In this document: piece after piece, positions 1 to 64,000 of the stretch
Layout of the letters: each line of letters starts with the position of its first letter
Position numbering within the stretch: position 1 is the stretch's first letter
IMG/VR virus record: IMGVR_UViG_3300027749_002876
Coordinates: 1 to 64,000 of that record
Strand: one strand, 5' to 3'
Length of the DNA: 64,000 nt
Notes under the pieces: model-generated
What the model was told of the DNA's origin: nothing
What the model saw: only the letters and a program-made list of their open reading frames with translations
The model's database searches: none
Program-made: the position numbers and the translations under genes

Positions 1-14
1 GCTATAATCATTGA

Positions 15-824
15 ATGTCGGACCACTATCAAACGTTGGGTGTAGCTAAAACAGCTACACCTGACGAAATTAAGAAATCGTATAGGAAACTAGCAAGTCA
101 ACATCATCCTGATAAGGGTGGTGATACCGCTACATTTCAAAAGATTGAAGAAGCATATCGTATTCTTTCAGATCCACAACAACGTCAACAATATGATAGA
201 CCTATGCCGCAAGGAAATCCCTTTAAAGGATTTCAGCAAGCTCCGGGGGGATTTAATTTTAACTTCAACGGTGATATGAATGATTTTTTTGGGCAAATGT
301 TTAATCAACATAATCAGCGCCAGCATAATCAGCAGCCGGCATATAGAACATCAATTCATATTACACTGGAACAAAGTTATAGTGGCGGTTCACAATCATT
401 AAGATTACAAACACCTACTAGTGTATATGCAGTTAATGTTGAAATACCAAAAAGTGTAATTGATGGGGGTCAAATGCGTTACGATAATCTTATACCAAAT
501 GCAAGTTTGGTTGTAGAATTTAGAGTAGCACCTCATTTAAGGTTTGACCGCAAAGGAACAGATTTGTATTGTAATCAGCAAGTGTCTGTGTTGGATTTAA
601 TTGTGGGTAGTGATTTTGAATTTACTACCATATCAGGAAAAACATTGATAGTTAGAATCCCACCTAAAACACAGCCTTTTATGCACCTTAAAATAGCAGG
701 CGAAGGAATGCCAATTCCAAATTCTTCTATCTTTGGAGACCAAATAATCTTGTTAAAACCCTTTGTACCTGATATAATTGATGACGATATAACACAAAGT
801 ATATTACGTTTTAAATCCAAATAA
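15..824 (+). CDS. dnaJ: DnaJ/CbpA-like co-chaperone (J domain + C-terminal domain, no Zn finger)
   Basis: N-terminal J domain with HPD motif (HHPDKGG), G/F-rich linker, DnaJ-C-like C-terminus. Confidence 0.9.
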   Translation: MSDHYQTLGVAKTATPDEIKKSYRKLASQHHPDKGGDTATFQKIEEAYRILSDPQQRQQYDRPMPQGNPFKGFQQAPGGFNFNFNGDMNDFFGQMFNQHNQRQHNQQPAYRTSIHITLEQSYSGGSQSLRLQTPTSVYAVNVEIPKSVIDGGQMRYDNLIPNASLVVEFRVAPHLRFDRKGTDLYCNQQVSVLDLIVGSDFEFTTISGKTLIVRIPPKTQPFMHLKIAGEGMPIPNSSIFGDQIILLKPFVPDIIDDDITQSILRFKSK

Positions 825-845
825 ATAATTTTACAAAAGAAAACC

Positions 846-3119
846 ATGACAAATTCACCGGAAATTGAAAGCATTATCGAACAAGCCATTGTTTATGCCA
901 AAGAGCGTAAACACCAATATTGCACCTTAGAACATTTATTACTCGCATTAGTCACACATACCCCATTTAAAAAATGCTTAGACGGTTTTGGAGCAGATTC
1001 TGATTTACTAAGTCAAGAAATTGGTGCATATTTAGATAGCCTACACGCAATTGAACTTAAAGGTGTAGCCGCAGAAGATATTCAACCAAGAAAAACTAAT
1101 AGTCTTGAACGAACCATGAATCGTTCTGTGACACAAGTATTGTTTACCGGTCGCAGACAAGTCACAACTATTGATTTGTACCTATCAATTGCAAGTGAAG
1201 GTAATAGTCATGCACATTATTTCTTATTGAAATACGGTGTCAACAAACAGGAATTTTTAACTCATTGGCAAAAAACTTATAAGGGTGCTGAATTCACATC
1301 TAAATTATCAGAAGGTCAAGCAGAAGAAATTTTAGAAGAATACACAACTAATCTTTCTGACCTTGCACGTAAGGGAAAACTTGAACCACTAATTGGACGT
1401 GTCAAAGAACTTGACGATATTATTAATGTTCTTGCTAAACGATTTAAGTCAAATGTTTTGATGGTAGGTGATCCGGGAGTTGGTAAGACCGCTATTGCTG
1501 AAGGTCTTGCTAATATGATTGCAATGGGAGATTGCCCTGAATTCATTCTAAATCACGAGGTATATTCACTTGAAGTTGGTTCATTACTTGCTGGTAGCAA
1601 ATATAGAGGAGACTTTGAAGAAAAAGTTAAAGCAGTATTAGAAGCGTTAAACACAAAAAAGAAAGCAATTTTGTTTATTGACGAAGCGCACACTATGAGT
1701 GGCAGTGGAAGTGGTAGTGGTGGTAGTGTTGACTTTGCTAACATGATTAAGCCTGCAATTACCAAAGGCACGTTGAAAGTTATTGCTAGTACAACATGGG
1801 AAGAATACTATGACAGTTTTGAAAAAGATCGTGCATTGATGCGTAGATTCTATCGTGTATCAATTGATGAACCCAATCATGATACCACTGTTCGTATTCT
1901 AAGTGGATTGAGTCAACGATTGAGTGACTTTCATAGTGTAAAGATTGGAGAAGATGCTATTACTGCATCAGTTGAGTCAGCCGATCGTTACATTCATGAC
2001 CGCAAAAACCCTGACAAGAGTATTGACTTATTAGATGCAGCCTGTGCTAAACAAAGAGTATTGGGTAACAACGGTGTTGTAATTACCAAAGAATTAATTT
2101 TTGACCAAGTAGAGAAATTCACCGGAGTACCTGCTGATAAACTCAACGGAGATAATATGGATCGTATTCAAACTCTTGAAGTCAATGTCAAGGGTAAATT
2201 ATATGGTCAAGATGAAACTGTTGACAAAGTACTTGAGCGTGTCTATGTTTCATTTGCAGGTATCGGTAGTGAGACTAAACCTACAGCAAGTTTCTTGTTC
2301 TTAGGCCCAACAGGTACAGGCAAAACAGAATTGGCTAAGTTGTTGAGCAAGAACCTTGATATGCCATTACTCAAATATGATATGAGTGAATACGGTGAAC
2401 GACACTCAGTATCAAGTTTGATTGGTCCTCCTCCTGGTTATGTTGGTTTTGGCGATAGTCAAGTAAGCGGTGGACGATTGATTAATGATTTAAGCAAGAA
2501 TCCACACAGCATTTTATTATTTGACGAAGTTGAAAAAGCACACCCAGATATCTTCAACATCTTTTTACAAATGCTAGACGAAGGTCGTGTTACTGGATCG
2601 AATGGTAAAGAAGTTAACTGCAAAAATTCTATCATTATTATGACAAGTAATTTAGGTAGTAGTGATAGTGAACGCAACAACATTGGCTTTGGTAGTCAAG
2701 AGAAATTGGGTGAGGATGACAAAGCACTGAAGGAATTCTTTAAACCAGAATTCAGAAATCGTATTGATTTGGTATGTAAGTTTAATAAACTTGATATGCT
2801 TGCGATTAAGAAGATTGTTGTTAAGTTTTCTGATGAATTGAAAAAACAATTGTTGGATAAACACAACATTACTATTAATTTATCTGAGCCAGTAGTTGAA
2901 TATCTGGCAGAGCAAGGTTACGATAAGAAAATGGGCGCTCGACCGTTAGCACGAAAAATTGACGAATTGATTCGTGTTCCTCTTAGTAAGAAAATTTTAT
3001 TTGAACGAATCAAAAACGCAACCGTAACAGCGGTGATGGGCGATGAGGGCATTGAATATACAGTTGCTCAAAAAGCAACAGCAAGAGTAGGCGAAGATGG
3101 GATTATTGAAATTAGCTGA
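846..3119 (+). CDS. clpA: ATP-dependent Clp protease ATP-binding subunit ClpA
   Basis: Clp N-domain (EHLLLAL), two AAA+ modules (GDPGVGKT, GPTGTGKT, FIDEAH, LFDEVEKAH), GARPL, no ClpB M-domain. Confidence 0.9.
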   Translation: MTNSPEIESIIEQAIVYAKERKHQYCTLEHLLLALVTHTPFKKCLDGFGADSDLLSQEIGAYLDSLHAIELKGVAAEDIQPRKTNSLERTMNRSVTQVLFTGRRQVTTIDLYLSIASEGNSHAHYFLLKYGVNKQEFLTHWQKTYKGAEFTSKLSEGQAEEILEEYTTNLSDLARKGKLEPLIGRVKELDDIINVLAKRFKSNVLMVGDPGVGKTAIAEGLANMIAMGDCPEFILNHEVYSLEVGSLLAGSKYRGDFEEKVKAVLEALNTKKKAILFIDEAHTMSGSGSGSGGSVDFANMIKPAITKGTLKVIASTTWEEYYDSFEKDRALMRRFYRVSIDEPNHDTTVRILSGLSQRLSDFHSVKIGEDAITASVESADRYIHDRKNPDKSIDLLDAACAKQRVLGNNGVVITKELIFDQVEKFTGVPADKLNGDNMDRIQTLEVNVKGKLYGQDETVDKVLERVYVSFAGIGSETKPTASFLFLGPTGTGKTELAKLLSKNLDMPLLKYDMSEYGERHSVSSLIGPPPGYVGFGDSQVSGGRLINDLSKNPHSILLFDEVEKAHPDIFNIFLQMLDEGRVTGSNGKEVNCKNSIIIMTSNLGSSDSERNNIGFGSQEKLGEDDKALKEFFKPEFRNRIDLVCKFNKLDMLAIKKIVVKFSDELKKQLLDKHNITINLSEPVVEYLAEQGYDKKMGARPLARKIDELIRVPLSKKILFERIKNATVTAVMGDEGIEYTVAQKATARVGEDGIIEIS

Positions 3120-3819
3120 AGACAACACCGATGTTGATTTTTACGAATATCGAGACCAACATTACTATAACAAGTACGAATACCGAGCTAGATTTAATCT
3201 AATAGGTGTTCGTTATACATGGTATATTAAAGATGATATTCAAGAATTAATCGAAAGACTAGAAGCACCTGCTACAGCCTATCATCGTTTAGCATATGAA
3301 CGAGAAGAGGTTCGTGAAAATTTAACAGTTCTAGCATCATTTCTTAAATGGCGTAATGAACTGAAAATGAAGAAAAATTCTACAATTAGAATCGAACACA
3401 ATACTGTAGGTGTATTCAGTAATGATTTACAAGAACTAAAGAATATTACAACTAGTATTCCAGGTATTGAAATAGATTTAACACAGGCACAAATATCTAA
3501 TTATATTGGAGTTAAGCATTTTGTGCGTAAGCCCAAACATAAATTTAGAGTTTACCTAAAATCTAGGCGTGTTGAGGGTTCTTTTGCTGAAGACCTACAC
3601 AGTATGTTTAAGAAAAACAAAAAGTTGTATCCTAGCCCTGCTCTTAGACACTGGGCATTAGGATCCAAAAACAATCAAACTAGTTGGAGATACCGTTTCA
3701 GTAATGCCAGTCACTTTATTGATTACGATGATGAAAGCACATTAAGCTATCTAGCGTTAATGCATGGGGACATGCTTGGAAAACGCTATAAATTAGAAAA
3801 ACGCCCAGAAGAAGTTTAA
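3097..3819 (+). CDS. hypothetical protein
   Basis: 240-aa ORF overlapping the clpA end, same strand. Confidence 0.75.
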   Translation: MGLLKLAEDNTDVDFYEYRDQHYYNKYEYRARFNLIGVRYTWYIKDDIQELIERLEAPATAYHRLAYEREEVRENLTVLASFLKWRNELKMKKNSTIRIEHNTVGVFSNDLQELKNITTSIPGIEIDLTQAQISNYIGVKHFVRKPKHKFRVYLKSRRVEGSFAEDLHSMFKKNKKLYPSPALRHWALGSKNNQTSWRYRFSNASHFIDYDDESTLSYLALMHGDMLGKRYKLEKRPEEV

Positions 3820-3820
3820 T

Positions 3821-3854
3821 ATGATAAATACTCTATAATGGAGTATTTTTCATG
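3821..3854 (+). promoter_or_regulatory. late-type promoter (TAAATA 3825-3830) within a hairpin that covers the RBS
   Basis: AAATACTC (3826-33) is complementary to GAGTATTT (3841-48), which overlaps the GGAG SD. Confidence 0.6.
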
Positions 3855-4016
3855 GCAAAAATCGTAACAGAATCAATCGTAATCACTTTTAGTAAGATAG
3901 TAAAAGACAATGAATCAGGTACTAATGTAACCAATCCTGATATTCAATCAGCTTTGGAACAGGTTGCCCAAGAATTAGTAGGGGACGGTGTTGTTGTTGA
4001 GGTTGTCAAAGCATGA
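3852..4016 (+). CDS. small hypothetical protein, 54 aa (MAKIVTESIVITFSK...VVEVVKA), absent from ORF track
   Basis: GGAG SD, ATG at 3852, stop overlaps next ATG (ATGA). Confidence 0.8.
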   Translation: MAKIVTESIVITFSKIVKDNESGTNVTNPDIQSALEQVAQELVGDGVVVEVVKA

Positions 4017-4402
4017 GCCAAACTACAACATTAGTCTTGTTGCCACAAACAACATGGAACGGCAATGTTTCTAACGTGCAAATATATGATGTTGTTGGTT
4101 TAAAGAACCCGGCTGCTTCTTACTATGTTGGTAGCAAAGACCTACAAACTATTAACGTTAATCAAGTTGGATTGACTGGCAACATAATTGTTCAGGCAAC
4201 ACTAGCAACACTTCCTGAGGACACTGACTGGTTTAATGTTTACACATTAGAAGCCAATTCAGGTGCACCTGCAAACAGTGAACCCAATCTTAATTCTTCT
4301 GTTAATGAAGCAATTAATATTGAAGGTAACTTTGTTTGGATGAGAGCAAAAATACAAGACTTTGCTTCAGGTGTGCTACAATATGTTAAATTAAGTTACT
4401 AA
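4013..4402 (+). CDS. hypothetical beta-rich protein, possibly structural
   Basis: 129 aa in a late operon, N/V/T-rich. Confidence 0.7.
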   Translation: MSQTTTLVLLPQTTWNGNVSNVQIYDVVGLKNPAASYYVGSKDLQTINVNQVGLTGNIIVQATLATLPEDTDWFNVYTLEANSGAPANSEPNLNSSVNEAINIEGNFVWMRAKIQDFASGVLQYVKLSY

Positions 4403-4403
4403 T

Positions 4404-5573
4404 ATGAAAAAGATTGTAGTCATGCCGGGAGGATTTCATCCGTTTCATGCAGGTCACGCCGCATTGTACCAAAGTGCATTGAAAGCGTTCCCTGATGCAG
4501 AAGTATATGTTGCCGCTACTAATGACACAAAATCAAGACCTTTTCCGTTTAGTATCAAAGAAAAATTAGCAAAACTTGCAGGCGTAGCTCCTGGACATTT
4601 TATACAAGTTAAAAGTCCATTCAAAGCGGAAGAAATTACAAGTCATTACAATCCTAACGAAGATGTACTAATTTTTGTACGTAGTGAGAAAGATAAAACA
4701 GAACAACCTAAACCAGGCGGCATGAAAAAAGATGGTACGCCTGCTTACTTTCAACCATATACTGGTAAGAATCTACAACCATTCAGTCAACATGCTTATA
4801 TGGCGTATCTACCTACAGTAGAGTTTGGACCTGGCATTACCAGTGCAAGTGAGATTCGTGCGGCCTGGCCTACGTTGAATGATAAGCGTAAAACAGCAAT
4901 GGTTATGAGTTTATATCCCACAACACAAAAGAATCCTAAACTTGCCGCCAACGTAGTTAAGATGTTAGACATGGGTATGGGTAATGAGTTGAACGAAATG
5001 CTTGGCTTCAAAATAGTTAAAACACCGAACAAGACTACTAAGCAGACTACCAGTTTAGCTGATATGAGGAAAGAGTTTGAAAAAGATAAATCCACAAACT
5101 TAAAAAAATATTCTAATAACACTGATACTAAAAATCCTAAATATGTCAGAACGGTTGCCGCAGAAGAAAATGTAGATGAAGGCATTAATTTACATGATAA
5201 CCCTTGGGGAGATCAAGGTAACTTTGTAGGTGACTCACCTCAACCCAACATTGGTGGAGAAACAGTCAAGCAATTACAAGTTGGTGATATTGTAACGTAT
5301 TTAGGACAAAAAGCAAGAATAGATGCTATGTCTAAAACCGGTAATACCTCTCGCATTACTATCGCAAACAAAATGGGCGGTGTAACTAAAGATGTACTCA
5401 CTCGTGATTTAAAACGAACAGGCTTATCAGAAGAAAACGGCGGAGTAGGCGGCGGGTTTGGTACAAACTATCCAGGCACTTACGAAGAGGAAAATGGTCC
5501 GTTTACCCATAAGGGCGGACTACGTATTACATCTCTTACTACAGAGAGCGTAGATTACTTAGACGAAAAATAA
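4404..5573 (+). CDS. HIGH-motif nucleotidyltransferase (cytidylyltransferase-like) with C-terminal xxE-delimited modules
   Basis: PGGFHPFHAGH and SASEIR motifs; LNE/AEE/VDE/LSEE junctions in the C-terminal half. Confidence 0.75.
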   Translation: MKKIVVMPGGFHPFHAGHAALYQSALKAFPDAEVYVAATNDTKSRPFPFSIKEKLAKLAGVAPGHFIQVKSPFKAEEITSHYNPNEDVLIFVRSEKDKTEQPKPGGMKKDGTPAYFQPYTGKNLQPFSQHAYMAYLPTVEFGPGITSASEIRAAWPTLNDKRKTAMVMSLYPTTQKNPKLAANVVKMLDMGMGNELNEMLGFKIVKTPNKTTKQTTSLADMRKEFEKDKSTNLKKYSNNTDTKNPKYVRTVAAEENVDEGINLHDNPWGDQGNFVGDSPQPNIGGETVKQLQVGDIVTYLGQKARIDAMSKTGNTSRITIANKMGGVTKDVLTRDLKRTGLSEENGGVGGGFGTNYPGTYEEENGPFTHKGGLRITSLTTESVDYLDEK

Positions 5574-5586
5574 AAATATTTCGACA

Positions 5587-5629
5587 CCTCTTAACTAGTG
5601 TAAATATTTACATCATTTAAGAGGACCAA
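5587..5629 (+). promoter_or_regulatory. late promoter TAAATA (5601-5606) inside an SD-sequestering hairpin
   Basis: CCTCTTAA (5587-94) pairs with TTAAGAGG (5617-24); inner palindrome TGTAAATATTTACA. Confidence 0.65.
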
Positions 5630-6592
5630 ATGGCAACAAAGAAAACAACTCCAAAAGCAACGACAAAACCTGTAAAACAATCTACAGAACCAAAAACTGT
5701 TCCAGTAGAAAAGGTTTTAGAAATTGCTGACCAAGCCGCTCAAGCTACGCAAGAGCAACCAAAAGAACAAGCACCACAACCAGGTCAAGTTCAAGTCAAT
5801 GTAGATTTTCTACGAACAACCAAAGTACACATAGCAATGCCATGTTATGGTGGTATGTTAACTGAATCAACATTTATGTCATTTATCAAATGGGCTAATA
5901 CAGCCCGTCAACTTGGCATTGATTGGACATTAGAAACAATGGTTAATGAATCATTGATTAGCCGAGCACGTAATACACTAACTGCTAAGTTCTTAGACAT
6001 GCCAGACGCAACACACTTGTTTTTTGTTGATGCTGATATTGGATGGGAACCCTGGCATCTATTAGTTCTATTGAACCGTGACGTAGATGTTTGTGCAGGA
6101 TTATATCCAATGAAGACAATGCCAATCAAGTGGGTAGTTAATGGATTTGAAGGTGCGGAAGAAGGACCAGATGGTTTCCAAGAAGTATCTAAAGCCGGTA
6201 CAGGTTTCCTGTTAATGAAGAAACATGTGTTTGATAAACTCAAATCACATCCAGCTGTTAAGCAGTATAAAAATGACATTGGTCTAGATCCAAAATACGA
6301 CCAACACTTGAAAACATATTTTGACACAGCAGTTCGTCAGAATCGTTACTATTCAGAAGACTGGACATTCTGTGAAAACTGGCGTGATTTAGGTGGTAAG
6401 ATTTGGGTTGACAAACGCATTCTATTGCGTCACAGTGGTAGTTATGTTTTCTGTATGGAAAATCAACAACACTTGATGAGCACAATCGGACCTATGTTTG
6501 TGGCAGAGGAACAAGCAAAGGCAGCGGCTGCTCAGGTTGCGGCACAAGTTGTCCCGGATGCAACCGGAAACGTTACATTAAGCATAACTTAA
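5630..6592 (+). CDS. GT-A fold glycosyltransferase-like protein
   Basis: IAMPCYGG, ESLISRARN, FVDADIGW (DxD), GTGFLL and SEDW motifs. Confidence 0.75.
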   Translation: MATKKTTPKATTKPVKQSTEPKTVPVEKVLEIADQAAQATQEQPKEQAPQPGQVQVNVDFLRTTKVHIAMPCYGGMLTESTFMSFIKWANTARQLGIDWTLETMVNESLISRARNTLTAKFLDMPDATHLFFVDADIGWEPWHLLVLLNRDVDVCAGLYPMKTMPIKWVVNGFEGAEEGPDGFQEVSKAGTGFLLMKKHVFDKLKSHPAVKQYKNDIGLDPKYDQHLKTYFDTAVRQNRYYSEDWTFCENWRDLGGKIWVDKRILLRHSGSYVFCMENQQHLMSTIGPMFVAEEQAKAAAAQVAAQVVPDATGNVTLSIT

Positions 6593-6596
6593 AATT

Positions 6597-6617
6597 AGCC
6601 CCGAAAGGGGCTTTTTT
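6597..6617 (+). terminator. intrinsic terminator
   Basis: AGCCCC-GAAA-GGGGCT followed by a T run. Confidence 0.9.
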
Positions 6618-6654
6618 AATGACTATACTAAATACACTAAAGGGAAATAACAAT

Positions 6655-6747
6655 ATGTCATGGTTTAGACACAGGCCCCCAAAGTATCCACCACACAAAG
6701 AACCCGTTAAAGACCCTATTCCTCAAAACAATAAGCCTACTAAGTAA
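6655..6747 (+). CDS. 30-aa Pro/Lys-rich micropeptide (MSWFRHRPPKYPPHKEPVKDPIPQNNKPTK)
   Basis: own TAAATA upstream, AAGGGA SD-like site, fills the intergenic gap. Confidence 0.55.
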   Translation: MSWFRHRPPKYPPHKEPVKDPIPQNNKPTK

Positions 6748-6764
6748 GTATTGATAAATACTTG

Positions 6765-8807
6765 ATGAACTTAAAAGAGCTTGATTCCTTCAAAATATCT
6801 GACGCCGTCACTTTCCATGACAAGCTTAACCCTGCGTTGTGGGCAGGAAATAAATTGCGTCCTGAAGTTAAAAATCAACTAGAAGAAATAGCAAAAGACT
6901 TCCTAGAAGAAATGGGTATCAATGATTTAGATGTTAGAGATATTACTATCTCTGGGTCTAACGCCGCATACAGTTATACAAAACACAGTGACTTGGATTT
7001 ACATCTCTTAGTCAATATAAATGATTTACCTAATAATGATATATACCGTGAATTCTTTGACGCAAAGAAATCATTATACAACGATAACCATGATATAACT
7101 ATTCATGGGGTTCCCGTAGAGTTATATATACAAGATGCCGCACAACCATCAGTGTCGTTAGGAGAATACAGTTTACAAAATGATAAGTGGTTGCGTATTC
7201 CTACAAAGCGTAGAGCTAACTTTGACCAATCAGCTACAAGATTGAAGTATGAAAAATTACTTGATATTGTAGAAAGAGCATTAGACTCAAAGAACTTAAC
7301 TAAAATTCAAAAAGTATTAAAGAAGATTAAGCAATATCGTCAAGCCGGGTTAGATAAAGGTGGCGAGTTTGGTCCTGAGAATTTAGCATATAAAGCATTG
7401 CGTAGTCAGGGGTATATTACAAAATTACACGATTTAAAAAACAAGTTGCATAGTGAGGTATTAACCATTGAAACTATGTATCAAAACATTGATGAAACCT
7501 TTGACCAACCTTATAAACTTAAATGGGAAAAAAGTGATTACGGTGACGTTGATGCCTATGCTAAAATGGATGATGGTAATTATCTAAGTATTATGTTCAA
7601 CAAAGGATATAATCAAGATAAGGAAGAAGCATGGAGTGTTGAGTTCTACAGAAACAACAGCCAAGAAGTTACCGGTGAGGGTGATGCACAACGTGTATTT
7701 GCTACTGTATTAAGTGCTATTCAAACATTCATTAAAAAATACAAGCCCAACAAAGTAATCTTTTCAGCTAGTAAAGAAGTTGAAGATGGACAAAACTCAG
7801 AAAGTAGAGCAAGACTATATGATAGTTTAGTTCAGCGTTATGCTAGAGCATGGGGATTTAGAGCATTTCGTGCTGATACTGGTAATAAAGTTATATACGA
7901 ATTAAGTAGAAAGCAACCGGTAGATGAAGATATCAGCCGTAGAGGATTCTTAAAAGGCATGGGCGCGGCAGCGGTAACAGGTAGTGCTAAGGCTGGTCAA
8001 TATCAATCTTCTACTGAAATAAGTCCAGAGCAGATGCAACAAATTTGGAAGCCAAGAAAAGGTGAGTTAGAAACTAGATGCTATGCTATATTAAAATCAT
8101 TTGCTAATAGTATAGCCGAATCGCATCCTGATTGGGTTAAAGTAATTCAAAAAATAAAAGTAAACACTACTTTAGGTGATAAAGTATTTCGTCAAGGAAA
8201 TGCCGCAAATTCTAGAGTATCATCTAGGGTAGTAAATGGTAAACCGATAGGTGTACAAGCCGGTCAAATTGGTATCGAAACAACTGTATTTTGGGATGCT
8301 CCTAATGATACGCTTGCTTTTATTTTAGGTCATGAGTGTGGACATATAATTATGAATCATGGGTTTTCTTTGGCATCTGATGCTAGAAATAATGAACAAG
8401 AAGCAGATATTATTGGAGCCTCTCTTGCTAAAAAAATAGGTTATGACAGGGCTAATTTCTTTAATTTTTTATTCAATGCTAAAGCTGAACAATTAAAAAA
8501 TGGATCACCCAATGATCCTCATTTAGAACCAGTTGATAGAGTAAAGTTTTTGAAAAAGAATGCTGATTTTGAATTATCACATAACACTATACAATATATT
8601 GATTCACTTGCTCAACAACTAAAGCAAGGCTTAGCAGAAGCAAGTGGCTATATCCCTAGTGAAAAAGAAAAAAACGATCCACGTTTTAAGACAGCATTAA
8701 CAGTAGATGTAGGACCATATAGCATCAAAAAGAACGCAAAAGCATTTAGCTGGCTTACATCAAGGGCCGGCATTCCACCAACAGCAAGCCCAAATGGTAA
8801 GGTATGA
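6765..8807 (+). CDS. modular polyprotein: Pol-beta-type nucleotidyltransferase + unknown domain + internal Tat signal and M48-like HExxH peptidase + short tail module
   Basis: GSN...SDLDLH...ELY; SRRGFLK at 7935-7955; HECGH at 8331-8345, EQEAD; start moved to the ATG 4 nt after TAAATA. Confidence 0.75.
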   Translation: MNLKELDSFKISDAVTFHDKLNPALWAGNKLRPEVKNQLEEIAKDFLEEMGINDLDVRDITISGSNAAYSYTKHSDLDLHLLVNINDLPNNDIYREFFDAKKSLYNDNHDITIHGVPVELYIQDAAQPSVSLGEYSLQNDKWLRIPTKRRANFDQSATRLKYEKLLDIVERALDSKNLTKIQKVLKKIKQYRQAGLDKGGEFGPENLAYKALRSQGYITKLHDLKNKLHSEVLTIETMYQNIDETFDQPYKLKWEKSDYGDVDAYAKMDDGNYLSIMFNKGYNQDKEEAWSVEFYRNNSQEVTGEGDAQRVFATVLSAIQTFIKKYKPNKVIFSASKEVEDGQNSESRARLYDSLVQRYARAWGFRAFRADTGNKVIYELSRKQPVDEDISRRGFLKGMGAAAVTGSAKAGQYQSSTEISPEQMQQIWKPRKGELETRCYAILKSFANSIAESHPDWVKVIQKIKVNTTLGDKVFRQGNAANSRVSSRVVNGKPIGVQAGQIGIETTVFWDAPNDTLAFILGHECGHIIMNHGFSLASDARNNEQEADIIGASLAKKIGYDRANFFNFLFNAKAEQLKNGSPNDPHLEPVDRVKFLKKNADFELSHNTIQYIDSLAQQLKQGLAEASGYIPSEKEKNDPRFKTALTVDVGPYSIKKNAKAFSWLTSRAGIPPTASPNGKV

Positions 8808-10006
8808 ACGATACTATTTGTAAATATGTATTCAATAGTATCACCATATCAAACAGCGGAACAGTAGACCCTTGTTGTGCACCAAATGGCCCGCATACTA
8901 AAGTATACCATGATAAAATAAAAAATCCTTTAGTTATACATGATGACTTTAATGAGGTATTGAACAACACCCAAATAGTTAATCTTAGAAAATCAATGGT
9001 TGCCGGAGAAAAAAATTCACTATGCGATACATGTTGGCAGAGTGAAAGAATTAATGGTGAGAGTGAGAGAACTTTAGGAAATACAAATTTACGAAATTCT
9101 GATGTATATAACAAAATAATTGATTTTTCAAATATATTTCATATTAACTTATTTTTAGGAAATAAATGTAATTTAGCATGTAGAATGTGTAGTCCTTGGT
9201 GCAGTTCATTAATAGCAAAACAAACTGACATTATTTACCAACGACCACCTACACCAATTATTCAATTTAATGATGATACTCAACAAAGAATCATTGAATT
9301 TATAGACAATAGTGAAAACTTAGAAAAAATTCATATGTATGGTGGTGAACCATTAATAAATGATTTCTATGATTTAATTTGCTCACATTTAATAGCTAAT
9401 GGAAGAGCCTCAAAAATCACATTGGATCTTTCAACTAATCTGCAAGTTGATTTAGAAAGAAAAAATGAATTACATCGTCACTTTAAGAATGTACACATTG
9501 CAGTAAGTGTAGACGGTGAGGGGGATACATATGAGTACATCAGATGGCCCGGTAATTGGAATAAAATACAAAATAACTTAAAAATATTAAGTAATACTAG
9601 GAACGATTTCCATGTCTCATCAGTAGTACAAAATTTAAATATTGATAATCTGTCAAATTTGATGGTATATTTAAGCACCATTGAAAATTTTAAATATCAA
9701 AATAGTACATACCGCAAAGTAACTAGTCACACCAATATAAATGATATTAAAATTATACCAACATGGGTTATAGAGCGTGAAATAGATCGTTTAAAAGCAT
9801 TAAATCAAAACATGAATTATACTATACATGCTTTAGTTAAGATGCTAGAAGCCGAAGTTGAACCATCACGTAACTTAGCATACGAAGAAGTTGCTACTTT
9901 CTTCAAACAACAGAAAGATTGGGATTCTCTTAGAAATCAAAATCTTTTTAAAACAAAGCCTCATTTTTTAGAGTTGGCCAAGCAATTTAACATCGAACCC
10001 TGGTAA
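8804..10006 (+). CDS. radical SAM protein with N-terminal SPASM/twitch-like Cys cluster
   Basis: CNLACRMC, GGEP, N-terminal C...CC...CxxC. Confidence 0.85.
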   Translation: MNDTICKYVFNSITISNSGTVDPCCAPNGPHTKVYHDKIKNPLVIHDDFNEVLNNTQIVNLRKSMVAGEKNSLCDTCWQSERINGESERTLGNTNLRNSDVYNKIIDFSNIFHINLFLGNKCNLACRMCSPWCSSLIAKQTDIIYQRPPTPIIQFNDDTQQRIIEFIDNSENLEKIHMYGGEPLINDFYDLICSHLIANGRASKITLDLSTNLQVDLERKNELHRHFKNVHIAVSVDGEGDTYEYIRWPGNWNKIQNNLKILSNTRNDFHVSSVVQNLNIDNLSNLMVYLSTIENFKYQNSTYRKVTSHTNINDIKIIPTWVIEREIDRLKALNQNMNYTIHALVKMLEAEVEPSRNLAYEEVATFFKQQKDWDSLRNQNLFKTKPHFLELAKQFNIEPW

Positions 10007-10057
10007 GTTCTAATTGATATGGTATTTGATAAATACTACATAACTTTGGAATTCGCT

Positions 10058-10855
10058 ATGAAAATCAATCAAATCGTACAAGAAACTACTACATCGGGAT
10101 CCGTTGCCCCAGTAGAGCATAGTTTTGTCAAAATGCAAACTCGCAGTCCTAGTGTCTATGGAAATACAAAAGCAGGATCACTATTCAAAGGTAAAAAGAC
10201 TAGTAAGCCTTTTGCTAACAGCATCAATGAGGGAGCAATGAACCAACTTTCAATGGACTTGAAAGGTGGAGTTGATGGATTATCTGACGAAGAATTTCAA
10301 AAGAAATATAAGATGACTAAGCAAGAAGCTCGCAAAGAGTTGACCGCTAATAGAAAAGACAACAAGAAGCCTGAAAAAGTTAACGAAGCTGACTTACAAG
10401 AAGATGATATCATAGTAGTTCCTGGTTATGGCCGCACGAGAAAAACTGGATTTACAAAGCATGGTCAAAGTCGTGTTGACCATGAAGTTGAAATGGCACG
10501 TAGTGATGTACTAGCTACAATGAAGAATGCCAGAGTAATCTACGAACTATTAAAAAATAAGTCAGAAGAAGAAGGATTAGAAGGCTGGGTACAAGAAAAA
10601 CTTATCAAAGCAAACGATTATCTAAACGCAGTAAAAGAATACTACGATGAAAAATTAATGCAACGAGAAGGCAAGATTGACTTTGCTAAAAAGATACAAA
10701 AAAACGTAGACAAGAGTAACAAGGCAGTAGTAAAGACTAGTAAAGAAGTTGGCTCAAGAGTTGCTGATATTGGTGCAGGTGGCAAAGAATATAATGTCAA
10801 AACTGACAAAGCATGGGATGATGCACACAAAGCTAAAGAAAGTAAAACAAAATGA
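10058..10855 (+). CDS. modular putative head-internal protein
   Basis: MKINQIVQE N-terminus; INE/VNE/LQE junctions; TAAATA upstream; start refined from 10019. Confidence 0.65.
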   Translation: MKINQIVQETTTSGSVAPVEHSFVKMQTRSPSVYGNTKAGSLFKGKKTSKPFANSINEGAMNQLSMDLKGGVDGLSDEEFQKKYKMTKQEARKELTANRKDNKKPEKVNEADLQEDDIIVVPGYGRTRKTGFTKHGQSRVDHEVEMARSDVLATMKNARVIYELLKNKSEEEGLEGWVQEKLIKANDYLNAVKEYYDEKLMQREGKIDFAKKIQKNVDKSNKAVVKTSKEVGSRVADIGAGGKEYNVKTDKAWDDAHKAKESKTK

Positions 10856-13800
10856 GTAGCATTTTAAAAGGTTTACAACTAAACGAATTATCTAATAAAA
10901 AATTAGGTGACTACAAAACAGCCGCAGGTGCTGATGCTACTGCCGCTGATAAAGAAGGTAACTATAAGCGTGGCGACAAGCGTATGAGTGGTATTATCAA
11001 AGCAACTAAGAAACAGTTTGCTAATGATGAAAGAAAAAAAGATGTGACAGAAACAGGCATTCCATTTCGTGGAGTGGGCGGCGCATTCAATCGCGGTGAT
11101 GATGAGCGACATGATTTAGATGTACCAAAACAAGTAAGACCTCAAGTTTGGGGCTTAAAGATCAATGGCAAAGTATGGAGCAAAGGTGGAAAATCAGTTA
11201 CATTCAATAGTAAAGACGCTGCCTTGAATATAAGAAATTCTATATTAAAGAATCGTCCTGATTTAGAAATTGGTTTAATAACTAAGGGCGGACAACAAGG
11301 TATGGCGGAAGCCACTGGTGATAAACCTTTTGACAATATGATGAAGAACATATCAAAAGGTACTAATAAACAAAAAACCTTAGACCGCAAGGAACAGCAA
11401 AAACAAACTCAACAACGAGCACGTGATGCTTTTGACAATATGTTTGGTGGTGGCAATCCTGCAGACAAATTAAAAATTAGAGAGCAAGGTGTGGCGGAAG
11501 GCTCAACTAACAGTAAATCAATAATTACTGAAACACGCACATACAAGTTATGGGAAAGTGCTGGTAAGAAGTTATATGAAGCACAACTAACAGCCGATCA
11601 AATTAATCAAATTTTTCAACAAGTAGAACAGGGTGCAACAGCGGCTGGCGGTAATCGCACTATGCTTGGCAGAGGCAAAGATGCTACTGCCGCTATAAGT
11701 AAAGCCTGGGAAGAGTTAAAAACTAAAGTACAAAATTCAGGACCTATTAAAGGTGTTGACGCTATGTATGACAAGGCTGCTGAACAATTAAAACAAGCAA
11801 CTGGTGGCGATCAAGGTGTCATGCAGTATGTTCAGAAGTATCGTGATTTTGCTAAAAAACATCCAATTGCACAGAGTTTAATTTATTCAGCATTGATTGC
11901 GGCTGCTGGTATTTCAGGTGCAGGTATTGGTGGTGCAGCCGCATTAGGTCTATTCAAACTAGTAGACAAACTATTGCAAGGCGAAAAGTTCAGTAGTGCC
12001 GCATACGCCGGTGCTAAAACTGGTGGCATGGCTTATGCCGCTGGCCAGATTGGTCAAGCGTTAAAAGGTACGCCTCAACAAGAATTACCCGGAGCACAAG
12101 GAGCACCTGGTCAATCTGAACTAGATCAAATCTATATGAATCGTGCTCAAGGGATGCAAGGCTCGGGTTATACGCAAACTGCAACTGGTCAAACAGGTGA
12201 CTTTGGACAACCAACATATAATATTATACCAGATGGTGGTGGTAGTTCGTATGACCAAGCATTCAAACAAGGTCTTGCAAAGTTTGCTGTCAACCCTAGT
12301 AACCCAAGCGCAAACGATATAATGCGAGCCAAAGACTATGCAGGAAAAGTAGCTTCTGGTATGCTTAAGCCTGTTAAGGAATCAGTAGAACTAACTGAAA
12401 GTCAAATCTTCTTACTGATCGGTAAGATAGTTGAACGTCACCGCAAACTTGATGAAGGGATCATGGACACCATCAAAGGCGCCGCAGGTAAGGCAGTTGA
12501 CTGGGCCAAGACCAAAGGCACTAACTTAACAACTAAAGTTACTGCTGACAAACTATTACAAGCATGGAAGAAAGCAGGTAGCCCAACTGACAGCTTAGAC
12601 ATTGCTAGTATTGTTCAACGAGCTGGCGTGCCAACAGCTACTATTAAACAAGTGTTTACTAACATGAAAATACCAGTGCCAGGTCAACCAGCAGTGGCAG
12701 CAACACCAGGTCAACCAGCAGTGGCAGCAACACCAGGTGCTAAACCAGCAGTGGCAGCAACACCAGGTGCTAAACCAGCAGTGGCAGCAACACCAGGTGC
12801 TAAACCAATTCAGACAACTACACCAGCTATAGTATCAGCACCGGCGGCAGCACCTGCAACCAAAATGGCAGTTCCTGCTCAAAAAACAACTATACCTCAA
12901 GTAGCACCTGTGGCTAAAGCGGCCGGAGCTACAGCACCTCAGGGGTTTAATGCTAGTAATGTAATGAAGATGCCTGGTATGGAAAAGTACGCTAAACCAG
13001 CAGTTGCAAAACCTGCGAATTTCAGCGGTGGCCCAACTGGTTACTCTAGTATGAATACTACATTTAAACAACCAGCAGTAAAACCAGCAATGGCAGCAAC
13101 ACCAGGTGCTAAACCAGCAGTGGCAGCAACACCTGTTGCACGTGTAGCAGAGGAATGGAGTCAAAAATACAAAAGCAGTATCAACTGTAGCCACCCCAAA
13201 GGCTTCTCACAAAAAGCTCACTGTGCTGGCAAGAAAAAGCATAATGAAAGTATTGAGATGGAAATGGTCTGTGAGGATTGCGGAATGTGTCAAACACACG
13301 GAGATCATTCACATGACAACTTAGAAGAAGCCTGTTGGAAAGGTTATCACAAAGAGGGTAACAAAAAGATGTTTGGAAAACAATATCCAGACTGTAGAAA
13401 GAATACAAAGGAAGGTGTGGCGAAGGGCCTATCAGAAATGGACAAATCACAAACTCCGCCAGGACGAGACGGTCACGTAAGTCATGGCACATACGGTTCG
13501 AGAGACAAGAAAGATCCAGATTCTGGTAAGAAGCAATACTACGGCAAAATGGAACGCCCTGAAAAAACAACCAAAACGGCATCGGATATTCTTAACAAAG
13601 CATTTAATAAAGGTGTAGCGGAAGAACAACATAGTTGCCCACATTGCGGTGGCGAGATGGTCAGTGAAGAACTAATGAACGAAAAGAAAGATGCTTGCTA
13701 CTACAAAGTCAAGAGCCGTTATAGTGTATGGCCTAGTGCTTACGCTAGTGGTGCATTAGTCAAGTGTCGTAAAAAAGGCGCAAGCAACTGGGGCAACGGC

Positions 13801-14514
13801 GGCAAGAAGAATGAGAGTTCTATTTTAGAAGGTATTGAACAAGCAGATGAAAGTTTACATGATTGGTTCAATAAAGAAAAATGGGTTCGCATGGATACTA
13901 AAGGAAAGATTAAAGGTCCATGTGCAAGAGAACCAGGAGAAGGTAAACCAAAATGTTTGCCACAAGCAAAAGCGCATAGCCTAGGTAAAAAAGGTCGTGC
14001 AAGTGCCGCACAACGCAAACGCAGAGAAGATCCTAATCCAGACCGGCATGGTTCAGCTATAAATGTCAACACAAAGAAAAAATCTAACGAAAATATAGGC
14101 GAGGGTTGGAGAGAAAAACTAGGCGCAGCCGCATTAGCCGGTTCTATGGCATTAGGCGCAGCCGGTGCACATGCTAGAGTTACCCCTGATGGACAAGGTG
14201 GCTTTACCGGTGGATTAAAACCCACAGCAACCGTGACAGCACCAGATAATACTCCATCTGCTACCGCACCTACTGCTTCATCTGACACATCAGATCCTTT
14301 TAAAGGTTTAGTCCGTGCTGATAGTGCCGATAGACAAGCAAAGACTATAACTGTTGACGGAAAAGAGTATGGACTTGTTGAAATATCCCCAACTGATATT
14401 AGACCACGTGGTGGACAACGAATCGTTGTTCCTCAAGCAGTATTAGGAGAACGAGGTATAGGAAACTATACAGGTATTCTAGTAGGTGATAGAGTATTTG
14501 TTATAAGTAAGTAA
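10852..14514 (+). CDS. 1220-aa modular polyprotein, putative head-internal/ejected cargo
   Basis: many short basic or Cys-containing modules separated by GVAE/LEE/MNE/LDE-type sites; hydrophobic segment; internal signal-like peptide. Confidence 0.7.
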   Translation: MSSILKGLQLNELSNKKLGDYKTAAGADATAADKEGNYKRGDKRMSGIIKATKKQFANDERKKDVTETGIPFRGVGGAFNRGDDERHDLDVPKQVRPQVWGLKINGKVWSKGGKSVTFNSKDAALNIRNSILKNRPDLEIGLITKGGQQGMAEATGDKPFDNMMKNISKGTNKQKTLDRKEQQKQTQQRARDAFDNMFGGGNPADKLKIREQGVAEGSTNSKSIITETRTYKLWESAGKKLYEAQLTADQINQIFQQVEQGATAAGGNRTMLGRGKDATAAISKAWEELKTKVQNSGPIKGVDAMYDKAAEQLKQATGGDQGVMQYVQKYRDFAKKHPIAQSLIYSALIAAAGISGAGIGGAAALGLFKLVDKLLQGEKFSSAAYAGAKTGGMAYAAGQIGQALKGTPQQELPGAQGAPGQSELDQIYMNRAQGMQGSGYTQTATGQTGDFGQPTYNIIPDGGGSSYDQAFKQGLAKFAVNPSNPSANDIMRAKDYAGKVASGMLKPVKESVELTESQIFLLIGKIVERHRKLDEGIMDTIKGAAGKAVDWAKTKGTNLTTKVTADKLLQAWKKAGSPTDSLDIASIVQRAGVPTATIKQVFTNMKIPVPGQPAVAATPGQPAVAATPGAKPAVAATPGAKPAVAATPGAKPIQTTTPAIVSAPAAAPATKMAVPAQKTTIPQVAPVAKAAGATAPQGFNASNVMKMPGMEKYAKPAVAKPANFSGGPTGYSSMNTTFKQPAVKPAMAATPGAKPAVAATPVARVAEEWSQKYKSSINCSHPKGFSQKAHCAGKKKHNESIEMEMVCEDCGMCQTHGDHSHDNLEEACWKGYHKEGNKKMFGKQYPDCRKNTKEGVAKGLSEMDKSQTPPGRDGHVSHGTYGSRDKKDPDSGKKQYYGKMERPEKTTKTASDILNKAFNKGVAEEQHSCPHCGGEMVSEELMNEKKDACYYKVKSRYSVWPSAYASGALVKCRKKGASNWGNGGKKNESSILEGIEQADESLHDWFNKEKWVRMDTKGKIKGPCAREPGEGKPKCLPQAKAHSLGKKGRASAAQRKRREDPNPDRHGSAINVNTKKKSNENIGEGWREKLGAAALAGSMALGAAGAHARVTPDGQGGFTGGLKPTATVTAPDNTPSATAPTASSDTSDPFKGLVRADSADRQAKTITVDGKEYGLVEISPTDIRPRGGQRIVVPQAVLGERGIGNYTGILVGDRVFVISK
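12679..12807 (+). repeat. in-frame tandem repeat, 27/30-nt units encoding PG(Q/AK)PAVAAT; further copies at 13081-13134
   Basis: ccaggtcaaccagcagtggcagcaaca x2 then ccaggtgctaaaccagcagtggcagcaaca x2.5. Confidence 0.95.
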
Positions 14515-14526
14515 TAAGGAATTTAA

Positions 14527-14967
14527 ATGTTATCGGATAACTTAAAAGTACTTCTAGCAAGTACACAGGCGTTTGCTATTAAAACACAAAACTTTCATTG
14601 GAATGTTGAAGGTAGTAACTTCCCACAATATCACGACTTCTTCAATACATTGTACAAAGACGTAAATGAAACCATTGATCCTATTGCTGAATATGTCAGA
14701 GTACTAGGTGCTTATACTCCCGGTAGCTTAACACGTTATGCTGAACTAAGTATCATTCAAGACCAAACTAAAGTGCCAAGAGCAGAACTCATGTTTATGG
14801 AGTTACTACAAGATTGCGAAACACTGGGGCAACTTGTTGTTGCTATGTTTGATGAAGCAACGACTGAACGTCAACAAGGTATTGCTAACTACATGGCTGA
14901 ATTACAAGACTTGTATGGCAAGAAAGCATGGTTCATTCGTGCAACATTAAAGAGAGAGCGTGAGTAA
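14527..14967 (+). CDS. dps: Dps/ferritin-like DNA-protection protein
   Basis: KTQNFHWNVEGSNFPQYHDFF and D.IAE ferroxidase signature. Confidence 0.9.
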   Translation: MLSDNLKVLLASTQAFAIKTQNFHWNVEGSNFPQYHDFFNTLYKDVNETIDPIAEYVRVLGAYTPGSLTRYAELSIIQDQTKVPRAELMFMELLQDCETLGQLVVAMFDEATTERQQGIANYMAELQDLYGKKAWFIRATLKRERE

Positions 14968-15158
14968 TGAAGGCAAAGGAAATATATAAGGGTTTCAAAA
15001 CTTATTCTGCTAAGATATTAGTGAAGAACCCTCACTATTCCGTTCATATGGATGCTATCGTAAACGCCAAAGACGTGGCGCAAGCAAGACAACTTATCAA
15101 ACTACAATACAATGTAGATGATGGCAGAATTGGTACTATTAAAGAAATAAAACAATGA
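14967..15158 (+). CDS. hypothetical protein
   Basis: 63 aa, coupled by TAATG to dps. Confidence 0.7.
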   Translation: MKAKEIYKGFKTYSAKILVKNPHYSVHMDAIVNAKDVAQARQLIKLQYNVDDGRIGTIKEIKQ

Positions 15159-15967
15159 AAAAAATTTTAACAATGATAGTAGCAATACTATCAGCAAATG
15201 CCTTTGCTTGGGAACAACGTCAACCACTACCATTACAACAATGTCAAGTACATAGTCCTTATGGTTTCCCACAAACTATTGATGTAGCACCTATCTGCCG
15301 TCAAGCATACTTAGTAGGCTACGATGCGTCAGCTAAACTACCAAAGTTTGTGACGTATGAGCTATTACCACAAAATGCATTAGGATGTGTAGCAAGAACA
15401 AATGCTTTTGTAGCTGACCAATCAGTACCAAATGGTGCTAGACCAGATGACTATGCTGGTACAGGCTATGACAAGGGACATATGAGTCCAGACGGTGACC
15501 TATCATGGGATACTCAAGTGGAGTTTGAAAGTTTTTTAATGACCAACATGAGTCCACAAGCTGGTTCATTAAATCGTGGAATATGGAAATTACTAGAAAC
15601 TAGTGTACGTGGTTGGGCAGTTCAGCACAATCAAAGTTACATTGTTTATGTAGGTGGAGTATATAATGCACAAGACAAGAAAATCGGCAACGGCGTCGTT
15701 GTTCCTCATGGTTTTTACAAGATTGTTATCAATAATCAAACTAAAGAAATAGCAGGATGGCTATTCCCTCATACTGCCCCTTATCCTAACTTGGGTAATG
15801 ACTTAACTAAGTTTCGTGTTACAGTAGCACAAATTCAGCAACAAGCTGGTGTACAATATGCGTTCCCAAAAAATGCTGTTGAATTGCAACCCGGCAAAGA
15901 GTGGAGTGTGGATTACGGTGCATTAACTAATGCTAAAAGAACTAAATGTAGTAAAAATTTAGAATAA
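15155..15967 (+). CDS. DNA/RNA non-specific endonuclease (NucA/EndoG family) with signal peptide
   Basis: YDKGHM, TNMSPQ, LNRGIW motifs; MKKILTMIVAILSANAFA signal. Confidence 0.9.
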   Translation: MKKILTMIVAILSANAFAWEQRQPLPLQQCQVHSPYGFPQTIDVAPICRQAYLVGYDASAKLPKFVTYELLPQNALGCVARTNAFVADQSVPNGARPDDYAGTGYDKGHMSPDGDLSWDTQVEFESFLMTNMSPQAGSLNRGIWKLLETSVRGWAVQHNQSYIVYVGGVYNAQDKKIGNGVVVPHGFYKIVINNQTKEIAGWLFPHTAPYPNLGNDLTKFRVTVAQIQQQAGVQYAFPKNAVELQPGKEWSVDYGALTNAKRTKCSKNLE

Positions 15968-15998
15968 AGATAAATATAGTATAACAGGAGAAAAAGTT

Positions 15999-16214
15999 AT
16001 GATTACAAAATTAGGCAAAACTGGAAAAACAAATCACGTGTTCACATCGGAAAAAGAATTTACGTTTTTAGAAGATTGGATACTCCAAACTAAAGGAAAA
16101 GATTTCCATGCTAGTTGGAAATTGCTTGAGCCTACTGACATAGAAGCAAGTACTGTATATGAAGAATGGAAAACCGTTAACGGTATTACTCATATTATGA
16201 CAGAAGACGAGTGA
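15999..16214 (+). CDS. hypothetical protein
   Basis: AGGAG SD and TAAATA upstream. Confidence 0.75.
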   Translation: MITKLGKTGKTNHVFTSEKEFTFLEDWILQTKGKDFHASWKLLEPTDIEASTVYEEWKTVNGITHIMTEDE

Positions 16215-16226
16215 TCGTTTAGTTGA

Positions 16227-16802
16227 ATGCGTATTGGGGAAGTTTTATCAGAATCAGCAATAAATAAACTAGCAACAAAATTGCCTAGCTTAGAAAAGCA
16301 CGACTATACTACTCTAGATAAGCTACTACAAACCGTAGCCAAACAACACAATCTTACTGGAAAAGCGTTACATGACTTATTTGTTAAAAAATTTCATACA
16401 ACACCAGATAATTGGATTAAGAACAAAATAGATGAGGATGATGTTGATTCTGATTTGCAAAATGAAGTTGACAAATTCTGTGAGTGGGCTTGTCAACAAC
16501 TTCATGTACAAAATAAACCACATATTGAATTGAGCATGGATACTGAAGAAGCTCAAACAAATCATCACACCGGAGGTCATGTCATGGGAGATGATAATAT
16601 TTGGGTATACGTGAATAATCGCAATCTAGTTGATGTCTTACGCACAGTATTCCATGAATTGGTACATGTTCGTCAGGGTGAGTTGAACATGATATCACCG
16701 GGAGACAGTTATCCCGGTAGCCCGATTGAAGCAATGGCAGATATGCTAGCAGGCAAATATATTAAAATCTATGGTGAAAAGAATCATAAAATTTTTCAAT
16801 AA
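16227..16802 (+). CDS. HExxH metallopeptidase-like protein with capsid-targeting-like N-terminus
   Basis: RTVFHELVH...EAMAD; MRIGEVLSE. Confidence 0.7.
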   Translation: MRIGEVLSESAINKLATKLPSLEKHDYTTLDKLLQTVAKQHNLTGKALHDLFVKKFHTTPDNWIKNKIDEDDVDSDLQNEVDKFCEWACQQLHVQNKPHIELSMDTEEAQTNHHTGGHVMGDDNIWVYVNNRNLVDVLRTVFHELVHVRQGELNMISPGDSYPGSPIEAMADMLAGKYIKIYGEKNHKIFQ

Positions 16803-16829
16803 TACTGATAGTTGTATAAATATTTTGCT

Positions 16830-17777
16830 ATGCTAAGTTATACTTTATCTAAAGATACCACAATCATTCAAGTTAACATTAAATTACTAGATACTAATTT
16901 TGCAAATAAGTGGAAAGATTATTTAACTAGAACTATTAAGCGATTACCTAATCTTGCTTGGAAGCCCGGGTATAATCCTATAGTTAATTATGTACCAATA
17001 AATCCATTAAACACTTTTGAAAAGTTAAAAGAATCATTTGTGTTATTACAAAAACATTATGGAACTGATTATTCATTTGAAATTAATGAACTAGATAACT
17101 TAATTCAGAATCCTAAGGAATTAACACAATCACACTTAAATTTGTGGAACCGTCACTTCACTACAAATGCTAGTGACTTTGTTACAAATATAGAAACAAA
17201 TCATTTAATACCCCATACTGACACGCCGGATCATATTATCTTTGCAACCATACATATGTTAAATCAGTGTACTCACAATTTAGAATCTTTTATATCTTTT
17301 ACACGTAGGGATAGTGTACGCATTGCGCCCCTGAAAAATAAAACATTTTATAGCATCCGATCGGCAGATGCTATAAATTTAAACGACAGCGCATCATTAT
17401 GGGGTAATGGTATGATTGAGGATCCTGAGGAAGATTTTACATTTAACAATGAATATCGTCACACTGTTTGGATGGCAGATGATATTGAAGGCAAGGATCA
17501 CTTCAAATGTTGGTATGACGAAGATGACGCATTAAATGACCATGTACATGGTAATATGTTCATGTCTCCAAATATAATGATTGATCCAGATATGATCTAC
17601 GCCACTATAATGGATGATCCAAAATTTAAGCAATTCGTACTTGATTCTAAAAAACCAATTAATAGATATCCAATTGGAAATATAGTTGATGTTGACACTA
17701 TAAATTGGAATGTTTTTAAAAAAGGTAAACTAATCTCTATCGTCTTAGATGGTGAAACATTATGGGAATCATCATAA
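16830..17777 (+). CDS. hypothetical protein (AT-rich)
   Basis: ATG 7 nt after TATAAATA (16815-22); start refined from 16812. Confidence 0.7.
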   Translation: MLSYTLSKDTTIIQVNIKLLDTNFANKWKDYLTRTIKRLPNLAWKPGYNPIVNYVPINPLNTFEKLKESFVLLQKHYGTDYSFEINELDNLIQNPKELTQSHLNLWNRHFTTNASDFVTNIETNHLIPHTDTPDHIIFATIHMLNQCTHNLESFISFTRRDSVRIAPLKNKTFYSIRSADAINLNDSASLWGNGMIEDPEEDFTFNNEYRHTVWMADDIEGKDHFKCWYDEDDALNDHVHGNMFMSPNIMIDPDMIYATIMDDPKFKQFVLDSKKPINRYPIGNIVDVDTINWNVFKKGKLISIVLDGETLWESS

Positions 17778-17830
17778 AAGGTTTCCTTATTAACTAGGTA
17801 ATTAAAATTGTTTGTGTTATAATAACATAA

Positions 17831-18424
17831 ATGATTAAATTAACAGTTCCATTACCCAAACAATTAACAGTAGCCTTTAGTGGTGGTGTAGACAGTTGTG
17901 CCGCAGTTGATTTTCTAAGTAGAAAGCATGATGTTATTTGTGCTTTCTTTCATCATGATACAGAGAATAGCGAACGGGCATATGAGTTTGTTGCTAACTT
18001 TTGCAATGATAGAAAACTATCATTAATCTTTGCTCGTATTAGTGAACCAGTTGTTCCAAAAGGTATCAGTCAAGAAGAACATTGGCGCGATCAAAGATAT
18101 ACATTTCTACAAACATTAGGTCCCGTCATTACAGCACATCACTTAGATGATTGTGTTGAAACATACATCCATTCGGCACTTAATGGCACACCCAAAGTTA
18201 TCCCTATGATTCGCAACAATGTGTTGCGACCATTCTTAACAACACGCAAGAGTGAATTTATCTCTTGGTGTCAACGACACAATGTACCCTGGATTGAAGA
18301 TTCAAGTAATCAAGATTCTAAATACATGCGTAACTACATTCGCAACGAATTAATGCCACATGCATTGCGAGTTAACCCAGGTTTGCATACTTTGGTAAAA
18401 AAAGTTGTTGAAAAGCAACGATAA
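17831..18424 (+). CDS. tilS: tRNA(Ile)-lysidine synthetase-like PP-loop ATPase, catalytic domain only
   Basis: AFSGGVDS, TAHHLDDCVET, RPFL, DSSN...YMRNYIR. Confidence 0.85.
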   Translation: MIKLTVPLPKQLTVAFSGGVDSCAAVDFLSRKHDVICAFFHHDTENSERAYEFVANFCNDRKLSLIFARISEPVVPKGISQEEHWRDQRYTFLQTLGPVITAHHLDDCVETYIHSALNGTPKVIPMIRNNVLRPFLTTRKSEFISWCQRHNVPWIEDSSNQDSKYMRNYIRNELMPHALRVNPGLHTLVKKVVEKQR

Positions 18425-18436
18425 TTTGTGTATACT
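18408..18436 (+). promoter_or_regulatory. sigma70-type promoter for the DNA polymerase operon
   Basis: TTGAAA-17 nt-TATACT. Confidence 0.6.
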
Positions 18437-18455
18437 AGTATTTCAAGGAGAAATT

Positions 18456-18722
18456 ATGTCAGATTACAACAGAACCTTTAATGGTGACGCAAAGATTAAA
18501 CTAACGCAATTGATTAACGAGGGCATGACAGTCATGCACGAAATTGATACATTGAATGGCGGTTTAACAGATACTATCAAAGCAGTAGCAGAAGAATTGG
18601 AAATCAAAGCCAGTACACTGAAGAAAGCTATTCGTATTGCACACAAAGCAAGTCTCGGTCAGACTACCAAAGACCATGACGAACTTGTGACGATTTTAGA
18701 GACCGTTGGTAAAACCCTTTGA
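18456..18722 (+). CDS. small dsDNA-binding protein (T4 DsbA/GapR-like)
   Basis: AAGGAG SD; helical pattern TDTIKAVAEELEIKASTLKKAIRIA; directly upstream of the polymerase. Confidence 0.55.
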   Translation: MSDYNRTFNGDAKIKLTQLINEGMTVMHEIDTLNGGLTDTIKAVAEELEIKASTLKKAIRIAHKASLGQTTKDHDELVTILETVGKTL

Positions 18723-21436
18723 GTTACGTTGACGCTATTCACAGTAGAGATGAAGATCGTATCTATGTAGTAGAACGGGATAATAACGGCAAGCGTCAAT
18801 ACAAAGAATATCCTACAAACTATGTAATGTATTATCCTGATCCTAAGGGTAAACAGCGTAGTATCTATGGTGATCCAGTGAGTCGTTTCAGTACACGTAA
18901 ACGACAAGAGTTTGAAAAAGAAAAGCGCATCCATTCAGGTAAGAAATTATTTGAAAGTGATGTACCTGTTGTCTTCCGTTGTCTAAGTGAAAACTATCTA
19001 GGTGTTGACGCACCTAAATTACATACTTGTTTCTTTGACATTGAAGTTGACTTTGATCCTGTCAAAGGCTTCAGCCCTACTAGTGACCCATTCAATCCAG
19101 TTACTGCTATCAGTTGTTACTTAGACTGGCTTGACCAATGTATCACATTAGTCATTGCTCCCAAACATATGTCTAGTGAAACAGCTAATGAAATCACTAA
19201 TGAGTTTGGGAACACAATGTTGTTCAAGACTGAGAAAGAAATGTTTGATGTGTTTTTTCAATTGATTGAAGATGCAGATGTATTAACTGGTTGGAACTCA
19301 GAGGGCTATGATATACCTTACATGGTCAATCGTGTTACTAGGGTAATGAGTAAAGATGACACACGCAAGTTTTGCTTGATGGGTCAATTACCTAAAGCTA
19401 GAGAATATGAACGATTTGGTAAATCAGAAACTACATACGACTTAGTTGGTCGTGTACATCTTGACTATTTACAACTCTACAAAAAGTACAACTATGAGTC
19501 TCGCCACTCATATAAGTTAGATTCTATTGGTGAGATGGAAGTAGGCGAGAACAAAACTGTATACGAAGGTACTCTTGACCAGTTGTACAACAAAGACTTC
19601 AAAAAGTTTATCGAGTACAACCGACAAGATACTATGTTGTTGGTGAAGATTCACAACAAACTTAAGTTTTTAGAATTAGCTAATCAACTTGCACATGAGA
19701 ACACTGTACTGTTACCAACAGTTATGGGTTCTGTGGCAATGATTGAGATGGCCATTTTTAATGAGGCCCACGCACGTGGATTGGTAGTTCCTGATAAAAA
19801 ACGAAAGACTGAAAATGATAATGAAATTCAACAAGCGGCAGGTGCCTTCGTTGCTACTCCCAAAAAAGGAATGCACGAATACGTCGGGGCAGTTGACATC
19901 AACTCGCTCTATCCCTCGGTTATTCGTGCCCTCAACATGGCAGGAGAAACAATCGTTGCACAAGTCAGACAGACAATCACAGACCAGTACATGAGCGACA
20001 AGGGCCTTCGACTAGCAAGTGAAAAGAAACGCTATAAAGAAGGTGACGATGATGTGACTGGCGCTGTTCTATGGGAAAACTTGTTTGGTTCACTAGAGTA
20101 CACTGCAATTATAAATCAAGAACGAGGTACCATGCTTACTGTAGACTACGAAGATGGTCGCAGTGTAGAAATGAGTGCGGCAGAGATATGGAAATTAGTA
20201 TTTGATAGTCATAAGCCCTGGATGCTAAGTGCAAACGGCACAATCTTTACTTATGAAAAAGAGGGCGTTGTTCCCGGACTATTAAGTCGCTGGTACTCAG
20301 AACGTAAAGAAACACAGAAGCTAGCAAAAGAAGCGTATGGCACTGACAAATATGATTATTATGATAAGCGTCAACTTGTTCGTAAGATTTTGTTGAACTC
20401 AGCATACGGTGCATTGTTGAATGAACATTGTAGATTCTACGACAAGCGTATAGGTCAGAGTGTTACATTAAGTGGCAGGCAGATTGTTCGTCATATGATG
20501 AGTAACATCAATGAAACGGTTGAAGGTGTTTATTCGCATGAGGGCAATGCCATAGTCTATGGTGACACAGACAGTTGCTACTTTACTGCATACCCTATTC
20601 TCAAATCGCAAATAGCAAATGGTGAGCTTGAATGGAACAAAGAAACTTGCATTGGTCTATATGATAGTATTGCCGATCAAGCTAATGATTCATTTCCGGG
20701 ATTCATGGAGAAAGCATTTCACACACCTCGCAAGAACGGTGAGATTATCAAAGCTGGACGAGAACTAATTGGTGATCGTGCTATCTTTATTGTTAAGAAA
20801 CGATATGCTATCAACATCTTTGACAAAGAAGGTAAGCGTAAGGACAAAGATGGCAGTGCAGGTGACATCAAAGCTATGGGTCTTGACTTGAAACGTGCTG
20901 ACACACCTAAGTATATACAAGAATTCTTAATGAATGTGTTGCAAATGGTCCTTCAACAAGGTAAAGGTCGTGATGAAGTTATTGAAGCAATCAAAGACTT
21001 TAAGCGTATCTTGTCATCACAAGACAGTTGGACTAAGGGTTCACCTAAAGGTGTAAACAAACTTACATACTACGGTGACTTGGAAGCTAAAAGTAAAACT
21101 GGCAGAGCAAACATGCCCGGGCACGTTAGAGCCGCACTTAATTACAACTACTTGCGTAGAGTTAATGGTGATAACTATAGCCAGAGTATCATTGACGGTA
21201 TGAAGGTAGTTGTTTGTAAACTAAAATCTAATGCGTTAGGGTTTACAAGTATTGCTTATCCTGTTGATGAACTACGACTACCTAAATGGTTTACTGAATT
21301 ACCGTTTGATGATGCTGAAATGGAAAAGACATTAGTTGATGAAAAGATTGATAATTTACTAGGTGTGTTGGGTTGGGATATTCGTTCTAATACAGACACA
21401 AAGAGTACATTTGATGATTTGTTCTCATTCGGGTGA
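18719..21436 (+). CDS. polB: family B DNA polymerase (T4 gp43-like)
   Basis: exonuclease FDIE and WNSEGYD; polymerase DINSLYPS, KILLNSAYG, YGDTDS, KKRYA; TTG start. Confidence 0.97.
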   Translation: MSYVDAIHSRDEDRIYVVERDNNGKRQYKEYPTNYVMYYPDPKGKQRSIYGDPVSRFSTRKRQEFEKEKRIHSGKKLFESDVPVVFRCLSENYLGVDAPKLHTCFFDIEVDFDPVKGFSPTSDPFNPVTAISCYLDWLDQCITLVIAPKHMSSETANEITNEFGNTMLFKTEKEMFDVFFQLIEDADVLTGWNSEGYDIPYMVNRVTRVMSKDDTRKFCLMGQLPKAREYERFGKSETTYDLVGRVHLDYLQLYKKYNYESRHSYKLDSIGEMEVGENKTVYEGTLDQLYNKDFKKFIEYNRQDTMLLVKIHNKLKFLELANQLAHENTVLLPTVMGSVAMIEMAIFNEAHARGLVVPDKKRKTENDNEIQQAAGAFVATPKKGMHEYVGAVDINSLYPSVIRALNMAGETIVAQVRQTITDQYMSDKGLRLASEKKRYKEGDDDVTGAVLWENLFGSLEYTAIINQERGTMLTVDYEDGRSVEMSAAEIWKLVFDSHKPWMLSANGTIFTYEKEGVVPGLLSRWYSERKETQKLAKEAYGTDKYDYYDKRQLVRKILLNSAYGALLNEHCRFYDKRIGQSVTLSGRQIVRHMMSNINETVEGVYSHEGNAIVYGDTDSCYFTAYPILKSQIANGELEWNKETCIGLYDSIADQANDSFPGFMEKAFHTPRKNGEIIKAGRELIGDRAIFIVKKRYAINIFDKEGKRKDKDGSAGDIKAMGLDLKRADTPKYIQEFLMNVLQMVLQQGKGRDEVIEAIKDFKRILSSQDSWTKGSPKGVNKLTYYGDLEAKSKTGRANMPGHVRAALNYNYLRRVNGDNYSQSIIDGMKVVVCKLKSNALGFTSIAYPVDELRLPKWFTELPFDDAEMEKTLVDEKIDNLLGVLGWDIRSNTDTKSTFDDLFSFG

Positions 21437-21499
21437 ATTGATGTTGCATTTCGCAATAAAATCCACTATAATACACATATAAACAACCTAAATAATTCT

Positions 21500-22066
21500 A
21501 TGATATCTCAAATTGAATTTGCTAGAAACAATAACTTTCCTTTAAAATTATTTGTTAGGGAAAATGTGTTAAGTGTAGAGATGTGTAATAATATTAAAGA
21601 GTTTACAAAAACTGAACATTCTGGATGGCATCGTTCTATTAATCGTACACCAAAGCATTGGGATATTGAATGTCACACTTGTAGAATCCCACTAGAGTGG
21701 GACAATGGTGAATTGCATAAATTACTATCACCAGTCTGGGAAGAAGCAATTGAATATTACGGTATGAATGTAACTCATGTAGAACATTATGAGGTAAAAA
21801 AATACAGTGAAGGTGATTACGTTACAGAACACGTTGACCAGTTTTACGGTAAAGCAGGAATTGAACGAAAATTAACGATGCTTGTTCAATTAAGTGACGA
21901 GTCTGATTATGTTGATGGTGATTTACATGTGATCAGATATCCAAGAAGCAAAACTATAGGATCATTGGTAATTTTACCTGCATTCTATTTACATGAAGTA
22001 AAAACAATAACATCAGGAGAACGCTGGTCACTGAATTGTTGGGCATGGGGCCCATATTGGAAATGA
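21500..22066 (+). CDS. 2OG-Fe(II) oxygenase (PKHD/prolyl-hydroxylase-like)
   Basis: HVD, RKLT, HEV, GERWSL. Confidence 0.85.
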   Translation: MISQIEFARNNNFPLKLFVRENVLSVEMCNNIKEFTKTEHSGWHRSINRTPKHWDIECHTCRIPLEWDNGELHKLLSPVWEEAIEYYGMNVTHVEHYEVKKYSEGDYVTEHVDQFYGKAGIERKLTMLVQLSDESDYVDGDLHVIRYPRSKTIGSLVILPAFYLHEVKTITSGERWSLNCWAWGPYWK

Positions 22067-22124
22067 CCAGACTAGTTGTATATTCTATAAAAAATGTATA
22101 CAATTCAACATACAAAGGAAAAAC

Positions 22125-22859
22125 ATGAAAGATAATTTACAAGACTTGATTCAACATACACATGGCTTAGGCAATGTTGACTTAATCAAAATCACAGGTA
22201 CAGATCAAGAGACACAAGTTAACGCAGTAGCAGAAGACAAATCTGTTATTGTTAGTGGTTCATTTAAGAATCCAAATGCAGGTTTTATTGGTACGTTTGG
22301 TATGCCTAACTTAGGCAAATTAAAAACAATTTTAGGCTTTGATGACGTTTATGATTCAGATGCTAAAATTAATATTACATATGTAAAAAAAGATGGAGTT
22401 GATGTTCCATCAGCAATTCACTTTGAAACTAAGAACGGTGACTTTGTTAATGACTATAGATTGATGAGTAAAGCAATTGTTGAAGAAAAAGTCAAAACTG
22501 TTACCTTCAAGGGTACTACATGGAATGTTGAATTTGAACCTACAATTGCAGGCATTCAACGACTAAAGAAGCAAGCAAGTGCTAACAGTGAAGAAGATCA
22601 TTTTACATTGACTACAGTTAATGGTGACTTGAAAGCTAACTTTGGTGATCCATCAACTCACAGTGGTAACTTTGTGTTTCAAGCTGGTGTAGGTGGAACA
22701 TTGAACAAAACATGGAACTGGCCTGTTAAGGTATTCTTGGCAATCATGGATCTTCCCGGTGACAAGACAATTCGTGTAGCTGATGCTGGTGCAACTGAGA
22801 TTACAGTTGACAGTGGTTTGGCAACATATCGTTACTTACTTCCAGCAAACGCAAAATGA
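22125..22859 (+). CDS. probable DNA polymerase sliding clamp (gp45-like)
   Basis: 244 aa beta-rich protein near the polymerase, C-terminal Y-x-Y-L-L-P-A. Confidence 0.55.
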   Translation: MKDNLQDLIQHTHGLGNVDLIKITGTDQETQVNAVAEDKSVIVSGSFKNPNAGFIGTFGMPNLGKLKTILGFDDVYDSDAKINITYVKKDGVDVPSAIHFETKNGDFVNDYRLMSKAIVEEKVKTVTFKGTTWNVEFEPTIAGIQRLKKQASANSEEDHFTLTTVNGDLKANFGDPSTHSGNFVFQAGVGGTLNKTWNWPVKVFLAIMDLPGDKTIRVADAGATEITVDSGLATYRYLLPANAK

Positions 22860-23242
22860 TTGACTATGTACACGGCGGTATATTCATGAATGTAACTAGT
22901 ACTAAAGGGGCAACTCCCTACATCAATACTGGTCAACCAATAACAGGCATGGTATCATTTGATGGTGTTAGTCAAACTATGAAAGTTTATGATGGTCATG
23001 GTTGGCAAGCTGTTGGTGGTGGCACTGCTACTGTTAATCTATCGCATGATGCTATCAGTATACTAAAGTGGGCTGAACAGAAAATGCTAGAAGAAGCCGA
23101 GCGCAATAAATTAGCAGAAACAAATCCCGCTATCAAAGACCTTGTTGAACAGATTAAACAAAAAGAAGAACAAATAAATATGGTTCAAACTCTACTTAAT
23201 AGTCCAGGTCATAATGAAATCAAAAATTCTATGGTACCATAA
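22856..23242 (+). CDS. hypothetical protein
   Basis: translationally coupled ORF. Confidence 0.75.
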   Translation: MIDYVHGGIFMNVTSTKGATPYINTGQPITGMVSFDGVSQTMKVYDGHGWQAVGGGTATVNLSHDAISILKWAEQKMLEEAERNKLAETNPAIKDLVEQIKQKEEQINMVQTLLNSPGHNEIKNSMVP

Positions 23243-24795
23243 TGGAACAAGTTAATTTATCAGCAAGTCATAATCCCGATTGGGCATTGTTCTTACCTGC
23301 AGTCAGTAGTTTTTATATTGCTGGCTTGGGTAAGCAACGTGAGGGCGAAGTATACTTTGAACCTCAACGTATACCTGCACAATTCAATGGTGATGTTGAG
23401 AAACTGAACTTTCTTAATAGCAAAGAAGGATTATACTATTACAAGTGGGGTTTGTATAGTGCAGGTCATGCTAACTTAGATACTACCAAAGATGATCCTA
23501 ACGAAAGTATCATTCGCAAACGTGAAAGTGGTACATTCATGTTGGGTGACAGTGGCGGCTTTCAGATTTTAAAGGCTCAGTGGCCAGCAGACTGGAAAGA
23601 TCCTAACTGTCCACGTGCTATGGTAAAACGTAAAGCTGTATTGAACTGGATGGACACATACATGGACTATGGTATGTGTTTAGATATCCCATCACAATCT
23701 CTATCTACATTTCATATCAAAGATCCAAAGACAGGTAAGAGTGCTCATGGAATCAGTACAATTGAAGAAGCTATTAGTGCTACTCATATCAACAATGAAT
23801 ACTTTATTAAACATCGTAATGGTAACTGTAAGTTCTTAAATGTGTTGCAAGGTCGTAATCATACACAGAGTGATGATTGGTATGAAGAAATGAAAAAGTA
23901 TTGTGACCCAAACATCTATCCAGATAATCACTTTAATGGTTGGGCATTCGGGGGTCAGAACAAGATTGATGTACACTTGATGTTGCGTAGACTTGTTAAT
24001 ATCATACATGATGGATTACTAGTAGAAGGTAAACATGATTTGATTCACTGTTTGGGTGTATCAATTTTAGAGTATGCGGTACTCTTCACCGACATTCAAA
24101 AAGCTATTCGTAAGTATCACAACCCTAAACTACAGATTACATTTGACTGTGCAAGCCCATTCTTTAGTGCGGCTAAGGGTCTAGCATATTTTAACACAGC
24201 TATTGAACATAACAAGAAATGGTCTTATCAAATGGAAAAGACTGCTGAGAAAAAGTCTTATGCTAGTGATACCCGTAAGTTTAGAGATGCGGTATTGGCT
24301 GAGGGTATCCATAAAGTGTTTACAGATAGTCCAGTAACTGACCTGTTGACCTTAAAGGACCTTTGCTATCGTGGTCAAGGCTTCATTGGTCAACATGGTA
24401 AAGAAACTAAAACCAGTTGGGACACATTAAGCTATACATTACTGCAAAGTCACAATGTTTATACACACATGGCTGCTGTGCAAGAAGCTAATCGTCAATA
24501 TGAACAAGGTGTAATGCCTAAGATGGTTATGAATCGTTTTGATGATGAACACTTTGGTGAAATTGTTGATAAGATATTTGCACAAAACGATAGACAAAAG
24601 AGTCTAGATATGATAGAATCACATAGTAGCTTCTGGATGCAAATGAAATCAGGTAGTCAAGGTTTCAGTGGTAAGAAAGCAATGAACGCTATGACAATGT
24701 TTGACCAATTGTTTGAAGTAAATAATAGTGAGCCGGAAGTTGATGAAGTCATTGAAGACAGTGATGATGCAATGTCCGAAATCTTAGGAGAATAA
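23242..24795 (+). CDS. dpdA: TGT-fold DNA 7-deazaguanine transglycosylase (DpdA-like)
   Basis: DSGGFQ, MCLDIP, NVLQG, GWAFGG, HCLG, ITFD motifs; clustered with folE/queD/queE. Confidence 0.8.
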   Translation: MEQVNLSASHNPDWALFLPAVSSFYIAGLGKQREGEVYFEPQRIPAQFNGDVEKLNFLNSKEGLYYYKWGLYSAGHANLDTTKDDPNESIIRKRESGTFMLGDSGGFQILKAQWPADWKDPNCPRAMVKRKAVLNWMDTYMDYGMCLDIPSQSLSTFHIKDPKTGKSAHGISTIEEAISATHINNEYFIKHRNGNCKFLNVLQGRNHTQSDDWYEEMKKYCDPNIYPDNHFNGWAFGGQNKIDVHLMLRRLVNIIHDGLLVEGKHDLIHCLGVSILEYAVLFTDIQKAIRKYHNPKLQITFDCASPFFSAAKGLAYFNTAIEHNKKWSYQMEKTAEKKSYASDTRKFRDAVLAEGIHKVFTDSPVTDLLTLKDLCYRGQGFIGQHGKETKTSWDTLSYTLLQSHNVYTHMAAVQEANRQYEQGVMPKMVMNRFDDEHFGEIVDKIFAQNDRQKSLDMIESHSSFWMQMKSGSQGFSGKKAMNAMTMFDQLFEVNNSEPEVDEVIEDSDDAMSEILGE

Positions 24796-24796
24796 T

Positions 24797-25009
24797 ATGC
24801 CATACACAAATCGTATTAAAACACTAGAAGAATCAATTAGATTGCTTGATAACCAAATTTTTCAATTAGAAAAAGAAGGTTCTAGTGATGAGAAAAAATT
24901 GATTCAATTAAAAGAAACTAAAGAAAAATATACCAAAGAAGTACGTGTAATGATTCGTGCTCAATGGGATCATGACCACGAAACAGTAGACTTAGAGGAT
25001 GATAGATGA
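24797..25009 (+). CDS. small coiled-coil hypothetical protein
   Basis: AGGAG SD. Confidence 0.75.
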   Translation: MPYTNRIKTLEESIRLLDNQIFQLEKEGSSDEKKLIQLKETKEKYTKEVRVMIRAQWDHDHETVDLEDDR

Positions 25010-25461
25010 TTGAACAACAAGCACAAGCCTTAACCGAACAGCGTCAACGCATTAAAGATAAAGCAGTGCGTACAATTTTTGTACGTTTTCAAAAAGAAGG
25101 TATTCATAAATACCCAGCGGCAGCAACAGACCCAAGCTTGGCAACAGGTGATGAGTATGATGTTAGCTTTCTAGCAACTCCACATCGTCACATCTTTCAT
25201 TTTGAAGTGACGATTGAAGTATTTCACAACGACCGTGATATCGAGTTTATTCAATTTAAACGATGGTTAGAGAATCAATATTCTCAAAACATTCTTCAAT
25301 TGGATTACAAAAGTTGTGAAATGATTAGTGATGACCTCTATGATGTTATCGCAACTCGATATCCAGATCGTAACATTGTTATTCAAGTATCAGAAGATAA
25401 TGAAAACGGTGCTACGATTGTTTACAATACTTATCAACCTTCTCTTTCAATCGCTATTTAA
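25006..25461 (+). CDS. QueD-paralogue T-fold protein, DpdL-like (candidate CDG decarboxylase)
   Basis: LATPHRHIF = LxxxHRHxF; DRDIEF, SCEM, VSEDNENG; next to dpdA. Confidence 0.65.
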   Translation: MIEQQAQALTEQRQRIKDKAVRTIFVRFQKEGIHKYPAAATDPSLATGDEYDVSFLATPHRHIFHFEVTIEVFHNDRDIEFIQFKRWLENQYSQNILQLDYKSCEMISDDLYDVIATRYPDRNIVIQVSEDNENGATIVYNTYQPSLSIAI

Positions 25462-25474
25462 AGGAATTATTAAA

Positions 25475-25681
25475 ATGGCAAAATCACAATTTCAAACTAA
25501 TCCACGTGTTACACAAATCTTTGAGGACCTAGAAGGTTATCTCATGTTCTGTCAGGACTATGGATACAAATACGATGAGTCAACATTGTATGACATGCGG
25601 AGCTTTGCGTTCCGTCAATATAGCAAAGCCTGTACAGGCAAGTGGGCTAAAGATCAATGGCAAGAGGATATGCGCCCATGA
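25475..25681 (+). CDS. hypothetical protein (68 aa)
   Basis: AAGGA SD before ATG 25475; start refined from 25328. Confidence 0.75.
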   Translation: MAKSQFQTNPRVTQIFEDLEGYLMFCQDYGYKYDESTLYDMRSFAFRQYSKACTGKWAKDQWQEDMRP

Positions 25682-26439
25682 AAGTAGTATTAATTACAGG
25701 TGGCTTTGATCCACTACATAGCGGACATATTGCATATATTAATGCGGCAAAAAAATTAGGAGACATGCTAGTCATCGGACTTAATAGTGATGCTTGGTTA
25801 TCTCGAAAAAAAGGTAGACCTTTCTTGCCATTAGGTGAGCGTGTGGCAGTAACTTCGGCATTAGATACACCCGATGCATTGTTGTTATTCGATGATAGTG
25901 ATGACACTGCTAAAGATGCTATTAAGCAACTTAGAGAAAACTACCCAGAAGCAACTATTGTATTTGCTAACGGTGGTGATAGAACTAGCGACAATATTCC
26001 TGAAATGGATATCAATGATAATAACATTGAATTCGTTTTTGGTGTAGGCGGAGAAGACAAAGTAAATTCTAGTAGTTGGATTCTTGATACTTGGAAAGCA
26101 CCCAAAACAGAACGTGAGTGGGGCTATTATCGTGTGTTGCATGAAGTAGATGGTACTAAGGTAAAAGAACTTACAGTGGAGCCAAAACAATCTCTCAGTA
26201 TGCAAAAACACAGTAAACGCAGTGAGTACTGGATTGTTACTGAAGGTAAATGCAAATTGCGTAAGTATGCTGAAACGGGTGAATTAATTGAGACAATATT
26301 AAGTAAACATGATACAATTACTATTCAACCTGATGAATGGCATCAGTTAGTCAACACATTTACTAAGCCGTGTAAAATTGTAGAGATTCAGTATGGTAAG
26401 AAATGTGTGGAAGAAGATATCAAACGACAAAATGCATAA
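25678..26439 (+). CDS. cytidylyltransferase fused to a mannose-6-phosphate-isomerase-type cupin
   Basis: TGGFDPLHSGH, NGGDR, SSSW; WGYY...LSMQKH..RSEYW...EIQYG. Confidence 0.85.
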   Translation: MKVVLITGGFDPLHSGHIAYINAAKKLGDMLVIGLNSDAWLSRKKGRPFLPLGERVAVTSALDTPDALLLFDDSDDTAKDAIKQLRENYPEATIVFANGGDRTSDNIPEMDINDNNIEFVFGVGGEDKVNSSSWILDTWKAPKTEREWGYYRVLHEVDGTKVKELTVEPKQSLSMQKHSKRSEYWIVTEGKCKLRKYAETGELIETILSKHDTITIQPDEWHQLVNTFTKPCKIVEIQYGKKCVEEDIKRQNA

Positions 26440-27631
26440 ACTATTTTACATGGGCCTAGAGCCTTACAAAGCAAGATACACACTACAGTTACAAGACTGG
26501 AATGAAAGTGTATTTAAACGCAGGGGCATTAACTATGTTATTGTCCCGGGCGAAACATTAAGTAATGACCAGGCTATCGTTACTGGTCAGGTACTAGACG
26601 CACATGGACGCACATACTTCGGTATGAGTCAACTGATGAATCTAGTTAAGATGATGAAGCAAGGTGAGGTAGGCGCAGGTGATATAGTTTATTTTGAAGA
26701 TATGTTTCAGCCGGGCATTGAATCATTGCCCTACATTATGAAACAGATTCCAGTTACGAGTCGTCCTAAGATTTATGTTCGTTGTCTAGCACAAAGTATT
26801 GACCCTGATGATTTTGTACACGTATGGGGTATGAGTGAGTTCATGGGTCACTATGAGAAGATGGTTGATTCATTCGCTGACGGTGTACTCGCTAGTAATG
26901 AAGAAATGGTTATGCATATGAAGATTGCGGGTTGGAAGGCACCAATCTATAATATTTCAGGCTTAGCATTTGGTAAAGAAGAAGTACGTGGTCGTATCAA
27001 TAATAACATCAAGACTTTCAATGATCGTACTATGCGTATTGCATTCAGTGCAAGATGGGATCAAGAAAAGCAACCAGACTTTTATATGGATGTGATTGAA
27101 GAATTCTACAACCGTTATGGTATAAAGGATCGTCACGGTGTATATCGTGGTGTAGAATTCTGCGTATTCAGTGGTAGTAAACTGAAAAGTAACAACGATA
27201 GTTATATGAAGCGTACACAAGATATGCAAAGTCGTGGGTTGCTAAAAGTATACGAAGACCTAGATAAGAATCAATATTACGAATTATTGAATGATACTAG
27301 AGTATTATTTAACTGTGCATTGCAAGATTGGGTAAGTAACACAGTGAGTGAAGCAGACAGTTTAGGTGCTAACGTATTGTATCCAGCATATCGCAGTTTC
27401 CCAGAAACATTTGCAAATGACTATACAAGAATGTATGCGCCCTGGTCAGTTGAAGATGCAACTATTAAGTTGTATAATATGTTACATCAACCGCATGTAA
27501 ATCAAGGTAAGATTAGTGATTGGACTAATGGTACAATCGATAGAATTTGTGATATCCTAGAAGGTAACGGACAACAATGGTTGCGTATGGATAGTGATTA
27601 CCGCAAACACACCCGTGAAGCAAAATATTAA
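26432..27631 (+). CDS. GT-B fold glycosyltransferase-like protein
   Basis: ARWDQEKQP and ALQDWVSNTVSEA...YRSFPE resemble the GT4 donor-binding region. Confidence 0.65.
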   Translation: MHKLFYMGLEPYKARYTLQLQDWNESVFKRRGINYVIVPGETLSNDQAIVTGQVLDAHGRTYFGMSQLMNLVKMMKQGEVGAGDIVYFEDMFQPGIESLPYIMKQIPVTSRPKIYVRCLAQSIDPDDFVHVWGMSEFMGHYEKMVDSFADGVLASNEEMVMHMKIAGWKAPIYNISGLAFGKEEVRGRINNNIKTFNDRTMRIAFSARWDQEKQPDFYMDVIEEFYNRYGIKDRHGVYRGVEFCVFSGSKLKSNNDSYMKRTQDMQSRGLLKVYEDLDKNQYYELLNDTRVLFNCALQDWVSNTVSEADSLGANVLYPAYRSFPETFANDYTRMYAPWSVEDATIKLYNMLHQPHVNQGKISDWTNGTIDRICDILEGNGQQWLRMDSDYRKHTREAKY

Positions 27632-27641
27632 GGAGAAAATT

Positions 27642-27839
27642 ATGAGCGCACAAAATGATATTGAAAGTAGTTTGGCAGCATACAATAGTGAGAATGACAA
27701 GTTTGTCAAAGGTAATGCAGCCGCTGGTACACGTGCCCGCAAAGCATTAGCAGAACTAGCTAAAGCAGTTAAAGCTCGCCGTAATGAAATTACAGCAGAG
27801 AAAACCGCACGTGCTGAAGAAAAAGCAAAAGCTAAGTAA
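27642..27839 (+). CDS. histone H1-like (Hc1-type) nucleoid protein
   Basis: KGNAAAGTRARKALAEL motif; AAGGAG SD. Confidence 0.7.
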   Translation: MSAQNDIESSLAAYNSENDKFVKGNAAAGTRARKALAELAKAVKARRNEITAEKTARAEEKAKAK

Positions 27840-27845
27840 TCGTGA

Positions 27846-27916
27846 TAAATATGTTGTAGGCTACACAACGGTAGCTTACACTTCAAAACAAAAACCATCA
27901 CAAAGGAAGGTTATCT
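27846..27916 (+). promoter_or_regulatory. late promoter plus structured 5' leader of folE
   Basis: TAAATA 27846-51; 10-bp hairpin 27855-80; weak hairpin 27893-912 over the SD. Confidence 0.55.
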
Positions 27917-28597
27917 ATGAGTTATAATAAAACAAAAACAGATCCAGAGTTGGGTCAACAAGTGCATGAACACTTAGTCAAAATGGGTGTTGAAACCCCA
28001 ATCAAACATCGTAATCTAGACCGTAAAGAAAAGATTGATATCATTGCAGGTAACTTCACCGAGATCATGCGTGTTCTCGGTTTAGATTTATCAGATGATA
28101 GTTTAATTGACACACCTAATCGTGTCGCCAAGATGTACGTCAACGAAATCTTTTGGGGACTAGACTATGAAGCATTCCCTAAATGTACAACAGTTAACAA
28201 CAAGATGCAATACAATGAAATGGTTGTAGAGCGTAATGTTAATGTTCAATCTAACTGCGAACATCATTTTGTAGTCATCGATGGGTTGGCTACTGTAGCT
28301 TATGTCCCTAAACAAAAAGTATTAGGGCTTAGTAAGATAAACAGAATTGTAGAATATTTCAGTAAGAGACCTCAGATACAAGAGAGGTTAACAGAGCAAA
28401 TTTTTCACACCTTACAGTTTATCCTTGATACAGAAGATGTTGCAGTTATGATTGATGCACAACACTATTGCGTTAAAAGTCGTGGCGTAGAAGATACGGG
28501 TAGTAGCACAGTTACTTGTCGTTTAGGTGGTGGTTTTAAAACTGATCCTGCCGCGCGTAGCGAGTTTTTACAAATTGCTAACAAAGGTTGTAAATAA
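27917..28597 (+). CDS. folE: GTP cyclohydrolase I
   Basis: TPNRVAKMY, CEHH, GLSKINR, QIQERLT, HYCVKSRG. Confidence 0.97.
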   Translation: MSYNKTKTDPELGQQVHEHLVKMGVETPIKHRNLDRKEKIDIIAGNFTEIMRVLGLDLSDDSLIDTPNRVAKMYVNEIFWGLDYEAFPKCTTVNNKMQYNEMVVERNVNVQSNCEHHFVVIDGLATVAYVPKQKVLGLSKINRIVEYFSKRPQIQERLTEQIFHTLQFILDTEDVAVMIDAQHYCVKSRGVEDTGSSTVTCRLGGGFKTDPAARSEFLQIANKGCK

Positions 28598-28794
28598 TGT
28601 TAAAAGATAGACGAGTTTTACTAGAACAAGAAATTAAAAAAGCACACGATGAGGCTGCAGCCTTATACTTAGATATTGTTACACATGACGGTGATGTTCA
28701 TAGCACTGAGTATAAATCAATTAAAGATAAAATTATGAATCTAGAGTTTGATCTTAATGTCGTAAATCAATTAATACATAAAGGTCACAAATAA
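28597..28794 (+). CDS. hypothetical protein
   Basis: TAATG-coupled ORF. Confidence 0.7.
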   Translation: MLKDRRVLLEQEIKKAHDEAAALYLDIVTHDGDVHSTEYKSIKDKIMNLEFDLNVVNQLIHKGHK

Positions 28795-29030
28795 TGGGCT
28801 ACCGTAAGCAAATAGATTATAATAGTGTACATCATCAAATCTATATGAGTGGAGTTGAACTTCATAGTAACTATAATGACGGTTTCAATCAATTTGAAAT
28901 CAAAAAAGATTTACATAAACTGAAATGGTTGTTAGATGAAATTATAGCTGATGCGCCTACATTTACAGGTGAGGATGAATTTTTAAAAGAGCACGACCAA
29001 ACCAAAATGTGGAAAACACTTTCAAAATGA
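28794..29030 (+). CDS. hypothetical protein
   Basis: TAATG-coupled ORF. Confidence 0.7.
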   Translation: MGYRKQIDYNSVHHQIYMSGVELHSNYNDGFNQFEIKKDLHKLKWLLDEIIADAPTFTGEDEFLKEHDQTKMWKTLSK

Positions 29031-29500
29031 TATTTAATCACATTAAAAAACTTAAAGCAGAAGGTAAACGAATTGGTATTACATTTAGTACTTTTGACAT
29101 GCTACACGCCGGACATGTTGCTATGTTAAGTGAAGCTAAAAATCATTGCGACTACCTTATCTGTGGATTACAAACTGATCCAACAATTGATAGGCCTGAT
29201 ACTAAGAACAAACCTGTACAAAGTATTGTAGAACGACAGATTCAACTTGCGGCTTGTCGCTATGTTGATGAAGTTGTTGTTTATCAAACTGAACAAGACC
29301 TAAGAGACTTGTTACTTATTCTTCCAGTAGATGTACGCATTTTGGGCGTTGAATATAAGGATAAAGACTTCTCAGGCGCAGAAGAATGCTATAATAGAAA
29401 CATTGAAATAGTATTTAATGGTCGTGACCATAGTTTCAGTTCAAGTAGTTTACGGAAACGAGTGGCTGATGCCCAAATCATTAACACTCTTAATAAATAA
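29027..29500 (+). CDS. glycerol-3-phosphate-cytidylyltransferase (TagD)-like protein
   Basis: STFDMLHAGH, RYVDEV, RDHSFSSS. Confidence 0.85.
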   Translation: MIFNHIKKLKAEGKRIGITFSTFDMLHAGHVAMLSEAKNHCDYLICGLQTDPTIDRPDTKNKPVQSIVERQIQLAACRYVDEVVVYQTEQDLRDLLLILPVDVRILGVEYKDKDFSGAEECYNRNIEIVFNGRDHSFSSSSLRKRVADAQIINTLNK

Positions 29501-29504
29501 CTAT

Positions 29505-29570
29505 AGCGGTCTTCGGACATCATCCCGCTTTACAAATTCTGCTGCCTATGCTATAATACAACATAGGAGA
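29505..29570 (+). ncRNA. candidate structured cis-regulatory RNA (preQ1-I-like pseudoknot + anti-SD hairpin) upstream of queD
   Basis: AGCGG/CCGCT stem, UUCG sub-loop, UUACAAA tail, CCTATG/CATAGG hairpin over AGGAG; begins 5 nt after TAAATA. Confidence 0.45.
29529..29557 (+). promoter_or_regulatory. sigma70-type promoter for queD
   Basis: TTTACA-17 nt-TATAAT with extended TG. Confidence 0.65.
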
Positions 29571-29574
29571 AAAC

Positions 29575-30057
29575 ATGGCAAACAAAAAATTCTTTTCAAC
29601 AAAGACATACAGACAAATAGGTCCTGTCGCATATCGTCAATGGCGTGCTGACAGTCATTGTAACTTAATTCATGGTTACGCTATGAGTTTCCACTTTGAG
29701 TTTGAAGCTGACACATTAGATGCTCGTAATTGGGTAACTGACTTTGGCGGTCTAAAGCCACTCAAAGAAGTATTAGAAGAATGGTTTGACCATACTTTAT
29801 TAGTTGCACAAGATGACCCTATGCGTGAACATCTGTTAGAACTAGGTAGATTAAAACTAGCTAAGATTACAGAAGTAGAACGTACTGGTTGTGAAGGTAT
29901 TGCTGACTTCTTATACGAATATATTAACACAATCTTTTTACCCAACTGCGGTAGCGAAGAAGCTAAACGTGTATGGTGCTGTAGAGTAGAGGTACGTGAA
30001 ACTGATAGCAATATGGCAGGACGTGGTGGTCACAGGGAAGATAGAGAGTTTGAATAA
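29575..30057 (+). CDS. queD: 6-carboxytetrahydropterin synthase
   Basis: CNLIHGY, DFGGLK, FDH, E-T motifs. Confidence 0.9.
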   Translation: MANKKFFSTKTYRQIGPVAYRQWRADSHCNLIHGYAMSFHFEFEADTLDARNWVTDFGGLKPLKEVLEEWFDHTLLVAQDDPMREHLLELGRLKLAKITEVERTGCEGIADFLYEYINTIFLPNCGSEEAKRVWCCRVEVRETDSNMAGRGGHREDREFE

Positions 30058-30473
30058 TGTTGAAAACAGAAATGGTAGATAAGGTAGGACATACCTTAGT
30101 AGACATATTTCATAGGCTTGCATTGTTTGCTATTGGTGCCGCAACAGTATGGGCAGCCGGATGTACTTTCGTTGAACTGTTTCAGAAACATCATGCCTCA
30201 GTCGGTGACCTGTTGTTGATGTTTATTTATTTAGAAATGGGTGCAATGGTAGGCATTTATTTCAAGACCAATCATATGCCTGTTAGGTTCTTGCTATACA
30301 TTGCAATCACAGCACTAACACGACATATGGTAGATATAATGAGTCATCAGCCAATTAACATTGTTGAAATGTTATCTGTAGCCGGTTCTACATTTGTTAT
30401 AGCAATAAGCGTATTAGTTATTAGATATACTAGTGCAAAATATCCTAGCAACAATAAAGACGAGGTAGCTTAA
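30057..30473 (+). CDS. psiE: phosphate-starvation-inducible PsiE-family membrane protein
   Basis: DLLLMFIYLE, PVRFLLYIAITALTR, four hydrophobic segments. Confidence 0.85.
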   Translation: MLKTEMVDKVGHTLVDIFHRLALFAIGAATVWAAGCTFVELFQKHHASVGDLLLMFIYLEMGAMVGIYFKTNHMPVRFLLYIAITALTRHMVDIMSHQPINIVEMLSVAGSTFVIAISVLVIRYTSAKYPSNNKDEVA

Positions 30474-30664
30474 TGAATAGTTTAGAAAAAATCTGGGCAA
30501 GAGCGACCGGTCATCTGATGGGTAATACAGATGATGATCGTCCTGACGTTCCCATTCTTACATTGGGTGAAGCAAGAATTGCATTGTTCCTAAAAACTTT
30601 CTGGGTGGTGTTACATGTGATAACATGTTGTTTCATCATAGCAAATACAATCAGACATTGGTAA
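30473..30664 (+). CDS. small membrane protein
   Basis: C-terminal hydrophobic helix, coupled ORF. Confidence 0.7.
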   Translation: MNSLEKIWARATGHLMGNTDDDRPDVPILTLGEARIALFLKTFWVVLHVITCCFIIANTIRHW

Positions 30665-30665
30665 T

Positions 30666-31514
30666 ATGGCACAATTAAAAATTTCAGAATTATTTTATAG
30701 TATTCAGGGTGAAGGTAGATACATGGGTGTTCCCTCTGTGTTCCTACGAACTTATGGATGTAATTTCACATGCGGTGGCTTTGGAATGTCTAAGGGAGAA
30801 ATGAGTAGTGAGAGAGATGTTATTGCAATTAAAGCAGAAGATTATACAGATTATAAATCCCTACCGCTTGTCAGCACAGGATGTGATAGTTATGCATCTT
30901 GGGACCCTCGTTTCAAACATCTTAGTCCTATGCTCACTACCGATAATATTGTTGGTAGTATTATGGATATACTCCCTCATAGTCGTTGGATGGATGAGCA
31001 CCTTGTTATCACGGGCGGTGAACCTCTGCTTGGATGGCAAAGAGCATATCCAGAATTACTTTCACATGAAAAAATGAGAAGTCTCAAAGAGATTACATTT
31101 GAAACTAATGGCACACAAGAACTCAGTCAAGATTTAAAAATATATCTACAACAATGGAAGATTTACAGAGAAAAAAATGCACTTACATTTAGTGTTAGTC
31201 CTAAACTAAGTATCAGCGGTGAAAAGTGGGAAGAAGCAATACTTCCCGATGTTATTACTCAATATGAAGACGTTGGTTTTGTATATCTTAAATTTGTTGT
31301 AGCGACAGAAGATGATGTACTAGAAGCAGAGAAGGCAGTTAAAGAATATCGTGTTGCAGGATTCAGAGGTCCAGTCTACTTGATGCCGTGCGGTGGTGTT
31401 GAAAGTATGTACAGTATGAATGCTAAGAATGTAGCGATTGCGGCAATGAAGCGTGGATGGCGTTATAGTGACAGACTTCAAGTGCCGTTGTTTAAAAACG
31501 AGTGGGGCACATAA
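30666..31514 (+). CDS. queE: 7-carboxy-7-deazaguanine synthase (radical SAM)
   Basis: ELFYSIQGEG, CNFTC...CD with insert, TGGEP, ETNGT, SVSPK. Confidence 0.92.
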   Translation: MAQLKISELFYSIQGEGRYMGVPSVFLRTYGCNFTCGGFGMSKGEMSSERDVIAIKAEDYTDYKSLPLVSTGCDSYASWDPRFKHLSPMLTTDNIVGSIMDILPHSRWMDEHLVITGGEPLLGWQRAYPELLSHEKMRSLKEITFETNGTQELSQDLKIYLQQWKIYREKNALTFSVSPKLSISGEKWEEAILPDVITQYEDVGFVYLKFVVATEDDVLEAEKAVKEYRVAGFRGPVYLMPCGGVESMYSMNAKNVAIAAMKRGWRYSDRLQVPLFKNEWGT

Positions 31515-31732
31515 TGCCACAAACACAATCATACGATCATTTCTATGAAAGAATGATAGGAGCCGAATATAAGTTTGCTTGGTTTCCAGAAACGTGTCAT
31601 TTGTCAGGTAAACGTGTTTGGTTAAAGAAAGGCTACAGATTAACTAGAATTATCACTGGCCCCGGCGATTCAATCTTTGAATATCGTTGGCACGACAAGA
31701 ACGAACATATAATTTGGAAATTAAAACAATGA
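31514..31732 (+). CDS. hypothetical protein
   Basis: TAATG-coupled; start refined from 31502. Confidence 0.7.
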   Translation: MPQTQSYDHFYERMIGAEYKFAWFPETCHLSGKRVWLKKGYRLTRIITGPGDSIFEYRWHDKNEHIIWKLKQ

Positions 31733-33054
31733 GAACATACGACAAACGTATTGGCTTTTTGGTAAGTTATCAAACATTGATACCGCATGGTGGTATAGGA
31801 CAGTTTGCTAAAAGCTTCTGTGAGTTGATGGATAGTCACAATATCAAAGTTGATATCATTACTGACAAAGAACCACAAGATAATGAATTTGTAAAATCAT
31901 TAAAAGCAAACATTATCAGTCCCAAAGAGTCATTGCCTTATACAACACACAGTAACATCTTTATGTATGGTGATACATTCTGTTATGAGCGTATGGCTAA
32001 CTTCCGTAATGCGATTATAGAAGCATTAGAACATAACTTGTACGATGTATTTGTTTGTAACACATATGAAGCAGTTCAGGTTGCTAGTACTATTGGTCTT
32101 GAAGATGTAATTCAAATCATTGCTTATACACATTTAGAAAGTCAAATCTTTAAAGATACTAAGAATCCATTCTTGTACAATACAAATGTGTTGATGCGCC
32201 AGCAGTTAGAAACAGAAAATATTTCTGTAGGTACGCAAAGTGTATTCAACTTGTTACATGTTAACGGAACGGCACATCATCTTCCTATTCCAATAACTGA
32301 ACGTGACTTGTTGACTGAGTATACAGGCGAGCGTGAAGGCATATTGTTTGTTGGTCGATGGGAAGAAGGAAAAAATCCTGAATTGTTTATTGATTTGATT
32401 GAACAAACCAAACTACCTGCTAAAGTAATGACTAGCCCCAATGGCGTAAAGAAGTTTGAAGAACGATTAAAGAAGATTGGTGCAACATACGATGTTCGTG
32501 CCAGCATTGTAGGACAAGATAAAGTAGATTTTATTAAGTCCAGTAGAATTGCATTTAATCCTAGTGTCGTTGAGAGTTATGGTATGGCATTCTATGAACA
32601 ATATATTCAATTACCTACACTTGTATTAGAGAATCAGCGTTGGACTAACAACTTTAATAACAGTTTTTTCTATACTTGTAACAAAAAGAACATGGCTGAG
32701 ACAGCAAAAGAGTTATATGATATCTTTGAAAAGACTGAAAGATGGTATAATCTTGGTTCACTAGAACATGCAAAGCAACAAGAATCTACAGTGTTTCACA
32801 AGTGGAACGAATGTTTTTCTGACTTTTCACCTAGAAATTCTAATACTAATACAGCTAAGATTTGCAATGAAACGACTACAACACATAAAGATTTTATTGA
32901 AAAGCTAGGTCGTAGTGTTATTTGTATTGATGATGTTCGTAGTGTGTTAACTAACAAACACAAGTTTCGTGTAATATATACAGACAATGACACATACTTG
33001 ACCAAAGACCCTAGTTTTGAACCAACAGAGGAAGAAAGTTTATTTTCATGGTAA
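31729..33054 (+). CDS. GT4-like glycosyltransferase
   Basis: HGGIG, FVGRWEEGKNP, PSVVESYGMAFYE. Confidence 0.85.
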   Translation: MRTYDKRIGFLVSYQTLIPHGGIGQFAKSFCELMDSHNIKVDIITDKEPQDNEFVKSLKANIISPKESLPYTTHSNIFMYGDTFCYERMANFRNAIIEALEHNLYDVFVCNTYEAVQVASTIGLEDVIQIIAYTHLESQIFKDTKNPFLYNTNVLMRQQLETENISVGTQSVFNLLHVNGTAHHLPIPITERDLLTEYTGEREGILFVGRWEEGKNPELFIDLIEQTKLPAKVMTSPNGVKKFEERLKKIGATYDVRASIVGQDKVDFIKSSRIAFNPSVVESYGMAFYEQYIQLPTLVLENQRWTNNFNNSFFYTCNKKNMAETAKELYDIFEKTERWYNLGSLEHAKQQESTVFHKWNECFSDFSPRNSNTNTAKICNETTTTHKDFIEKLGRSVICIDDVRSVLTNKHKFRVIYTDNDTYLTKDPSFEPTEEESLFSW

Positions 33055-33872
33055 AGAAAGTTTTAATCACAGGTAGTAGTGGCTACATAGGTAGTCATCT
33101 TGCAAAGATGCTTGAGAAAGAATATGAAGTCTATGGACTGGACGTTCGTCCCCCTCAAGTTGAGATGGAAAGATTCATGCAGGTGAATATCAATCAACCA
33201 TTTACTATTGAAGAAGAATTTGATTGTGTGATTCATTTGGCTGCATTGGTTCGTGTTAGTGAAAGTGAGTTGAAACCTATTCAATATTATATCACTAACT
33301 TGAATGGTACGATGAATGTAGTAAACAAGATTAAAACAAAAAACTTTATCTTTGCTAGCACAGGTCTTGCTGAGTATTGCTATGATCCATATGGTACTAG
33401 TAAGAAAGCCGCAGAAGATGTAGTGAAAGAATTTTGTACTACTCATCGTCCAACACCATATACAATCTTTAGATTTTATAACGTTATAGGAAGCACCGGC
33501 GCATCCCCTACTAACCCCGATGGGTTAATGTATAATTTGTTGAAGGCACGCGAGACAGGTGAGTTTACCGTGCACGGCAATGACTATGATACCCGTGATG
33601 GATCATGTGTGCGTGATTATGTTCATGTGAATGAAATTTGTGATGCATTGCAACATGCTATTGAAAACCCTAGCAATCAAATTGAATGTTTGGGACACGG
33701 TGTTGGTAGAACTGTTACCGAAATTGTAGATATGTTTAAGAAAGTCAACAATGTTGATTTCTCTGTTCAAGTAGGTCAAAGAAGAAAGGGTGATTTACCT
33801 TCAACCGTGTTAGAAGATGTATCACCCTATATGCAGAACTTGTATACGTTAGAAGAATTACTTAAAGTTTAA
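33048..33872 (+). CDS. galE: NAD-dependent epimerase (GalE-like)
   Basis: TGSSGYIGSH, YGTSK, FRFYNV, DGSCVRDYVHV. Confidence 0.85.
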   Translation: MVKKVLITGSSGYIGSHLAKMLEKEYEVYGLDVRPPQVEMERFMQVNINQPFTIEEEFDCVIHLAALVRVSESELKPIQYYITNLNGTMNVVNKIKTKNFIFASTGLAEYCYDPYGTSKKAAEDVVKEFCTTHRPTPYTIFRFYNVIGSTGASPTNPDGLMYNLLKARETGEFTVHGNDYDTRDGSCVRDYVHVNEICDALQHAIENPSNQIECLGHGVGRTVTEIVDMFKKVNNVDFSVQVGQRRKGDLPSTVLEDVSPYMQNLYTLEELLKV

Positions 33873-33874
33873 CT

Positions 33875-34807
33875 TTATAGTCCAATCTTGCCTGGATACA
33901 TTGGACCAGATTTGATTCTTTCACCACCGTCAAAATAAGAAATCTCAATTGGCAATGTGTCCCATCCAAGTTTTGCGGCTGCCATAATTCTATGATTACC
34001 TTCGTTAACCCACGCACTACCATCATATGCTACATTAATGAAGGGTTTATACTCTTCGCCGGTATGTCCGTGTAATGGTAATTTACCGGTGCTGTTCATT
34101 ATTTTCATTATGGCAGCAAGATCATTGTGACGAATATTTGATTGCTCACGGCGCATACCCGGTATTTGTCTTAGTATATTAACTGGAACATTAACATTCC
34201 TAACAGTAGCAGTAGTCTTGCCCATATAGGGTAGACCATTACGGTCAGGACTTTTACTTTTAGCATAATCAATAGCGTCTTGCAACCAATCTTCATTGGG
34301 TACATCTACGCTTAATACACCTTCTGTCATTTTATTCTGGGGTTTGTCATATGCTCTACGGTCAGTTAAATGATATTCCATTCCGTTGTTTTTGCTATAT
34401 TTCTGATATAAATCCCAATCAGGCAACAAGCGTTGAATCATCTTAGCATACAATCCAATACGGCTATCTTCTTTAGCGTTGAATGTAATTTCTTCTACTT
34501 TATCAAGACCATACTCTTTGATAAATTCACGTGTGATATCAACTGCGGTAGATAATACTTGTGCTGAATTGCCTGTGCCAGTACGCCCGAACAAGTCTAA
34601 ATATTCGGGATCAGTATCATTTCTTAACAAACGAAATTGTATTTCCCACTTAGTAGGGTTACTATGTGGATTACTAAAAGCAAGCCATTGATAATCTCTA
34701 TCACCTACTGTAAAATTGGCAGCGGCTTCTTCACCACCGCGAAACTTCCATTCCCAGTTCTTCTTACCCGGCTGAAATATTTCAGTAATGAATTCAGTGG
34801 CTCTCAC
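33875..34807 (-). CDS. two-module protein: domain shared with the 6765 polyprotein + ParB/Srx-like domain
   Basis: MRATEFITE start, MTE junction, EGNHRIMAA (ParB-type GxHR). Confidence 0.7.
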   Translation of the reverse strand: MRATEFITEIFQPGKKNWEWKFRGGEEAAANFTVGDRDYQWLAFSNPHSNPTKWEIQFRLLRNDTDPEYLDLFGRTGTGNSAQVLSTAVDITREFIKEYGLDKVEEITFNAKEDSRIGLYAKMIQRLLPDWDLYQKYSKNNGMEYHLTDRRAYDKPQNKMTEGVLSVDVPNEDWLQDAIDYAKSKSPDRNGLPYMGKTTATVRNVNVPVNILRQIPGMRREQSNIRHNDLAAIMKIMNSTGKLPLHGHTGEEYKPFINVAYDGSAWVNEGNHRIMAAAKLGWDTLPIEISYFDGGERIKSGPMYPGKIGL

Positions 34808-35358
34808 AGACTCTTACCCCAACGAGTGTTGATTACATTCCAGTTGATAATCTTCCACTGTTCTTTTAAGTATTTCTTTTTATCACTACCATAGTCTAGT
34901 ATAAAAGCATGTTCCCACCAGTCAATAAGCAACAGTATGTCATCACGTACTTCATGGTTTTTAATTGTTTTAACTGTGCCATCATATGCAAGATAGACCC
35001 AACCACTACCCTGAATCTTCATAGCAGTTTCTTCAAACTCTTTACAAAATGATTCAAAGCTACCAAACTTTTTATTGATAAATCCAAACATAGGGCCGTT
35101 TGGTTTATTGTTATTTCTTATTTCACGAAATTGCGGAAAGTATGTATTGTGCAAGAATGCACCAGCAAAGTTAAAATCAGGATCGCCTTCACCTTTGTTG
35201 TATCTTTTAGCATAGCCTTTGGCTAGAGTATCATAATGAAAATGAATACTTTCTTTACTAAGTACAGGTGCTAAATCACCCTCTTCAAAGTTAAGTGGAA
35301 TGATTTCTATATCTTGAGACTTTGACTTATCCTCAAGTAACTGAATCAAATCACGCAT
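34804..35358 (-). CDS. sod: Fe/Mn superoxide dismutase with capsid-targeting-like N-terminal extension
   Basis: LAPVLS...HFHY, FNFAGAFLHN, GSGWVYL, DWWEHAF. Confidence 0.9.
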   Translation of the reverse strand: MRDLIQLLEDKSKSQDIEIIPLNFEEGDLAPVLSKESIHFHYDTLAKGYAKRYNKGEGDPDFNFAGAFLHNTYFPQFREIRNNNKPNGPMFGFINKKFGSFESFCKEFEETAMKIQGSGWVYLAYDGTVKTIKNHEVRDDILLLIDWWEHAFILDYGSDKKKYLKEQWKIINWNVINTRWGKSL

Positions 35359-35359
35359 C

Positions 35360-36973
35360 TTAGTGTCTCAATAGCAATGTTGAAATAATGTTGGGATCGT
35401 TAGCACTGATGTCACCTTCACCTGGAGCAACGATAACATTGTACTTCATACCTGCCGGGATAGATTTACGCTTGGCCATGTACTCATCGTATGATAAGAT
35501 ACTGTTAGCACTTAGTCCATACTCACTAGCCAATCTTTGTTTTAGTTCAGGTAACTTGTCAGGTTGTACTTGCCATTGGCCACTTGACCCCTTAACTAGG
35601 TTTTTCTTTTCATCCTTAACTAACAAGTCTTGGAACAAATCATCTGGAACAATACGACTGTTCTTAGTTGTATCTAAGTTAGCGTCTTTAGCTTTAACTT
35701 GTTTCTCTTGACTTGTGTTAGCACCTTCACTCCAATTGATAATGAAGTTTGGTGGTTTCTGTGCAAGTGCGGCACCTGCCATCTTAGTGTAAGCATAGAA
35801 TTTAACGTCAGGATGCTTTGCAGCCATCTTCAATGCCATGTCTAGGTATTCTGGGCTAAAGAAGTCGCCTGCATCATGCCAGCGAATAGTAGTTTGCCAA
35901 CCATTAGGGAATTTCTTGTCACCCTTCTTACCCATTGCTTCTTCTTTAGATATCTCGGCACTTAACTGGTTAAAGAAACCACTTGGATCATTCAATAGAT
36001 ACGTTAATATTCTTCCGTCACTTTGCCAAGCAGCCTTGAACTGTACTTTACCACCCTTCATAGCGAAACAATCTACTTTACATGAGCCAGCACCCGGACA
36101 TGTGTTAACAATGATTAGATTGTTAGTAGATTCATCTACTGCGATACCAGTTAATGCGGCAAAGCCAACATTGAAGAATTGCTCAAACTCTCCATTGCTA
36201 TGCTTCATTTTTTCGTTTTGCTTTAGTAATGATTTTGGGCGTTGTGATAATGATTGTTTAATTTTATCTTCATCATATGTCTTACCATCTGGACCCAAGT
36301 ATTCAATGATACTTGACCGATGGATATAAGGCATCTTGTACTTGTCGCCTTTAGTCTTACCAGAGACATACTTCTCATTACCCTTTTTGTCTAATTTAAC
36401 TTGACCAGTCTTCTTGTCAATGTCATCAGTACCTTTAATACGATTCATATAGTCTTGGAACTCTTGACCTTTCAAATCACGGGTACTTGCTGGTAGTGTA
36501 GTAGCTTCTTCTAGACCAGATAGTTTACGAATTCTATCTAGTGTTTCTGAAATATCTTCTCCAAAACGTTTTTGATATACATTAGAATCCATTGAATTTC
36601 TACTACCAATAGTTTTCATTCCCTCACCGGCTAGCAATAAATCATACATTAATTTAATAACTTTTACAGGAGAAGTCAATGTGTCAACTCTATCATAGAA
36701 ATAAGCAATTTTTTCAGGCTTCATTCTACGAGCAGGCTTGCCTTTAATTAATTCTTTAGCACGTGCCTTAAGAGTGGCAAAATCACGAATTTTTTCTAAT
36801 TCATGTATATCATTTATATCAAAATTATCACCTTCAATATCTTCATCTACTTCTTCTTCCCCGGGCATATCGCCAGCTTTAGCAACAAATTGTTGAGGTG
36901 TCATAACTTGAACACCATTAACTGCTCCGGGTAGCTTTGGCGTCACACCTTCGTATAATTCTTTAAAGTTCAT
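35360..36973 (-). CDS. modular protein with C-terminal phage Gp88-like Cys-cluster domain
   Basis: TCPGAGSCKVDCFA, IRWHDAGDF, FYAYTK; MNFKELYE start; VDE/ISE/LEE junctions. Confidence 0.65.
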   Translation of the reverse strand: MNFKELYEGVTPKLPGAVNGVQVMTPQQFVAKAGDMPGEEEVDEDIEGDNFDINDIHELEKIRDFATLKARAKELIKGKPARRMKPEKIAYFYDRVDTLTSPVKVIKLMYDLLLAGEGMKTIGSRNSMDSNVYQKRFGEDISETLDRIRKLSGLEEATTLPASTRDLKGQEFQDYMNRIKGTDDIDKKTGQVKLDKKGNEKYVSGKTKGDKYKMPYIHRSSIIEYLGPDGKTYDEDKIKQSLSQRPKSLLKQNEKMKHSNGEFEQFFNVGFAALTGIAVDESTNNLIIVNTCPGAGSCKVDCFAMKGGKVQFKAAWQSDGRILTYLLNDPSGFFNQLSAEISKEEAMGKKGDKKFPNGWQTTIRWHDAGDFFSPEYLDMALKMAAKHPDVKFYAYTKMAGAALAQKPPNFIINWSEGANTSQEKQVKAKDANLDTTKNSRIVPDDLFQDLLVKDEKKNLVKGSSGQWQVQPDKLPELKQRLASEYGLSANSILSYDEYMAKRKSIPAGMKYNVIVAPGEGDISANDPNIISTLLLRH

Positions 36974-37866
36974 TTTTTAAGATTCCTAATTTTCTGTTCT
37001 GCCAACATTACCAATTGTTCTAATTGCTCTACACTTTCACAATGCCATCTACGCAAACTCTTATTGATGTTACTGTTTGGATCATTTGCTGTTTTAGCAC
37101 CGGTACGATGTTTCTTCATACCTCGCATTCTAGCACAGAATGATTTGCGACGGGCGGCGGCCTTGCTACCTTTTTTAAGTTTGCTTGGCTTAGTTGTAAC
37201 TGCTGTTTGAATCTTGCTACCAGGATGACTACGGCGATAGCTAGCTACACTCTTTTTACTCATGCCACCCACACGCTTGTGATTGTACTTTGACCAGTTC
37301 TCGCCTTCGTTTAATTCTAAATCACTGTGATTAAACGCAATGTATGTGTCACCATTAACATCACCTGGACGAATTAAGAACACACCTGCATCGTCATCAC
37401 CTGATTCATCTTGACCAATTTCCCAACCCATTGCTTCCAATGTTCTTTGTGCTTTAGCCATTTGTTGTTCTGTGCCCAACCACCATTGTGCGGCAAGTTG
37501 ACGTAATATTTCTTCCTCATCAGGTTCACGGTCATCATCACTACCAAGTGCAAATTCATCTAAGTAACCTTCATCAATATTTGGATTACCAATTTGCTCT
37601 GCTACACTATTTAAACGGTCATTACTAGTTGTGACATAACTATACATCCAACCATCTAAACTAGTACCACTGTCTAGTTTTTCTTTGATTTTTACAGCAT
37701 TTCTAATTATTTCACGAATCTCACCCTGAGCCATGCCATTGACTTGTTCATCTTCCATTGCATAGCCTTCATTTTTAGGCTTTTTACCAGCTTTCTTCAT
37801 GGCAATAGCAATGGCAGCTTGCTGTGCTGGATTGGCTGCTTCATTGATAAATTCTTTTATTCTCAT
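36970..37866 (-). CDS. modular basic putative head-internal protein
   Basis: MRIKEFINE start; RRKSFCARM...LRRWHC module; KNE/IDE/LDE/LNE junctions. Confidence 0.65.
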   Translation of the reverse strand: MRIKEFINEAANPAQQAAIAIAMKKAGKKPKNEGYAMEDEQVNGMAQGEIREIIRNAVKIKEKLDSGTSLDGWMYSYVTTSNDRLNSVAEQIGNPNIDEGYLDEFALGSDDDREPDEEEILRQLAAQWWLGTEQQMAKAQRTLEAMGWEIGQDESGDDDAGVFLIRPGDVNGDTYIAFNHSDLELNEGENWSKYNHKRVGGMSKKSVASYRRSHPGSKIQTAVTTKPSKLKKGSKAAARRKSFCARMRGMKKHRTGAKTANDPNSNINKSLRRWHCESVEQLEQLVMLAEQKIRNLKK

Positions 37867-37884
37867 AGTATTATCCGTAAATAG

Positions 37885-37913
37885 TTGACTTTATTGCGTA
37901 GGTATGTTACACT
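37885..37913 (+). promoter_or_regulatory. sigma70-type promoter for uvsE
   Basis: TTGACT-17 nt-TACACT. Confidence 0.6.
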
Positions 37914-37921
37914 ACATGTAT

Positions 37922-37927
37922 TATTTA
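37922..37927 (-). promoter_or_regulatory. late promoter for the minus-strand operon
   Basis: TGATAAATA on the minus strand upstream of 37866. Confidence 0.55.
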
Positions 37928-37942
37928 TCACTTTGGACTACT

Positions 37943-38974
37943 ATGCACTCTTTTGACATTACTACTAAACGCATTGGCTTTGCTTGTAAATTTGCTGAAA
38001 TCAACAAGAAGGGAGAAATTGCGTCTGTCGAGGGTCTGAATACAGGTGGAACTACACTTGCTTGGGCACAGCGTAACAAGCGTGATGTTGTAGAACAAAA
38101 AATCATTGATGTAGCAAAGAGTAATATTCTTGCTACTCACGCACTAGTTAAAAAGGTAGCAACGCTAGAACCCAGTCTACGTATGGTTCGTCTAACTAGT
38201 GATATGTTCAGCTTCTATACACATGATGATTACAAAGAATTCTGGCACAGTATTGATGTTCAATCTAGCTTAGAACGTTGGATGGCACCTATTGGTGAAA
38301 CTGCACGTGCTAATGATGTTCGGTTGTCATTTCATCCGGATCAGTTTGTAGTTTTAGCAAGTGACCGTGAAGAAGTAGTAAATAAGAGTATAGAAGAATT
38401 TGAATATCATGTTGACATGGCTCGATGGATGAGTTATGGTAAACAGTTTCAGGATATCAAAATCAACGTACACATCAGTGGTCGTAAAGGTCCACAGGGC
38501 ATTCGTGATGTGTATGGTCGACTATCACCCGAAGCCCGCAACACACTAACACTAGAGAATGAAGAATACACACATGGACTATCTGACTGCTTATCGTTAT
38601 CTGACCTCGTCCCTACGGTCATGGACATTCACCATAATTGGATACGTGAGGGAGAATACATTGCCCATAATGATGCGCTTGTACAGCGTGTTATTGACAG
38701 TTGGCGTGGCATTCGCCCTACTTGCCATTACAGTGTTAGCCGCGAAGATGTACTCACAGGCCATTCCACTACACAATTACCCGATCATGGTGCGCTGATT
38801 GAATCGGGATACAGTAAACAGAAACTAAGGGCACATAGTGACTACTATTGGAACGAAGCGGTGAACGATTGGGCATTGACATTCTGTGATAACTTTGATA
38901 TTATGTGTGAGTCTAAGGGTAAAAACTTAGCCAGCTTTAAATTACTTGAAAGATATAAATGTTTAACAAAATAA
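37943..38974 (+). CDS. uvsE: UV-damage endonuclease
   Basis: IGFACK, RLSFHPDQF, LENEE, DIHH, AHSD, ESKGK. Confidence 0.92.
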   Translation: MHSFDITTKRIGFACKFAEINKKGEIASVEGLNTGGTTLAWAQRNKRDVVEQKIIDVAKSNILATHALVKKVATLEPSLRMVRLTSDMFSFYTHDDYKEFWHSIDVQSSLERWMAPIGETARANDVRLSFHPDQFVVLASDREEVVNKSIEEFEYHVDMARWMSYGKQFQDIKINVHISGRKGPQGIRDVYGRLSPEARNTLTLENEEYTHGLSDCLSLSDLVPTVMDIHHNWIREGEYIAHNDALVQRVIDSWRGIRPTCHYSVSREDVLTGHSTTQLPDHGALIESGYSKQKLRAHSDYYWNEAVNDWALTFCDNFDIMCESKGKNLASFKLLERYKCLTK

Positions 38975-39387
38975 AGAATCTATTTAAAAAACCTGAACCC
39001 CCTGCGGTAGTCAAGGAAAAGAAACCACGCAAGGTTAAAGAAAAGAAAGTTGAACCACAACTTACTGCTAAAGAAAAAGCAACAGCGGCAGGAGAACCTT
39101 ATATCAACATCATTAAATTTGAAGTAGATCCTAAGGATATTAACAGTGGTTCAGTTGAATTAGACTTCAACGACAAGTTTGTATTGAATCTGATTCGTGC
39201 AGGTTACAAAATGAAAGATACTGATACAGACAATGACATCGTAGATCGTTACTGGACTAATTTGTGCAGAGCAACAGTACTAGAGACCTTTGAACAAGAG
39301 ATAGCTGATCCGGACAAACGGGCACCCGGAGATGTACGCAATGTAGTCACACGGGATTTAGGTAACGGACGTACTGAGGTAAGTTAA
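38959..39387 (+). CDS. hypothetical protein
   Basis: 142-aa ORF in the operon. Confidence 0.75.
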   Translation: MFNKIKNLFKKPEPPAVVKEKKPRKVKEKKVEPQLTAKEKATAAGEPYINIIKFEVDPKDINSGSVELDFNDKFVLNLIRAGYKMKDTDTDNDIVDRYWTNLCRATVLETFEQEIADPDKRAPGDVRNVVTRDLGNGRTEVS

Positions 39388-39972
39388 ATGCTAAAAAATA
39401 TTGATTTATTCAAACCAGATTTTGTAATTGATTGTTCAAAATTAAAAAATTGTAGAGATATCTATTCAAGTATGCGTAACAATGGAATTGTTAAAGCATA
39501 CGTATATGGTATGTGTTTCAAGCCAGGACCATTGACATATGATTTCTCTAAGGTAGGGATGAGTTGCCCTGAGTTGGGTGAAAAGAGAGAACATCAAGTT
39601 GGTGAGCGTATCACAAGACAGTTAAGTTGGGTTCCTGGTTGGGAAGAGGACCATGTTCGCAGTTCTCATGGTGCTGATTTCTGGGGAGGAATTGAACATT
39701 ACTTAATTCCACAAGGCTTGTTACCCAAATCATTTAATAAGAATGATGTTACTATTGCAGTTTGGGATGTATCTAAACGAATGATTTTTTCAGATGTGCA
39801 TGAAAGTGACGAACTGAAGGCGACTGGTTGGGCTGAAGGTGAATTGGCAAGACAGTATAAAGATACATTTGGTAGATTACCTTATCTTAATGTACAAGAC
39901 CCTACTAACACTAAGCACTATAAGAAGGGTTATATACCTAAAGCGGTGCATGAGTTGTTTGAAATGTTGTAA
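39388..39972 (+). CDS. possible divergent GIY-YIG-like nuclease
   Basis: YVY...KVGMS...ER...E...PYLN ordering. Confidence 0.45.
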   Translation: MLKNIDLFKPDFVIDCSKLKNCRDIYSSMRNNGIVKAYVYGMCFKPGPLTYDFSKVGMSCPELGEKREHQVGERITRQLSWVPGWEEDHVRSSHGADFWGGIEHYLIPQGLLPKSFNKNDVTIAVWDVSKRMIFSDVHESDELKATGWAEGELARQYKDTFGRLPYLNVQDPTNTKHYKKGYIPKAVHELFEML

Positions 39973-39992
39973 AAATACAACATTTGCTACGG

Positions 39993-40021
39993 TTGACAAA
40001 TAATCATTTTGAGTGTATAAT
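39993..40021 (+). promoter_or_regulatory. consensus sigma70 early promoter, preceded by a palindrome at 39962-39985
   Basis: TTGACA-17 nt-TATAAT. Confidence 0.85.
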
Positions 40022-40048
40022 ATGGTTATATTAACTTAGAAAGCGTAT

Positions 40049-40642
40049 ATGACAAGACAAGTTAGCGAGAAAAACAAAGACAAAATTGTTGTACCTTTAA
40101 ACAAACGCCCAATTTGTAAGACTTCTGGTTGCAATAATAAAACGCAACATCTTGGTACATATAAAGCCAATGGATATCCCAATTTTCGTGCATATTGCGT
40201 AACATGCCACGCAGATCGGCGTCTAGCTTTTCAAGCAAATGCATCGTTGGTTGACCGCCGATCTCTTCCTAGTTGCGAAGTTCCTAATTGCCGTAAGCGG
40301 GTAGAAGTATTTGGTAGTGACCATTATGGTAATATAAAATATACTGTATTTTGCAAAGACCATGCATGTACTATTAATGGATATTCATTGTGGCGCAAAA
40401 CATACTGTGAGAACATTGACGGCCGTTTAGGATTTACTTGCACAACTAATATTGTGTGGGAGGGAATGTTAGATGTAGATCACATCAATGGCAATCCAGA
40501 AGATAACAGACCAGAGAATTATCAAACATTATGTAAATGTTGTCATGCATACAAAGGTAACAAGAATGGTGATTATAAAACACCCGGTCGCAAAAAACTC
40601 AAAGAAGCAAAAAAGAACGGAATGTTCACAGCATTGGTTTAA
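40049..40642 (+). CDS. HNH endonuclease with N-terminal Zn-finger-like Cys repeats
   Basis: DVDHINGNPEDNRPENYQTLCKCCH. Confidence 0.85.
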   Translation: MTRQVSEKNKDKIVVPLNKRPICKTSGCNNKTQHLGTYKANGYPNFRAYCVTCHADRRLAFQANASLVDRRSLPSCEVPNCRKRVEVFGSDHYGNIKYTVFCKDHACTINGYSLWRKTYCENIDGRLGFTCTTNIVWEGMLDVDHINGNPEDNRPENYQTLCKCCHAYKGNKNGDYKTPGRKKLKEAKKNGMFTALV

Positions 40643-40645
40643 TCT

Positions 40646-41440
40646 ATGGCTAAAATGATACCATTTACTCTATTCAAAGAATCATGCAACGACCGAGGAT
40701 ATACCGAACGTATATTTGAGGATCGTGGTGTGTATGTGTTATACTCTAATAATGGTATAAAATGTGAAATTAAAAAGAATCATTACACCATCGGTTGGTT
40801 AGCTAGACCAGAAGATGTTAAAGTAATGCGCCAAAAATTTATTGAAGCTGGATTCTCTGAAAAATTTGGAAAACGTTCTGAAAAGCGCAAGGATGAGAAG
40901 GACTTTATCAATGTAAATTTTGATGGCGAGATACTTGAAAACTTTTGGGTACTTGTCGGAATCATCGAATCAATTGAAACTATTGTTAGAAAAGTTCGCG
41001 GTCAAGCAATCAAACCGATACCACGTGAAGTATCCGAACGTAATATATTTGAAAAGATTGCTAAACGTTTTAAGTATTTTATTGATAGTGAAGATGGTTT
41101 TGGTTTAGAGAATACTAGATCATTACTTGAGGGTGATAGTATTGACCACTTGATTACTATAGGTGAATCAGTTAATCGTACCAAAGAAAATACATACAGA
41201 GAACATATTGTCCCTTGTATTATGATTTATAATCAAGCAGTGACAATGACAATGGAAAAAGCTTCAATAACTGAAGTAGCACAAATGATTAAGACCAATC
41301 TTGCAATTGTTTTAATTACCAATGAAGAAGCTAACTTATTAGACAATGAAATGGATATGCAAACTACAATGCCCGAAGGATGGAATTTTGGTGATAGCAT
41401 TTTTGCTAGACTAACTTCTGCCCAAATTCAATTGAAATAA
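40646..41440 (+). CDS. hypothetical protein with His-Me (HNH-like) motif
   Basis: YREHIVP...VLITNEE. Confidence 0.5.
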   Translation: MAKMIPFTLFKESCNDRGYTERIFEDRGVYVLYSNNGIKCEIKKNHYTIGWLARPEDVKVMRQKFIEAGFSEKFGKRSEKRKDEKDFINVNFDGEILENFWVLVGIIESIETIVRKVRGQAIKPIPREVSERNIFEKIAKRFKYFIDSEDGFGLENTRSLLEGDSIDHLITIGESVNRTKENTYREHIVPCIMIYNQAVTMTMEKASITEVAQMIKTNLAIVLITNEEANLLDNEMDMQTTMPEGWNFGDSIFARLTSAQIQLK

Positions 41441-41466
41441 TCTAAATAGTAGTATATAATAAACAC

Positions 41467-42468
41467 ATGACAACATACGCACTTATCGATACTGCAAATA
41501 CTTTCTTCCGTGCTAGACACGTGGCATCACGTTCTAGTACATTGGAAGAAAAGATAGGCATGGCCCTTCACTTAACACTTGCGTCAGTCAATCAAGCTGT
41601 TCGCAAATACGGAATCGATCATGTCGTATTCTGTCTCGAAGGCCGCTCGTTCAGAAAGGATCTCTATGCTCCATATAAAAAGAATCGTGTAGTAGATGCT
41701 ATGTCTATTACTGAGGAAGAAGCCGAAGAGTCAAAAATGTTTTGGGAAACGTATGAAAAATTTACAACTTTCATTAAAGAGCGGACTAACGTGAGTGTCC
41801 TTCGTCACGAACGTGCTGAAGCAGATGACCTCATCGCCCGCTTCATCGCATTGCATCCAGCAGATCGCCACGTAATTTTATCAACGGATGGCGACTACGC
41901 ACAGTTAATTTCTGAAACCGTTTCGCAGTACAACGGCGTGACTAATGAGCTAATCACATTAAAGGGCTACTTGAAAGAAAATGGTAAGCCTGTCATTGAT
42001 AAGAAAACTAAAGAGCCTAAACTACTAGAAGATCCCGAGTACGGATTATTCAAAAAAATTATCAGAGGTGATTCAGGGGACAACGTGTTCAGTGCTTTTC
42101 CGGGCTGTCGTGAGAAAGGTACTAAGAATAAAGTTGGCATTCGTGAAGCATTTGAAGATAGAAACAAACAGGGCTTCAATTACAACAATTTTATGTTGCA
42201 ACGTTACACAGACCATGAGGGTGTTGAAGTACGAGTTAAAGATGCGTTTGAGAGAAATCGTACACTCATCGACTTGACTGCACAACCCCAAGAAATAAAA
42301 GATGCTGTGGATCAACGGATTCGTGAAAGTGTCCGTATTGAAACTATTCCTCAAGTGGGCCTACATTTTCTAAAATTTTGTGGCAAGTATGAATTGACAA
42401 AAATTTCAGAACAAGCAGAAATTTATAGCAAATGGTTAAATACGCCTTATAAAGGAAATTTATTATGA
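41467..42468 (+). CDS. rnh: RNase H / 5'-3' exonuclease (T4 rnh, FEN-like)
   Basis: LIDTAN, YKKNR, EADDLI, STDGD, GDSGDNV; ATG 6 nt after TTGAAA-17-TATAAT. Confidence 0.9.
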   Translation: MTTYALIDTANTFFRARHVASRSSTLEEKIGMALHLTLASVNQAVRKYGIDHVVFCLEGRSFRKDLYAPYKKNRVVDAMSITEEEAEESKMFWETYEKFTTFIKERTNVSVLRHERAEADDLIARFIALHPADRHVILSTDGDYAQLISETVSQYNGVTNELITLKGYLKENGKPVIDKKTKEPKLLEDPEYGLFKKIIRGDSGDNVFSAFPGCREKGTKNKVGIREAFEDRNKQGFNYNNFMLQRYTDHEGVEVRVKDAFERNRTLIDLTAQPQEIKDAVDQRIRESVRIETIPQVGLHFLKFCGKYELTKISEQAEIYSKWLNTPYKGNLL

Positions 42469-42926
42469 AAACAAGTTGGACAGTTGATTTACAAGAAGAC
42501 CCCTCTACCGGGGACACTATATTAGAATTCCCACCAGATATGTTAGAACAAACAGGTTGGGGTGAGGGTGATTCATTAATTTGGAAAGATAATGGAGATG
42601 GAAGTTTTATGTTAACTAAAAAAGAAACACAATGGGTTCTTGTAGAATGTGTCAGTACATTCCGTCAACGGTATATGGTTGAAGTGCCCGTGGGTACTGA
42701 TGACTACGGCAAAGACAAATCATTTTGGGCATTGGATACAGTAACAATGGAAGAAGCCAAAGAATTCAGTCAGGAGCACATTGGTGAACAGATTATCAGT
42801 CACCGTGTTGTTACATATGATGAGGCAATAGCCCTATCTGACAAAGACAATGCTTATGCTGTGTCTTGGGATAATGATATCAAAGTTAAAAACTTCTTTA
42901 CAACATTGGCTGATCAAGAAAAATGA
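42465..42926 (+). CDS. AbrB/MazE-like N-terminal domain protein
   Basis: ILEFPPDMLEQTGWGEGDSLIW. Confidence 0.6.
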   Translation: MKTSWTVDLQEDPSTGDTILEFPPDMLEQTGWGEGDSLIWKDNGDGSFMLTKKETQWVLVECVSTFRQRYMVEVPVGTDDYGKDKSFWALDTVTMEEAKEFSQEHIGEQIISHRVVTYDEAIALSDKDNAYAVSWDNDIKVKNFFTTLADQEK

Positions 42927-43150
42927 CCTTTACTACGCCAGACAAAACTATTAAAACAATACGTCAGGACGACCCTGACTTTCATATTCATAATGGATTT
43001 GTCATGGCGCCACGTGCTGGATTTGAAATTAGCAATGATTGTCCAAGACAATATAAACTTATGATTATGGAAGCTACTAAGAATGGTTGGCTACAACCAG
43101 TTGCATATGTGAAAGAATCAGAATATGTTTGGGAAAAACTAGGAGATTAA
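42923..43150 (+). CDS. hypothetical protein
   Basis: ATGA-coupled ORF. Confidence 0.7.
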   Translation: MTFTTPDKTIKTIRQDDPDFHIHNGFVMAPRAGFEISNDCPRQYKLMIMEATKNGWLQPVAYVKESEYVWEKLGD

Positions 43151-43151
43151 T

Positions 43152-43382
43152 ATGAACGACAAAGACATGAACAACATCTATTACATTCTAAACCGAACCC
43201 CTGAGCAATTAGAAACTTGGTGGAATAGTATGGATCAAGAGGATCAAGAATATGCTATGTGGATTATTAAAGCATATAGACAAGAACTTAACAGGATGCA
43301 AGTTATGTATGATGATTTAGTATCAGAAGGAAGTGATACATCATTGGCTAAAGACTATTTAAAAAAGTTTCAATTACAATGA
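43152..43382 (+). CDS. hypothetical protein
   Basis: AGGAG SD. Confidence 0.7.
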   Translation: MNDKDMNNIYYILNRTPEQLETWWNSMDQEDQEYAMWIIKAYRQELNRMQVMYDDLVSEGSDTSLAKDYLKKFQLQ

Positions 43383-43843
43383 AAAAGATTTACTATGAAA
43401 AAGTTGGTCGTAAATACGTTCCTGTAGCAGAATATGACAATGATTTTTTAGACAGTTTTACCAAAGGTACTCATCTTGTCATGAGTTATCCCGGTGGGAC
43501 TAGTCGCAGGTTTAATATTGATCCAGCACATGCTCCAATGATTGCAGCCGGGCGCGTAGCTGAAGATGCCATCTGTCGTGCTATCAGTAAAGCAAGTGAA
43601 CTACGCCCTCAGCAGACTCCTATTACACTAGGACAAAAGAAAGCATGGGAAAAGTTAGCTAAAGAATTTGGATCTGAGCTTGCTACACTATCTGGTTTAT
43701 GCATCCGTGATTGTGCTGAAGCAGGCGTAAAGGCTATGATGCTAGAAGCCGACAAATTAATGTCAAACCCATCAGTAAAGAAAGCATATGAGCACTTCCA
43801 ATTGGTTTGTGAATTAACCAAGGAACACAATGAATCTAGCTGA
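43379..43843 (+). CDS. hypothetical protein
   Basis: ATGA-coupled ORF. Confidence 0.75.
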   Translation: MKKIYYEKVGRKYVPVAEYDNDFLDSFTKGTHLVMSYPGGTSRRFNIDPAHAPMIAAGRVAEDAICRAISKASELRPQQTPITLGQKKAWEKLAKEFGSELATLSGLCIRDCAEAGVKAMMLEADKLMSNPSVKKAYEHFQLVCELTKEHNESS

Positions 43844-44096
43844 TTACTTTGAAAAAAATCGTTACAAACCTGTCTATGAGTTTATGGCACGTGTAACCGG
43901 TATGCATGGAAAGATTCGTTGGATAGGAAGTGTCGGCAACGATACTGTTATCAGCGACCAAGTAGGACCTATGTTACACATACACCTTGACTTACCATTA
44001 AAGATTGATAGTAAATATACATATCATCTCTTTGTGAAACACAAAGGTGTAAAAAGATTGACAAATTTTAATGACGAAAAAGTTTCCAAACGATAA
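43830..44096 (+). CDS. hypothetical protein
   Basis: AAGGA SD. Confidence 0.7.
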   Translation: MNLADYFEKNRYKPVYEFMARVTGMHGKIRWIGSVGNDTVISDQVGPMLHIHLDLPLKIDSKYTYHLFVKHKGVKRLTNFNDEKVSKR

Positions 44097-45333
44097 TGTA
44101 ACTTGTATATCACCTTGGTATGAATTACGCATTGATGCTAATGGAGCATTAAGATGTTGTCATTCAATTAGACAAGCACAAGCTGAACAAACTAGTCTAA
44201 GTTTCTTGGATTGGTTCAACCACGTCAATAGTACCAGAACTAATATTATTAATGGTGATGAAAGTATTGGTTGTAGTGCCTGTTATTATAATGAAAAGAA
44301 TAATTTAATCAGTCATAGAATGCAACGCAACATGCAGGCTGCAATATATCACGGCGAATACTTTAATGAAAGTTTAGAACAAAGCCCTGCATATAAACGA
44401 ATGAATAGCAATCAAAAGATATATCCAGCATTCATGCATATTACATTAAGTAATCTTTGTAATTTAAAATGTAGAATGTGTTTCCCTCAATATAGTTCTC
44501 AGTTAACAGATGCATATAAGAAAATAAATTGGTTGAATAAAGACGAACCTACATTAGTTGATTGGACTACTAACGATAATAAATGGAATGAGTTTTTAGA
44601 ATTAGTACAACATAATAATCAATTAATGTCATTGCATTTCATGGGCGGGGAACCACTATACCATAAAAGATTTTACGAGTTTATCGACTACTGTATTGAG
44701 AATAACAAAACAGATTTTCACTTGACATTTGTTACCAACGGTACAATATACAAAGAAGAACTATTTGACAAGTTAAAACATTTCAAATCTGTTCAAATAG
44801 AGATTAGCATAGAGAACCTAAACATTACAAATGATTATATCCGTATAGGTTCTGATTTTAGAACAGTACAAAAAAACATATTGAAGTTTATCGATAAACA
44901 AATGCATGTTGTATTACGTACAGTTCCGCAAGCACTAAGTATTAGTAATTACGATACAATATTAGACTTTGCACTGGAACATAATCTAGGACTTGATAGT
45001 AATGTACTTGACAATCCTCAACATTTAAAGTGTTTTGTCCTCCCAAAACAACTAAAAAATGAGATAGCAGATAAAATTAGGTCTAAATATATACATATAT
45101 TATCATCAAATAACAATTTAAATGAGATTGCGTTATTTAGGTCAGCATTGGGAATAAAGAAACATATTGAATCATTACTTGTTAGGTTGGAAGAAGTTGA
45201 ACCGAGTGATATTGAACAATTAAGACAGAAATTTATAAAACACAATATAGAGTTGGATACTGTGAGCGAATTAAAATTTGCTAACATATACCCAGAACTA
45301 TTGAATTTTTATGCAAAATATAGTACTATTTAA
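44071..45333 (+). CDS. radical SAM protein with SPASM/twitch-like N-terminus (paralogue of 8804)
   Basis: CNLKCRMC, GGEP, TNGT. Confidence 0.85.
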   Translation: MTKKFPNDNVTCISPWYELRIDANGALRCCHSIRQAQAEQTSLSFLDWFNHVNSTRTNIINGDESIGCSACYYNEKNNLISHRMQRNMQAAIYHGEYFNESLEQSPAYKRMNSNQKIYPAFMHITLSNLCNLKCRMCFPQYSSQLTDAYKKINWLNKDEPTLVDWTTNDNKWNEFLELVQHNNQLMSLHFMGGEPLYHKRFYEFIDYCIENNKTDFHLTFVTNGTIYKEELFDKLKHFKSVQIEISIENLNITNDYIRIGSDFRTVQKNILKFIDKQMHVVLRTVPQALSISNYDTILDFALEHNLGLDSNVLDNPQHLKCFVLPKQLKNEIADKIRSKYIHILSSNNNLNEIALFRSALGIKKHIESLLVRLEEVEPSDIEQLRQKFIKHNIELDTVSELKFANIYPELLNFYAKYSTI

Positions 45334-45607
45334 CGTAACGCATGATAAACCTATCACTATAAAACATAATGGTGTTATAGTTGATAGTAATGAGTTAGAA
45401 TGTGTATATGGTACAAACGAATTAACCATAGAGGGTATTGACTATGTAGTAAATGACTTGTCAATGTTTAATATGGGTAATGGTGAGATAGTTAAACACG
45501 CAACAAATGAAAAAGGCGTATGGACATTGAAATATGAATATCCCGTGTTCAGTTGGTTGCATAAGATATTACAACATGGATGGTTATTAAAGGAAGATAA
45601 TGGATAA
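45311..45607 (+). CDS. hypothetical protein
   Basis: overlapping ORF in the operon. Confidence 0.65.
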   Translation: MQNIVLFNVTHDKPITIKHNGVIVDSNELECVYGTNELTIEGIDYVVNDLSMFNMGNGEIVKHATNEKGVWTLKYEYPVFSWLHKILQHGWLLKEDNG

Positions 45608-46064
45608 ATCGCTAATTGCAAAACCTGTAGTTAAAAATCAATTTTGGATTGTAACTAATGGAGAAGAAAAAGTAGGTAATGTCCTTGCTGATGGCTCGGG
45701 CTTTGAACTCAAATTAAATGGTAATAAAACTCATTATAAGAATACGAAGGCTATTGAGCGTATTACTAATATTCGTTTTGAGAATGTAACTAAACTCAAG
45801 ACAGTCGAGAAAGACTTACCCTTTAGTGAATATCCTACTACTCCTAAGGTATTCAATAGTATACTAGATGTAAGACGTAAACTACACTTGTTTACAAAAA
45901 CAATAAAAAGTAAGTGTTATTATGCCGCAGGATGGTATGCAGTTACGCAAGGTAGTGAGAGTAAAGCAATTTTCTGCCCTAAATATATCTTTATCCAAAG
46001 ATATGAGTACACGGGTCCATATAAAACTAAAGATGAGGCAGAAAATGTGCTAAATAGCATATGA
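45600..46064 (+). CDS. hypothetical protein
   Basis: AAGGA SD, 154 aa. Confidence 0.75.
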   Translation: MDKSLIAKPVVKNQFWIVTNGEEKVGNVLADGSGFELKLNGNKTHYKNTKAIERITNIRFENVTKLKTVEKDLPFSEYPTTPKVFNSILDVRRKLHLFTKTIKSKCYYAAGWYAVTQGSESKAIFCPKYIFIQRYEYTGPYKTKDEAENVLNSI

Positions 46065-46270
46065 TTATAATAAATCGATTTATTGACAGAGTTTCAGCCA
46101 GTGAAGGGAAAACGGGAACAACCGTAATACTTCCCATGGAAGAAGCAAGAATGTTACGTGATGAAATCGCTAAACTACTGTCAGACAATTACGATTTATT
46201 AAACAAGAAAAAGGAATCCATTGACAATGCAGTTATACAAGTTGAAGTCAATGGTGGTAAATGGTCATGA
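46061..46270 (+). CDS. hypothetical protein
   Basis: ATG 4 nt after TAAATA. Confidence 0.7.
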   Translation: MIIINRFIDRVSASEGKTGTTVILPMEEARMLRDEIAKLLSDNYDLLNKKKESIDNAVIQVEVNGGKWS

Positions 46271-46560
46271 GTAGAACACAACCTAAATTATTATTAGAGA
46301 TTGTAGATAAAGTTACATATAAATGCGACCAAATCGTAGAGGCCGCAGGCATATGGGCAGTATTTTATGATAATCAACCAATCAATCTAAAATCACAGCA
46401 CTATCAGGATCCTGACGCTACGCCTAAATATAAAAAGACTAGCTTCAGTAATCCTGGACATGCTAGAAATCTTTGTCGTAAACTCAACGCACAATTCAAA
46501 ACAGATAAATTTACAGTTGTCTTTATGAATCAAGGCACTTGCGTTTATCCAGATGAGTGA
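46267..46560 (+). CDS. hypothetical protein
   Basis: ATGA-coupled start at 46267. Confidence 0.75.
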   Translation: MSRTQPKLLLEIVDKVTYKCDQIVEAAGIWAVFYDNQPINLKSQHYQDPDATPKYKKTSFSNPGHARNLCRKLNAQFKTDKFTVVFMNQGTCVYPDE

Positions 46561-46960
46561 CAGAAAATCACTAAAGCAAATAATAACTGAAGCAGTAGCA
46601 AACGAACTGCCCGATGAGTTGCGTGAGGAACGTGATTCACCTGTAGATGGATTACTATTTAAATGGTGGCAGACAGGTAGACAGGATGGATTACGATTAA
46701 CCGACTACGGTGATCTAGCATTCAGAATGGCTGAGATTGAATTCTATCAATACGACCTTGCTTCACGATCGGCCGATACATATCATGCATGGGTAATAGA
46801 ACTCAACAAAAAAATCAAATGCCCCTATTACATGGGGGTAAATAAAGATGGAAAGAAAAGTAAACCATTCATTAGATTCTATGATAGCAAGATTGCCATG
46901 ATGGTTAGTCTATATGGAAACGTGAATGAATACTTAGATTCAATAAAGGTAAGAAAATGA
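46553..46960 (+). CDS. hypothetical protein
   Basis: overlapping ORF in the operon. Confidence 0.75.
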   Translation: MSDRKSLKQIITEAVANELPDELREERDSPVDGLLFKWWQTGRQDGLRLTDYGDLAFRMAEIEFYQYDLASRSADTYHAWVIELNKKIKCPYYMGVNKDGKKSKPFIRFYDSKIAMMVSLYGNVNEYLDSIKVRK

Positions 46961-47121
46961 CAGAGAAGAAAAGTTCTAATCCATTTATCAACATGGCTAA
47001 TGAGGCTAAGAAGAATAGTCCTAGATTGCCAGACGCAAAAGCCGCAAAACAAAAAGTCCCTAAACCAAACAAAGGTTTTGGTGGCTCATCAGTAATTCGT
47101 AGAACTGGTCGTGGTGGTTAA
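46957..47121 (+). CDS. 54-aa basic protein ending RRTGRGG, absent from ORF track
   Basis: ATGA coupling, AAGGT SD. Confidence 0.7.
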   Translation: MTEKKSSNPFINMANEAKKNSPRLPDAKAAKQKVPKPNKGFGGSSVIRRTGRGG

Positions 47122-47612
47122 TAGCCCCAAAGACCTTCGTTACGCATACGTCGGATAGTATATAGGTATGTACTACATATAGCATAAGCTTTGACTTTTA
47201 CCATAGTTAATAGACTACGATCATTTATCTCCGGTAAAAACATAACACTATTTGTGTTGATAGGTACAGTACCCGGAGTAATCAATTTACCATTGCTAGC
47301 AGTAGCATACGGCGGGGGCGGCGTAGATGCATCAAAATGAAAATAGTTTGGATATAATTTAGAAGGTTGTGTCGCAATCCAAGTTTGCATATCAGTGTTT
47401 TTAGCATTGATCCAAAATCTATTACCTTGTATGTACTTTTCAGTTACTTCAATTATAGGTTGATTGTTGCCCACATATAATTTATTATCTATTCTCCAAA
47501 CATCAATTAAACAGGAAAAACCCTTTTGTTGGGCTTTGCTTATTTGCGGCGGAGTGTTGGCATCCTCATAGTTTGAACCATCATAGATTCCTTGATAAGA
47601 TATATAGAACAT
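47118..47612 (-). CDS. degenerate glycerophosphodiester-phosphodiesterase-like protein
   Basis: ISYQG...NTP...GFSCLIDVW...WINAKN follows the GDPD-like pattern with His/Glu replaced. Confidence 0.55.
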   Translation of the reverse strand: MFYISYQGIYDGSNYEDANTPPQISKAQQKGFSCLIDVWRIDNKLYVGNNQPIIEVTEKYIQGNRFWINAKNTDMQTWIATQPSKLYPNYFHFDASTPPPPYATASNGKLITPGTVPINTNSVMFLPEINDRSLLTMVKVKAYAICSTYLYTIRRMRNEGLWGY

Positions 47613-47702
47613 ACTATATTTATGTCAACGGAATTAATAGCTGCCGCGTTATATATATGTAGACGCTAAAATCTACTTCATTAACCATAAAGGAAACTTA
47701 AA

Positions 47703-47966
47703 ATGAAATCAGTTGCAACACTTATCGCTACTTTGGTAGCAACAGCATCTTTCGCCGCAGAACCAGCTAAGGCTCCATCGGCACCGGCAGCTCCTGTAGC
47801 AGCCGCACCAGCCCCGGCAGCTCCTGCTAAAGCAGAAGCTCCCAAGACTGAAATGAAGTTGGCTAAGAAGAAAGAAGACAAGGCAGCTCCAAAAGCTGAC
47901 GCACTTAAAGCAGATACTAAAAGTCAAGCTAAGCCTGCCGAAAAAGCCGAAGCTACTAAGAAGTAA
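47703..47966 (+). CDS. secreted Ala/Pro/Lys-rich small protein
   Basis: AAGGA SD; signal MKSVATLIATLVATASFA. Confidence 0.8.
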   Translation: MKSVATLIATLVATASFAAEPAKAPSAPAAPVAAAPAPAAPAKAEAPKTEMKLAKKKEDKAAPKADALKADTKSQAKPAEKAEATKK

Positions 47967-48178
47967 TACAATAAGACTTACATTAATCAGATTTCACGGA
48001 ATCAATCCAATTGATGTTCTGATTGATGATGAGGACATATTAGTAAATTCTAGACGCATTGTTGGGAAGGTTGATAACCCTCCCGATGATGTTGAAGAGG
48101 AACTAAGTGATTATATAGAGTCTAGACTCAACCTTGCTAGGAATTTAGCAATGATGAAGTACAGACATAAATATCAGG

Positions 48179-48934
48179 ATGAAGCTGTATTTTAAATTTA
48201 ATATTCTACCTGAATTCATAATACATTCACGTGTGAATTCTGTAATAGAAGGTTATGGTTTGGATACGGTTTCTGACTGTCTAGACAAAACTCACTTTAA
48301 AAATTACCCATATAAAGTTGAACACAAATTCAATGACAGGGGATTTAGGGACGATGTTTGGCCTGTATCTAACTTAGATGAATGTATATGGTGTGTGGGA
48401 GATAGTTTCACAGTAGGCATAGGATCTCCTAGAGAACATACATGGACTTATCTATTACAAGAAAAAACAAAAATAAGAACAATTAATATTAGTATGGATG
48501 GTGCTAGCAACACATGGATTGCTCGAAAAGCATCAAGCGTTATTGAGTCTATCGTACCAAAAAATTTAATTATCCAATGGTCTTATATACATCGTAGAGA
48601 ACTTTTTGATACTCGATTGTCAGATGAAAACCGAAGACTGTGGTATGATGAAGATTTATTTGACGGTGAAGACAACATTAATTTAACCCTAGATAATATA
48701 GCCCAAGTTGATACTCTTGCAAAAACTCGAGGAGTCAATGTTATTCATACATTTGTACCAGATTGTGTTCCTAAGTGGGATAGAGAATTATTTTATGACA
48801 AAGTGAGACAATTTAAGATAGGTATCGTTGATTATGATGTGTTAGATAAAGCAAGAGACGGGCATCATTACGATATAAAAACGGCAGACTTGTTGACCGA
48901 TAACATTGTCAACTCGGGTCTATTAAATATATAA
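48179..48934 (+). CDS. SGNH/GDSL-hydrolase-like protein
   Basis: GDSFT, GASN, QWS, DGHH. Confidence 0.65.
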   Translation: MKLYFKFNILPEFIIHSRVNSVIEGYGLDTVSDCLDKTHFKNYPYKVEHKFNDRGFRDDVWPVSNLDECIWCVGDSFTVGIGSPREHTWTYLLQEKTKIRTINISMDGASNTWIARKASSVIESIVPKNLIIQWSYIHRRELFDTRLSDENRRLWYDEDLFDGEDNINLTLDNIAQVDTLAKTRGVNVIHTFVPDCVPKWDRELFYDKVRQFKIGIVDYDVLDKARDGHHYDIKTADLLTDNIVNSGLLNI

Positions 48935-49026
48935 TTATATTGCAGGCTACAAGCATATAAATAGTAGTGAAGTTACGAGTTCTTCATAAAAACTCAACAC
49001 TTAAACACACACATAGGAGATATAAA

Positions 49027-49296
49027 ATGTTTAACACAGCAACTTACGCCTTTATTGACGGCGTTTCAGATTTTAAAAAGAAAATCGTAGAACAAACAGT
49101 TCAACACGATGGCATTAAAACAGCATTAAACGGTTTTGTTGATGCACAATCAAAATATACTAAACAAGCCGCAGATGCAGGAATGCAATCTATGATGAGC
49201 TTGGGTATGATTTTCATGAGCAAAGAATATTATACTGGTTTAGCAGATCAATTCAAGACCCTAACACCATCATTCAACGCTACTAAGGCTAAGTAA
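49027..49296 (+). CDS. helical protein, possibly phasin-like
   Basis: AGGAG SD before ATG 49027 (start refined); amphipathic helices. Confidence 0.55.
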   Translation: MFNTATYAFIDGVSDFKKKIVEQTVQHDGIKTALNGFVDAQSKYTKQAADAGMQSMMSLGMIFMSKEYYTGLADQFKTLTPSFNATKAK

Positions 49297-49297
49297 T

Positions 49298-49486
49298 ATG
49301 ATTAGTCTTTTATTAACAGTAGGTGTAATAGCCGGAATAGGCGTTGTATGTCCTTTGGTTATAAAAACAGATACATATGGATCTAGATTAGAGGAATATA
49401 TTATCAGTAAGAATCCCAAGGATACTTCTGATGTAGAACGTCTAACCAGAGAATATGATTTATCAGCAAACAAGAGGTTCCTATGA
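49298..49486 (+). CDS. small membrane-anchored protein
   Basis: N-terminal hydrophobic helix; LEEYI...DVERL. Confidence 0.65.
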   Translation: MISLLLTVGVIAGIGVVCPLVIKTDTYGSRLEEYIISKNPKDTSDVERLTREYDLSANKRFL

Positions 49487-49759
49487 ACAAGATAAAACAA
49501 TTTTTTACAAGTATACTTGAAGCCATCCAGTCTATCAAAGATTACAAAGCGGGTAGAATGAAATGAGATTCATTGATGACCTAATCATGCTACTCAAATG
49601 GGCTAAGGACGGTTGGGAAGTACATCCAATCATTACTGATGAATTCAAAGGTTGGATATGAATCAATGGCAACCAATGACTGACGAAGATTGGGAATGGG
49701 TTAATCATGGCACATTACCAAAACCTGTTGACATTCCAGTCAAAACACAATACAATTAA
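49483..49759 (+). other. three ATGA-coupled micro-ORFs (49483-49566, 49563-49661, 49658-49759; 27, 32 and 33 aa)
   Basis: each stop overlaps the next start. Confidence 0.6.
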
Positions 49760-49787
49760 CACACATACACTTTTTTAAGGAAATAAA

Positions 49788-50057
49788 ATGACAGATTACA
49801 TACCAAAACTGCCAGAAGTTAAATTCAATAAAAATGGCTACGAAATTCGTACCGATATTTTATCAATGGCTAAGGACCTAGTAGGGCAAGAATATCATGC
49901 TAAGTATATGGGCTGGGAAGTCAGTGCTGAACGTGATGAGAAGACCGGACAAATTGTTAACAAAGTAAACATGCCAGAATTTCCAGGACTAGATAAGATC
50001 CTTGAAACCGCTGAAAAGATGTATGGCTTTGTAAATCAAGGTACAAGTAAGAAGTAA
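49788..50057 (+). CDS. hypothetical protein
   Basis: TAAGGA SD. Confidence 0.8.
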   Translation: MTDYIPKLPEVKFNKNGYEIRTDILSMAKDLVGQEYHAKYMGWEVSAERDEKTGQIVNKVNMPEFPGLDKILETAEKMYGFVNQGTSKK

Positions 50058-50067
50058 TTCTTTATGT

Positions 50068-50093
50068 GAGGGCTCTTTTTAGAGCCTTCCTTT
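50068..50093 (+). terminator. probable intrinsic terminator
   Basis: GAGGGCTCT-TTTT-AGAGCCTTC hairpin, short T tail. Confidence 0.6.
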
Positions 50094-50111
50094 ACGGATA
50101 TAAATATCTAC

Positions 50112-51218
50112 ATGAATGTATTAATATTAACTCCCGATCGTGTAGGTAGCACTCTACTACAACGCCTGATAACTGTTTACATGAATGCACATGAATATGA
50201 CAAACCAGTTATTAATTTGCATGAACTCACTAATGGTATAGATTTATATTACAGTGATGTATATAACAGAGAAGTATTAGGTAAGCCTAGAAATGGCAAA
50301 GAATGGGGATACTACCAATCATTGGAAGAAGTAGTAAACAACTTATCAAAAGCTGACCACTATAAAACAGCTAGACTTGCATTATACCATTTAAATAACA
50401 GAAATGATAGTACCGAAGATAAAACTCAATTTTATAATTATATTAATGATAATTTTTATATAATATCCGCACGTAGGAATAATCTATTTGAACACGCTAT
50501 CAGCTGGGGCATTGTTACTGCTAGTAAAAAATTAAATGTGTATACTCATGCTGAAAAAATAGATACCTTCTATAACATATACAAAAATGGCATAACTATT
50601 AATGAGACAACATTGAAAAATTATTTGTATAGTTACAAAGAATATCTTAAATGGTCTGATACTCATTTTAGAGTAGCAAGTTATTTTGACTATGAAAAAG
50701 ACTTAAAAGATATTGAAAAATATATATTGAATTTAGATATATTCCCTAATAAAGAAAAGAAAACATGGAATGATATATTCAATATTGAGTGGAAAGACTG
50801 GAATAAATGCCATAAACTAATTAGTGATGTTGGTTCAATGGATCCCAAGTTATTAGAGTATGCCGGTCCTAAAACTCCTAGCACAGAGTTAGTATTAGAT
50901 AAACTTAAAAACAATTTAAGTTTATTAGATCAAGATTATTTATTAGAACATAGTAAAAAATATATTGCCGCACACAAAGGTATAGGTCAATTAGTACGCA
51001 ATGGTACATTAGTTACCGGCATACCAATTAAATTACAAACTATGGCTGAAAAGAAAAAAGTAATCAAGAACTTTGATGAATGTATTGAAGTATATAATAA
51101 ATGGGTTGATGAAAATAATTTGGGTATTAAATATACCAATGACGAGTTAAAGCAAATTGCCAACGAAGAAGTAAAAAATTGGTACAACGAAGTGCCAAAA
51201 AACTTATTACTAGAATAA
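50112..51218 (+). CDS. sulfotransferase-like P-loop protein
   Basis: TPDRVGSTLL (PAPS-binding-like), RRNNLFEHAISW. Confidence 0.55.
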   Translation: MNVLILTPDRVGSTLLQRLITVYMNAHEYDKPVINLHELTNGIDLYYSDVYNREVLGKPRNGKEWGYYQSLEEVVNNLSKADHYKTARLALYHLNNRNDSTEDKTQFYNYINDNFYIISARRNNLFEHAISWGIVTASKKLNVYTHAEKIDTFYNIYKNGITINETTLKNYLYSYKEYLKWSDTHFRVASYFDYEKDLKDIEKYILNLDIFPNKEKKTWNDIFNIEWKDWNKCHKLISDVGSMDPKLLEYAGPKTPSTELVLDKLKNNLSLLDQDYLLEHSKKYIAAHKGIGQLVRNGTLVTGIPIKLQTMAEKKKVIKNFDECIEVYNKWVDENNLGIKYTNDELKQIANEEVKNWYNEVPKNLLLE

Positions 51219-51278
51219 TTTATTGACTACCTATTCCTAGCATAATTACTAATATACAACTTTATTAAAGGAAACCAA

Positions 51279-51476
51279 ATGTCAGAAAAAACAGAACCAT
51301 TAACATTATCAATGAGCCAAGCTGATTTAAGTGTTATTGCAAGCGCAATGGAAAAAAATGTCACTGGATTACAGGAAGAATTTTCTACATTAGAAAAAAG
51401 AGCCATTATAATCAAACAAGAGATTGACCGTCAGGTAGCTATGCTTTCTATAATGAAATTGAAACTAGCAGAGTAA
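51279..51476 (+). CDS. small coiled-coil protein
   Basis: AAGGA SD. Confidence 0.65.
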   Translation: MSEKTEPLTLSMSQADLSVIASAMEKNVTGLQEEFSTLEKRAIIIKQEIDRQVAMLSIMKLKLAE

Positions 51477-51591
51477 TACTCAAGTATTACATTTTTAGCC
51501 CCTCTTTTGGGGCGATCCCACACCCAAAATTTGACAATAAATGGACATTGTGCTATAATAGAATCTTAAACAGTAAAGAAAAGGAAACGAA

Positions 51592-51864
51592 ATGTCAGCA
51601 CTTACAGAATACACATTGGAAATCTACAAAATAGACAAGCGTACCAAAGAGGGTAAGCGACTGGTTGCAAAACAAGATTTTGCTCCTAGTACTAAAGACT
51701 ACATTTCTTGTGTAGCCGAAGGTAAGCGTAAGTTGGGTTTAGTTGTTGAAGTGTTTGAGACCTTTGTTACCCGCAAAAACTTGATGGGTGGCAAGTCATT
51801 CCAAGAACGCTATGACACTCCTTACTATTGCTCACCCTCAAGCGAATCGTACTGGTCAATGTAA
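51592..51864 (+). CDS. early hypothetical protein
   Basis: AAGGA SD, own promoter. Confidence 0.8.
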   Translation: MSALTEYTLEIYKIDKRTKEGKRLVAKQDFAPSTKDYISCVAEGKRKLGLVVEVFETFVTRKNLMGGKSFQERYDTPYYCSPSSESYWSM

Positions 51865-51926
51865 AGGTTGACAATAAATGGATTTGGGTGTATAATACTT
51901 GTATTGACTTAACTAAAGGACTAAAA

Positions 51927-52193
51927 ATGACTAAGAAAATCTCTATCAAAGTATTCGGTGATCCCGGACACGCTTGGGCACGTTTCCCCAAAGCTAAGTT
52001 GGTTAGTCTTGGTATCGCTGATAAGATCACTCCTTACAGTTACCAAAATGGTACTAATGCTTTCCTTGAGGAAGACTGTGATTTGTCAACACTGATGGCA
52101 GTTCTTAAGGCCAAAGGTTATGAAGTAAAATTTAATGAGAGTTTTACCAACAAACAAAGCAAAATCCGCGGTTATTGCTCATACAAAATTTGA
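51927..52193 (+). CDS. early hypothetical protein (DPGHAW...LEEDCD)
   Basis: AAGGA SD before ATG 51927. Confidence 0.8.
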   Translation: MTKKISIKVFGDPGHAWARFPKAKLVSLGIADKITPYSYQNGTNAFLEEDCDLSTLMAVLKAKGYEVKFNESFTNKQSKIRGYCSYKI

Positions 52194-52224
52194 CAATAAA
52201 TGGGCATTGTGCTATAATTCATTT

Positions 52225-52449
52225 ATGAAATCAAAAATCTTTATTAATCAACGTGACAATGACAAGTATTTCAAACAGAAAATGCCTACATGGCGCAATG
52301 GTTTCTGTGAAATAGTCCGTAATGTCACGATTGAAAAGGACCCGCACGACATTTACCTAGACGGTGAGTGGGGTTACATTACGGTCTATGGCCGTAAGAT
52401 TTATGTCACACGGGCCGGCACTGAATTTGCATTTGAAATTCGTGGCTAA
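52225..52449 (+). CDS. early hypothetical protein, probably leaderless
   Basis: ATG 6 nt after TATAAT. Confidence 0.7.
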   Translation: MKSKIFINQRDNDKYFKQKMPTWRNGFCEIVRNVTIEKDPHDIYLDGEWGYITVYGRKIYVTRAGTEFAFEIRG

Positions 52450-52516
52450 AAGGTTGACAATAAATGGTTTTGGGTGTATAATAGAATCTTAAACAGTTAA
52501 ACAACAGGAGTTAAAA

Positions 52517-52774
52517 ATGTCAGCATTAAACACATATCTGGTACGTAAGAACGCATACGCTACAATCTTTGGTGCTAAAGCACTTACTTTAGACAATGCT
52601 ACTGACCGTCAGAAGATTGCCGATAGTATTGATTCAGATTTGAGTCCCGAGAATCTTACATGCGACGGCGAGTTGCCCCGTAGTTTGGTTCAGAAACGTT
52701 ATAAGGAATTGACAAAGGCGGCACGTGAATTGCAAAAGTTGGACCCATCTGTTAAGTTTTACGAATTTGTTTAA
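52517..52774 (+). CDS. early hypothetical protein (LSPENLTCDGE)
   Basis: AGGAG SD, own promoter. Confidence 0.8.
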   Translation: MSALNTYLVRKNAYATIFGAKALTLDNATDRQKIADSIDSDLSPENLTCDGELPRSLVQKRYKELTKAARELQKLDPSVKFYEFV

Positions 52775-52783
52775 GGAGTAGAC

Positions 52784-53437
52784 ATGGCTCGCTATCAGAA
52801 ACCCGTTCTTAATCTTGTGGCCGACAACGTGTGGGGTGCGGCATGTCAGGCACAACGATTCAATGGCAGTTATGTTAAGTTGAGTGTTTTGACTGAAGAA
52901 GACAAATCCTCTAACAAACTATCCAATAGTCAACTGATAGAAACTTTCATGGTTGATTCTAGTTTGATTACTGAAGAAGACATGGCACAAGGCAAAAAAG
53001 TTCGTGCTTTTTATCAAGCATTCACTTTCAAAATCTTGCAAGGCAAACACCTAAATGATTTTGACAATACTGCAATGGTGATTGCCAATCGTGATGTTAT
53101 CACTAGCAATTATGATGTTGCGGTTATCGCTAGTTTGCCTAGTTGCTATGAACGTGGTGTTAAGCGTCAATCAGTAGACCGGCGTATTAACTTTGCACGT
53201 GGTGGCTTTATAGGTTCTCTTGGTAAGAAGGTTTCAACAAGTGTTGAAGTATTGAGGTCAGTGTACTCACAAACTTACAATGTAAATTTTGTAACCGGTA
53301 TCAATGATGATGACCAAGTTGTATTCTTTGCTTACAAGAAAGAATTGGAAGCAGGAAAGATGTACGACATTTACGGCAATGTGAAAGCACACCGTGATAC
53401 TACAACCCAACTTAATCGTGTAAAGGTGATTGCATGA
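52784..53437 (+). CDS. hypothetical protein, possible C-terminal OB-fold
   Basis: AAGGAG SD; GNVKAH...TQLNRVK. Confidence 0.7.
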   Translation: MARYQKPVLNLVADNVWGAACQAQRFNGSYVKLSVLTEEDKSSNKLSNSQLIETFMVDSSLITEEDMAQGKKVRAFYQAFTFKILQGKHLNDFDNTAMVIANRDVITSNYDVAVIASLPSCYERGVKRQSVDRRINFARGGFIGSLGKKVSTSVEVLRSVYSQTYNVNFVTGINDDDQVVFFAYKKELEAGKMYDIYGNVKAHRDTTTQLNRVKVIA

Positions 53438-53661
53438 ATACAGAATTGATTCAGAAATTAGAGTCGCAATGTATCGTCCGTGAAATGCGAGGTACTAATG
53501 CGTTTGATAATTATATGGTTGATCGGTTCGATACTGAAAAGTTTGCAGAACTGATTGTTAAAGAATGTGACCGATATGCACGTAGTGCATGGGAACATGG
53601 CCCGTTGTTAGGTAGAGATTTACTAATCCATTTTGGAGTTGAGGAGATGAATGATGAATAA
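53434..53661 (+). CDS. KFAELIV-family small protein
   Basis: EKFAELIVKEC...HFGVEE. Confidence 0.75.
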   Translation: MNTELIQKLESQCIVREMRGTNAFDNYMVDRFDTEKFAELIVKECDRYARSAWEHGPLLGRDLLIHFGVEEMNDE

Positions 53662-53884
53662 AGATATGCAAATTTTGTTTAAGCAAGCAGGTGGTTATAT
53701 TGAAACTGATGAAGAGGGTAATATTTTTACCTATGCACATGATTTTGATCCTGAACAATTTGCCCGATCACTAGTTATGGAGTGCTATCAGACATTAATC
53801 AATCATGGTTATACGGATGCGGCACATGTGTTAGAAACAGAGTTTGCTGAAGAATGGCAAAAATATGAATTTCCGGAGATTTGA
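53651..53884 (+). CDS. divergent KFAELIV-family protein
   Basis: EQFARSLVMEC. Confidence 0.7.
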   Translation: MMNKDMQILFKQAGGYIETDEEGNIFTYAHDFDPEQFARSLVMECYQTLINHGYTDAAHVLETEFAEEWQKYEFPEI

Positions 53885-53885
53885 A

Positions 53886-54014
53886 ATGACAAATTTATTA
53901 GTGGGTTTTATTCTTGGTATTGTTGTCTCAACGGTAGGCTTTAGTGGTATCGCTAAGATGGCTGACAGAGGCGTGGACAAGGTTAAAGAAGTAACCATCG
54001 AACAAGCCAAGTGA
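53886..54014 (+). CDS. 42-aa membrane peptide, absent from ORF track
   Basis: GGAG SD; MTNLLVGFILGIVVSTVG. Confidence 0.7.
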   Translation: MTNLLVGFILGIVVSTVGFSGIAKMADRGVDKVKEVTIEQAK

Positions 54015-54043
54015 AATTTAAACGCAAACAACTGGAGGATAAA

Positions 54044-54469
54044 ATGGGTCTAGATATGTATGCTTATGTTGCCGGCCGAAAAGGTCAACAAAGTGAATAT
54101 TATGAAACTGCTGAGTTTGACAAAACCATGAATGAGTTTGTAAGCAATACGGTGAATAAACCATATGAGATTGCTTATTGGCGTAAACATCCTAATCTAC
54201 ATGGTTGGATGGAACGTCTTTGGGAGCGCAAAGGAAAACCCGGTGCAGGAGAAACTGAAACATTCAATGGCATTGAGTTAGAACTAAACTGGGATGACTT
54301 GGATGAGCTTGAACGAGCAGTACGACACGGTCAACTTCCAGACACACAGGGTTTCTTCTTTGGGAATCCTGCAGACAGTCATTACTATGAGCAAGACCTT
54401 GAGTTTGTAAACAACGCTAAGGCAGAAGTGTTCTTAGGATTGAAAGTATTTTACAACAGTAGCTGGTGA
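54044..54469 (+). CDS. hypothetical phage protein (MGLDMY...YWRKH...YNSSW)
   Basis: GGAGG SD before ATG 54044. Confidence 0.8.
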   Translation: MGLDMYAYVAGRKGQQSEYYETAEFDKTMNEFVSNTVNKPYEIAYWRKHPNLHGWMERLWERKGKPGAGETETFNGIELELNWDDLDELERAVRHGQLPDTQGFFFGNPADSHYYEQDLEFVNNAKAEVFLGLKVFYNSSW

Positions 54470-54582
54470 TGTATATCACAAATAAATACGATTCAGTTAG
54501 GTTGCCATATAGCGAAGAAATGTTAGAATGGTTATTGGCAACTTATCCTAAATCACAATATAGAGTAGTAGAAGATGAATGA
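54469..54582 (+). CDS. 37-aa hypothetical protein, absent from ORF track
   Basis: TGATG coupling. Confidence 0.6.
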   Translation: MYITNKYDSVRLPYSEEMLEWLLATYPKSQYRVVEDE

Positions 54583-54904
54583 AAATATCAAAGCAGGTGC
54601 AGATATTCACGCCGGTGACGGTGGATACAGTTTAGGCACACAAGAAAAGCATGACGAGTTTGTCAAAGGTCGTAATCAATCATTAGGTAAGATGCGAATT
54701 CGAGAATTAATGACGCAAGCTGGTACTGACACTAGCGGTAAGTGGATGGGTATTGAACATGCTGAAAAGTTCGCCGAGTTGATTGTTAGGGAATGTGCCA
54801 ATCATTGTGATTTACTATTAGATCATAAGATTAGTTCAGAATGGTCAAGAGGAACACACGATTGTTCCAGAGCGATTAAACAACATTTCGGAGTTAAAGA
54901 ATGA
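54575..54904 (+). CDS. KFAELIV-family protein with N-terminal extension
   Basis: RIREL...KFAELIVREC...HFGVKE. Confidence 0.75.
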   Translation: MNENIKAGADIHAGDGGYSLGTQEKHDEFVKGRNQSLGKMRIRELMTQAGTDTSGKWMGIEHAEKFAELIVRECANHCDLLLDHKISSEWSRGTHDCSRAIKQHFGVKE

Positions 54905-55086
54905 ACGAACGAATTTTAGAATTAGCAAGACAAGTATGGCCTGATCCTAATACCAGCCATGTCAATCACAAAAAGTTCGCCGAGTTGATTGTTAGGGAAT
55001 GTATGGACACGGTGGCTAATTGTAAAGGTACAACCAAATTTGACCATTGGAATACAATCAAAGAACATTTCGGAGTTGAAGAATGA
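54901..55086 (+). CDS. KFAELIV-family small protein
   Basis: MNERI...KFAELIVREC...HFGVEE. Confidence 0.8.
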   Translation: MNERILELARQVWPDPNTSHVNHKKFAELIVRECMDTVANCKGTTKFDHWNTIKEHFGVEE

Positions 55087-55280
55087 ACGAACGAATTCGA
55101 CAACTTGCTGAACAAGTGGATAAAGAGTTCAATAGTCCTTATGACAGGCACAAAGCAATTGAGAAGTTTGCTTTGTTAATTGTGAAAGAATGTCAGAAAT
55201 TAAATTCAAAAGAATTGTCAATCACGGCCATTGAACGGTTGCTACCATTGTATAAAGAACATTTCGGAGTTGAAGAATGA
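55083..55280 (+). CDS. KFAELIV-family small protein
   Basis: MNERI...KFALLIVKEC...HFGVEE. Confidence 0.8.
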   Translation: MNERIRQLAEQVDKEFNSPYDRHKAIEKFALLIVKECQKLNSKELSITAIERLLPLYKEHFGVEE

Positions 55281-55402
55281 TTCCATGGTATAAGAAATTA
55301 TTGCTTATGATTATAGCACCTTTTATTATTGGTGCTTGGTGTGTAATGAATCCCCGTAAAGTATGGGTACAGGCTAAAAAAGATTTTGGAGTTAAAGAAT
55401 GA
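55277..55402 (+). CDS. 41-aa membrane peptide ending DFGVKE, absent from ORF track
   Basis: ATGA-coupled on both sides. Confidence 0.7.
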   Translation: MIPWYKKLLLMIIAPFIIGAWCVMNPRKVWVQAKKDFGVKE

Positions 55403-56745
55403 GTGCAAGTTGGATTAATAAATTAAATGAATCAGATAGCCGTCTTCATAAGGAAGATATTATCAAACAAGCATTAGAGGCAAGTGTCCTCGGTAGCATT
55501 AATAGTCAAGTGTTTTTAGGCTTTCTCAAAGCCTGTTACAATCCCTACGTAACATTTGGTGTCAAACAGATTCCTGACACAGTTGGTATTGTTGATGCAG
55601 AAAATCCCTGGACTGAATTCAATGAATTAATGGTGCAACTTAGTCACCGTAGGTTGACAGGTCATGCCGCACGTGATGCTATTCAAAGTACGGCTGAACG
55701 ATTTGATAGTGATGAATGGAATACATTCTTAGCACCTATATTGCGTAGGGACTTACGTGCAGGTATCAGTGATAAAACAATCAACAAAATTTGTAAGGGC
55801 ACTGACTACGAGATTCCAATCTTTGGTTGCCAACTAGCAACTAACAGTGAAGGTCGTCCTGAGATGAAGGGTACGAAACGTCTTGAGCCTAAGTTGGATG
55901 GTGTTCGTGCATTGTTCACTGTTATCCCCAGTGACTTTGATATCACTGTAGTTTGCTACAGTCGCAACGGTAAAGTGTTTGAGAACTTTGGTCACATCGA
56001 AAATCAGATTCACGACAATTGGACCAAGATGGTTCGTGCGTGTAATGGTGTAGACCAAGGTCGTAGTCTCGTTGATGGTTTTGTACTTGACGGTGAAGTG
56101 ATTGGACATAGTTTCCAAGAACTTATGCGACAAGCACGCCGAAAAACTGACGCACAGGCAGAGGATAGTGTATTAAACATCTTTGACATTATCCCTCTCG
56201 CAGACTTCCGTCGAGGTCATTGGAACGCACAATTGCGTAAGCGTATTGCTTTGCTTGATAGTATGCGCCCAGTTGTTGATACAATGCCCAATGTTGAACT
56301 ACTGCCACACATCATGGTTGACTTAGATACAGCCGCAGGTAAGGATCAACTTGAGCGTTATGCTAAGGACAACGTTAATGCAGGATTTGAAGGCATTATG
56401 ATTAAAGAATTAGAAGCCCCATATCAGTGCAAGCGTAGCACTGATTGGATGAAGTGGAAGCCCACTATTACTGTAGACTTAGAGGTTGTAGGTGTTGAAG
56501 AAGGTACTGGACGTAATCTTGGACGCTTGGGAGCACTTGTTTGTGCAGGTGTAGATGATGGGAAAGAAATTTCAGTCAATGTTGGTAGTGGCTTTAGTGA
56601 CGGTGATAGAGATGATTACTGGAATAATCGCAATCTGGTCATTGGCAGAACTTGTGAGGTACTGTGTGATGTGATTACACAAAACCAAGATGGTACATAC
56701 AGTTTGCGCTTTCCACGCTTTGTTAGATTCCGTGATGACAAATAA
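55399..56745 (+). CDS. lig: ATP-dependent DNA ligase
   Basis: EPKLDGVR, LDGEV, EGIMIK, WMKWK, GSGF, SLRFPRF. Confidence 0.96.
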   Translation: MSASWINKLNESDSRLHKEDIIKQALEASVLGSINSQVFLGFLKACYNPYVTFGVKQIPDTVGIVDAENPWTEFNELMVQLSHRRLTGHAARDAIQSTAERFDSDEWNTFLAPILRRDLRAGISDKTINKICKGTDYEIPIFGCQLATNSEGRPEMKGTKRLEPKLDGVRALFTVIPSDFDITVVCYSRNGKVFENFGHIENQIHDNWTKMVRACNGVDQGRSLVDGFVLDGEVIGHSFQELMRQARRKTDAQAEDSVLNIFDIIPLADFRRGHWNAQLRKRIALLDSMRPVVDTMPNVELLPHIMVDLDTAAGKDQLERYAKDNVNAGFEGIMIKELEAPYQCKRSTDWMKWKPTITVDLEVVGVEEGTGRNLGRLGALVCAGVDDGKEISVNVGSGFSDGDRDDYWNNRNLVIGRTCEVLCDVITQNQDGTYSLRFPRFVRFRDDK

Positions 56746-56753
56746 ATACATGT

Positions 56754-57305
56754 ATGATAATAGAACCTGTATGCCATAAATTGTTTCAAGTAACTGATAT
56801 ATTACCTGAATCAGCATGTGAAGAAATTAAAAATCTTAATTGGTTAAATTTACCGGCTGAAAGTCCTCCCTTACAAGAACTGATGATACGTAAAAGAATC
56901 AAAGATGAAGAAATTCCAACTTTAGTTAAAATAAATCAATTACTTGAAAAGCATGGAAAGGAAATAGGCAAACTGCTAAATCTTAAGTTTAATCACATAC
57001 GCACACTTTGGTGGTTAGACTTACCCGGATTTACATCGGGTATTCATATTGATAGTACAGGTTGCCCTGCATTGCAAGCATATTGGATCGGTCCTAGTAG
57101 TGAGTATGGTACACATTTTTATACTACCGGAGATTACATTCCCAAACCTGCTAATTTAATTAAAGGTTTTGACTTTATTCCAAACACCGGCTATTTAAAT
57201 GATTTAGCAGGGTCTGATTCTGAAAAAATATATCACGGGATGTTAAATCCTGTACCCGAAAATACTTTCAGAATATCTTCCTATACTCAGTTTTGGACTG
57301 AGTAA
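56754..57305 (+). CDS. probable 2OG-Fe(II) oxygenase-like protein
   Basis: HID...GT.FY...HGM...R. Confidence 0.6.
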   Translation: MIIEPVCHKLFQVTDILPESACEEIKNLNWLNLPAESPPLQELMIRKRIKDEEIPTLVKINQLLEKHGKEIGKLLNLKFNHIRTLWWLDLPGFTSGIHIDSTGCPALQAYWIGPSSEYGTHFYTTGDYIPKPANLIKGFDFIPNTGYLNDLAGSDSEKIYHGMLNPVPENTFRISSYTQFWTE

Positions 57306-57380
57306 TTTTACCAATTTAATTTACAACAAGTTATATTGATGTTACAATCGTAGCATCATAAACTAATTACGGAGAACATA

Positions 57381-58676
57381 ATGGTAACAATCGTTAAACA
57401 TGAGTGGCATCAACATGATAGACAATATGCAATTGAAATTGATGAAACACTATTAAGTGAAATCTATTCTGACTTAGATGAAGATGAGATTAAACAAAAA
57501 CTCGCAGAAATTGAATCCGGTGAACTCGACTACGAAGAAGTTTTTAGCGATGCCAGCGAAAATGATGTTGACATTGAATGGGAATTTCAATATGATGATT
57601 GTTGGACTGACCGTAAGGGTGGGTATGATGTTACCTACGAACTAGGTGATGAAGACAGTTGGCACAGTGAACCTGAATCTGATCCGCCAACGCACAAGTG
57701 TACCAACTGTAAATTTGAGGGTACCGAGTATGAGGGACAGTGGACATGGGAAGACAAAGACGGAAATGAATTAGATATAGCAAAGTATGTGTGCAAATAT
57801 TGCGAGAGCGACTTGGCATTGACTGAGTTTGGTATTCAGAAAAAGAAAGAATCTGACGAACGTTCTGCACGTTGGGACACTGAAGCTAGCAATGAAGAAG
57901 ACGAACTAGTTGATGCTGTTGAATTAGAGGAAGCATTAGAAGAACTTAAAACAGAATTTGAAAAATTGTCAACAGAAGATAAAATTCCTGCAAAGTGGCC
58001 CTTTGATAATCTTGTTCTCAAAGAGGATGAAGAAGAAGATTTATTGAAAGAAGTTTATCCAGAAGATACTTACACAATTCGTATCTGGGGTCGTACACGT
58101 GAGATTGGCGTTCACAAGATTAAGAAAGCACAATACGAATACTGGAATGATGAAGACCACGAAAGTGATTTAAGTGATGCACTCAATGAGAATTATGATT
58201 ACGAAGAAAATGGTACTCCCAAAGCGGCACAGTTTGATTTACCTTACTATGAGTACCAAGACAAACATTCATTCTGGGGCTTTGATCAAGATGATACTCA
58301 TATGACTATCACTAATAGTGAAGGTGAAGAAATCTATGAAGGTGACTTAGAATCATTCTTTAGTGAAGCACACGGTGAAGAAGATAGTCGTTGGGAAACA
58401 TCAGAAGAACTTGAAGAACTCTATCCAGAACATCTAGGTAAGGGTTACTGGTTGATGTGGACTCAAGGTGGTAAGGGCAGTTGTATTCAAACAAGTATTG
58501 AAGGTGTGTTCGAACCCAAGAAACTTAAAGCACTTAACTGGGATGTTCAAGGTACAAGCGTTGTTACCCGATTAGTATATGACGGTGATGAACTTGATGA
58601 CGAGGGCATGGATAGTGAACATGACAACTGGCGAGGTCAGTGGTCGCAGTTTGATGTATATCATAACAAGAAATAA
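57381..58676 (+). CDS. highly acidic protein with two CxxC motifs
   Basis: GGAG SD; TTTACA-17-TACAAT promoter at 57320-57348. Confidence 0.8.
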   Translation: MVTIVKHEWHQHDRQYAIEIDETLLSEIYSDLDEDEIKQKLAEIESGELDYEEVFSDASENDVDIEWEFQYDDCWTDRKGGYDVTYELGDEDSWHSEPESDPPTHKCTNCKFEGTEYEGQWTWEDKDGNELDIAKYVCKYCESDLALTEFGIQKKKESDERSARWDTEASNEEDELVDAVELEEALEELKTEFEKLSTEDKIPAKWPFDNLVLKEDEEEDLLKEVYPEDTYTIRIWGRTREIGVHKIKKAQYEYWNDEDHESDLSDALNENYDYEENGTPKAAQFDLPYYEYQDKHSFWGFDQDDTHMTITNSEGEEIYEGDLESFFSEAHGEEDSRWETSEELEELYPEHLGKGYWLMWTQGGKGSCIQTSIEGVFEPKKLKALNWDVQGTSVVTRLVYDGDELDDEGMDSEHDNWRGQWSQFDVYHNKK

Positions 58677-58678
58677 TC

Positions 58679-58909
58679 ATGGCATATAAAACAATTTACA
58701 CAGAGGTTGAAGTTGATGTTGACTTGTCAGAGTTTGACGATAGTGAATTGATTGACGAACTAGAATCACGCGGTATAAGTCAAGTGAGTAATCCATCAGA
58801 CATTAAAAATTTACTAGAAGCAATTTGGTTGAAACGCCGTAATGGCAATACTGATTATCAAAATGAGTTAGAACAACTGATTTGGATGGGACTTGGTAAA
58901 GTTTTATGA
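58679..58909 (+). CDS. hypothetical protein
   Basis: operonic ORF. Confidence 0.75.
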   Translation: MAYKTIYTEVEVDVDLSEFDDSELIDELESRGISQVSNPSDIKNLLEAIWLKRRNGNTDYQNELEQLIWMGLGKVL

Positions 58910-59109
58910 TGACAGAAGAAATGCAACGATGTGTGGGTAAAACTTACACATTTGAAGATGGCAATAGCATTACTGTTATACAAATCAAACGCCGTGATGA
59001 AGAACAACACTGGGTCACGTATTCTGTAAATACTGGTCCGGGTGTTCCTGCTAAATTTGTTTTAGAGTGGGAACAGTTTAAAGAACACTATATTCACCTG
59101 TTTCCATAA
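58906..59109 (+). CDS. hypothetical protein
   Basis: ATGA-coupled ORF. Confidence 0.7.
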   Translation: MMTEEMQRCVGKTYTFEDGNSITVIQIKRRDEEQHWVTYSVNTGPGVPAKFVLEWEQFKEHYIHLFP

Positions 59110-59147
59110 TATGTAGATTAATAGGTTATAATTCAACTAAATATTAG

Positions 59148-60809
59148 ATGCGCTTAAAATTTCTATCCTTCTCAAATCTCACTCTATTAGTAGCACTCTG
59201 TCTTAGTTCAGTGGCTGCCTGGTATAGTATCATCGGCTTAACCGCTATCTTTGCAGGTGCGGTTATCCCTGTTATCATTATGGGTACTATCCTCGAGATA
59301 GGAAAGATTACCACAACTGTTTGGCTACGCAAGTACTGGGGTCGTTGTGGGTTCTTGCTTAAACTATACCTAGTACCTGCTGTGATTGCACTAGCATTAT
59401 TAACTTCTATGGGCATCTTTGGTTTCTTGTCAAAAGCACACATGGAACAAGGCATGATATCAGGTGATGTGCAAAGTAAAATTGCAATATATGATGAAAA
59501 AATCAAAACCGAAAAAGAGAATATTGAAGCAAACCGTAAGGCGCTTAAACAGATGGATGAGGGAGTGGATCAAGTATTGGGACGCTCAACAACAGAAACG
59601 GGTGCTGAAAAAGCTGTGGCTATGCGAAAAACCCAGCAGAAAGAACGTGCTAGACTTCAAAATGAAATACTACAGTCGCAAAAGTCTATCGCGGGACTTA
59701 GTGATGCACGTGCGCCTATTGCCGCCGAGGTACGTAAAGTTGAAGCAGAAGTTGGGCCAATTAAGTATATCGCGGCGTTAATCTACGGAGACAATGCTGA
59801 CCAAAATATGTTGGAAGCGGCAGTACGTTGGGTTATTATACTATTGGTTATTGTATTTGATCCTCTTGCTATTGCATTAGTGTTAGCAGCCAACGCAAGT
59901 AAAGAATGGGATGAGGAGGGTGACAGCCCTCTAGGGGATAAAACACCATTGACCCCCGCTGTCACAGAACCTGCATATGAGCCTGATGATGGTCCTATTA
60001 ACGAAGAAGCATTAGAGGCACTACGTGAACGTGCAAAAGAAGAACTACCGAGCGGTAAAATAATTACTAAATCAGAGTTATTCCCGTCAGACCCTACTAT
60101 AAATTGTTACAAATGTGGTACTGAATTAATAAATGCTCCTGGTATAGGTCTTTTCTGTCCTAATAAAAAATGTGAGGTGTTAGATAGCGTAGACAATTCT
60201 AATATAACATGGGAATATATCTCACCTGCATCAGTGAACGTTGAACCAGAAAAGTCTATATTAGAACAACATCCATACTTAACTAAAGGTTTTGACCATT
60301 TTGAAAATTTAAAGCCAATGGTATATAAACCAGAAGCAGAAGCCGAACCAACCGCAGATACTGAAACTAAAATTGATGACGTAACTAGCATGGAAGTAAA
60401 ACAAGATTTACCCTTTACTGAATTACCGGGTGGATATGTATCATATGAGGGCAAACATATACAGCGAGATGCTTTATTCAGTCAGCATCCAGAATTTTTA
60501 AAATTATCGGCTGATGCAAGCCAACCAGTTAATAGTAGTTTTGGAACTAAGTTCCCTGACATTGCTAATAAAGGTGATGTCTTTACCAGAGTAGATGTAT
60601 TGCCTAATAAAGTATTTAAATATGATAGCAGAAATTGGATTGAGATTAGTAAAGAAACATCCAACACATACCTTTACAATACCAAATACCTTGATTACCT
60701 TGTGGAAATGATTGGTAAAGGTGAATATGATCCTGAATTACTATCAGACAATGAACGTGCTCAAATTGAAGACCATATTAAACTCAACAAACTTAACCAA
60801 AGTCATTGA
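59148..60809 (+). CDS. multi-pass membrane protein with coiled coil and acidic C-terminus
   Basis: three N-terminal TM segments, heptad region, further TM (VIVFDPLA). Confidence 0.8.
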   Translation: MRLKFLSFSNLTLLVALCLSSVAAWYSIIGLTAIFAGAVIPVIIMGTILEIGKITTTVWLRKYWGRCGFLLKLYLVPAVIALALLTSMGIFGFLSKAHMEQGMISGDVQSKIAIYDEKIKTEKENIEANRKALKQMDEGVDQVLGRSTTETGAEKAVAMRKTQQKERARLQNEILQSQKSIAGLSDARAPIAAEVRKVEAEVGPIKYIAALIYGDNADQNMLEAAVRWVIILLVIVFDPLAIALVLAANASKEWDEEGDSPLGDKTPLTPAVTEPAYEPDDGPINEEALEALRERAKEELPSGKIITKSELFPSDPTINCYKCGTELINAPGIGLFCPNKKCEVLDSVDNSNITWEYISPASVNVEPEKSILEQHPYLTKGFDHFENLKPMVYKPEAEAEPTADTETKIDDVTSMEVKQDLPFTELPGGYVSYEGKHIQRDALFSQHPEFLKLSADASQPVNSSFGTKFPDIANKGDVFTRVDVLPNKVFKYDSRNWIEISKETSNTYLYNTKYLDYLVEMIGKGEYDPELLSDNERAQIEDHIKLNKLNQSH

Positions 60810-60865
60810 CAACTAGTTACATTTAGTGTATAATAACTCTATCTGTAACTACAAACGGAGTATAT

Positions 60866-61534
60866 ATGAAACTCAAACTTTTAGCAATCTCAGTAGCACT
60901 AGTGTTAGCTGGGTGTTCATCAACTAGCAAAAATGCAAGTGTAGAGTCTGCGCCCATTACTGCTATAAATTCACAAAAACTTACCTCTAGTTTTAAACGA
61001 CAAGGCATCAAAATTGAATGGTCTTGTTCATGGGGTACAGGCATGTTTGGGTTGACTGATGCACTATGCGTCAAGGGTGAAATTCAATCTATTGAAGTAA
61101 CTGGATATGCAAATAGCTTTGGCAATAGTGAAGCATTGCGTGAACGAGCATTTATTGCCGCAGAGATGGATGCCAAAGCACGATTGATTCGGTTTATGAA
61201 TGAGGGCGTTGGCTCTAATAATTTTGCTAATACTGTCACAAAGAACGTGGAAAAAGCACAAGACCGCATTAAGAATCGTATTAGTGCTGATGAAGCAGTT
61301 GAAATGAGCGATACTGATGCAGGCAAAGACACAAACTTTGCTGTACGTGAAAATACAAACGAGGTTGTTCGTACATTAAGTGAGAGCATTCGTAACAACG
61401 CTGAAGGTAAACTACGCGGTGCTTTGCTTAAAGATGCTGAAATTGTAGATAGACAAACTGTTAAGGCAGTTATTCGTTGGGATCATAATACTGAACGTGC
61501 CGCGATGTATATGCGTAAGCGTTTTGGTAACTGA
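60866..61534 (+). CDS. lipoprotein (LPP20-like)
   Basis: lipobox LAGC; TTGACA-17-TATAAT at 60806-60834. Confidence 0.8.
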   Translation: MKLKLLAISVALVLAGCSSTSKNASVESAPITAINSQKLTSSFKRQGIKIEWSCSWGTGMFGLTDALCVKGEIQSIEVTGYANSFGNSEALRERAFIAAEMDAKARLIRFMNEGVGSNNFANTVTKNVEKAQDRIKNRISADEAVEMSDTDAGKDTNFAVRENTNEVVRTLSESIRNNAEGKLRGALLKDAEIVDRQTVKAVIRWDHNTERAAMYMRKRFGN

Positions 61535-62505
61535 TGAAATACCTAGTAGTACTACTAAGTTTTATTTGCAATATTGTTTTAGCACAGCCAATTCGTGTAG
61601 AAGGTATTGGTAGTACACTACAACAGGCTAAAGATAACGCATTTAAAACTGCGGTAGAATTGCAAATCGGTTTTGTTCTAGTCAATGAACTAGAATCAAA
61701 AGACAACAATCTTATACGCAATTACATTATAAATTATAGTGCGGGATATGTTGATAGTTATAAAATTATCACCACAAACTCATATGATGATAAGGTAATT
61801 ATCATTGTTGATGTTTTGGTATCATCTAGTAAAATTGCAAATAGAATTTTAGGTACTAGTACTAATCCTAAACTGTTTGACAATCAAACACAAAATACAC
61901 GATATGAAACTTATATCCAATCAAAGATCAACGGAGATAAGTTGTTACACAGTGTACTAAATGATTATCCACGTAAGGCATTTATAGTACAACAAGGTCA
62001 ACATAAGTTTGGTGTAGATACAAATCGTAATCCTTTTATTGAAATAGGATTTGTATTTCATTGGAATTATAATTATATTGAATCATTAAATGAAGCACTA
62101 TCTTTGTTAGAAGATGGTAGTAACGGATTGTTTAAAACAAGCCCGGGCAATGTGATAGTTATGGCCAAAGATCCAAAAGATTATGTCTTTGGAAAAAAGA
62201 ATCATTATAAATTTAATGATGTATTGACAATGCATACCATTATTGATAGATTTAACAATCACATGCCTAATATACAATTGGTCATATACAATCAGAATAA
62301 TACAGTTTTTTATAAACAATGCTACACACCAGAGTCATTTACAGGTAGAAAGCCTGGATTATATTCTATAGGGGATACCCTTATACTCTATGGTAATCAA
62401 ACAGAAAACAATATAATAAGAATTCATCTATCAAACATCGGGGATGCATTGAAATTTATAGAACGAATTGAACTTAGTGTTGCCGGTCACGAAAGTTGTA
62501 AGTGA
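61534..62505 (+). CDS. exported protein, probable partner of the lipoprotein
   Basis: signal peptide; G.G...QAKDNAFKTAVE. Confidence 0.7.
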   Translation: MKYLVVLLSFICNIVLAQPIRVEGIGSTLQQAKDNAFKTAVELQIGFVLVNELESKDNNLIRNYIINYSAGYVDSYKIITTNSYDDKVIIIVDVLVSSSKIANRILGTSTNPKLFDNQTQNTRYETYIQSKINGDKLLHSVLNDYPRKAFIVQQGQHKFGVDTNRNPFIEIGFVFHWNYNYIESLNEALSLLEDGSNGLFKTSPGNVIVMAKDPKDYVFGKKNHYKFNDVLTMHTIIDRFNNHMPNIQLVIYNQNNTVFYKQCYTPESFTGRKPGLYSIGDTLILYGNQTENNIIRIHLSNIGDALKFIERIELSVAGHESCK

Positions 62506-62529
62506 ATAATAAAACAGATAAGTAAAACT

Positions 62530-63732
62530 ATGTCAACAGAAACAAAACTAAACCATTGCACATTTTGTGGTGCCCATAAAGAAAAAGTTAAAAAACTCAT
62601 TGTCAGTGAAGAGGTGGCAATTTGCAGTGATTGCGTAGACCTATGCAATAAATTGATGATGGATGATAGCCATGAAAAAATAGAACCAACGGAACACAAT
62701 GTATCCTACGATCCAGAGTCTATCAAAGAATTTTTAGACCAACACATCATAGGACAAGATAGTGCTAAGGGTGTGTTAAGTGTAGCAATTGCTAACCACT
62801 ATAAACGAATCAACAAGCCACCAAAAGATTTAGAAATCTCTAAGGGTAATGTTTTGTTAGTAGGACCCACTGGATCAGGTAAAACATTGCTTGCTAAAAC
62901 AGTAGCAAAATACTTAGAAGTCCCCTTTATTATAGCAGATGCTACAAGTATTACTGAAGCAGGTTATGTAGGTGATGATGTTGAATCAATGATTAGTATG
63001 CTAGTCAATGCCGCCGGCGGCGATCCTAGACTAGCAGAACGCGGTATTGTGTTTGTTGATGAGATTGACAAGATTGCTCGCAGAGGTGAGTCAGCAAGTG
63101 TTACACGTGATGTATCCGGTGAGGGTGTGCAACAAGCATTACTTAAATTAGTTGAAGGTACTATATGTCGTATTCCAGCAAGTGGTGGACGCAAACACCC
63201 CGGTGGTGATATGCTTGAGATTAATACAAAAGACATTCTGTTTATTGCAGGTGGTGCGTTTGTAGGATTAAAAGAAATTATCAACAACCGCGAGAATGGA
63301 ACAAGTATTGGCTTTGGTGCAGAGATTAAAGATAATCGCAAAGAGTCAGAATTGACAAATGTGTCGCCTGATGACTTAGTTAAATTTGGAATGATTCCTG
63401 AGTTTATTGGTCGTTTTACTACTACAGTAAGTGTGAGTGATTTAAATAAAGAAGAATTGATTAAGGTTCTTAAGGAAGTTAAGAACAACTATATCGACCA
63501 ATACAAATATTTGCTCAGTTTAGACAACATTGCAATAGACTTTAATGAAGATGCATTGGATCAACTAGCAGAGAATTGCTTAAAATTAAAGACAGGTGCT
63601 CGTGGATTACATACTGAAATTGAACGCACATTAATGCCACATATGTTTAACACTAAAAAGTACCGTGAAAACAATGTTACCGAGATAAATATAGACAGAG
63701 ATTTAGTTTTGGAGCCAAAATCATTAGCATGA
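62530..63732 (+). CDS. clpX: ATP-dependent Clp protease ATP-binding subunit ClpX
   Basis: CTFC...CSDC Zn domain, GPTGSGKT, EAGYVG, RDVSGEGVQQ, RKH, IGF loop, GARGL. Confidence 0.97.
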   Translation: MSTETKLNHCTFCGAHKEKVKKLIVSEEVAICSDCVDLCNKLMMDDSHEKIEPTEHNVSYDPESIKEFLDQHIIGQDSAKGVLSVAIANHYKRINKPPKDLEISKGNVLLVGPTGSGKTLLAKTVAKYLEVPFIIADATSITEAGYVGDDVESMISMLVNAAGGDPRLAERGIVFVDEIDKIARRGESASVTRDVSGEGVQQALLKLVEGTICRIPASGGRKHPGGDMLEINTKDILFIAGGAFVGLKEIINNRENGTSIGFGAEIKDNRKESELTNVSPDDLVKFGMIPEFIGRFTTTVSVSDLNKEELIKVLKEVKNNYIDQYKYLLSLDNIAIDFNEDALDQLAENCLKLKTGARGLHTEIERTLMPHMFNTKKYRENNVTEINIDRDLVLEPKSLA

Positions 63733-63944
63733 GTGGAAGAAAAGTATTAGTGCAAGACGGCAACACAGAAAAAGCATTACGGAAATTCAAAAAGAAGATT
63801 ACTGATTCTGGGTTACTGCAGGAAGTTAGGGATAGACAAGAATTTGTCAAGCCCACTATCCGTCGTAAACTTGCAAAAAGTCAGGCAAAAAGACGCTGGC
63901 AGAAATACTTGCGTGACCAAAGTCTTCCTAAGAAAGAATTTTAA
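63729..63944 (+). CDS. rpsU: ribosomal protein bS21
   Basis: EKALRKFKKK...GLLQEVRDRQEFVKPT.RRK. Confidence 0.9.
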   Translation: MSGRKVLVQDGNTEKALRKFKKKITDSGLLQEVRDRQEFVKPTIRRKLAKSQAKRRWQKYLRDQSLPKKEF

Positions 63945-64000
63945 GTTCCAAAATAGTAGATTTTTTACGTGTTTTTAGTTATAATAAATACGTGTGTAGA

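What the first reader, a model, noticed from the sequence alone, without database searches (positions are those of the whole stretch)
11296..13626. Module junction 'GVAE' is conserved at the DNA level, a candidate recombination site for cassette shuffling
Seen: caaggtatggcggaagcc (11296), caaggtgtggcggaaggc (11485), gaaggtgtggcgaagggc (13411) and aaaggtgtagcggaagaa (13609), with decayed versions at 8625 (caaggcttagcagaa) and about 11038. All four strong copies keep GGT and the GCG Ala codon, although this gene mostly uses GCA/GCT. The 13411 copy keeps the DNA motif despite losing the Glu (GVAK) and is followed by LSE. Inference: the roughly 18-bp motif serves both as a protease site and as a crossover point where in-frame cargo modules are gained or lost, like an integron operating inside a protein.
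Basis: partly seen in the sequence, partly recalled or inferred. Interest (0 to 1): 0.72.

Follow-up and report, generated by a model that had tools for sequence, protein, structure and literature searches.

The report
Conserved junction word in phage polyprotein
A freshwater jumbo phage related to T4 strings many small cargo proteins into one long protein, and joins them with a "Gly-Val-Ala-Glu" link whose roughly 20-base DNA spelling is kept almost letter for letter in hundreds of related phages; the link most likely serves both as the cut site for the phage's head protease and as the crossover point where cargo pieces are swapped.

Summary
GTG is 9.5% of Val codons and GCG 6% of Ala codons in this genome, yet 77 copies with unrelated flanks in related contigs use GTG in 83% and GCG in 82%. 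Conservation is confined to about 20 nt, (A)AG CAA GGT GTG GCG GAA GGC. The gene is a multi-cassette "polyvalent" protein of an uncultured, roughly 350-kb phage with T4-type core genes. Cassettes have a median length of 79 aa and form at least 157 sequence clusters. The neighbour across a junction differs in about 90% of relatives. Homology breakpoints fall at junction motifs, both in the second genome in the same record and in other lake metagenomes.

Cleavage is inferred, not shown. The phage has a T4 gp21-type prohead protease, its capsid and scaffold proteins carry similar L/V-A-E sites, the family has a short leader ending L-x-E, and every internal twin-arginine signal starts two residues after a junction Glu.

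Crossover within the word is the best explanation but is also not shown directly. The integron analogy fails on mechanism: there is no integrase and no attC-like structure. This is a new variant of known kinds.

The parts
6762..8807 (+). Multi-cassette gene 1 (681 aa). It has a nucleotidyltransferase-like and DUF6934 N-terminal part, then a cassette with a Tat signal and an M48-type metallopeptidase, then a short tail.
   Evidence: Pfam matches. In relative L081 the block 7924-8631 is replaced by 30 aa.
7914..7931 (+). Degenerate junction QPVDE|D, the left edge of the peptidase cassette.
   Evidence: Nucleotide homology with L081 ends at 7923. Sequence checked.
7929..7982 (+). Internal twin-arginine signal DISRRGFLKGMGAAAVTG, starting two residues after the junction Glu.
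   Evidence: Pfam TAT_signal E=9e-4, below the cut-off. It matches the S-R-R-x-F-L-K consensus. All 8 internal Tat signals found in the family follow a junction Glu: six strict-consensus ones lie exactly 2 residues after it, and two (P0018, P0099) follow shortly after.
8256..8366 (+). M48-type zinc peptidase core (HECGH) inside the cassette.
   Evidence: Pfam PF01435, E=1.6e-8.
8625..8642 (+). Decayed junction word CAAGGCTTAGCAGAAGCA (QGLAE|A), the right edge of the peptidase cassette.
   Evidence: Homology with L081 resumes at 8632. It has 6 mismatches to the canonical word.
8804..10006 (+). Radical SAM/SPASM gene lying between the cassette genes. It is not part of the junction system as far as the evidence shows.
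   Evidence: Pfam matches. Absent from L081.
10019..10855 (+). Upstream ORF whose stop overlaps the start of gene 2 (ATGA). It probably starts at 10058 with the leader-like MKINQIVQE.
10852..14514 (+). Multi-cassette gene 2 (1220 aa), the gene of the finding.
   Evidence: There are at least 2348 metagenomic homologues of variable length and domain content.
10852..10887 (+). N-terminal leader MSSILKGLQLNE, which ends in L-x-E. It is a candidate capsid-targeting and propeptide sequence.
   Evidence: The form MS[NKS]ILKG[IL]..NE heads most family members. T4 CTS precedent: PMC9026906.
11038..11055 (+). Decayed junction KDVTE|T.
   Evidence: Homologues have GLAED or GLKED at this position. Metagenome contigs join 11021 to 11482.
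11296..11313 (+). Junction word CAAGGTATGGCGGAAGCC (QGMAE|A).
   Evidence: 2 mismatches to the canonical word.
11485..11502 (+). Canonical junction word CAAGGTGTGGCGGAAGGC (QGVAE|G).
   Evidence: Homology of metagenome contigs ends at 11486 and at 11502/3. The exact 18-mer occurs in at least 120 IMG/VR stretches.
13138..13155 (+). Degenerate junction ARVAE|E, with the DNA word lost.
   Evidence: The 94%-identical relative P0002/L081 becomes homologous exactly here, at nt 13143.
13411..13428 (+). Junction word variant GAAGGTGTGGCGAAGGGC (EGVAK G). The Glu is lost but the DNA word is largely kept, and LSE follows at 13429-13437.
   Evidence: P0002 has the same variant. Relatives lacking the next cassette join here.
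13609..13626 (+). Junction word AAAGGTGTAGCGGAAGAA (KGVAE|E) in front of the conserved C-terminal block.
   Evidence: Nucleotide homology with the orthologue starts at 13610. Twelve different upstream contexts are joined to this block through the word.
13816..13839 (+). SSILEGIE, an internal copy of the leader-like sequence and a possible fossil start of a once separate gene.
   Evidence: Inference only.
14089..14106 (+). Degenerate junction ENIGE|G, followed by a signal-peptide-like hydrophobic stretch at 14107-14172.
   Evidence: One family member starts as a separate ORF at this point (MALGSAGAQARVTP).

Best explanation
ORF 10852..14514 and its neighbour 6762..8807 are cassette polyproteins of an uncultured freshwater jumbo phage with T4-type core genes. 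The proposed mechanism has three parts.

1. Packaging. A short N-terminal leader ending in L-x-E takes the protein into the prohead, as the T4 capsid-targeting sequence does.
2. Processing. The phage's gp21-type prohead protease cuts after the Glu of each G-(V/M/L)-A-E junction. T4 gp21 cuts after L/I-x-E. Cutting releases small cargo proteins (median 79 aa), which are enzymes, binding domains and exported proteins, for delivery with the DNA.
3. Shuffling. The junction is spelled by an almost invariant word of about 20 nt, (A)AG CAA GGT GTG GCG GAA GGC. This word is the only DNA shared between otherwise unrelated cassettes. It therefore acts as microhomology for the phage's own homologous recombination (UvsX/RecA-type and gp46-type genes are present), both between copies in one gene and between co-infecting relatives. 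Each crossover within the word is automatically in frame and rebuilds a cut site, so cassettes are deleted, duplicated, reordered and exchanged. Copies that drift to the preferred codons (GTA, GCA) stop taking part.

What is shown: the word's nucleotide conservation, the cassette architecture, the extreme shuffling, and breakpoints at junction motifs. What is inferred: cleavage, packaging, and crossover within the word.
For: DNA word:
- Rare GTG and GCG codons are used in 80-84% of 132 copies, against backgrounds of 12% and 7%.
- The pattern is the same in 77 copies with unrelated flanks, and information content drops to about 0 outside positions -6 to +14.
- 100 of 101 exact 18-mer matches in IMG/VR are in frame 0 of long ORFs. 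In the same ORFs, 91 copies not used as seeds again use GTG (69/77) and GCG (72/91).
- Within-gene synonymous shuffles do not reproduce the count.
- In 596 Gb of cellular genomes there are only 56 hits, and 53 are in GC-rich genomes.

Shuffling:
- The orthologue in the second genome of the record shares four blocks. Two are in swapped order, and one cassette is replaced by two others between junctions.
- P0002/L081 is 94% identical from RVAE|EW onward and unrelated before it.
- Indel and replacement events have both edges within 8 aa of a strict motif in 13.6% of cases, against 0.9% at random.
- Deletion variants join the two flanking blocks through a single word.
- Across 401 sites in 194 non-redundant ORFs, linkage across the junction is 0.07-0.12.
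- 244 cassettes fall into 157 clusters.
- Lake-metagenome contigs at 90% identity or more break at 11486, 11502/3, 13608 and 13610.

Cleavage:
- A Peptidase_S77 (gp21) gene and a gp23-type capsid gene are present.
- The capsid protein has LLAE|S at aa 41-44, and the scaffold-like ORF has KLAEE, LVAEG, FVAES and QLAES.
- gp21 specificity is L/I-X-E followed by the cut, and the CTS is the first 10 aa of IPIII (PMC9026906).
- The family has a conserved leader.
- All 8 internal Tat signals found follow a junction Glu: six strict-consensus ones lie exactly 2 residues after it, and two (P0018, P0099) follow shortly after.
- Cassettes have stand-alone homologues in T4-like cyanophages.

Recombination genes: a RecA/UvsX-type gene and a Rad50/gp46-like ORF at 343166 (identified by eye).
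Against: - There is no direct evidence of cleavage. No proteome exists, and complex prediction gave no answer.
- There is no direct evidence of crossover within the word. Only assembled contigs could be laid, so circles and rare rearrangements were not testable.
- Breakpoints at junctions are also expected if selection simply removes recombinants that break a domain.
- Many junctions are degenerate and lack the word, yet still mark breakpoints.
- The predicted link between word decay and frozen junctions was not detected. Spearman rho for mismatches to the word against linkage was 0.11, p=0.33, with n=78 sites, only 10 of them decayed.
- About 20 bp is short for efficient RecA-type recombination.
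- The genes lie far from the head-gene cluster, and a late promoter is only suggested.
Confidence: 0.5

Rival explanations
1. The nucleotide word is kept for an RNA-level or translation-level reason. Possibilities include a ribosome pause at rare GUG-GCG codons between domains, a binding site for a regulator or nuclease, or a G-rich structure. Under this reading, cassette shuffling happens by ordinary illegitimate recombination filtered by selection, and the word is not the crossover site.
For: The word is always on the sense strand and in frame, which fits an mRNA-level role as well as it fits a protein-level role. Val and Ala use rare codons. The G-rich core has a somewhat higher predicted pairing probability than its flanks, 0.58 against 0.51. 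When Gly follows, the word has four GG runs (read from the sequence).
Against: - The other word codons (GGT, GAA, CAA) are the commonest ones, so the word is not a rare-codon cluster.
- The flanks are unrelated, so no conserved partner or structure is possible.
- No antisense or complementary copy exists in the record.
- In the few co-inherited strict junctions, word codons are no more conserved (0.61) than flanking synonymous codons (0.63). That argues against site-by-site purifying selection, though it rests on only 5 pairs.
- Random illegitimate joins would not rebuild an exact word at almost every new junction.
Confidence: 0.2
2. The word is a passive relic. All junctions descend from one ancestral linker that spread recently with cassette duplications, and there has not been time for the synonymous sites to drift. 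The DNA spelling has no function.
For: Decay goes towards the genome's preferred codons, and GTA and GCA changes tend to occur together in the same copies (one search list). Co-inherited junctions show no extra conservation.
Against: The flanks on both sides of 77 copies are unrelated at less than 60% nt identity, while the word stays 82-100% conserved per position. The same word is found in loci whose shared blocks are only 68-80% identical in protein and in ORFs with no detectable similarity to this gene family. A recent common origin of hundreds of junctions with no trace in the adjoining sequence itself requires precise recombination at the word.
Confidence: 0.08
3. A dedicated sequence-specific enzyme recognises the word and drives cassette exchange. 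This could be a site-specific recombinase as in integrons, or a homing or nicking endonuclease as in T-even Seg and Mob systems.
For: A conserved asymmetric word of about 20 nt is the size of a homing-endonuclease site. T4-type phages carry many such enzymes, and a GIY-YIG-like ORF follows the capsid gene at G000 356776 (identified by eye).
Against: The record has no tyrosine integrase. No recombinase or endonuclease gene is next to the cassette genes here or in L081; the only nuclease nearby is a non-specific Endonuclease_NS. The word has no inverted repeat or attC-like fold.
Confidence: 0.07
4. GVAE is only a flexible inter-domain linker and is not cleaved. The protein works as one large multidomain polyvalent protein.
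For: Many polyvalent proteins are thought to act, at least partly, uncleaved (PMC5512222). No proteomic data exist for this clade.
Against: Internal Tat signals placed just after the junction Glu only make sense with a free N-terminus. The motif matches the T4 protease rule and the sites in this phage's own capsid and scaffold proteins (PMC9026906). A four-residue motif this strictly kept is not what a passive linker looks like (208 observed, about 10 expected).
Confidence: 0.12

Closest known systems
Polyvalent proteins of phages and conjugative elements (Iyer, Burroughs, Anand, de Souza, Aravind 2017; PMC5512222)
   Same: One polypeptide carries many unrelated small enzymatic and binding domains (ParB-type, nucleotidyltransferase, GNAT, methyltransferase, peptidase, DUFs). 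Mosaicism between relatives is extreme. Delivery with the DNA and processing into separate units are proposed for both.
   Different: In that work, processing is attributed to an embedded zincin-like peptidase domain, and no repeated junction motif or nucleotide-level linker is described. Here the junction is a fixed tetrapeptide matching the prohead protease rule, and it is spelled by a conserved DNA word. The M48 peptidase is itself an optional cassette.
T4 internal proteins, Alt and the capsid-targeting sequence, processed by the gp21 prohead protease (PMC9026906, PMC3012670, PMC5694885)
   Same: Both have a short N-terminal leader ending in (L/I)-x-E, cleavage after Glu by a Peptidase_S77 enzyme, and small, diverse proteins that are packaged and injected as counter-defence. 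The genes lie away from the head-gene cluster in both.
   Different: T4 IPs are separate genes with one leader each. Here up to about 10 cargo units are concatenated in one ORF and separated by internal sites. Packaging and cleavage are not demonstrated for this clade.
Recombination at conserved motifs in T-even tail-fibre adhesins (glycine-rich motifs of gp38, His boxes of gp37; PMC3157838 and Tetart et al. 1996 and 1998 cited there)
   Same: Short conserved motifs separate hypervariable segments within one ORF of T4-type phages, and genetic exchanges occur within or near those motifs.
   Different: The adhesin motifs are structural core elements of a single folded domain, and the swapped segments are loops. 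Here the units are whole independent proteins, their order is free, and the motif is a cut site.
PeSL promoter-stem-loop cassettes of T4-type genomes (PMC2839356, PMC4122927)
   Same: Short repeated DNA elements flank variable genes in T4-type phages and mediate gain, loss and shuffling by recombination between copies.
   Different: PeSLs are intergenic regulatory elements that flank whole genes. The word here is coding, is in frame and lies inside one ORF.
Polymorphic toxin junctions: VENN of CdiA and PxxxxDPxGL of Rhs (PMC3150448)
   Same: A conserved peptide and DNA motif marks the border of a swappable module. Orphan modules keep the motif-coding DNA as a recombination handle. In Rhs the motif region is also a self-cleavage site (from memory).
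   Different: Those systems have one junction and one variable C-terminal toxin per protein, plus an immunity gene. Here there are many junctions per protein, no immunity genes and no nearby orphan arrays.
Integrons (IntI with attI and attC)
   Same: Both hold an open-ended array of promoterless cassettes gained and lost at a repeated site and expressed from one upstream signal.
   Different: This system has no integrase and no folded attC. Its cassettes are in-frame protein segments rather than genes, and expression is by proteolysis of one translation product.

Membership tests
Polyvalent proteins (Iyer et al. 2017) | A single polypeptide of a phage or mobile element combining several unrelated domains typical of conflict systems. 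| tested here: met
   Family members carry ParB_N, CTP_transf_like, GNAT, Polbeta/NTP_transf_2, Methyltransf_23, LysM, TonB_C, M48, DUF5872, DUF6321 and DUF6934 in varying combinations.
Polyvalent proteins (Iyer et al. 2017) | Extensive mosaicism of domain content between close relatives. | tested here: met
Polyvalent proteins (Iyer et al. 2017) | Delivery into the recipient cell together with the DNA. | not testable with these tools
   Inferred only, from the leader and the protease-type sites.
T4-type prohead-protease substrates (CTS-bearing internal proteins) | The phage encodes a gp21-family (Peptidase_S77) prohead protease. | tested here: met
   PF03420 at G000 353734-354165, 94 bits against a cut-off of 27. 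It lies in the second genome of the record; part A is a fragment without the head region.
T4-type prohead-protease substrates (CTS-bearing internal proteins) | Cleavage motif of a hydrophobic residue, any residue, then Glu, with the cut after Glu. | tested here: met
   The junctions are G-[VML]-A-E followed by G, E or A. The rule is L/I-X-E (PMC9026906). Val at P3 is an extension of that rule. The capsid protein of the same record has LLAE|S.
T4-type prohead-protease substrates (CTS-bearing internal proteins) | A short N-terminal targeting propeptide removed at such a site. | tested here: inconclusive
   A conserved 10-12-aa leader, MS[NKS]ILKG[IL]..NE, is present. It has no sequence similarity to the T4 CTS, and its function is untested.
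T4-type prohead-protease substrates (CTS-bearing internal proteins) | Presence of the processed fragments in the virion. | not testable with these tools
   There is no isolate and no proteome. Complex prediction gave no answer.
Integron | An IntI-type tyrosine recombinase. | tested here: not met
   PF00589 has no match in the 524-kb record, and the positive controls were found.
Integron | attC-type imperfect inverted repeats flanking each cassette. | tested here: not met
   The word is asymmetric, and conservation is limited to about 20 nt with unrelated flanks. No reverse-complement copy exists.
Polymorphic toxin cassette systems (CdiA-CT, Rhs-CT) | A conserved junction motif whose coding DNA is shared by swappable modules. 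| tested here: met
Polymorphic toxin cassette systems (CdiA-CT, Rhs-CT) | A C-terminal toxin paired with a cognate immunity gene, and orphan toxin-immunity arrays downstream. | tested here: not met
   The genes downstream are ferritin/Dps, a non-specific endonuclease and others. The C-terminal block is the most conserved part of the protein, not the variable one.
PeSL mobile regulatory cassettes | An intergenic element combining an early promoter and a stem-loop terminator. | tested here: not met
   The word lies inside an ORF, in frame, with no promoter or hairpin.

The most novel reading that the evidence does not exclude
A clade of T4-related jumbo phages keeps a universal 'linker word' of about 20 nt that does two jobs at once. 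As DNA it is a portable in-frame crossover site that lets any cassette recombine next to any other, within a genome and between co-infecting relatives. As protein it is the prohead-protease cut site that turns the resulting chimera back into separate injected effectors, some of which are then exported through Tat. That would make it a self-contained combinatorial system for effector repertoires that needs no dedicated recombinase, with the word's spelling maintained by the turnover itself.
Probability: 0.5. Interest if true: 0.8.

Novelty: new variant of a known kind. Interest (0 to 1): 0.68.

Why it matters
If correct, this shows how large phages can diversify a package of injected proteins very quickly. 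One short sequence guarantees that every recombinant stays in frame and remains processable. The arrangement combines ideas known separately from T4 internal proteins, polyvalent proteins and polymorphic toxins.

It also gives a practical handle. The exact 18-mer finds these genes in metagenomes, with 100 of 101 matches in the expected frame, and it delimits hundreds of small cargo proteins. At least 157 sequence clusters appear in this small sample, and most have unknown function. They are candidates for anti-defence or host-takeover factors.

The conserved word, and the internal Tat signals placed just after the cut site, make both halves of the hypothesis testable with ordinary phage genetics and proteomics. 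The design principle, a protease-site linker that doubles as a recombination site, could also be useful for engineered phage payloads in laboratory strains.

Tried and rejected
- Near-identity search of the gene against deposited phage genomes found no match.
- A self-comparison of the protein was a wasted call.
- Complex prediction of the gp21-like protease with a 30-aa junction peptide returned "no answer" and is not used as evidence.
- RNA structure: partition-function folding of 77 copies showed only the higher pairing expected of a G-rich patch in AT-rich sequence, and no common partner. This reading was set aside.
- Antisense or guide RNA: there is no complementary copy within 4 mismatches anywhere in the record. 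Rejected.
- Chi-like genome-wide signal: no 7-mer of the word is in clear excess outside the cassette genes. GTGGCGG is 55 against 39 expected, and TGTGGCG is depleted. Rejected.
- Internal translation start: the SD-like AAGGTG has no start codon at a usable spacing (read from the sequence). Rejected.
- Rare-codon pause cluster: only two of the six or seven word codons are rare. Not favoured.
- Test of "decayed word equals frozen junction": no significant relation. Co-inherited strict junctions are too few, at 5 pairs. A looser motif definition gave 118 pairs but is confounded by chance [VILM]xE sites inside conserved domains, so it is not used.
- Late promoter: CTAAATAC lies upstream of the head genes and of the cassette-gene cluster but is not enriched genome-wide, at 38 against 36 expected. 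It is kept only as a note.
- Reads: only Logan contigs were available for the runs that hold the locus, so excised circles and rare rearranged molecules could not be looked for.
Full report
1. THE OBSERVATION

The window is the first 64 kb of a 524,565-bp IMG/VR virus record with GC 36.7%. The finding lies in ORF 10852..14514 (+ strand, 1220 aa).

- 11296 CAAGGTATGGCGGAAGCC = QGMAEA
- 11485 CAAGGTGTGGCGGAAGGC = QGVAEG
- 13411 GAAGGTGTGGCGAAGGGC = EGVAKG, followed by LSE
- 13609 AAAGGTGTAGCGGAAGAA = KGVAEE

The decayed copies are also real: 8625 (QGLAEA, in the neighbouring ORF 6762..8807) and 11038 (KDVTET).

Genome-wide codon use is GTG 9.5% of Val, GCG 6.0% of Ala, GGT 58% of Gly and GAA 79% of Glu. 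The gene itself has only 11 GCG among 152 Ala codons, and four of them are in the motifs.

GGTRTRGCGGA occurs 8 times in the record, only in three ORFs. Every match to the 18-mer with 3 or fewer mismatches (8 found, 0.06 expected) is on the sense strand in frame 0 of those ORFs. Shuffling synonymous codons within the gene gives a mean of 0.086 copies against 3 observed, and 0 of 20,000 shuffles reach 3. For the orthologue the figures are 0.14 against 3, with 1 of 20,000.

2. WHAT THE RECORD IS

A self-comparison shows the record to be two related genomes joined together.
- Part A runs from 1 to about 172.9 kb. It contains the window and is collinear with part B, inverted, at about 75-90% nt identity.
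- Part B runs from 172,924 to 520,476 (347.5 kb). It closes on itself through a 4,089-bp repeat at 99.6% identity.

There is one Peptidase_S77 (T4 gp21) gene, one gp23-type capsid gene and one RecA/UvsX-type gene, all in part B. Each part has its own tRNA array. The DNA polymerase is 42-48% identical to those of Rak2-like and other jumbo phages of about 350 kb, and it also matches T4-like phages. Homologues of the gene come from contigs of up to 345-356 kb, and the runs that hold the locus are freshwater and lake metagenomes.

This gives a built-in orthologue for comparison: G000 175621..179142 (- strand, 1173 aa).

3. THE GENE IS A STRING OF CASSETTES

The two orthologues share four blocks:
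- A765-862 = B550-645 (81%)
- A920-1220 = B875-1171 (79%)
- A79-145 = B24-91
- A9-74 = B97-162

The last two blocks are in swapped order. Between the junctions at A855 and A921, gene A has one 67-aa unit, while gene B has two different units, one with a ParB-like DGNHR motif.

A database search returns at least 2348 homologues, all metagenomic and 673-1530 aa long. Their embedded Pfam domains vary: ParB_N, cytidylyltransferase, GNAT, Polbeta nucleotidyltransferase, methyltransferase, LysM, TonB_C, DUF5872, DUF6321 and DUF6934. In the best 120, G[VILM]AE occurs 208 times against about 10 expected, mostly as [QE]GVAE[GEA].

Segments between strict junctions have a median length of 79 aa (interquartile range 63-134). 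The 244 segments fall into 157 clusters, of which 115 are singletons. The C-terminal units have stand-alone homologues in T4-like cyanophages. This is the architecture of polyvalent proteins (PMC5512222), but that paper describes no repeated junction or DNA linker.

4. THE WORD IS CONSERVED AS DNA, NOT ONLY AS PROTEIN

| Codon position | In 132 distinct copies (80 related IMG/VR loci) | Background |
|---|---|---|
| Gly = GGT | 93% | 54% |
| Val = GTG | 80% | 11.7% |
| Ala = GCG | 84% | 6.7% |
| Following Gly = GGC | 75% | 18.6% |

The codon before Gln tends to end in G, against the genome's bias.

I then restricted the set to 77 copies in which both 60-nt flanks are unrelated (less than 60% identity). 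The core (A)AG CAA GGT GTG GCG GAA GGC stays 82-100% conserved per position, and information content falls to about zero outside -6 to +14.

Of 101 matches, 100 are in frame 0 of a long ORF (median open length 548 aa or more, against 35 in the other frames). In those ORFs, 91 further copies that were not used as seeds again use GTG (69/77) and GCG (72/91). Thirteen of the 81 ORFs have no detectable similarity to the 120-protein set but show the same cassette design.

In 596 Gb of cellular genomes the 18-mer occurs 56 times. Fifty-three of these are in GC-rich genomes, consistent with chance, and the two or three AT-rich hits look like mis-binned phage contigs.

5. BREAKPOINTS AND SHUFFLING

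- Nucleotide homology between the two genomes of the record starts at 13610, which is the last word.
- P0002/L081 is 94% identical in protein (88% nt) from RVAE|EW (nt 13143) to the end, and unrelated over the preceding 764 versus 582 aa.
- In ORF 6762..8807 the block carrying a Tat signal and an M48 peptidase (7924-8631) is bounded by QPVDE| and QGLAE|, and L081 has 30 aa in its place.
- Among 1476 distinct indel or replacement events between block pairs of at least 70% identity, both edges lie within 8 aa of a strict motif in 13.6% against 0.9% at random, and at least one edge in 46% against 14%. Many of the other edges carry degenerate versions such as ESVAEE, EDIEEE, GVDEGW and NIGEGW.
- Several relatives (P0033, P0039, P0112) join the A5 block directly to the C-terminal block through one GVAE, where the window has an extra 60-aa cassette between GVAK and GVAE. 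At the DNA level the single word in such a variant combines the left half seen at 13411 with the right half seen at 13609.
- Twelve different upstream contexts are joined to the same C-terminal block through the word.
- Across 401 strict sites in 194 non-redundant ORFs, the same upstream-plus-downstream pair recurs in another ORF at only 30 sites. Where both flanks have at least 2 homologues, linkage is 0.07-0.12, so the neighbour differs about 90% of the time.
- Logan contigs from four other lake metagenomes, laid at 90% identity or more, stop matching or join at 11486, 11502/3, 13608, 13610 and 11504>13610. Because these are contigs, they show mosaicism in relatives but cannot show circles or rare events.

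6. WHY A PROTEASE SITE

The evidence here is indirect.
- T4 gp21 cuts after Glu at L/I-X-E, and the first 10 residues of IPIII act as a capsid-targeting sequence that is then removed (PMC9026906; see also PMC5694885, PMC3012670).
- This phage has a gp21-family protease. Its capsid protein has ...KKQLLAE|SSVG at residues 41-44, and the adjacent scaffold-like ORF has KLAEE, LVAEG, FVAES and QLAES.
- The cassette gene family starts with a conserved 10-12-aa leader, MS[NKS]ILKG[IL]..NE, ending L-x-E. Other members start with similar short leaders ending in Glu.
- The strongest indirect evidence concerns internal twin-arginine signals. All six distinct contexts matching [ST]RRxFL[KR] start exactly two residues after a junction Glu: EVDE|DMSRRGFLKG, QGVAE|DLSRRGFLKG, QGMAE|DMTRRGFLRG and, in the window, QPVDE|DISRRGFLKG. 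Two further RRGFLKG signals (P0018, P0099) lie shortly after a junction-type Glu. A Tat signal needs a free N-terminus, which cleavage at the junction would create.
- The M48 peptidase cannot be the general processing enzyme, because it is an optional cassette.
- A protease-peptide co-fold gave no answer.

7. WHY A CROSSOVER SITE

The argument is inferential. Cassettes on either side of a junction are unrelated, so the word is the only homology available for in-frame joining. Yet new junctions almost always carry an exact word and conservation stops abruptly at its edges, which random illegitimate joins would not produce. The phage has RecA/UvsX-type recombination and no integrase. No recombinase or homing endonuclease lies next to the genes.

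Four alternatives for the DNA-level constraint were examined:
- RNA structure: no signal.
- Antisense partner: none.
- Chi-like distribution of sub-words: none.
- Rare-codon pausing: only two of the word's codons are rare.

In the five co-inherited strict junction pairs, word codons are no better conserved (0.61) than flanking synonymous codons (0.63). This fits maintenance by turnover rather than site-by-site selection, but the sample is very small. The predicted link between word decay and frozen junctions was not detected, and a looser analysis is confounded.

I rate cleavage at the junction at about 0.8, crossover within the word at about 0.55-0.6, and both together at about 0.5.

8. COMPARISON AND NOVELTY

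The parts are known separately:
- polyvalent proteins (PMC5512222);
- T4 internal proteins with a capsid-targeting sequence, processed by gp21 (PMC9026906);
- exchanges at conserved motifs in T-even adhesins (PMC3157838);
- PeSL-mediated shuffling (PMC2839356, PMC4122927);
- junction motifs of polymorphic toxins used as recombination handles (PMC3150448).

What appears new is the combination. One ORF has many junctions, cassette order is free, a cut-site motif is spelled by a near-invariant 20-nt word across hundreds of uncultured phages, and cassettes carry their own export signals just after the cut. A full-text search for GVAE with phage found nothing relevant. I file it as a new variant of known kinds. 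The integron comparison holds as an analogy of logic, not of mechanism.

Noticed in passing
G000 whole record; window = G000:C1:1-64000: The 524,565-bp record looks like two related phage genomes joined. Part A (1 to about 172.9 kb) is an inverted, collinear copy of part B at about 75-90% nt identity. Part B (172,924-520,476, 347.5 kb) closes on itself through a 4,089-bp repeat at 99.6% identity (172924-177012 = 520477-524565). The head protease, capsid and RecA-type genes occur once each, all in part B. The join is probably an assembly or binning chimera, so the 524-kb size should not be taken as a genome size.
   Followed up: partly
G000 115293-126526 (-), 417045-426585 (+), 288480-288896 (-): There are two mirrored tRNA arrays of 31 and 25 genes, one per constituent genome, and a tmRNA with tag ANDSQFSIAA.
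   Followed up: no
window 7929-7982; also P0012, P0018, P0031, P0099, L031, L060, L164: Internal twin-arginine export signals sit immediately after junction Glu residues in several unrelated cassettes (M48 peptidase, TonB_C and others). This implies that some released cargo is sent to the periplasm of the infected cell.
   Followed up: partly
window 8804-10006: A radical SAM gene with an N-terminal SPASM-type Fe-S domain lies between the two cassette genes and is absent from relative L081. Its role is unknown.
   Followed up: no
window 12686-12807 and 13071-13133: 30-nt tandem repeats encoding PAVAATPGAK-type units (4.2 and 2.1 copies) lie inside the largest cassette. That cassette also has a hydrophobic, probably membrane-spanning, stretch.
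   Followed up: no
window 13816-13839: SSILEGIE inside the conserved C-terminal block resembles the gene's own N-terminal leader MSSILKGLQLNE. It may be the fossil start of a once separate leader-bearing gene that was fused into the polyprotein.
   Followed up: no
window 10019-10855 (probable true start 10058): The upstream ORF overlaps the start of the cassette gene (ATGA). It contains MKINQIVQE, a leader type that heads some family members, so three consecutive genes may encode head-targeted proteins.
   Followed up: no
window 6598-6617, 6628-6635, 6655-; G000 347441, 350649: A terminator-like hairpin with a T-run is followed by CTAAATAC and a 30-codon ORF upstream of the cassette-gene cluster. 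The same octamer sits 24-34 nt upstream of two head-region genes, so it may be a late promoter, but it is not enriched genome-wide.
   Followed up: partly
G000, outside the cassette genes: The 7-mer TGTGGCG, at the centre of the word, is about 3.7-fold depleted relative to a Markov expectation (9 against 33). The neighbouring 7-mers are not depleted.
   Followed up: no
G000 177205-177228 (- strand; B protein aa 638-645) and L072 1459-1482: Tandem double junctions, GVAEGVAE, occur with a 12-nt period. The word's ends (cAAGGt ... gAAGGc) repeat each other. These could be empty cassette sites or slipped recombination products.
   Followed up: no
L249 (Bacteroidetes MAG contig, 3 exact words) and L207 (Bdellovibrio MAG contig): Among cellular genome assemblies, these are essentially the only AT-rich contigs with the word in a long open reading frame. 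They are probably phage contigs binned into MAGs and are at best a weak hint to the host.
   Followed up: no

Follow-up and report, generated by a model that had tools for sequence, protein, structure and literature searches.

An internal signal-like cassette behind a predicted prohead-protease site in a multi-module protein of a freshwater giant phage

A 24-residue cassette with the layout of a Sec-type signal peptide lies deep inside a 1220-codon open reading frame of a freshwater giant phage, directly behind a predicted prohead-protease site, and this layout recurs in more than 100 relatives. Such recurrence suggests that proteins packed in the capsid may be sent out again, into the periplasm of the cell infected next. 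Under the reading that we prefer, to which we give a probability of roughly 0.5, these would be pro-proteins packaged in the capsid, with Sec or Tat signals that the head protease uncovers and that come into use once ejection has taken place.

The window, that is, the whole stretch of DNA that was analysed, comprises positions 1-64,000 of the IMG/VR record IMGVR_UViG_3300027749_002876, whose full length is 524,565 bp. The family-B DNA polymerase of the record shares 43-48% identity with those of giant myoviruses, including Phosso, XaC1, Vibrio 2.275.O and RaK2, which places the lineage, by this marker, closest to RaK2/Phosso-type phages. DNA near-identical to the window is found in freshwater and lake metagenomes. 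The record itself looks composite, consisting of the window's fragment and a second genome that is about 80% related, and the S77 protease described below and the window may therefore derive from two related phages.

The signal-like cassette and its multi-module frame

The open reading frame, P0001, extends from 10852 to 14514 on the plus strand and remains open without a stop over its 1220 codons; judging from its sequence, we read it as a putative polyprotein precursor of capsid-internal or ejected proteins. It begins with MSSILKGLQLNE (10852..10887, plus strand), a leader ending in L-N-E that is a candidate for capsid targeting or cleavage and is only loosely similar to the capsid targeting sequence (CTS) of T4. 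A copy of this leader-type motif, NESSILEGIEQADE, forms an internal junction between modules (13810..13851, plus strand), and the motif ESSIMQGLNQLDE directly adjoins the cassette in relatives such as P0002 and P0003. The first module of P0001 (LSNDKL...) sits behind MKPSDFLTE in another relative, P0014. The entire frame contains 23 [LIVM]-x-E motifs, where its composition would lead one to expect 9.8. A counterpart in the same record, called at 1173 aa inside a 1178-aa open frame, carries its cassette in the context ENVDE/GWKQKLGAAALTGAMALGTGAAHG/RVT, where the slash marks a junction, as it does throughout. The order of the modules is shuffled between P0001 and this counterpart, as well as between P0001 and its metagenomic relatives.

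The gene is surrounded by replication and nucleotide-metabolism genes and is not part of a head module; the ip genes of T4 are likewise scattered. The T4 late promoter TATAAATA was not found near the P0001 operon, nor is it enriched in the 64-kb window. A Pfam scan of the whole protein identified no family except a sub-threshold DUF5872 match elsewhere in the frame, and a comparison with 50,697 phage records, by megablast for the gene and by tblastn for its last module, returned no match. Matches in cultured phages are limited to the Cys-rich middle modules and correspond to hypothetical proteins of cyanophages.

The cassette, GWREKLGAAALAGSMALGAAGAHA, covers residues 1085-1108 (24 aa; 14104..14175, plus strand), has the n-h-c layout of a signal peptide and is followed by RVTPDG. 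Its n-region, GWREK (14104-14118, plus strand), has a net charge of +1, its h-region, LGAAALAGSMALGAAG (14119-14166, plus strand), is uncharged and hydrophobic, and its c-region, AHA (14167-14175, plus strand), provides A-H-A at positions -3 to -1 before R1109; the uncharged run LGAAALAGSMALGAAGAHA amounts to 19 residues. Immediately upstream lies I-G-E (residues 1082-1084; 14095..14103, plus strand), which would occupy P3 to P1 of a predicted T4-type prohead-protease site. Starting at residue 1085 of 1220, the cassette is internal rather than at the N-terminus of the translated protein, and it would become N-terminal only after a cut at I-G-E. It lacks the RR pair of the Tat motif S/T-R-R-x-F-L-K and matches neither PF10518 nor TIGR01409. 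On the Hessa biological scale, with sums that are not position-weighted, its summed dG is +5.1 kcal/mol and the family minimum is +3.4, compared with -0.2 to +3.7 kcal/mol for transmembrane segments of the same genome. By these sums the cassette appears weakly hydrophobic, and less hydrophobic than the transmembrane helices of this genome.

Other origins of the junction were considered and rejected. A separate gene with its own start is contradicted by the lack of an in-frame ATG, GTG or TTG shortly before the cassette, and relatives carry Glu at the junction, never Met. An assembly artefact is excluded by the recurrence of the junction in independent contigs and runs; for instance, two public freshwater runs share, letter for letter, a 739-base contig that spans 13890-14628.

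Downstream of the cassette, a Thr/Ala/Pro-rich linker that begins with RVTPDGQGGFTGGLKPTAT (residues 1109-1152; 14176..14307, plus strand) would supply the predicted mature N-terminus, and a beta-rich C-terminal domain of about 70 aa (14308..14511, plus strand) completes the protein. In an AlphaFold2 model built from a 50-sequence alignment, residues 1149-1220 form six strands with a pLDDT of 72-83, while the cassette and the linker are unstructured (pLDDT < 50) and the cassette does not pack against the folded domain. No convincing match to the fold of this domain was obtained with Foldseek against the PDB (best E-value 0.4) or in a wide VIA-align search (best Z 3.2); the shape search of the ESM Atlas stayed at TM < 0.5, and the feature search of the Atlas was blank. 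Similarly, a Pfam scan of 73 post-cassette regions produced no meaningful family. A Spy-like match of the last module (E = 0.025) reflected signal-peptide resemblance only and was set aside. The original prediction had described a signal with a basic n-region and an A-H-A motif directly after an xxE site, followed by a Thr/Ala/Pro linker and a small beta-rich domain. Its coordinates, the motif and the position behind xxE proved exact to the base in the translation of the frame, the charge of GWREK bears out the basic n-region, and the composition of the linker and the six modeled strands agree with the remaining elements.

Conservation, recurrence and interchange with twin-arginine signals

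When the last module was run by HMMER against the full set of 1.84 billion representatives, 132 proteins were retrieved. Most of these matches span only the first 60 residues, which correspond to the cassette and linker; they are internal in proteins of roughly 100 to 1650 residues, and the C-terminal sequences behind them differ. Among 129 representative metagenomic proteins, the residue before the cassette (P1) is Glu in 114 and P3 is Leu, Val, Ile or Met in 111, followed by Gly at P1' in 104 and Trp at P2' in 109. The upstream modules differ, yet the motif is kept, as in NQLDE, ENIDE, QGVAE, TDLTE and IALNE.

Together with the window's own copy, these proteins provide a set of 130 cassettes with lengths of 20-27 aa (median 24). 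Position -3 is Ala in 128 of the 130, position -1 is Ala, Ser or Gly in every one (130/130), and position -2 is Asn, His, Gln or Ser in 125; the n-region has a net charge of at least +1 in 124. The residue at +1 is Arg in 118/130, which is unusual for efficient Sec export. A single-protein query located the cassette in 61 IMG/VR contigs, several of them 286-364 kb long, and near-complete genomes carry one or two copies each.

When 19 distinct cassette DNAs were compared with the window, the differences at codon positions 1/2/3 were 0.17/0.12/0.43. Third positions are thus about three times more variable than first and second positions, indicating that the peptide is under selection, and this pattern rules out a DNA-level element. 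Judged by these patterns, the cassette is more than a chance feature. Its sequence conservation is far above that of ordinary signal peptides, which could point to a specific helix-helix or protein-binding role.

The proteins that share the beta domain occur in three forms. A profile of the domain matched 103 proteins in the protein set of this analysis, and 82 of the 103 carry a Sec-like cassette, a class proportion that, like the family counts above, comes from homologous, non-independent sequences and is biased by a query that contained the cassette. Other members have a twin-arginine signal at the cassette position. In four of these relatives (P0102, P0112, P0121 and P0123), the signal scores 21.4-25.1 bits against TIGR01409 (cut-off 16.7), is internal, and is preceded by [VL]-[DE]-E; in a MAFFT alignment, the Tat signals of the relatives align with the cassette. 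The third form consists of at least eight relatives without any hydrophobic segment, in which [LI]-x-E directly adjoins RVT or RVS, with junctions such as ...NVSE/RVTIGPDGQ, MKTLREYIDIIE/RVTF and MKSSDLMRQYIDLISE/RVTI. The RVT at these junctions corresponds to the residues that are predicted to follow signal-peptidase cleavage elsewhere. On the strength of these three forms, the cassette behaves as a discrete 24-residue insert, whose left edge would be the predicted protease cut and whose right edge the predicted signal-peptidase cut. We regard this discrete-insert pattern as the strongest single argument for a removable targeting peptide. The signal-less relatives also imply that the beta domain can work without export.

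A twin-arginine signal is also present next to P0001 itself. The neighbouring 681-aa ORF, P0055 (6762-8807, plus strand), carries it in its middle: at 7920..7994 on the plus strand, V-D-E is followed by DISRRGFLKGMGAAAVTGSAKA and then by G. Against the Pfam TAT_signal model (PF10518; cut-off 22.7), this signal reaches 24.5 bits when the genome is searched and 19.5 bits when the whole protein is scanned; against TIGR01409 (cut-off 16.7), it reaches 17.2 bits. Downstream of it, P0055 contains an M48-type zinc peptidase with the motif HECGH (8331-8345, plus strand). Elsewhere in the record, a 398-aa protein contains a GH19 peptidoglycan-hydrolase-type domain (41.1 bits); it starts with MRATEFINKE and has an internal RR segment, DDISRRGFALGSLGAATVGSMIG, at residue 189. 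There, the residue before the RR segment is Asp, not Glu, which makes cleavage at that point doubtful. By family assignment, the predicted M48 and GH19 cargo behind internal RR signals belongs to envelope-acting enzyme families.

The left edge of the cassette would connect the family to T4-type head processing. In T4, gp21 cleaves after L/I-X-E (PMC9026906), and it also removes the capsid targeting sequence formed by the first 10 residues of IPIII (PMC9026906; PMC10229621); both IPII and IPIII start with MKTYQEFIAE/A (NC_000866). Stand-alone relatives of 120-150 aa begin with MKTLREYIDIIE/RV, MRAYEFLKEEELSEL/NWRK, MRINEILTEEQLDEI/DRRGFL or MKPSDFLTE/, and a leader MRAYEFLKEE... also occurs among the relatives; at the level of sequence, these leaders resemble the T4 capsid targeting sequence. 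No plain Met-initiated N-terminal cassette occurs in the family; every copy has either an acidic leader or a long chain upstream of it, and in 148-aa stand-alone proteins it is an acidic leader that stands in front of the signal. The I-G-E of P0001 matches the gp21/S77 substrate motif L/I-x-E and is predicted to be such a site. An S77 prohead protease (PF03420, 94.2 bits) is encoded at 353734-354165 of G000, in the second genome of the composite record; the window's own genome fragment stops short of its head module. The record further contains a capsid protein of the Gp23 type (329.8 bits), along with scaffold-like neighbours that bear [LIVM]-x-E-type motifs.

These results also bear on the broader claim of the original prediction, namely that the cassette repeats the design of an internal Tat signal and that unmasked signals are a recurring feature. 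That Tat signal is real, as it passes the cut-offs of PF10518 and TIGR01409 in P0055. More than 100 protein clusters share the design, which hence is no single accident, and the survey of homologous modules found the signal retained behind Glu at the frequency given above. The interpretation as an export signal is supported in part, by rule-based Sec and SPase-I features, the conserved [LIVM]-x-E, the alignment with Tat signals and the recurrence.

Proposed route and alternative readings

What the sequences show is which motifs are present and how well they are conserved, where exactly their boundaries fall, that Tat signals can take the place of the cassette, and that relatives carry T4-CTS-like leaders; from this we infer a route of packaging, cleavage, ejection, export and a periplasmic target. 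P0001 would be a pro-protein akin to T4 internal proteins or to ejection proteins, grown into a polyprotein. It would enter the prohead, where the phage's T4-type (S77) prohead protease would cut after [LIVM]-x-E motifs, and the last cut, after I-G-E1084, would strip off the upstream chain together with the acidic junction residues. A 136-residue fragment would be left, its new N-terminus being the Sec-type signal GWREK / LGAAALAGSMALGAAG / AHA, and this fragment would stay in the capsid until it leaves together with the DNA. Once inside the new host, it would be exported by the Sec machinery of that cell and trimmed by signal peptidase I at AHA/R1109, freeing the linker and beta domain into the periplasm. 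The neighbouring 681-aa protein would follow the same route with its Tat signal and M48 zinc protease. Several of the observations above weigh against this route: the unusually strong sequence conservation of the cassette, Arg at +1, a gene neighbourhood outside the head module in which no T4-type late promoter was seen, the merely loose likeness of P0001's own leader to the T4 CTS, the position of the S77 gene in the second genome, the existence of signal-less relatives, and Asp before the RR segment of the GH19 protein.

A more far-reaching version, which we put forward tentatively and rate at somewhat less than even odds, is that one lineage of freshwater giant phages loads its capsids with pro-effectors whose Sec or Tat signals are silenced by an upstream chain or an acidic leader and unmasked by the prohead protease, so that after ejection host machinery would export them within seconds of infection, before phage gene expression. 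The effectors in this pre-expression version would be the beta domain, the M48 zinc protease and possibly the GH19 wall hydrolase.

The main rival to this export scheme, which we consider unlikely, is an uncleaved membrane anchor or insertion segment: after the protease cut and ejection, the Ala/Gly-rich helix would enter the host inner membrane. Variants of the anchor reading include a SAR (signal-anchor-release) domain, a part of an ejection channel and a membrane-tethered effector. The very high conservation is in line with an anchor, as is the dominance of small residues in the uncharged run of the 130 cassettes (Ala 44%, Gly 22%, Leu 14.5%), a composition typical of helix-packing or SAR-type segments. 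Residues 342-368 of P0001 form another hydrophobic stretch rich in Ala and Gly, which has no xxE site, and podophage ejection proteins build trans-envelope channels. However, the invariant small residues at -3 and -1, together with the signal-less relatives that begin at RVT, argue for removal of the segment; genuine twin-arginine motifs at the same position would be of no use to a passive anchor, and the cassette appears less hydrophobic than the transmembrane segments found in this genome.

Three further readings are less likely. Export might occur in the producing cell, independently of the capsid, with the internal segment of a whole or differently processed polyprotein acting as a type-II signal-anchor and the last module being released to the periplasm; superinfection exclusion and lysis control are example roles for such a product. 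Internal signal peptides are standard in flavivirus-like polyproteins, and the non-structural gene neighbourhood, where no late promoter was found, would suit such a route. We nevertheless hold it to be quite improbable, as it leaves the conserved [LIVM]-x-E just upstream and the T4-CTS-like leaders unexplained, and the acidic leaders before the signal in the 148-aa stand-alone proteins would hinder export. A structural role within the capsid, where the helix would attach to the scaffold, the core, the capsid's inner wall or other internal proteins and involve no membranes, agrees with the high conservation and with the constant association of the cassette with protease motifs and CTS-like leaders; it ranks lower still, given that the Tat interchange, the AxA motif and the envelope-type cargo (M48, GH19) would go unexplained. 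Finally, the cassette might be an inert relic, a signal that came along with a formerly secreted domain when modules were shuffled and that now persists as a functionless linker. The extensive shuffling and the signal-less beta domains are compatible with this idea, but the peptide is under purifying selection, its motif positions hardly vary among 130 proteins, and the cassette has spread to sites before several unrelated C-terminal domains, all of which makes the idea very hard to credit.

Comparison with known systems

Known injected phage proteins act in the cytoplasm, as do T4 IPI* and Alt, or build channels, as in podophage ejectosomes. If the preferred route of capsid packaging followed by re-export is true, proteins routed onward to the periplasm by the Sec or Tat machinery of the victim would extend the earliest stage of infection into a new compartment, with possible roles in envelope remodelling, superinfection exclusion or attack on periplasmic defences, and would exemplify how proteolysis can unmask a bacterial signal peptide. 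Together, the cassette and its xxE site span about 27 residues, a compact and portable element that could become a conditional export tag, and the conserved boundaries provide a search pattern for similar pro-proteins in metagenomic giant phages. A full-text search of the literature on phage ejection and internal proteins, prohead protease, signal peptide and twin-arginine did not find this design. Each component is familiar, be it the CTS, the sites of gp21 or the signals for Sec and Tat; their combination appears to be unreported.

The closest parallels are phage proteins. The T4 internal proteins IPI, IPII and IPIII likewise have a short N-terminal leader that ends in L/I-x-E, comparable to the relatives that start with MKTLREYIDIIE/RV or MRAYEFLKEE..., and they are small and delivered with the DNA (PMC9026906). 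They differ in having no signal peptide behind the leader and in acting in the cytoplasm, whereas the unit described here often forms part of polyproteins that reach about 1200 aa. The polyvalent proteins that phages and conjugative elements encode (Iyer et al. 2017, PMC5512222) are also large, combine many unrelated modules, are delivered during invasion, and are thought to be cut into units; the zincin-type peptidase of the neighbouring 681-aa protein is a further likeness. Their processing, in contrast, is ascribed to an embedded metallopeptidase and not to xxE sites, Pfam finds none of the hallmark polyvalent domains (e.g., MPTase, ParB) in P0001 or its counterpart, and in a term search of PMC5512222 the terms "signal peptide", "periplasm" and "transmembrane" were absent. 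In phiKZ-like giants (phiKZ, 201phi2-1 and SPN3US), a gp21-like protease cuts many head proteins after Glu, and these are ejected (PMC9026906); these phages belong to another lineage, their motif is S/A-x-E, and no export signals are described behind the sites.

Further likenesses come from beyond phages. The T6SS effector VgrG3, as described in PMC10933484 with reference to Ho et al. 2017, is an injected or cytosolic effector that moves to the periplasm; according to that account it has no obvious secretion signal, in contrast to the canonical-looking Sec and Tat signals found here. Bacterial Tat and Sec signals themselves (PF10518, TIGR01409) share the n-h-c architecture, and scores above the cut-offs of the curated Tat models are reached by relatives and by the neighbouring ORF; bacterial signals, however, are located at the initiator Met, while those described here are internal. 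This internal position is shared with viruses of eukaryotes. Flavivirus-type polyproteins contain internal signal peptides that are cleaved by host signal peptidase, and in both cases the signal lies inside a polyprotein, with an AxA-type site that sets, or in P0001 would set, the N-terminus of the next product. Flavivirus signals work co-translationally in the producing eukaryotic cell, whereas the route proposed here would require a prior viral cut and a new cell.

Further segments of the 1220-aa protein and a second cargo

Outside the signal-like cassette, the 1220-aa protein read as a polyprotein (P0001) contains a second hydrophobic, Ala/Gly-rich stretch at residues 342-368 (SLIYSALIAAAGISGAGIGGAAALGLF, window 11875-11955). 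Neither a preceding candidate prohead-protease (xxE) site nor a following AxA motif accompanies this run of 27 uncharged residues, which may represent a membrane-active or hairpin segment. Midway through the polyprotein, Pro/Ala-rich tandem repeats of PGAKPAVAAT-type units extend over about 160 residues (window 12679-13155) and are followed by Cys-rich modules (window 13156-13809), which yield a sub-threshold DUF5872-like match (phrog_727). Myophages of Synechococcus and Prochlorococcus encode hypothetical proteins with the same modules, at 43-64% identity. Contig depth over the modules in freshwater runs reaches up to 10x that of the flanks; they are therefore carried by many co-occurring phages.

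Among the metagenomic relatives that carry the cassette, several (e.g., P0016, P0124, and P0087) present another common cargo behind it. This conserved domain is short, follows the consensus GFSKEYLQK.ADP...GR.MISVEKAQELL, and has no Pfam family.

The 681-aa gene and the gene neighborhood

Four segments make up the neighboring 681-aa multi-module protein (window 6762-8807). Its N-terminal region matches phrog_36119; the others are a DUF6934-like part, a Tat signal located internally behind V-D-E, and an M48-type zinc peptidase with its HECGH motif at 8331-8345. The actual start of its gene may be ATG 6765 rather than TTG 6762. The upstream region (window 6590-6760) holds a hairpin followed by a T-run (gccccgaaaggggcttttttaa), about 150 bases 5' of the gene, that looks like a terminator, and a 30-codon ORF (MSWFRHRPPKYPP...) lies between this element and the gene.

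A radical-SAM/SPASM enzyme is interleaved with the two multi-module genes, after which come a Dps/ferritin-like protein and a non-specific DNA/RNA endonuclease (window 8804-10006 and 14527-15967 regions). On a 344-kb contig (L005), the stand-alone homologue of 148 aa also has a similar radical-SAM gene nearby.

Record architecture and further proteins of the record

The final 4,089 bases of the 524,565-bp record (G000, 520477-524565) repeat 172924-177012 at 99.6% identity, so that closing 172924-520476 gives a genome of ~347.5 kb. The portion of the record that contains the window (bases 1-172923) matches parts of this genome at only ~77-89% identity and in inverted orientation. The record thus looks composite, and the closing terminal repeat together with the divergent, inverted matches suggests two related phages joined during assembly.

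Elsewhere in the record, the gene for a 1057-aa protein (347475-350648, plus strand), located immediately 5' of the ORF preceding the head module (protease, scaffold-like protein, and capsid protein), encodes glycine-zipper-like segments (GLGGAGGAALGAMIGTAIFPVVGTAIGAALGGWLGS) behind G-I-G-E. A 398-aa protein (514599-515795, minus strand; locus L070, 200-1396) carries an internal hydrophobic segment with an RR pair at residue 189 and, behind this segment, a GH19 (chitinase/lysozyme-type) domain; its N-terminus, MRATEFINKE, is akin to the T4 capsid targeting sequence.

What the first reader, a model, noticed from the sequence alone, without database searches (positions are those of the whole stretch)
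23242..31514. 7-deazaguanine DNA modification pathway without QueC but with a DpdL-like QueD paralogue
Seen: a DpdA-like TGT just downstream of polymerase and clamp, plus folE, queD, queE and a second T-fold gene with LATPHRHIF. No queC, queF or gat-queC is in the window. Known: FolE-QueD-QueE make CDG and DpdA exchanges G in DNA. From memory, the LxxxHRHxF QueD paralogue DpdL is linked to CDG decarboxylation to 7-deazaguanine. Inference: the genome carries dDG and/or dCDG as anti-restriction protection.
Basis: partly seen in the sequence, partly recalled or inferred. Interest (0 to 1): 0.65.

Follow-up and report, generated by a model that had tools for sequence, protein, structure and literature searches.

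The report
Deazaguanine DNA-modification cluster with conserved glycosyltransferase
A giant freshwater phage carries the genes for replacing guanine in its DNA with 7-deazaguanine without QueC, and among them sits a conserved glycosyltransferase, with sugar-activating genes nearby, that suggests the modified base may also carry a sugar.

Summary
Window 23242-31514 encodes a TGT-fold transglycosylase, a DpdL-type QueD paralogue (LATPHRHIF), FolE, QueD and QueE. No QueC or QueF reaches the Pfam cut-off anywhere in the 524-kb contig. The 517-aa transglycosylase has no Pfam, PHROG, NCBIfam or PDB sequence match. Its AlphaFold model is a clear TGT fold (Z 19.3), and its family profile matches the experimentally validated DpdA2 of Vibrio phage VH7D (hhalign 95.9%).

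A second glycosyltransferase and a GalE-like epimerase follow immediately downstream.

The GT4 enzyme is a near-obligate neighbour of DpdL. In IMG/VR loci with enough flank, DpdL lay beside it in 59 of 59 and 77 of 77. It also neighbours DpdL in six cultured phage lineages: PA5oct, ACP17, Phosso, BUCT-ZZ01, Xanthomonas BUDD/X1 and BCSR5. It is absent from the whole genome of phiST, the phage in which plain dDG was measured.

Best reading: a DpdL-type 7-deazaguanine DNA modification, with a new DpdA clade, whose product is probably further glycosylated. This is inferred and no chemistry was tested.

The contig appears to be two related phages joined together.

The parts
18719..21436 (+). Family B DNA polymerase. 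Context only: it marks the start of the conserved PolB-clamp-DpdA-DpdL-GT gene order.
   Evidence: Pfam DNA_pol_B 1.9e-38 and DNA_pol_B_exo1 7.7e-24. The same gene order is seen in PA5oct, Phosso and the marine contigs.
22125..22859 (+). 244-aa protein, probably a sliding clamp (context).
   Evidence: PHROG 12062, function unknown. It is 31% identical to the Phosso protein annotated 'DNA polymerase III sliding clamp beta' and 32% to a PA5oct 'structural protein'. Fold not tested.
23242..24795 (+). Divergent DpdA-like DNA guanine transglycosylase (TGT fold, PA5oct type).
   Evidence: AlphaFold2 pLDDT 90.8. All top 50 Foldseek hits are TGTs. VIA Z 19.3, rmsd 4.3, 304 aa aligned, residues 10-431. 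D103, S104, G106 (DSGGFQ), D148, H269, G272 and D302 are invariant in a 60-member family alignment. hhalign against the validated VH7D DpdA2 gives 95.9% (E 6e-9), against ACP17 DpdA 96.8%, and against the BUDD 'queuine tRNA-ribosyltransferase' 96%.
25006..25461 (+). DpdL: a QueD paralogue and predicted 7-carboxy-7-deazaguanine decarboxylase.
   Evidence: LATPHRHIF fits LxxxHRHxF. Identity is 35% to phiST DpdL, 54-56% to ACP17, 58-59% to PA5oct and 65% to Phosso. H34, H60, H62, H74, E80, C104, E105 and E130 are invariant. hhalign against phage QueD gives 74%, E 3e-5.
25657..26439 (+). Fusion of an RfaE-domain-II-like nucleotidyltransferase and a mannose-6-phosphate-isomerase-type cupin. Accessory NDP-sugar supply, variably present.
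   Evidence: Pfam CTP_transf_like 3.7e-13, MannoseP_isomer 1.9e-20 and Cupin_2. TIGR02199 5.8e-22. Present in 22 of 80 related loci.
26432..27631 (+). GT4-type (GT-B, retaining) glycosyltransferase, the conserved partner of DpdL and DpdA. The ORF opens at 26393, but homologues start at the ATG at 26432.
   Evidence: AlphaFold2 pLDDT 83.7. VIA Z 24.7 to sucrose-phosphate synthase, 24.4 to MshA, 23 to BshA and 21.8 to pterin glucosyltransferase. The family profile hits PDB GT1-family enzymes (8xsg, 1e-4). R208, E212, K213 and E307 are invariant, and position 299 is D or E, giving (D/E)x7E. It is homologous to PA5oct EST35_0317 and ACP17 ASD50404. Neighbourhood statistics are. dN/dS 0.07.
27917..28597 (+). 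FolE, GTP cyclohydrolase I.
   Evidence: Pfam PF01227 7e-61 and PHROG 2197 6e-74.
29009..29500 (+). Second RfaE-domain-II / TagD-like nucleotidyltransferase (accessory).
   Evidence: Pfam CTP_transf_like 7.8e-13. TIGR02199 1e-22 and TIGR01518 1.6e-16. Homologues at 57-59% identity sit between PolB and the clamp in the marine relatives. Present in 31 of 80 loci in each of two locus sets.
29575..30057 (+). QueD-like CPH4 synthase. The motif reads CNLIHGY, not the canonical CxxxHGH.
   Evidence: Pfam PTPS 1e-15, PHROG 2389 2.4e-42 and TIGR03367 3e-9, below the NCBIfam cut-off. 70% identical to ACP17 QueD. The same CxxxHGY form is found in phiST and ACP17.
30666..31514 (+). QueE, radical-SAM CDG synthase.
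   Evidence: PHROG 2076 6.4e-53 and TIGR03365 2.3e-16, below the NCBIfam cut-off.
31687..33054 (+). Second GT-B-like glycosyltransferase (accessory).
   Evidence: Weak Pfam Glycos_transf_1, 1.6e-3. A 39%-identical homologue lies inside the deazaguanine operon of cyanophage BUCT-ZZ01, between FolE and the DpdA2-like gene. Present in 15 of 80 loci.
33048..33872 (+). GalE-like NAD-dependent sugar epimerase (accessory).
   Evidence: Pfam Epimerase 2.6e-29 and TIGR01179 galE 2.3e-47. More distant epimerases (24-27% identical to this one) lie next to the nucleotidyltransferase in the marine relatives.

Best explanation
The region is a QueC-independent, DpdL-type pathway that replaces guanine in phage DNA with a 7-deazaguanine base.

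**Shown by sequence and fold**
- FolE, a QueD-like T-fold enzyme and the radical-SAM enzyme QueE are present. By established queuosine biochemistry these convert GTP to 7-carboxy-7-deazaguanine (CDG).
- A QueD paralogue with the DpdL signature is present.
- A deeply divergent transglycosylase with a TGT fold is present. It keeps the DSGGFQ and FDxxSP aspartate motifs and is a remote homologue of the validated DpdA2.

**Inferred from the literature**
- DpdL decarboxylates CDG to 7-deazaguanine.
- The DpdA-like enzyme then swaps this base for guanine in duplex DNA after replication, which protects the DNA from restriction.

**Inferred here from gene neighbourhood**
- A GT4 retaining glycosyltransferase almost always accompanies DpdL together with DpdA2-related transglycosylases. 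It is missing from phiST, the phage in which plain dDG was measured.
- This enzyme is therefore part of the same pathway.
- It most likely transfers a sugar onto the deazaguanine, either on the free base before insertion or on the base already in DNA.
- The donor would be an NDP-hexose or NDP-heptose, or possibly CDP-glycerol. The neighbouring nucleotidyltransferases, PMI-type cupin and epimerase would supply it. The second glycosyltransferase could extend it.
- The acceptor atom and the sugar are unknown.
For: **Enzyme identities:**

**DpdL definition and the phiST dDG measurement:** PMC10516641.

**Homology to validated DpdA2:**

**The glycosyltransferase is tied to DpdL**
- In 80 loci fetched with DpdL, the GT was present in 67.
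- In loci fetched with the GT, DpdL lay beside it in 59 of 59 of the window's own clade. In the ACP17/marine-type family it was in 77 of 80, and the 3 misses lack upstream flank.
- tblastn of the GT against 50,697 phage records hits only DpdL-bearing phages, each time within about 3 kb of DpdL.
- In cyanophage BUCT-ZZ01 both glycosyltransferases sit inside one operon: QueE-PRTase-QueD-FolE-GT-DpdA-DpdL-GT.
- The marine relatives place a nucleotidyltransferase, an epimerase and, in one of them, a phosphomannomutase in the same block.
- The GT is absent from the whole genomes of phiST, RHph_I1_18, Ahp1 and Bakedbeans.

**The GT looks active:** the catalytic-type residues R208, E212, K213 and (D/E)x7E are conserved, and dN/dS is 0.07.

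**Other support**
- Cui et al. could not obtain dDG from ACP17 dpdA plus dpdL in E. coli. They suggested that other enzymes may be required.
- PA5oct DNA resists G-containing restriction sites.
- Glycosyltransferases that glycosylate 7-deazapurine bases are known from the huimycin and dapiramicin pathways.
Against: - No chemistry was measured for this phage or for any GT-bearing relative.
- Plain dDG has no obvious hydroxyl group to accept a sugar.
- DpdL's decarboxylase activity is only predicted. The reconstitution also failed for phiST, which has no GT, so the missing GT cannot be the whole explanation for that failure.
- Much of the neighbourhood count comes from one broad phage clade with conserved gene order. 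The independent support is about six other lineages.
- The nucleotidyltransferases, epimerase and second GT are variably present. They could serve other glycans.
- T4-type DNA glucosyltransferases are not among the top 50 structural matches. The nearest are GT4 enzymes with small-molecule, lipid or polymer acceptors.
Confidence: 0.55

Rival explanations
1. Plain dDG (or dCDG) only. FolE, QueD, QueE, DpdL and DpdA make and insert 7-deazaguanine. The glycosyltransferases and sugar-nucleotide genes sit in the replication module but serve something else, such as virion or host-surface glycans, or another base.
For: - phiST makes 100% dDG with FolE, QueD, QueE, DpdL and DpdA3 and no GT.
- Vibrio phage VP1 is also reported to carry dDG in place of all its G.
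- The nucleotidyltransferases, second GT and epimerase are present in only 15-39 of 80 loci.
- dDG offers no hydroxyl acceptor.
- The contig encodes at least one other glycosyltransferase, at 83.6 kb.
Against: - The GT lies beside DpdL in effectively all loci with enough flank, and in about six unrelated phage lineages with otherwise different gene orders.
- Searching the phage collection with the GT recovers only DpdL-bearing phages.
- The contig has only one thymidylate-synthase-family gene, with a canonical-level score (357 bits). No hydroxymethyl-pyrimidine pathway is evident for the GT to act on.
Confidence: 0.3
2. The GT is an obligatory helper of the DpdA2-related transglycosylases rather than a decorating enzyme. 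It might make a glycosylated or otherwise activated base that is the true substrate. The sugar is not retained, and the final DNA base is dDG.
For: - The GT co-occurs with long DpdA2-related or PA5oct-type transglycosylases. It does not co-occur with the short DpdA3 of phiST.
- ACP17 dpdA plus dpdL alone gave no dDG.
- The nearest structures include small-molecule GT4 enzymes: MshA, BshA, SenB, LmbT and a pterin glucosyltransferase.
Against: - No TGT-family enzyme is known to need a glycosylated base donor.
- The phiST reconstitution failed too, without a GT in that system.
- This is purely inferential.
Confidence: 0.08
3. The cluster does not act on DNA. Either the TGT-like enzyme modifies tRNA, or FolE, the T-fold enzymes and the GT make a soluble pterin or deazapurine glycoside.
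For: - The fold matches are to tRNA-guanine transglycosylases.
- Tetrahydrobiopterin glucosyltransferase is among the structural neighbours of the GT (Z 21.8).
- Soluble glycosylated deazapurines exist in nature, such as huimycin.
Against: - The family profile matches DpdA2, which has been shown to insert deazaguanines into DNA.
- The gene sits between the clamp and replication genes in every relative.
- There is no QueC or QueF to make the preQ0 or preQ1 needed for tRNA queuosine.
- PA5oct DNA is restriction-resistant at G-containing sites.
- Known secondary-metabolite clusters of this type lack insertion enzymes.
Confidence: 0.05

Closest known systems
Cellulophaga phage phiST dDG system: FolE, QueD, QueE, DpdL, DpdA3 (Cui et al. 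2023, PMC10516641)
   Same: - QueC-less gene set.
- DpdL with LxxxHRHxF (35% identity).
- QueD of the same CxxxHGY type.
- FolE and QueE.
- A transglycosylase too divergent for the Pfam TGT model.
   Different: - phiST uses a short DpdA3 (259 aa). hhalign to this family gives only 70%.
- phiST has no GT4 homologue anywhere in its genome.
- phiST has no sugar-nucleotide genes in the region of its cluster that was examined.
- Its product was measured as plain dDG replacing all G.
Clusters of Pseudomonas phage PA5oct (Wroclawvirus), Acidovorax phage ACP17 and Sinorhizobium phage Phosso
   Same: - The same trio of transglycosylase, GT4 and DpdL, beside PolB and the clamp or beside FolE, QueD and QueE.
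- The PA5oct transglycosylase is 34% identical and of the same family (profile E 5e-150).
- PA5oct DNA resists restriction at sites that contain G.
   Different: - These phages have no nucleotidyltransferase, cupin, epimerase or second GT homologue detectable in the cluster regions examined.
- ACP17 uses a DpdA2-type enzyme.
- PA5oct DpdL reads HFH instead of HRH.
- The chemical identity of their modification is unpublished in the library searched.
DpdA2 of Vibrio phages VH7D and nt-1, an experimentally validated DNA transglycosylase
   Same: TGT fold. The DSGG[FL]Q, (L/F)D-IP, QG, H-x-LG and S(F/Y)D-SS motifs align (hhalign 95.9%, E 6e-9).
   Different: - About 20-26% identity over only 167 aligned columns.
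- DpdA2 phages encode QueC and QueF or ArcS, and insert preQ0, preQ1 or G+ at low frequency.
- This clade is QueC-less and DpdL-linked.
Huimycin and dapiramicin (glycosylated 7-deazapurine bases) and tubercidin (a QueC-less CDG pathway) of actinomycetes
   Same: They set chemical precedents. A glycosyltransferase can attach a sugar to a 7-deazapurine base. A QueC-less pathway can use CDG and include a decarboxylation step.
   Different: - These are soluble secondary metabolites with no nucleic-acid insertion enzyme.
- Huimycin and dapiramicin start from preQ0 and so need QueC.
- Tubercidin uses a UbiD-family decarboxylase and a phosphoribosyltransferase, not a T-fold DpdL.
T-even phage glucosyl-hydroxymethylcytosine (alpha- and beta-glucosyltransferases)
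   Same: A phage-encoded GT-B enzyme that adds a sugar to an already modified DNA base as an additional layer of anti-restriction protection.
   Different: - The base is a pyrimidine, and the acceptor is a hydroxymethyl group.
- Those enzymes are not among the top 50 structural matches of this GT.

Membership tests
DpdA / TGT superfamily (DNA 7-deazaguanine transglycosylases) | TIM-barrel fold of the tRNA-guanine transglycosylase type | tested here: met
   AlphaFold2 pLDDT 90.8. All top 50 Foldseek hits are TGTs (E about 3e-7). VIA Z 19.3, 304 aa aligned, residues 10-431.
DpdA / TGT superfamily (DNA 7-deazaguanine transglycosylases) | Conserved catalytic aspartate motifs (DSGGFQ, and the nucleophile Asp in an FD-x-x-(S/L)P-type motif) | tested here: met
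   D103, S104, G106, D148 and D302 are invariant in 60 family members. They align with the same motifs in VH7D DpdA2, ACP17 DpdA and the BUDD TGT. Equivalence to Z. mobilis Asp102, Asp156 and Asp280 is from my own knowledge and was not superposed here.
DpdA / TGT superfamily (DNA 7-deazaguanine transglycosylases) | Sequence match to the curated TGT model (Pfam PF01702) | tested here: not met
   No hit for the protein or anywhere in the contig at E<=1. The same is true of the phiST genome, which encodes DpdA3. The model does not reach these clades.
DpdA / TGT superfamily (DNA 7-deazaguanine transglycosylases) | Homology to an experimentally validated DNA-acting DpdA | tested here: met
   hhalign of the family profile against VH7D DpdA2: 95.9%, E 5.8e-9. 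VH7D DpdA2 activity is reported in PMC10516641.
DpdA / TGT superfamily (DNA 7-deazaguanine transglycosylases) | Exchange of guanine in DNA for a 7-deazaguanine base | not testable with these tools
   Needs an enzyme assay or nucleoside mass spectrometry.
DpdA3 subfamily (phiST and Campylobacter phages) | Sequence relatedness to phiST DpdA3 | tested here: inconclusive
   BLASTP finds nothing. hhalign gives 70%, E 4e-5. tblastn of phiST DpdA3 finds only Cellulophaga, Chryseobacterium and Bacillus phages. This protein is better placed as a separate PA5oct-type clade nearest to DpdA2.
DpdL (QueD-paralogous predicted CDG decarboxylase) | Signature LxxxHRHxF replacing the QueD motif CxxxHGH | tested here: met
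   L56-A-T-P-H60-R-H62-I-F64.
DpdL (QueD-paralogous predicted CDG decarboxylase) | Conserved histidines and glutamates shared with QueD (T-fold) | tested here: met
   H34, H60, H62, H74, E80, E105 and E130 are invariant in 14 DpdL proteins from 12 phage groups. hhalign against phage QueD is only 74%, and the HMMER profile finds no PDB T-fold protein. The T-fold assignment therefore rests mainly on homology to phiST DpdL, which reaches HHpred 99.89% to PF01242 in PMC10516641.
DpdL (QueD-paralogous predicted CDG decarboxylase) | Genomic setting: with DpdA, FolE, QueD and QueE, and without QueC | tested here: met
   The co-assembled complete relative B and a DTR-complete 346,856-bp relative also have no QueC match at the thresholds used. 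Caveat: only about 173 kb of the window's own phage is in the contig.
DpdL (QueD-paralogous predicted CDG decarboxylase) | CDG decarboxylase activity | not testable with these tools
   The activity is only predicted in the literature, and heterologous tests failed.
QueD (CPH4 synthase) | Signature motif CxxxHGH | tested here: not met
   The motif reads C29-N-L-I-H33-G-Y35. The same CxxxHGY form occurs in the QueD of phiST, ACP17, RHph_I1_18, BUCT-ZZ01 and BCSR5. Because phiST makes dDG with this form, it is probably functional. It is nonetheless a variant, and it scores below the NCBIfam cut-off.
GT4 retaining glycosyltransferases (GT-B fold) | Two-Rossmann GT-B fold with a C-terminal nucleotide-sugar-binding domain | tested here: met
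   pLDDT 83.7. VIA Z 24.7 to 20.3 across GT4 enzymes, 300-348 aa aligned. Profile-to-PDB hits to the Glycos_transf_1 domain. Pfam PF00534 and PF13524 hits are recorded for close and distant homologues.
GT4 retaining glycosyltransferases (GT-B fold) | E-x7-E motif and basic residues that bind the phosphates | tested here: met
   R208, E212, K213, Q298 and E307 are invariant in 53 sequences of two subfamilies. Position 299 is D in this clade and E in the ACP17 type. The assignment of roles to these residues is from my own knowledge of GT4 enzymes.
GT4 retaining glycosyltransferases (GT-B fold) | Donor and acceptor specificity | not testable with these tools
   Needs biochemistry. The neighbouring genes suggest an NDP-hexose or NDP-heptose, or CDP-glycerol.

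The most novel reading that the evidence does not exclude
Phages of this type, which is very abundant in fresh and marine waters and includes the cultured PA5oct, ACP17, Phosso, BUCT-ZZ01, Xanthomonas BUDD/X1 and BCSR5, carry a sugar-bearing 7-deazaguanine in their DNA. The pathway would be DpdL plus a new DpdA clade plus a dedicated GT4 glycosyltransferase. To my knowledge no glycosylated 7-deazaguanine has been reported in a genome. It would also explain why dpdA plus dpdL of ACP17 could not be reconstituted.
Probability: 0.35. Interest if true: 0.85.

Novelty: new variant of a known kind. Interest (0 to 1): 0.64.

Why it matters
7-deazaguanine DNA modifications are a major phage counter-defence. 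They are also the target of newly found defences, such as END nucleases and Dag glycosylases.

- **An open pathway.** The DpdL branch is the least understood. Its decarboxylase is only predicted, and reconstitution failed. A glycosyltransferase that travels with DpdL in many phage lineages gives a concrete and cheap candidate for the missing component, or for a further and still unseen modification.
- **Testable now.** Several carriers are in culture: PA5oct, ACP17 and BUCT-ZZ01.
- **Annotation reach.** The divergent transglycosylase family has 834 clusters at 50% identity in the protein library and no Pfam or PHROG match. Recognising it as DpdA-like would extend annotation of modified-DNA phages. 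This matters for restriction-based cloning, for sequencing artefacts and for choosing phages for therapy; PA5oct is a therapy candidate.

Tried and rejected
**The 517-aa protein**
- Pfam, PHROGs, NCBIfam, phmmer against the PDB and a 60-sequence profile against the PDB all found nothing. Only fold comparison and profile-profile comparison worked.
- Megablast of the region against 50,697 phage records found no match.
- The search for related loci with the diverse DpdA alignment failed because it had no conserved stretch.

**DpdL**
- The DpdL profile against the PDB gave no T-fold hit.

**QueC candidates**
- The two weak QueC-model hits in the contig are paralogous PP-loop proteins. They carry YSGGLDSE but lack the QueC cysteine tail. 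They have no Pfam or PDB match, and only one has a weak PHROG hit, to a family of unknown function. I rejected them as QueC, and their function remains open.
- True short QueC-like genes exist in relatives G002-G004 but have no homologue in this contig.

**Another target for the GT**
- I considered a hydroxymethyl-pyrimidine pathway. The contig has one canonical-scoring ThyA and no ThyX, so there is no support.
- A nucleotide-level route through a phosphoribosyltransferase, as in BUCT-ZZ01 and the marine relatives, is not available here. The contig has no PRTase.

**Other**
- Pfam GT4-conflict (PF20706) hits a different gene, at 83.6 kb, not this GT. The model also matches in all 14 control genomes.
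- The clamp identity of the 244-aa protein was not confirmed by a PDB sequence search.
- No complex-prediction job was run, because no physical binding is claimed.

Full report
**What is there.** The window is the first 64 kb of a 524,565-bp IMG/VR virus contig from freshwater metagenomes. On the + strand the gene order is as follows:

| Coordinates | Gene |
|---|---|
| 18719-21436 | Family B DNA polymerase |
| 21500-22066 | 2OG-Fe(II) oxygenase |
| 22125-22859 | 244-aa protein, probable sliding clamp |
| 22856-23242 | 128-aa ORF |
| 23242-24795 | 517-aa protein with GDSGGFQ |
| 24797-25009 | 70-aa ORF |
| 25006-25461 | 151-aa protein with LATPHRHIF |
| 25657-26439 | Nucleotidyltransferase-cupin fusion |
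| 26432-27631 | 399-aa protein |
| 27917-28597 | FolE |
| 28597-29030 | Two small ORFs |
| 29009-29500 | Second nucleotidyltransferase |
| 29575-30057 | QueD |
| 30057-30473 | PsiE-like membrane protein |
| 30473-30664 | 63-aa ORF |
| 30666-31514 | QueE |
| 31687-33054 | GT-B-like protein |
| 33048-33872 | GalE-like epimerase |

**The transglycosylase.** The 517-aa protein has no hit in Pfam, PHROGs, NCBIfam or the PDB by HMMER, even as a 60-sequence profile.
- It belongs to a large family: 834 clusters at 50% identity, and more than 6,000 sequences at 90%.
- In an alignment of 60 diverse members, D103, S104, G106, D148, H269, G272 and D302 are invariant.
- The AlphaFold2 model is confident (pLDDT 90.8, pTM 0.90).
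- Foldseek returns only tRNA-guanine transglycosylases in its top 50 (E about 3e-7). VIA-align gives Z 19.3, rmsd 4.3 Å and 304 residues aligned over residues 10-431.
- Profile-profile comparison links the family to ACP17's transglycosylase (96.8%), to a Xanthomonas phage protein annotated as queuine tRNA-ribosyltransferase (96%) and to Vibrio phage VH7D DpdA2 (95.9%, E 6e-9). The DSGG[FL]Q, D-IP, QG, H-x-LG and (F/Y)D-SS motifs are in register in these alignments.
- VH7D DpdA2 was shown to insert preQ1, preQ0 and some CDG into DNA (PMC10516641).
- ACP17's enzyme is itself DpdA2-like, at 34-36% identity to nt-1 and VH7D.
- Similarity to phiST DpdA3 is marginal (70%).

I therefore place the protein in the DpdA superfamily. 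It forms a separate, PA5oct-type clade nearest to DpdA2.

**DpdL.** Cui et al. 2023 define DpdL as a QueD paralogue in which CxxxHGH becomes LxxxHRHxF. They find it in phages with DpdA, FolE, QueD and QueE but no QueC. phiST, the type case, has dG fully replaced by dDG.
- The window protein reads L-ATP-HRH-I-F.
- Its identity is 35% to phiST DpdL, 54-56% to ACP17, 58-59% to PA5oct and 65% to Phosso.
- Across 14 DpdL proteins, H34, H60, H62, H74, E80, C104, E105 and E130 are invariant.
- The link to QueD is weak with the tools here: hhalign 74%, and no HMMER hit in the PDB. It rests mainly on the published HHpred result for phiST DpdL.
- The decarboxylase activity is a prediction. Heterologous expression of dpdL plus dpdA from phiST and from ACP17 gave no dDG.

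**QueC and QueF.** No QueC, QueF or Pfam-TGT match exceeds its cut-off anywhere in the contig.
- Two weak QueC-model hits are paralogous PP-loop proteins (YSGGLDSE). They lack QueC's cysteine tail and have no informative family or PDB match.
- A DTR-complete relative of 346,856 bp also has no QueC match at E<=0.01.
- Three other relatives carry short genes that look like QueC: SGGxDS plus a C-terminal SCE...HCxxCWWCxER tail. These have no homologue in this contig.
- One of those islands abuts a block that is syntenic with a part of the window's phage present in the contig. That part carries a PP-loop paralogue instead.

- *Fold.* pLDDT 83.7. VIA Z is 24.7 to sucrose-phosphate synthase, 24.4 to MshA, about 23 to BshA, about 22 to SenB and 21.8 to tetrahydrobiopterin glucosyltransferase.
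- *Sequence.* The family profile hits Glycos_transf_1 domains in the PDB. R208, E212, K213, Q298 and E307 are invariant, with a (D/E)x7E motif.
- *Homologues.* It is homologous to the unannotated genes that lie between the transglycosylase and DpdL in PA5oct (EST35_0317) and ACP17 (ASD50404).
- *Phage collection.* tblastn recovers it only from phages that also have DpdL, always within about 3 kb of DpdL. These are BUCT-ZZ01 (63% identity), ACP17, BCSR5, Xanthomonas BUDD and X1, and Phosso, where it is annotated 'glycosyltransferase'.
- *Loci fetched with DpdL.* Of 80 IMG/VR loci, 67 hold the GT and 73 hold the DpdA-like gene. The misses are short contigs.
- *Loci fetched with the GT.* DpdL is adjacent in 59 of 59 own-clade loci. 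In the ACP17/marine-type family it is adjacent in 77 of 80, and the three exceptions lack upstream sequence. The DpdA-like gene is present in 57 of 58 and 74 of 80.
- *GT-less phages.* The GT is absent from the complete genomes of phiST, RHph_I1_18, Ahp1 and Bakedbeans. These phages also lack this type of transglycosylase.

DpdL systems therefore come in two forms. The GT-less form is found with DpdA3 in phiST, where the product was measured as plain dDG. The GT-bearing form is found with DpdA2-related enzymes, and its product has not been measured.

**Sugar-nucleotide genes.** The window adds:
- two RfaE-domain-II / TagD-like nucleotidyltransferases, one of them fused to a mannose-6-phosphate-isomerase-type cupin;
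- a second GT-B-like protein;
- a GalE-like epimerase.

These genes are variably present, in 15-39 of 80 loci. They recur in the same block in distant relatives.
- Marine contigs show PolB-nucleotidyltransferase-(phosphomannomutase)-epimerase-clamp-DpdA-DpdL-GT-...-FolE-QueE.
- BUDD has a cytidylyltransferase 8 kb away.
- The T4-like cyanophage BUCT-ZZ01 places a homologue of the second glycosyltransferase between FolE and its DpdA.

All cluster genes have full-length orthologues in the second genome on the contig, with dN/dS of 0.04-0.20. The GT, at 0.07, is as constrained as the polymerase.

**How it most likely works.**
- *Shown:* the enzyme families and their linkage.
- *From established biochemistry:* GTP is converted to H2NTP by FolE, to CPH4 by QueD and to CDG by QueE.
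- *From the literature, as prediction:* DpdL converts CDG to 7-deazaguanine, and a DpdA exchanges it for guanine in DNA after replication.
- *Inferred here:* the GT4 enzyme belongs to this pathway. It most probably adds a sugar to the deazaguanine, on the free base or in DNA, using a donor made by the accessory genes.

Three points support that last inference:
- glycosylated 7-deazapurine bases made by glycosyltransferases exist in nature (huimycin and dapiramicin), as does a QueC-less CDG route with decarboxylation (tubercidin);
- PA5oct DNA is resistant at G-containing restriction sites and is attacked by nucleases that sense hypermodified DNA;
- the ACP17 reconstitution failed without this gene.

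Several points count against it:
- dDG has no obvious acceptor hydroxyl;
- the phiST reconstitution failed too, with no GT in that system;
- the accessory genes are variable;
- no chemistry exists for any GT-bearing phage.

I put the composite explanation at 0.55, plain dDG with an unrelated GT at 0.30, a helper role without a retained sugar at 0.08, and a non-DNA role at 0.05.

**Literature check.** Full-text searches for DpdL, for DpdA with phage, for deazaguanine with glycosyltransferase, and for CDG decarboxylase found no paper that links a glycosyltransferase to DpdL-type clusters or that identifies the PA5oct modification chemically.

**Assembly caveat.** A self-comparison shows three things:
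- positions 1-172.9 kb are colinear with, but inverted relative to, the rest of the contig, at 74-91% nucleotide identity;
- positions 172,924-177,012 recur at 520,477-524,565 at 99.6% identity;
- positions 172,924-520,476 therefore form a 347,553-bp unit with a terminal overlap.

Complete or near-complete relatives are 335-360 kb, and one of 346,856 bp has direct terminal repeats.

Logan contigs of the probable source run and of one other run bridge the junction. In a further run the B side is covered at depth 4-6 while the A side is mostly absent (000 bases laid).

The contig is best read as a partial phage A, which holds the window, joined to a complete related phage B. 'Absence from the genome' is therefore shown for B and for 173 kb of A, not for all of A.

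Noticed in passing
G000:C1 whole contig; junction at 172,924 (outside the window): The 524,565-bp 'genome' looks like two related phages assembled end to end. Positions 1-172.9 kb are inverted-colinear with the rest at 74-91% identity. Positions 172,924-520,476 (347,553 bp) close on themselves through a 4,089-bp repeat at 99.6% identity. A DTR-complete relative is 346,856 bp. One sequencing run holds the B side of the junction without the A side, although two runs have contigs that bridge it.
   Followed up: partly
G000:C1:136,797-137,669 (-) and 428,500-429,432 (-): Two paralogous PP-loop proteins (290 and 310 aa, 29% identical, motif YSGGLDSE). They have no Pfam or PDB match, and only one has a weak PHROG hit, to a family of unknown function. 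They are the only weak QueC-model hits in the contig. They lack QueC's C-terminal cysteine motif.
   Followed up: partly
Relatives G002:C1:283.2-283.8 kb and 296.3-297.0 kb; G003:C1:186 kb; G004:C1:100 kb (loci L253-L256): Some clade members that also carry DpdL encode short QueC-like proteins of 195-247 aa, with SGGxDS and a tail like SCE...HCxxCWWCxER. G002 has two of them. Their coexistence with DpdL is unexplained. No homologue exists in this contig.
   Followed up: partly
L094 (Synechococcus phage BUCT-ZZ01) 5447-5908; L090-L092 at about 9.3-10.4 kb: A purine phosphoribosyltransferase lies inside the deazaguanine cluster of the cyanophage and of the marine relatives, where it is followed by a HIT-family hydrolase. 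It may salvage released guanine, or it may provide a nucleotide-level route. This contig has none.
   Followed up: no
L099 (Vibrio phage Bakedbeans) 9254-10405: gp176 is a 383-aa protein whose C-terminal 120 residues are a DpdL domain. The roughly 250-aa N-terminal part is unidentified. The genome has no GT4 homologue and no detectable TGT.
   Followed up: no
window 44071-45333 (+): A 420-aa radical-SAM protein (Pfam Radical_SAM 2e-14; PHROG 14086) with a weak secondary match to QueE-like PHROG 2076. Function unknown.
   Followed up: no
window 21500-22066 (+): A 2OG-Fe(II) oxygenase sits between the polymerase and the clamp. A homologue was found in only 8 of 80 related loci, and none was detected in the second genome on the contig.
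   Followed up: no
window 30057-30664 (+): A PsiE-family membrane protein and a 63-aa hydrophobic ORF sit between QueD and QueE. They are conserved in the second copy (93-95% aa identity) but rare in other relatives (2 and 9 of 80 loci).
   Followed up: no
window 34804-35358 (-), 37904-38974 (+): An Fe/Mn superoxide dismutase and a UvdE-type UV endonuclease are encoded just downstream of the cluster. An AhpC-type peroxiredoxin and a CMD-family protein lie next to the PP-loop gene at about 137 kb.
   Followed up: no
G000:C1 218-220, 269-272, 276-278, 287-288, 357-361, 452-454, 512-513, 518-519 kb: A family of about 1-kb repeats at 71-80% identity is scattered through phage B. One member lies close to the A/B junction and may have caused the mis-join.
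   Followed up: no
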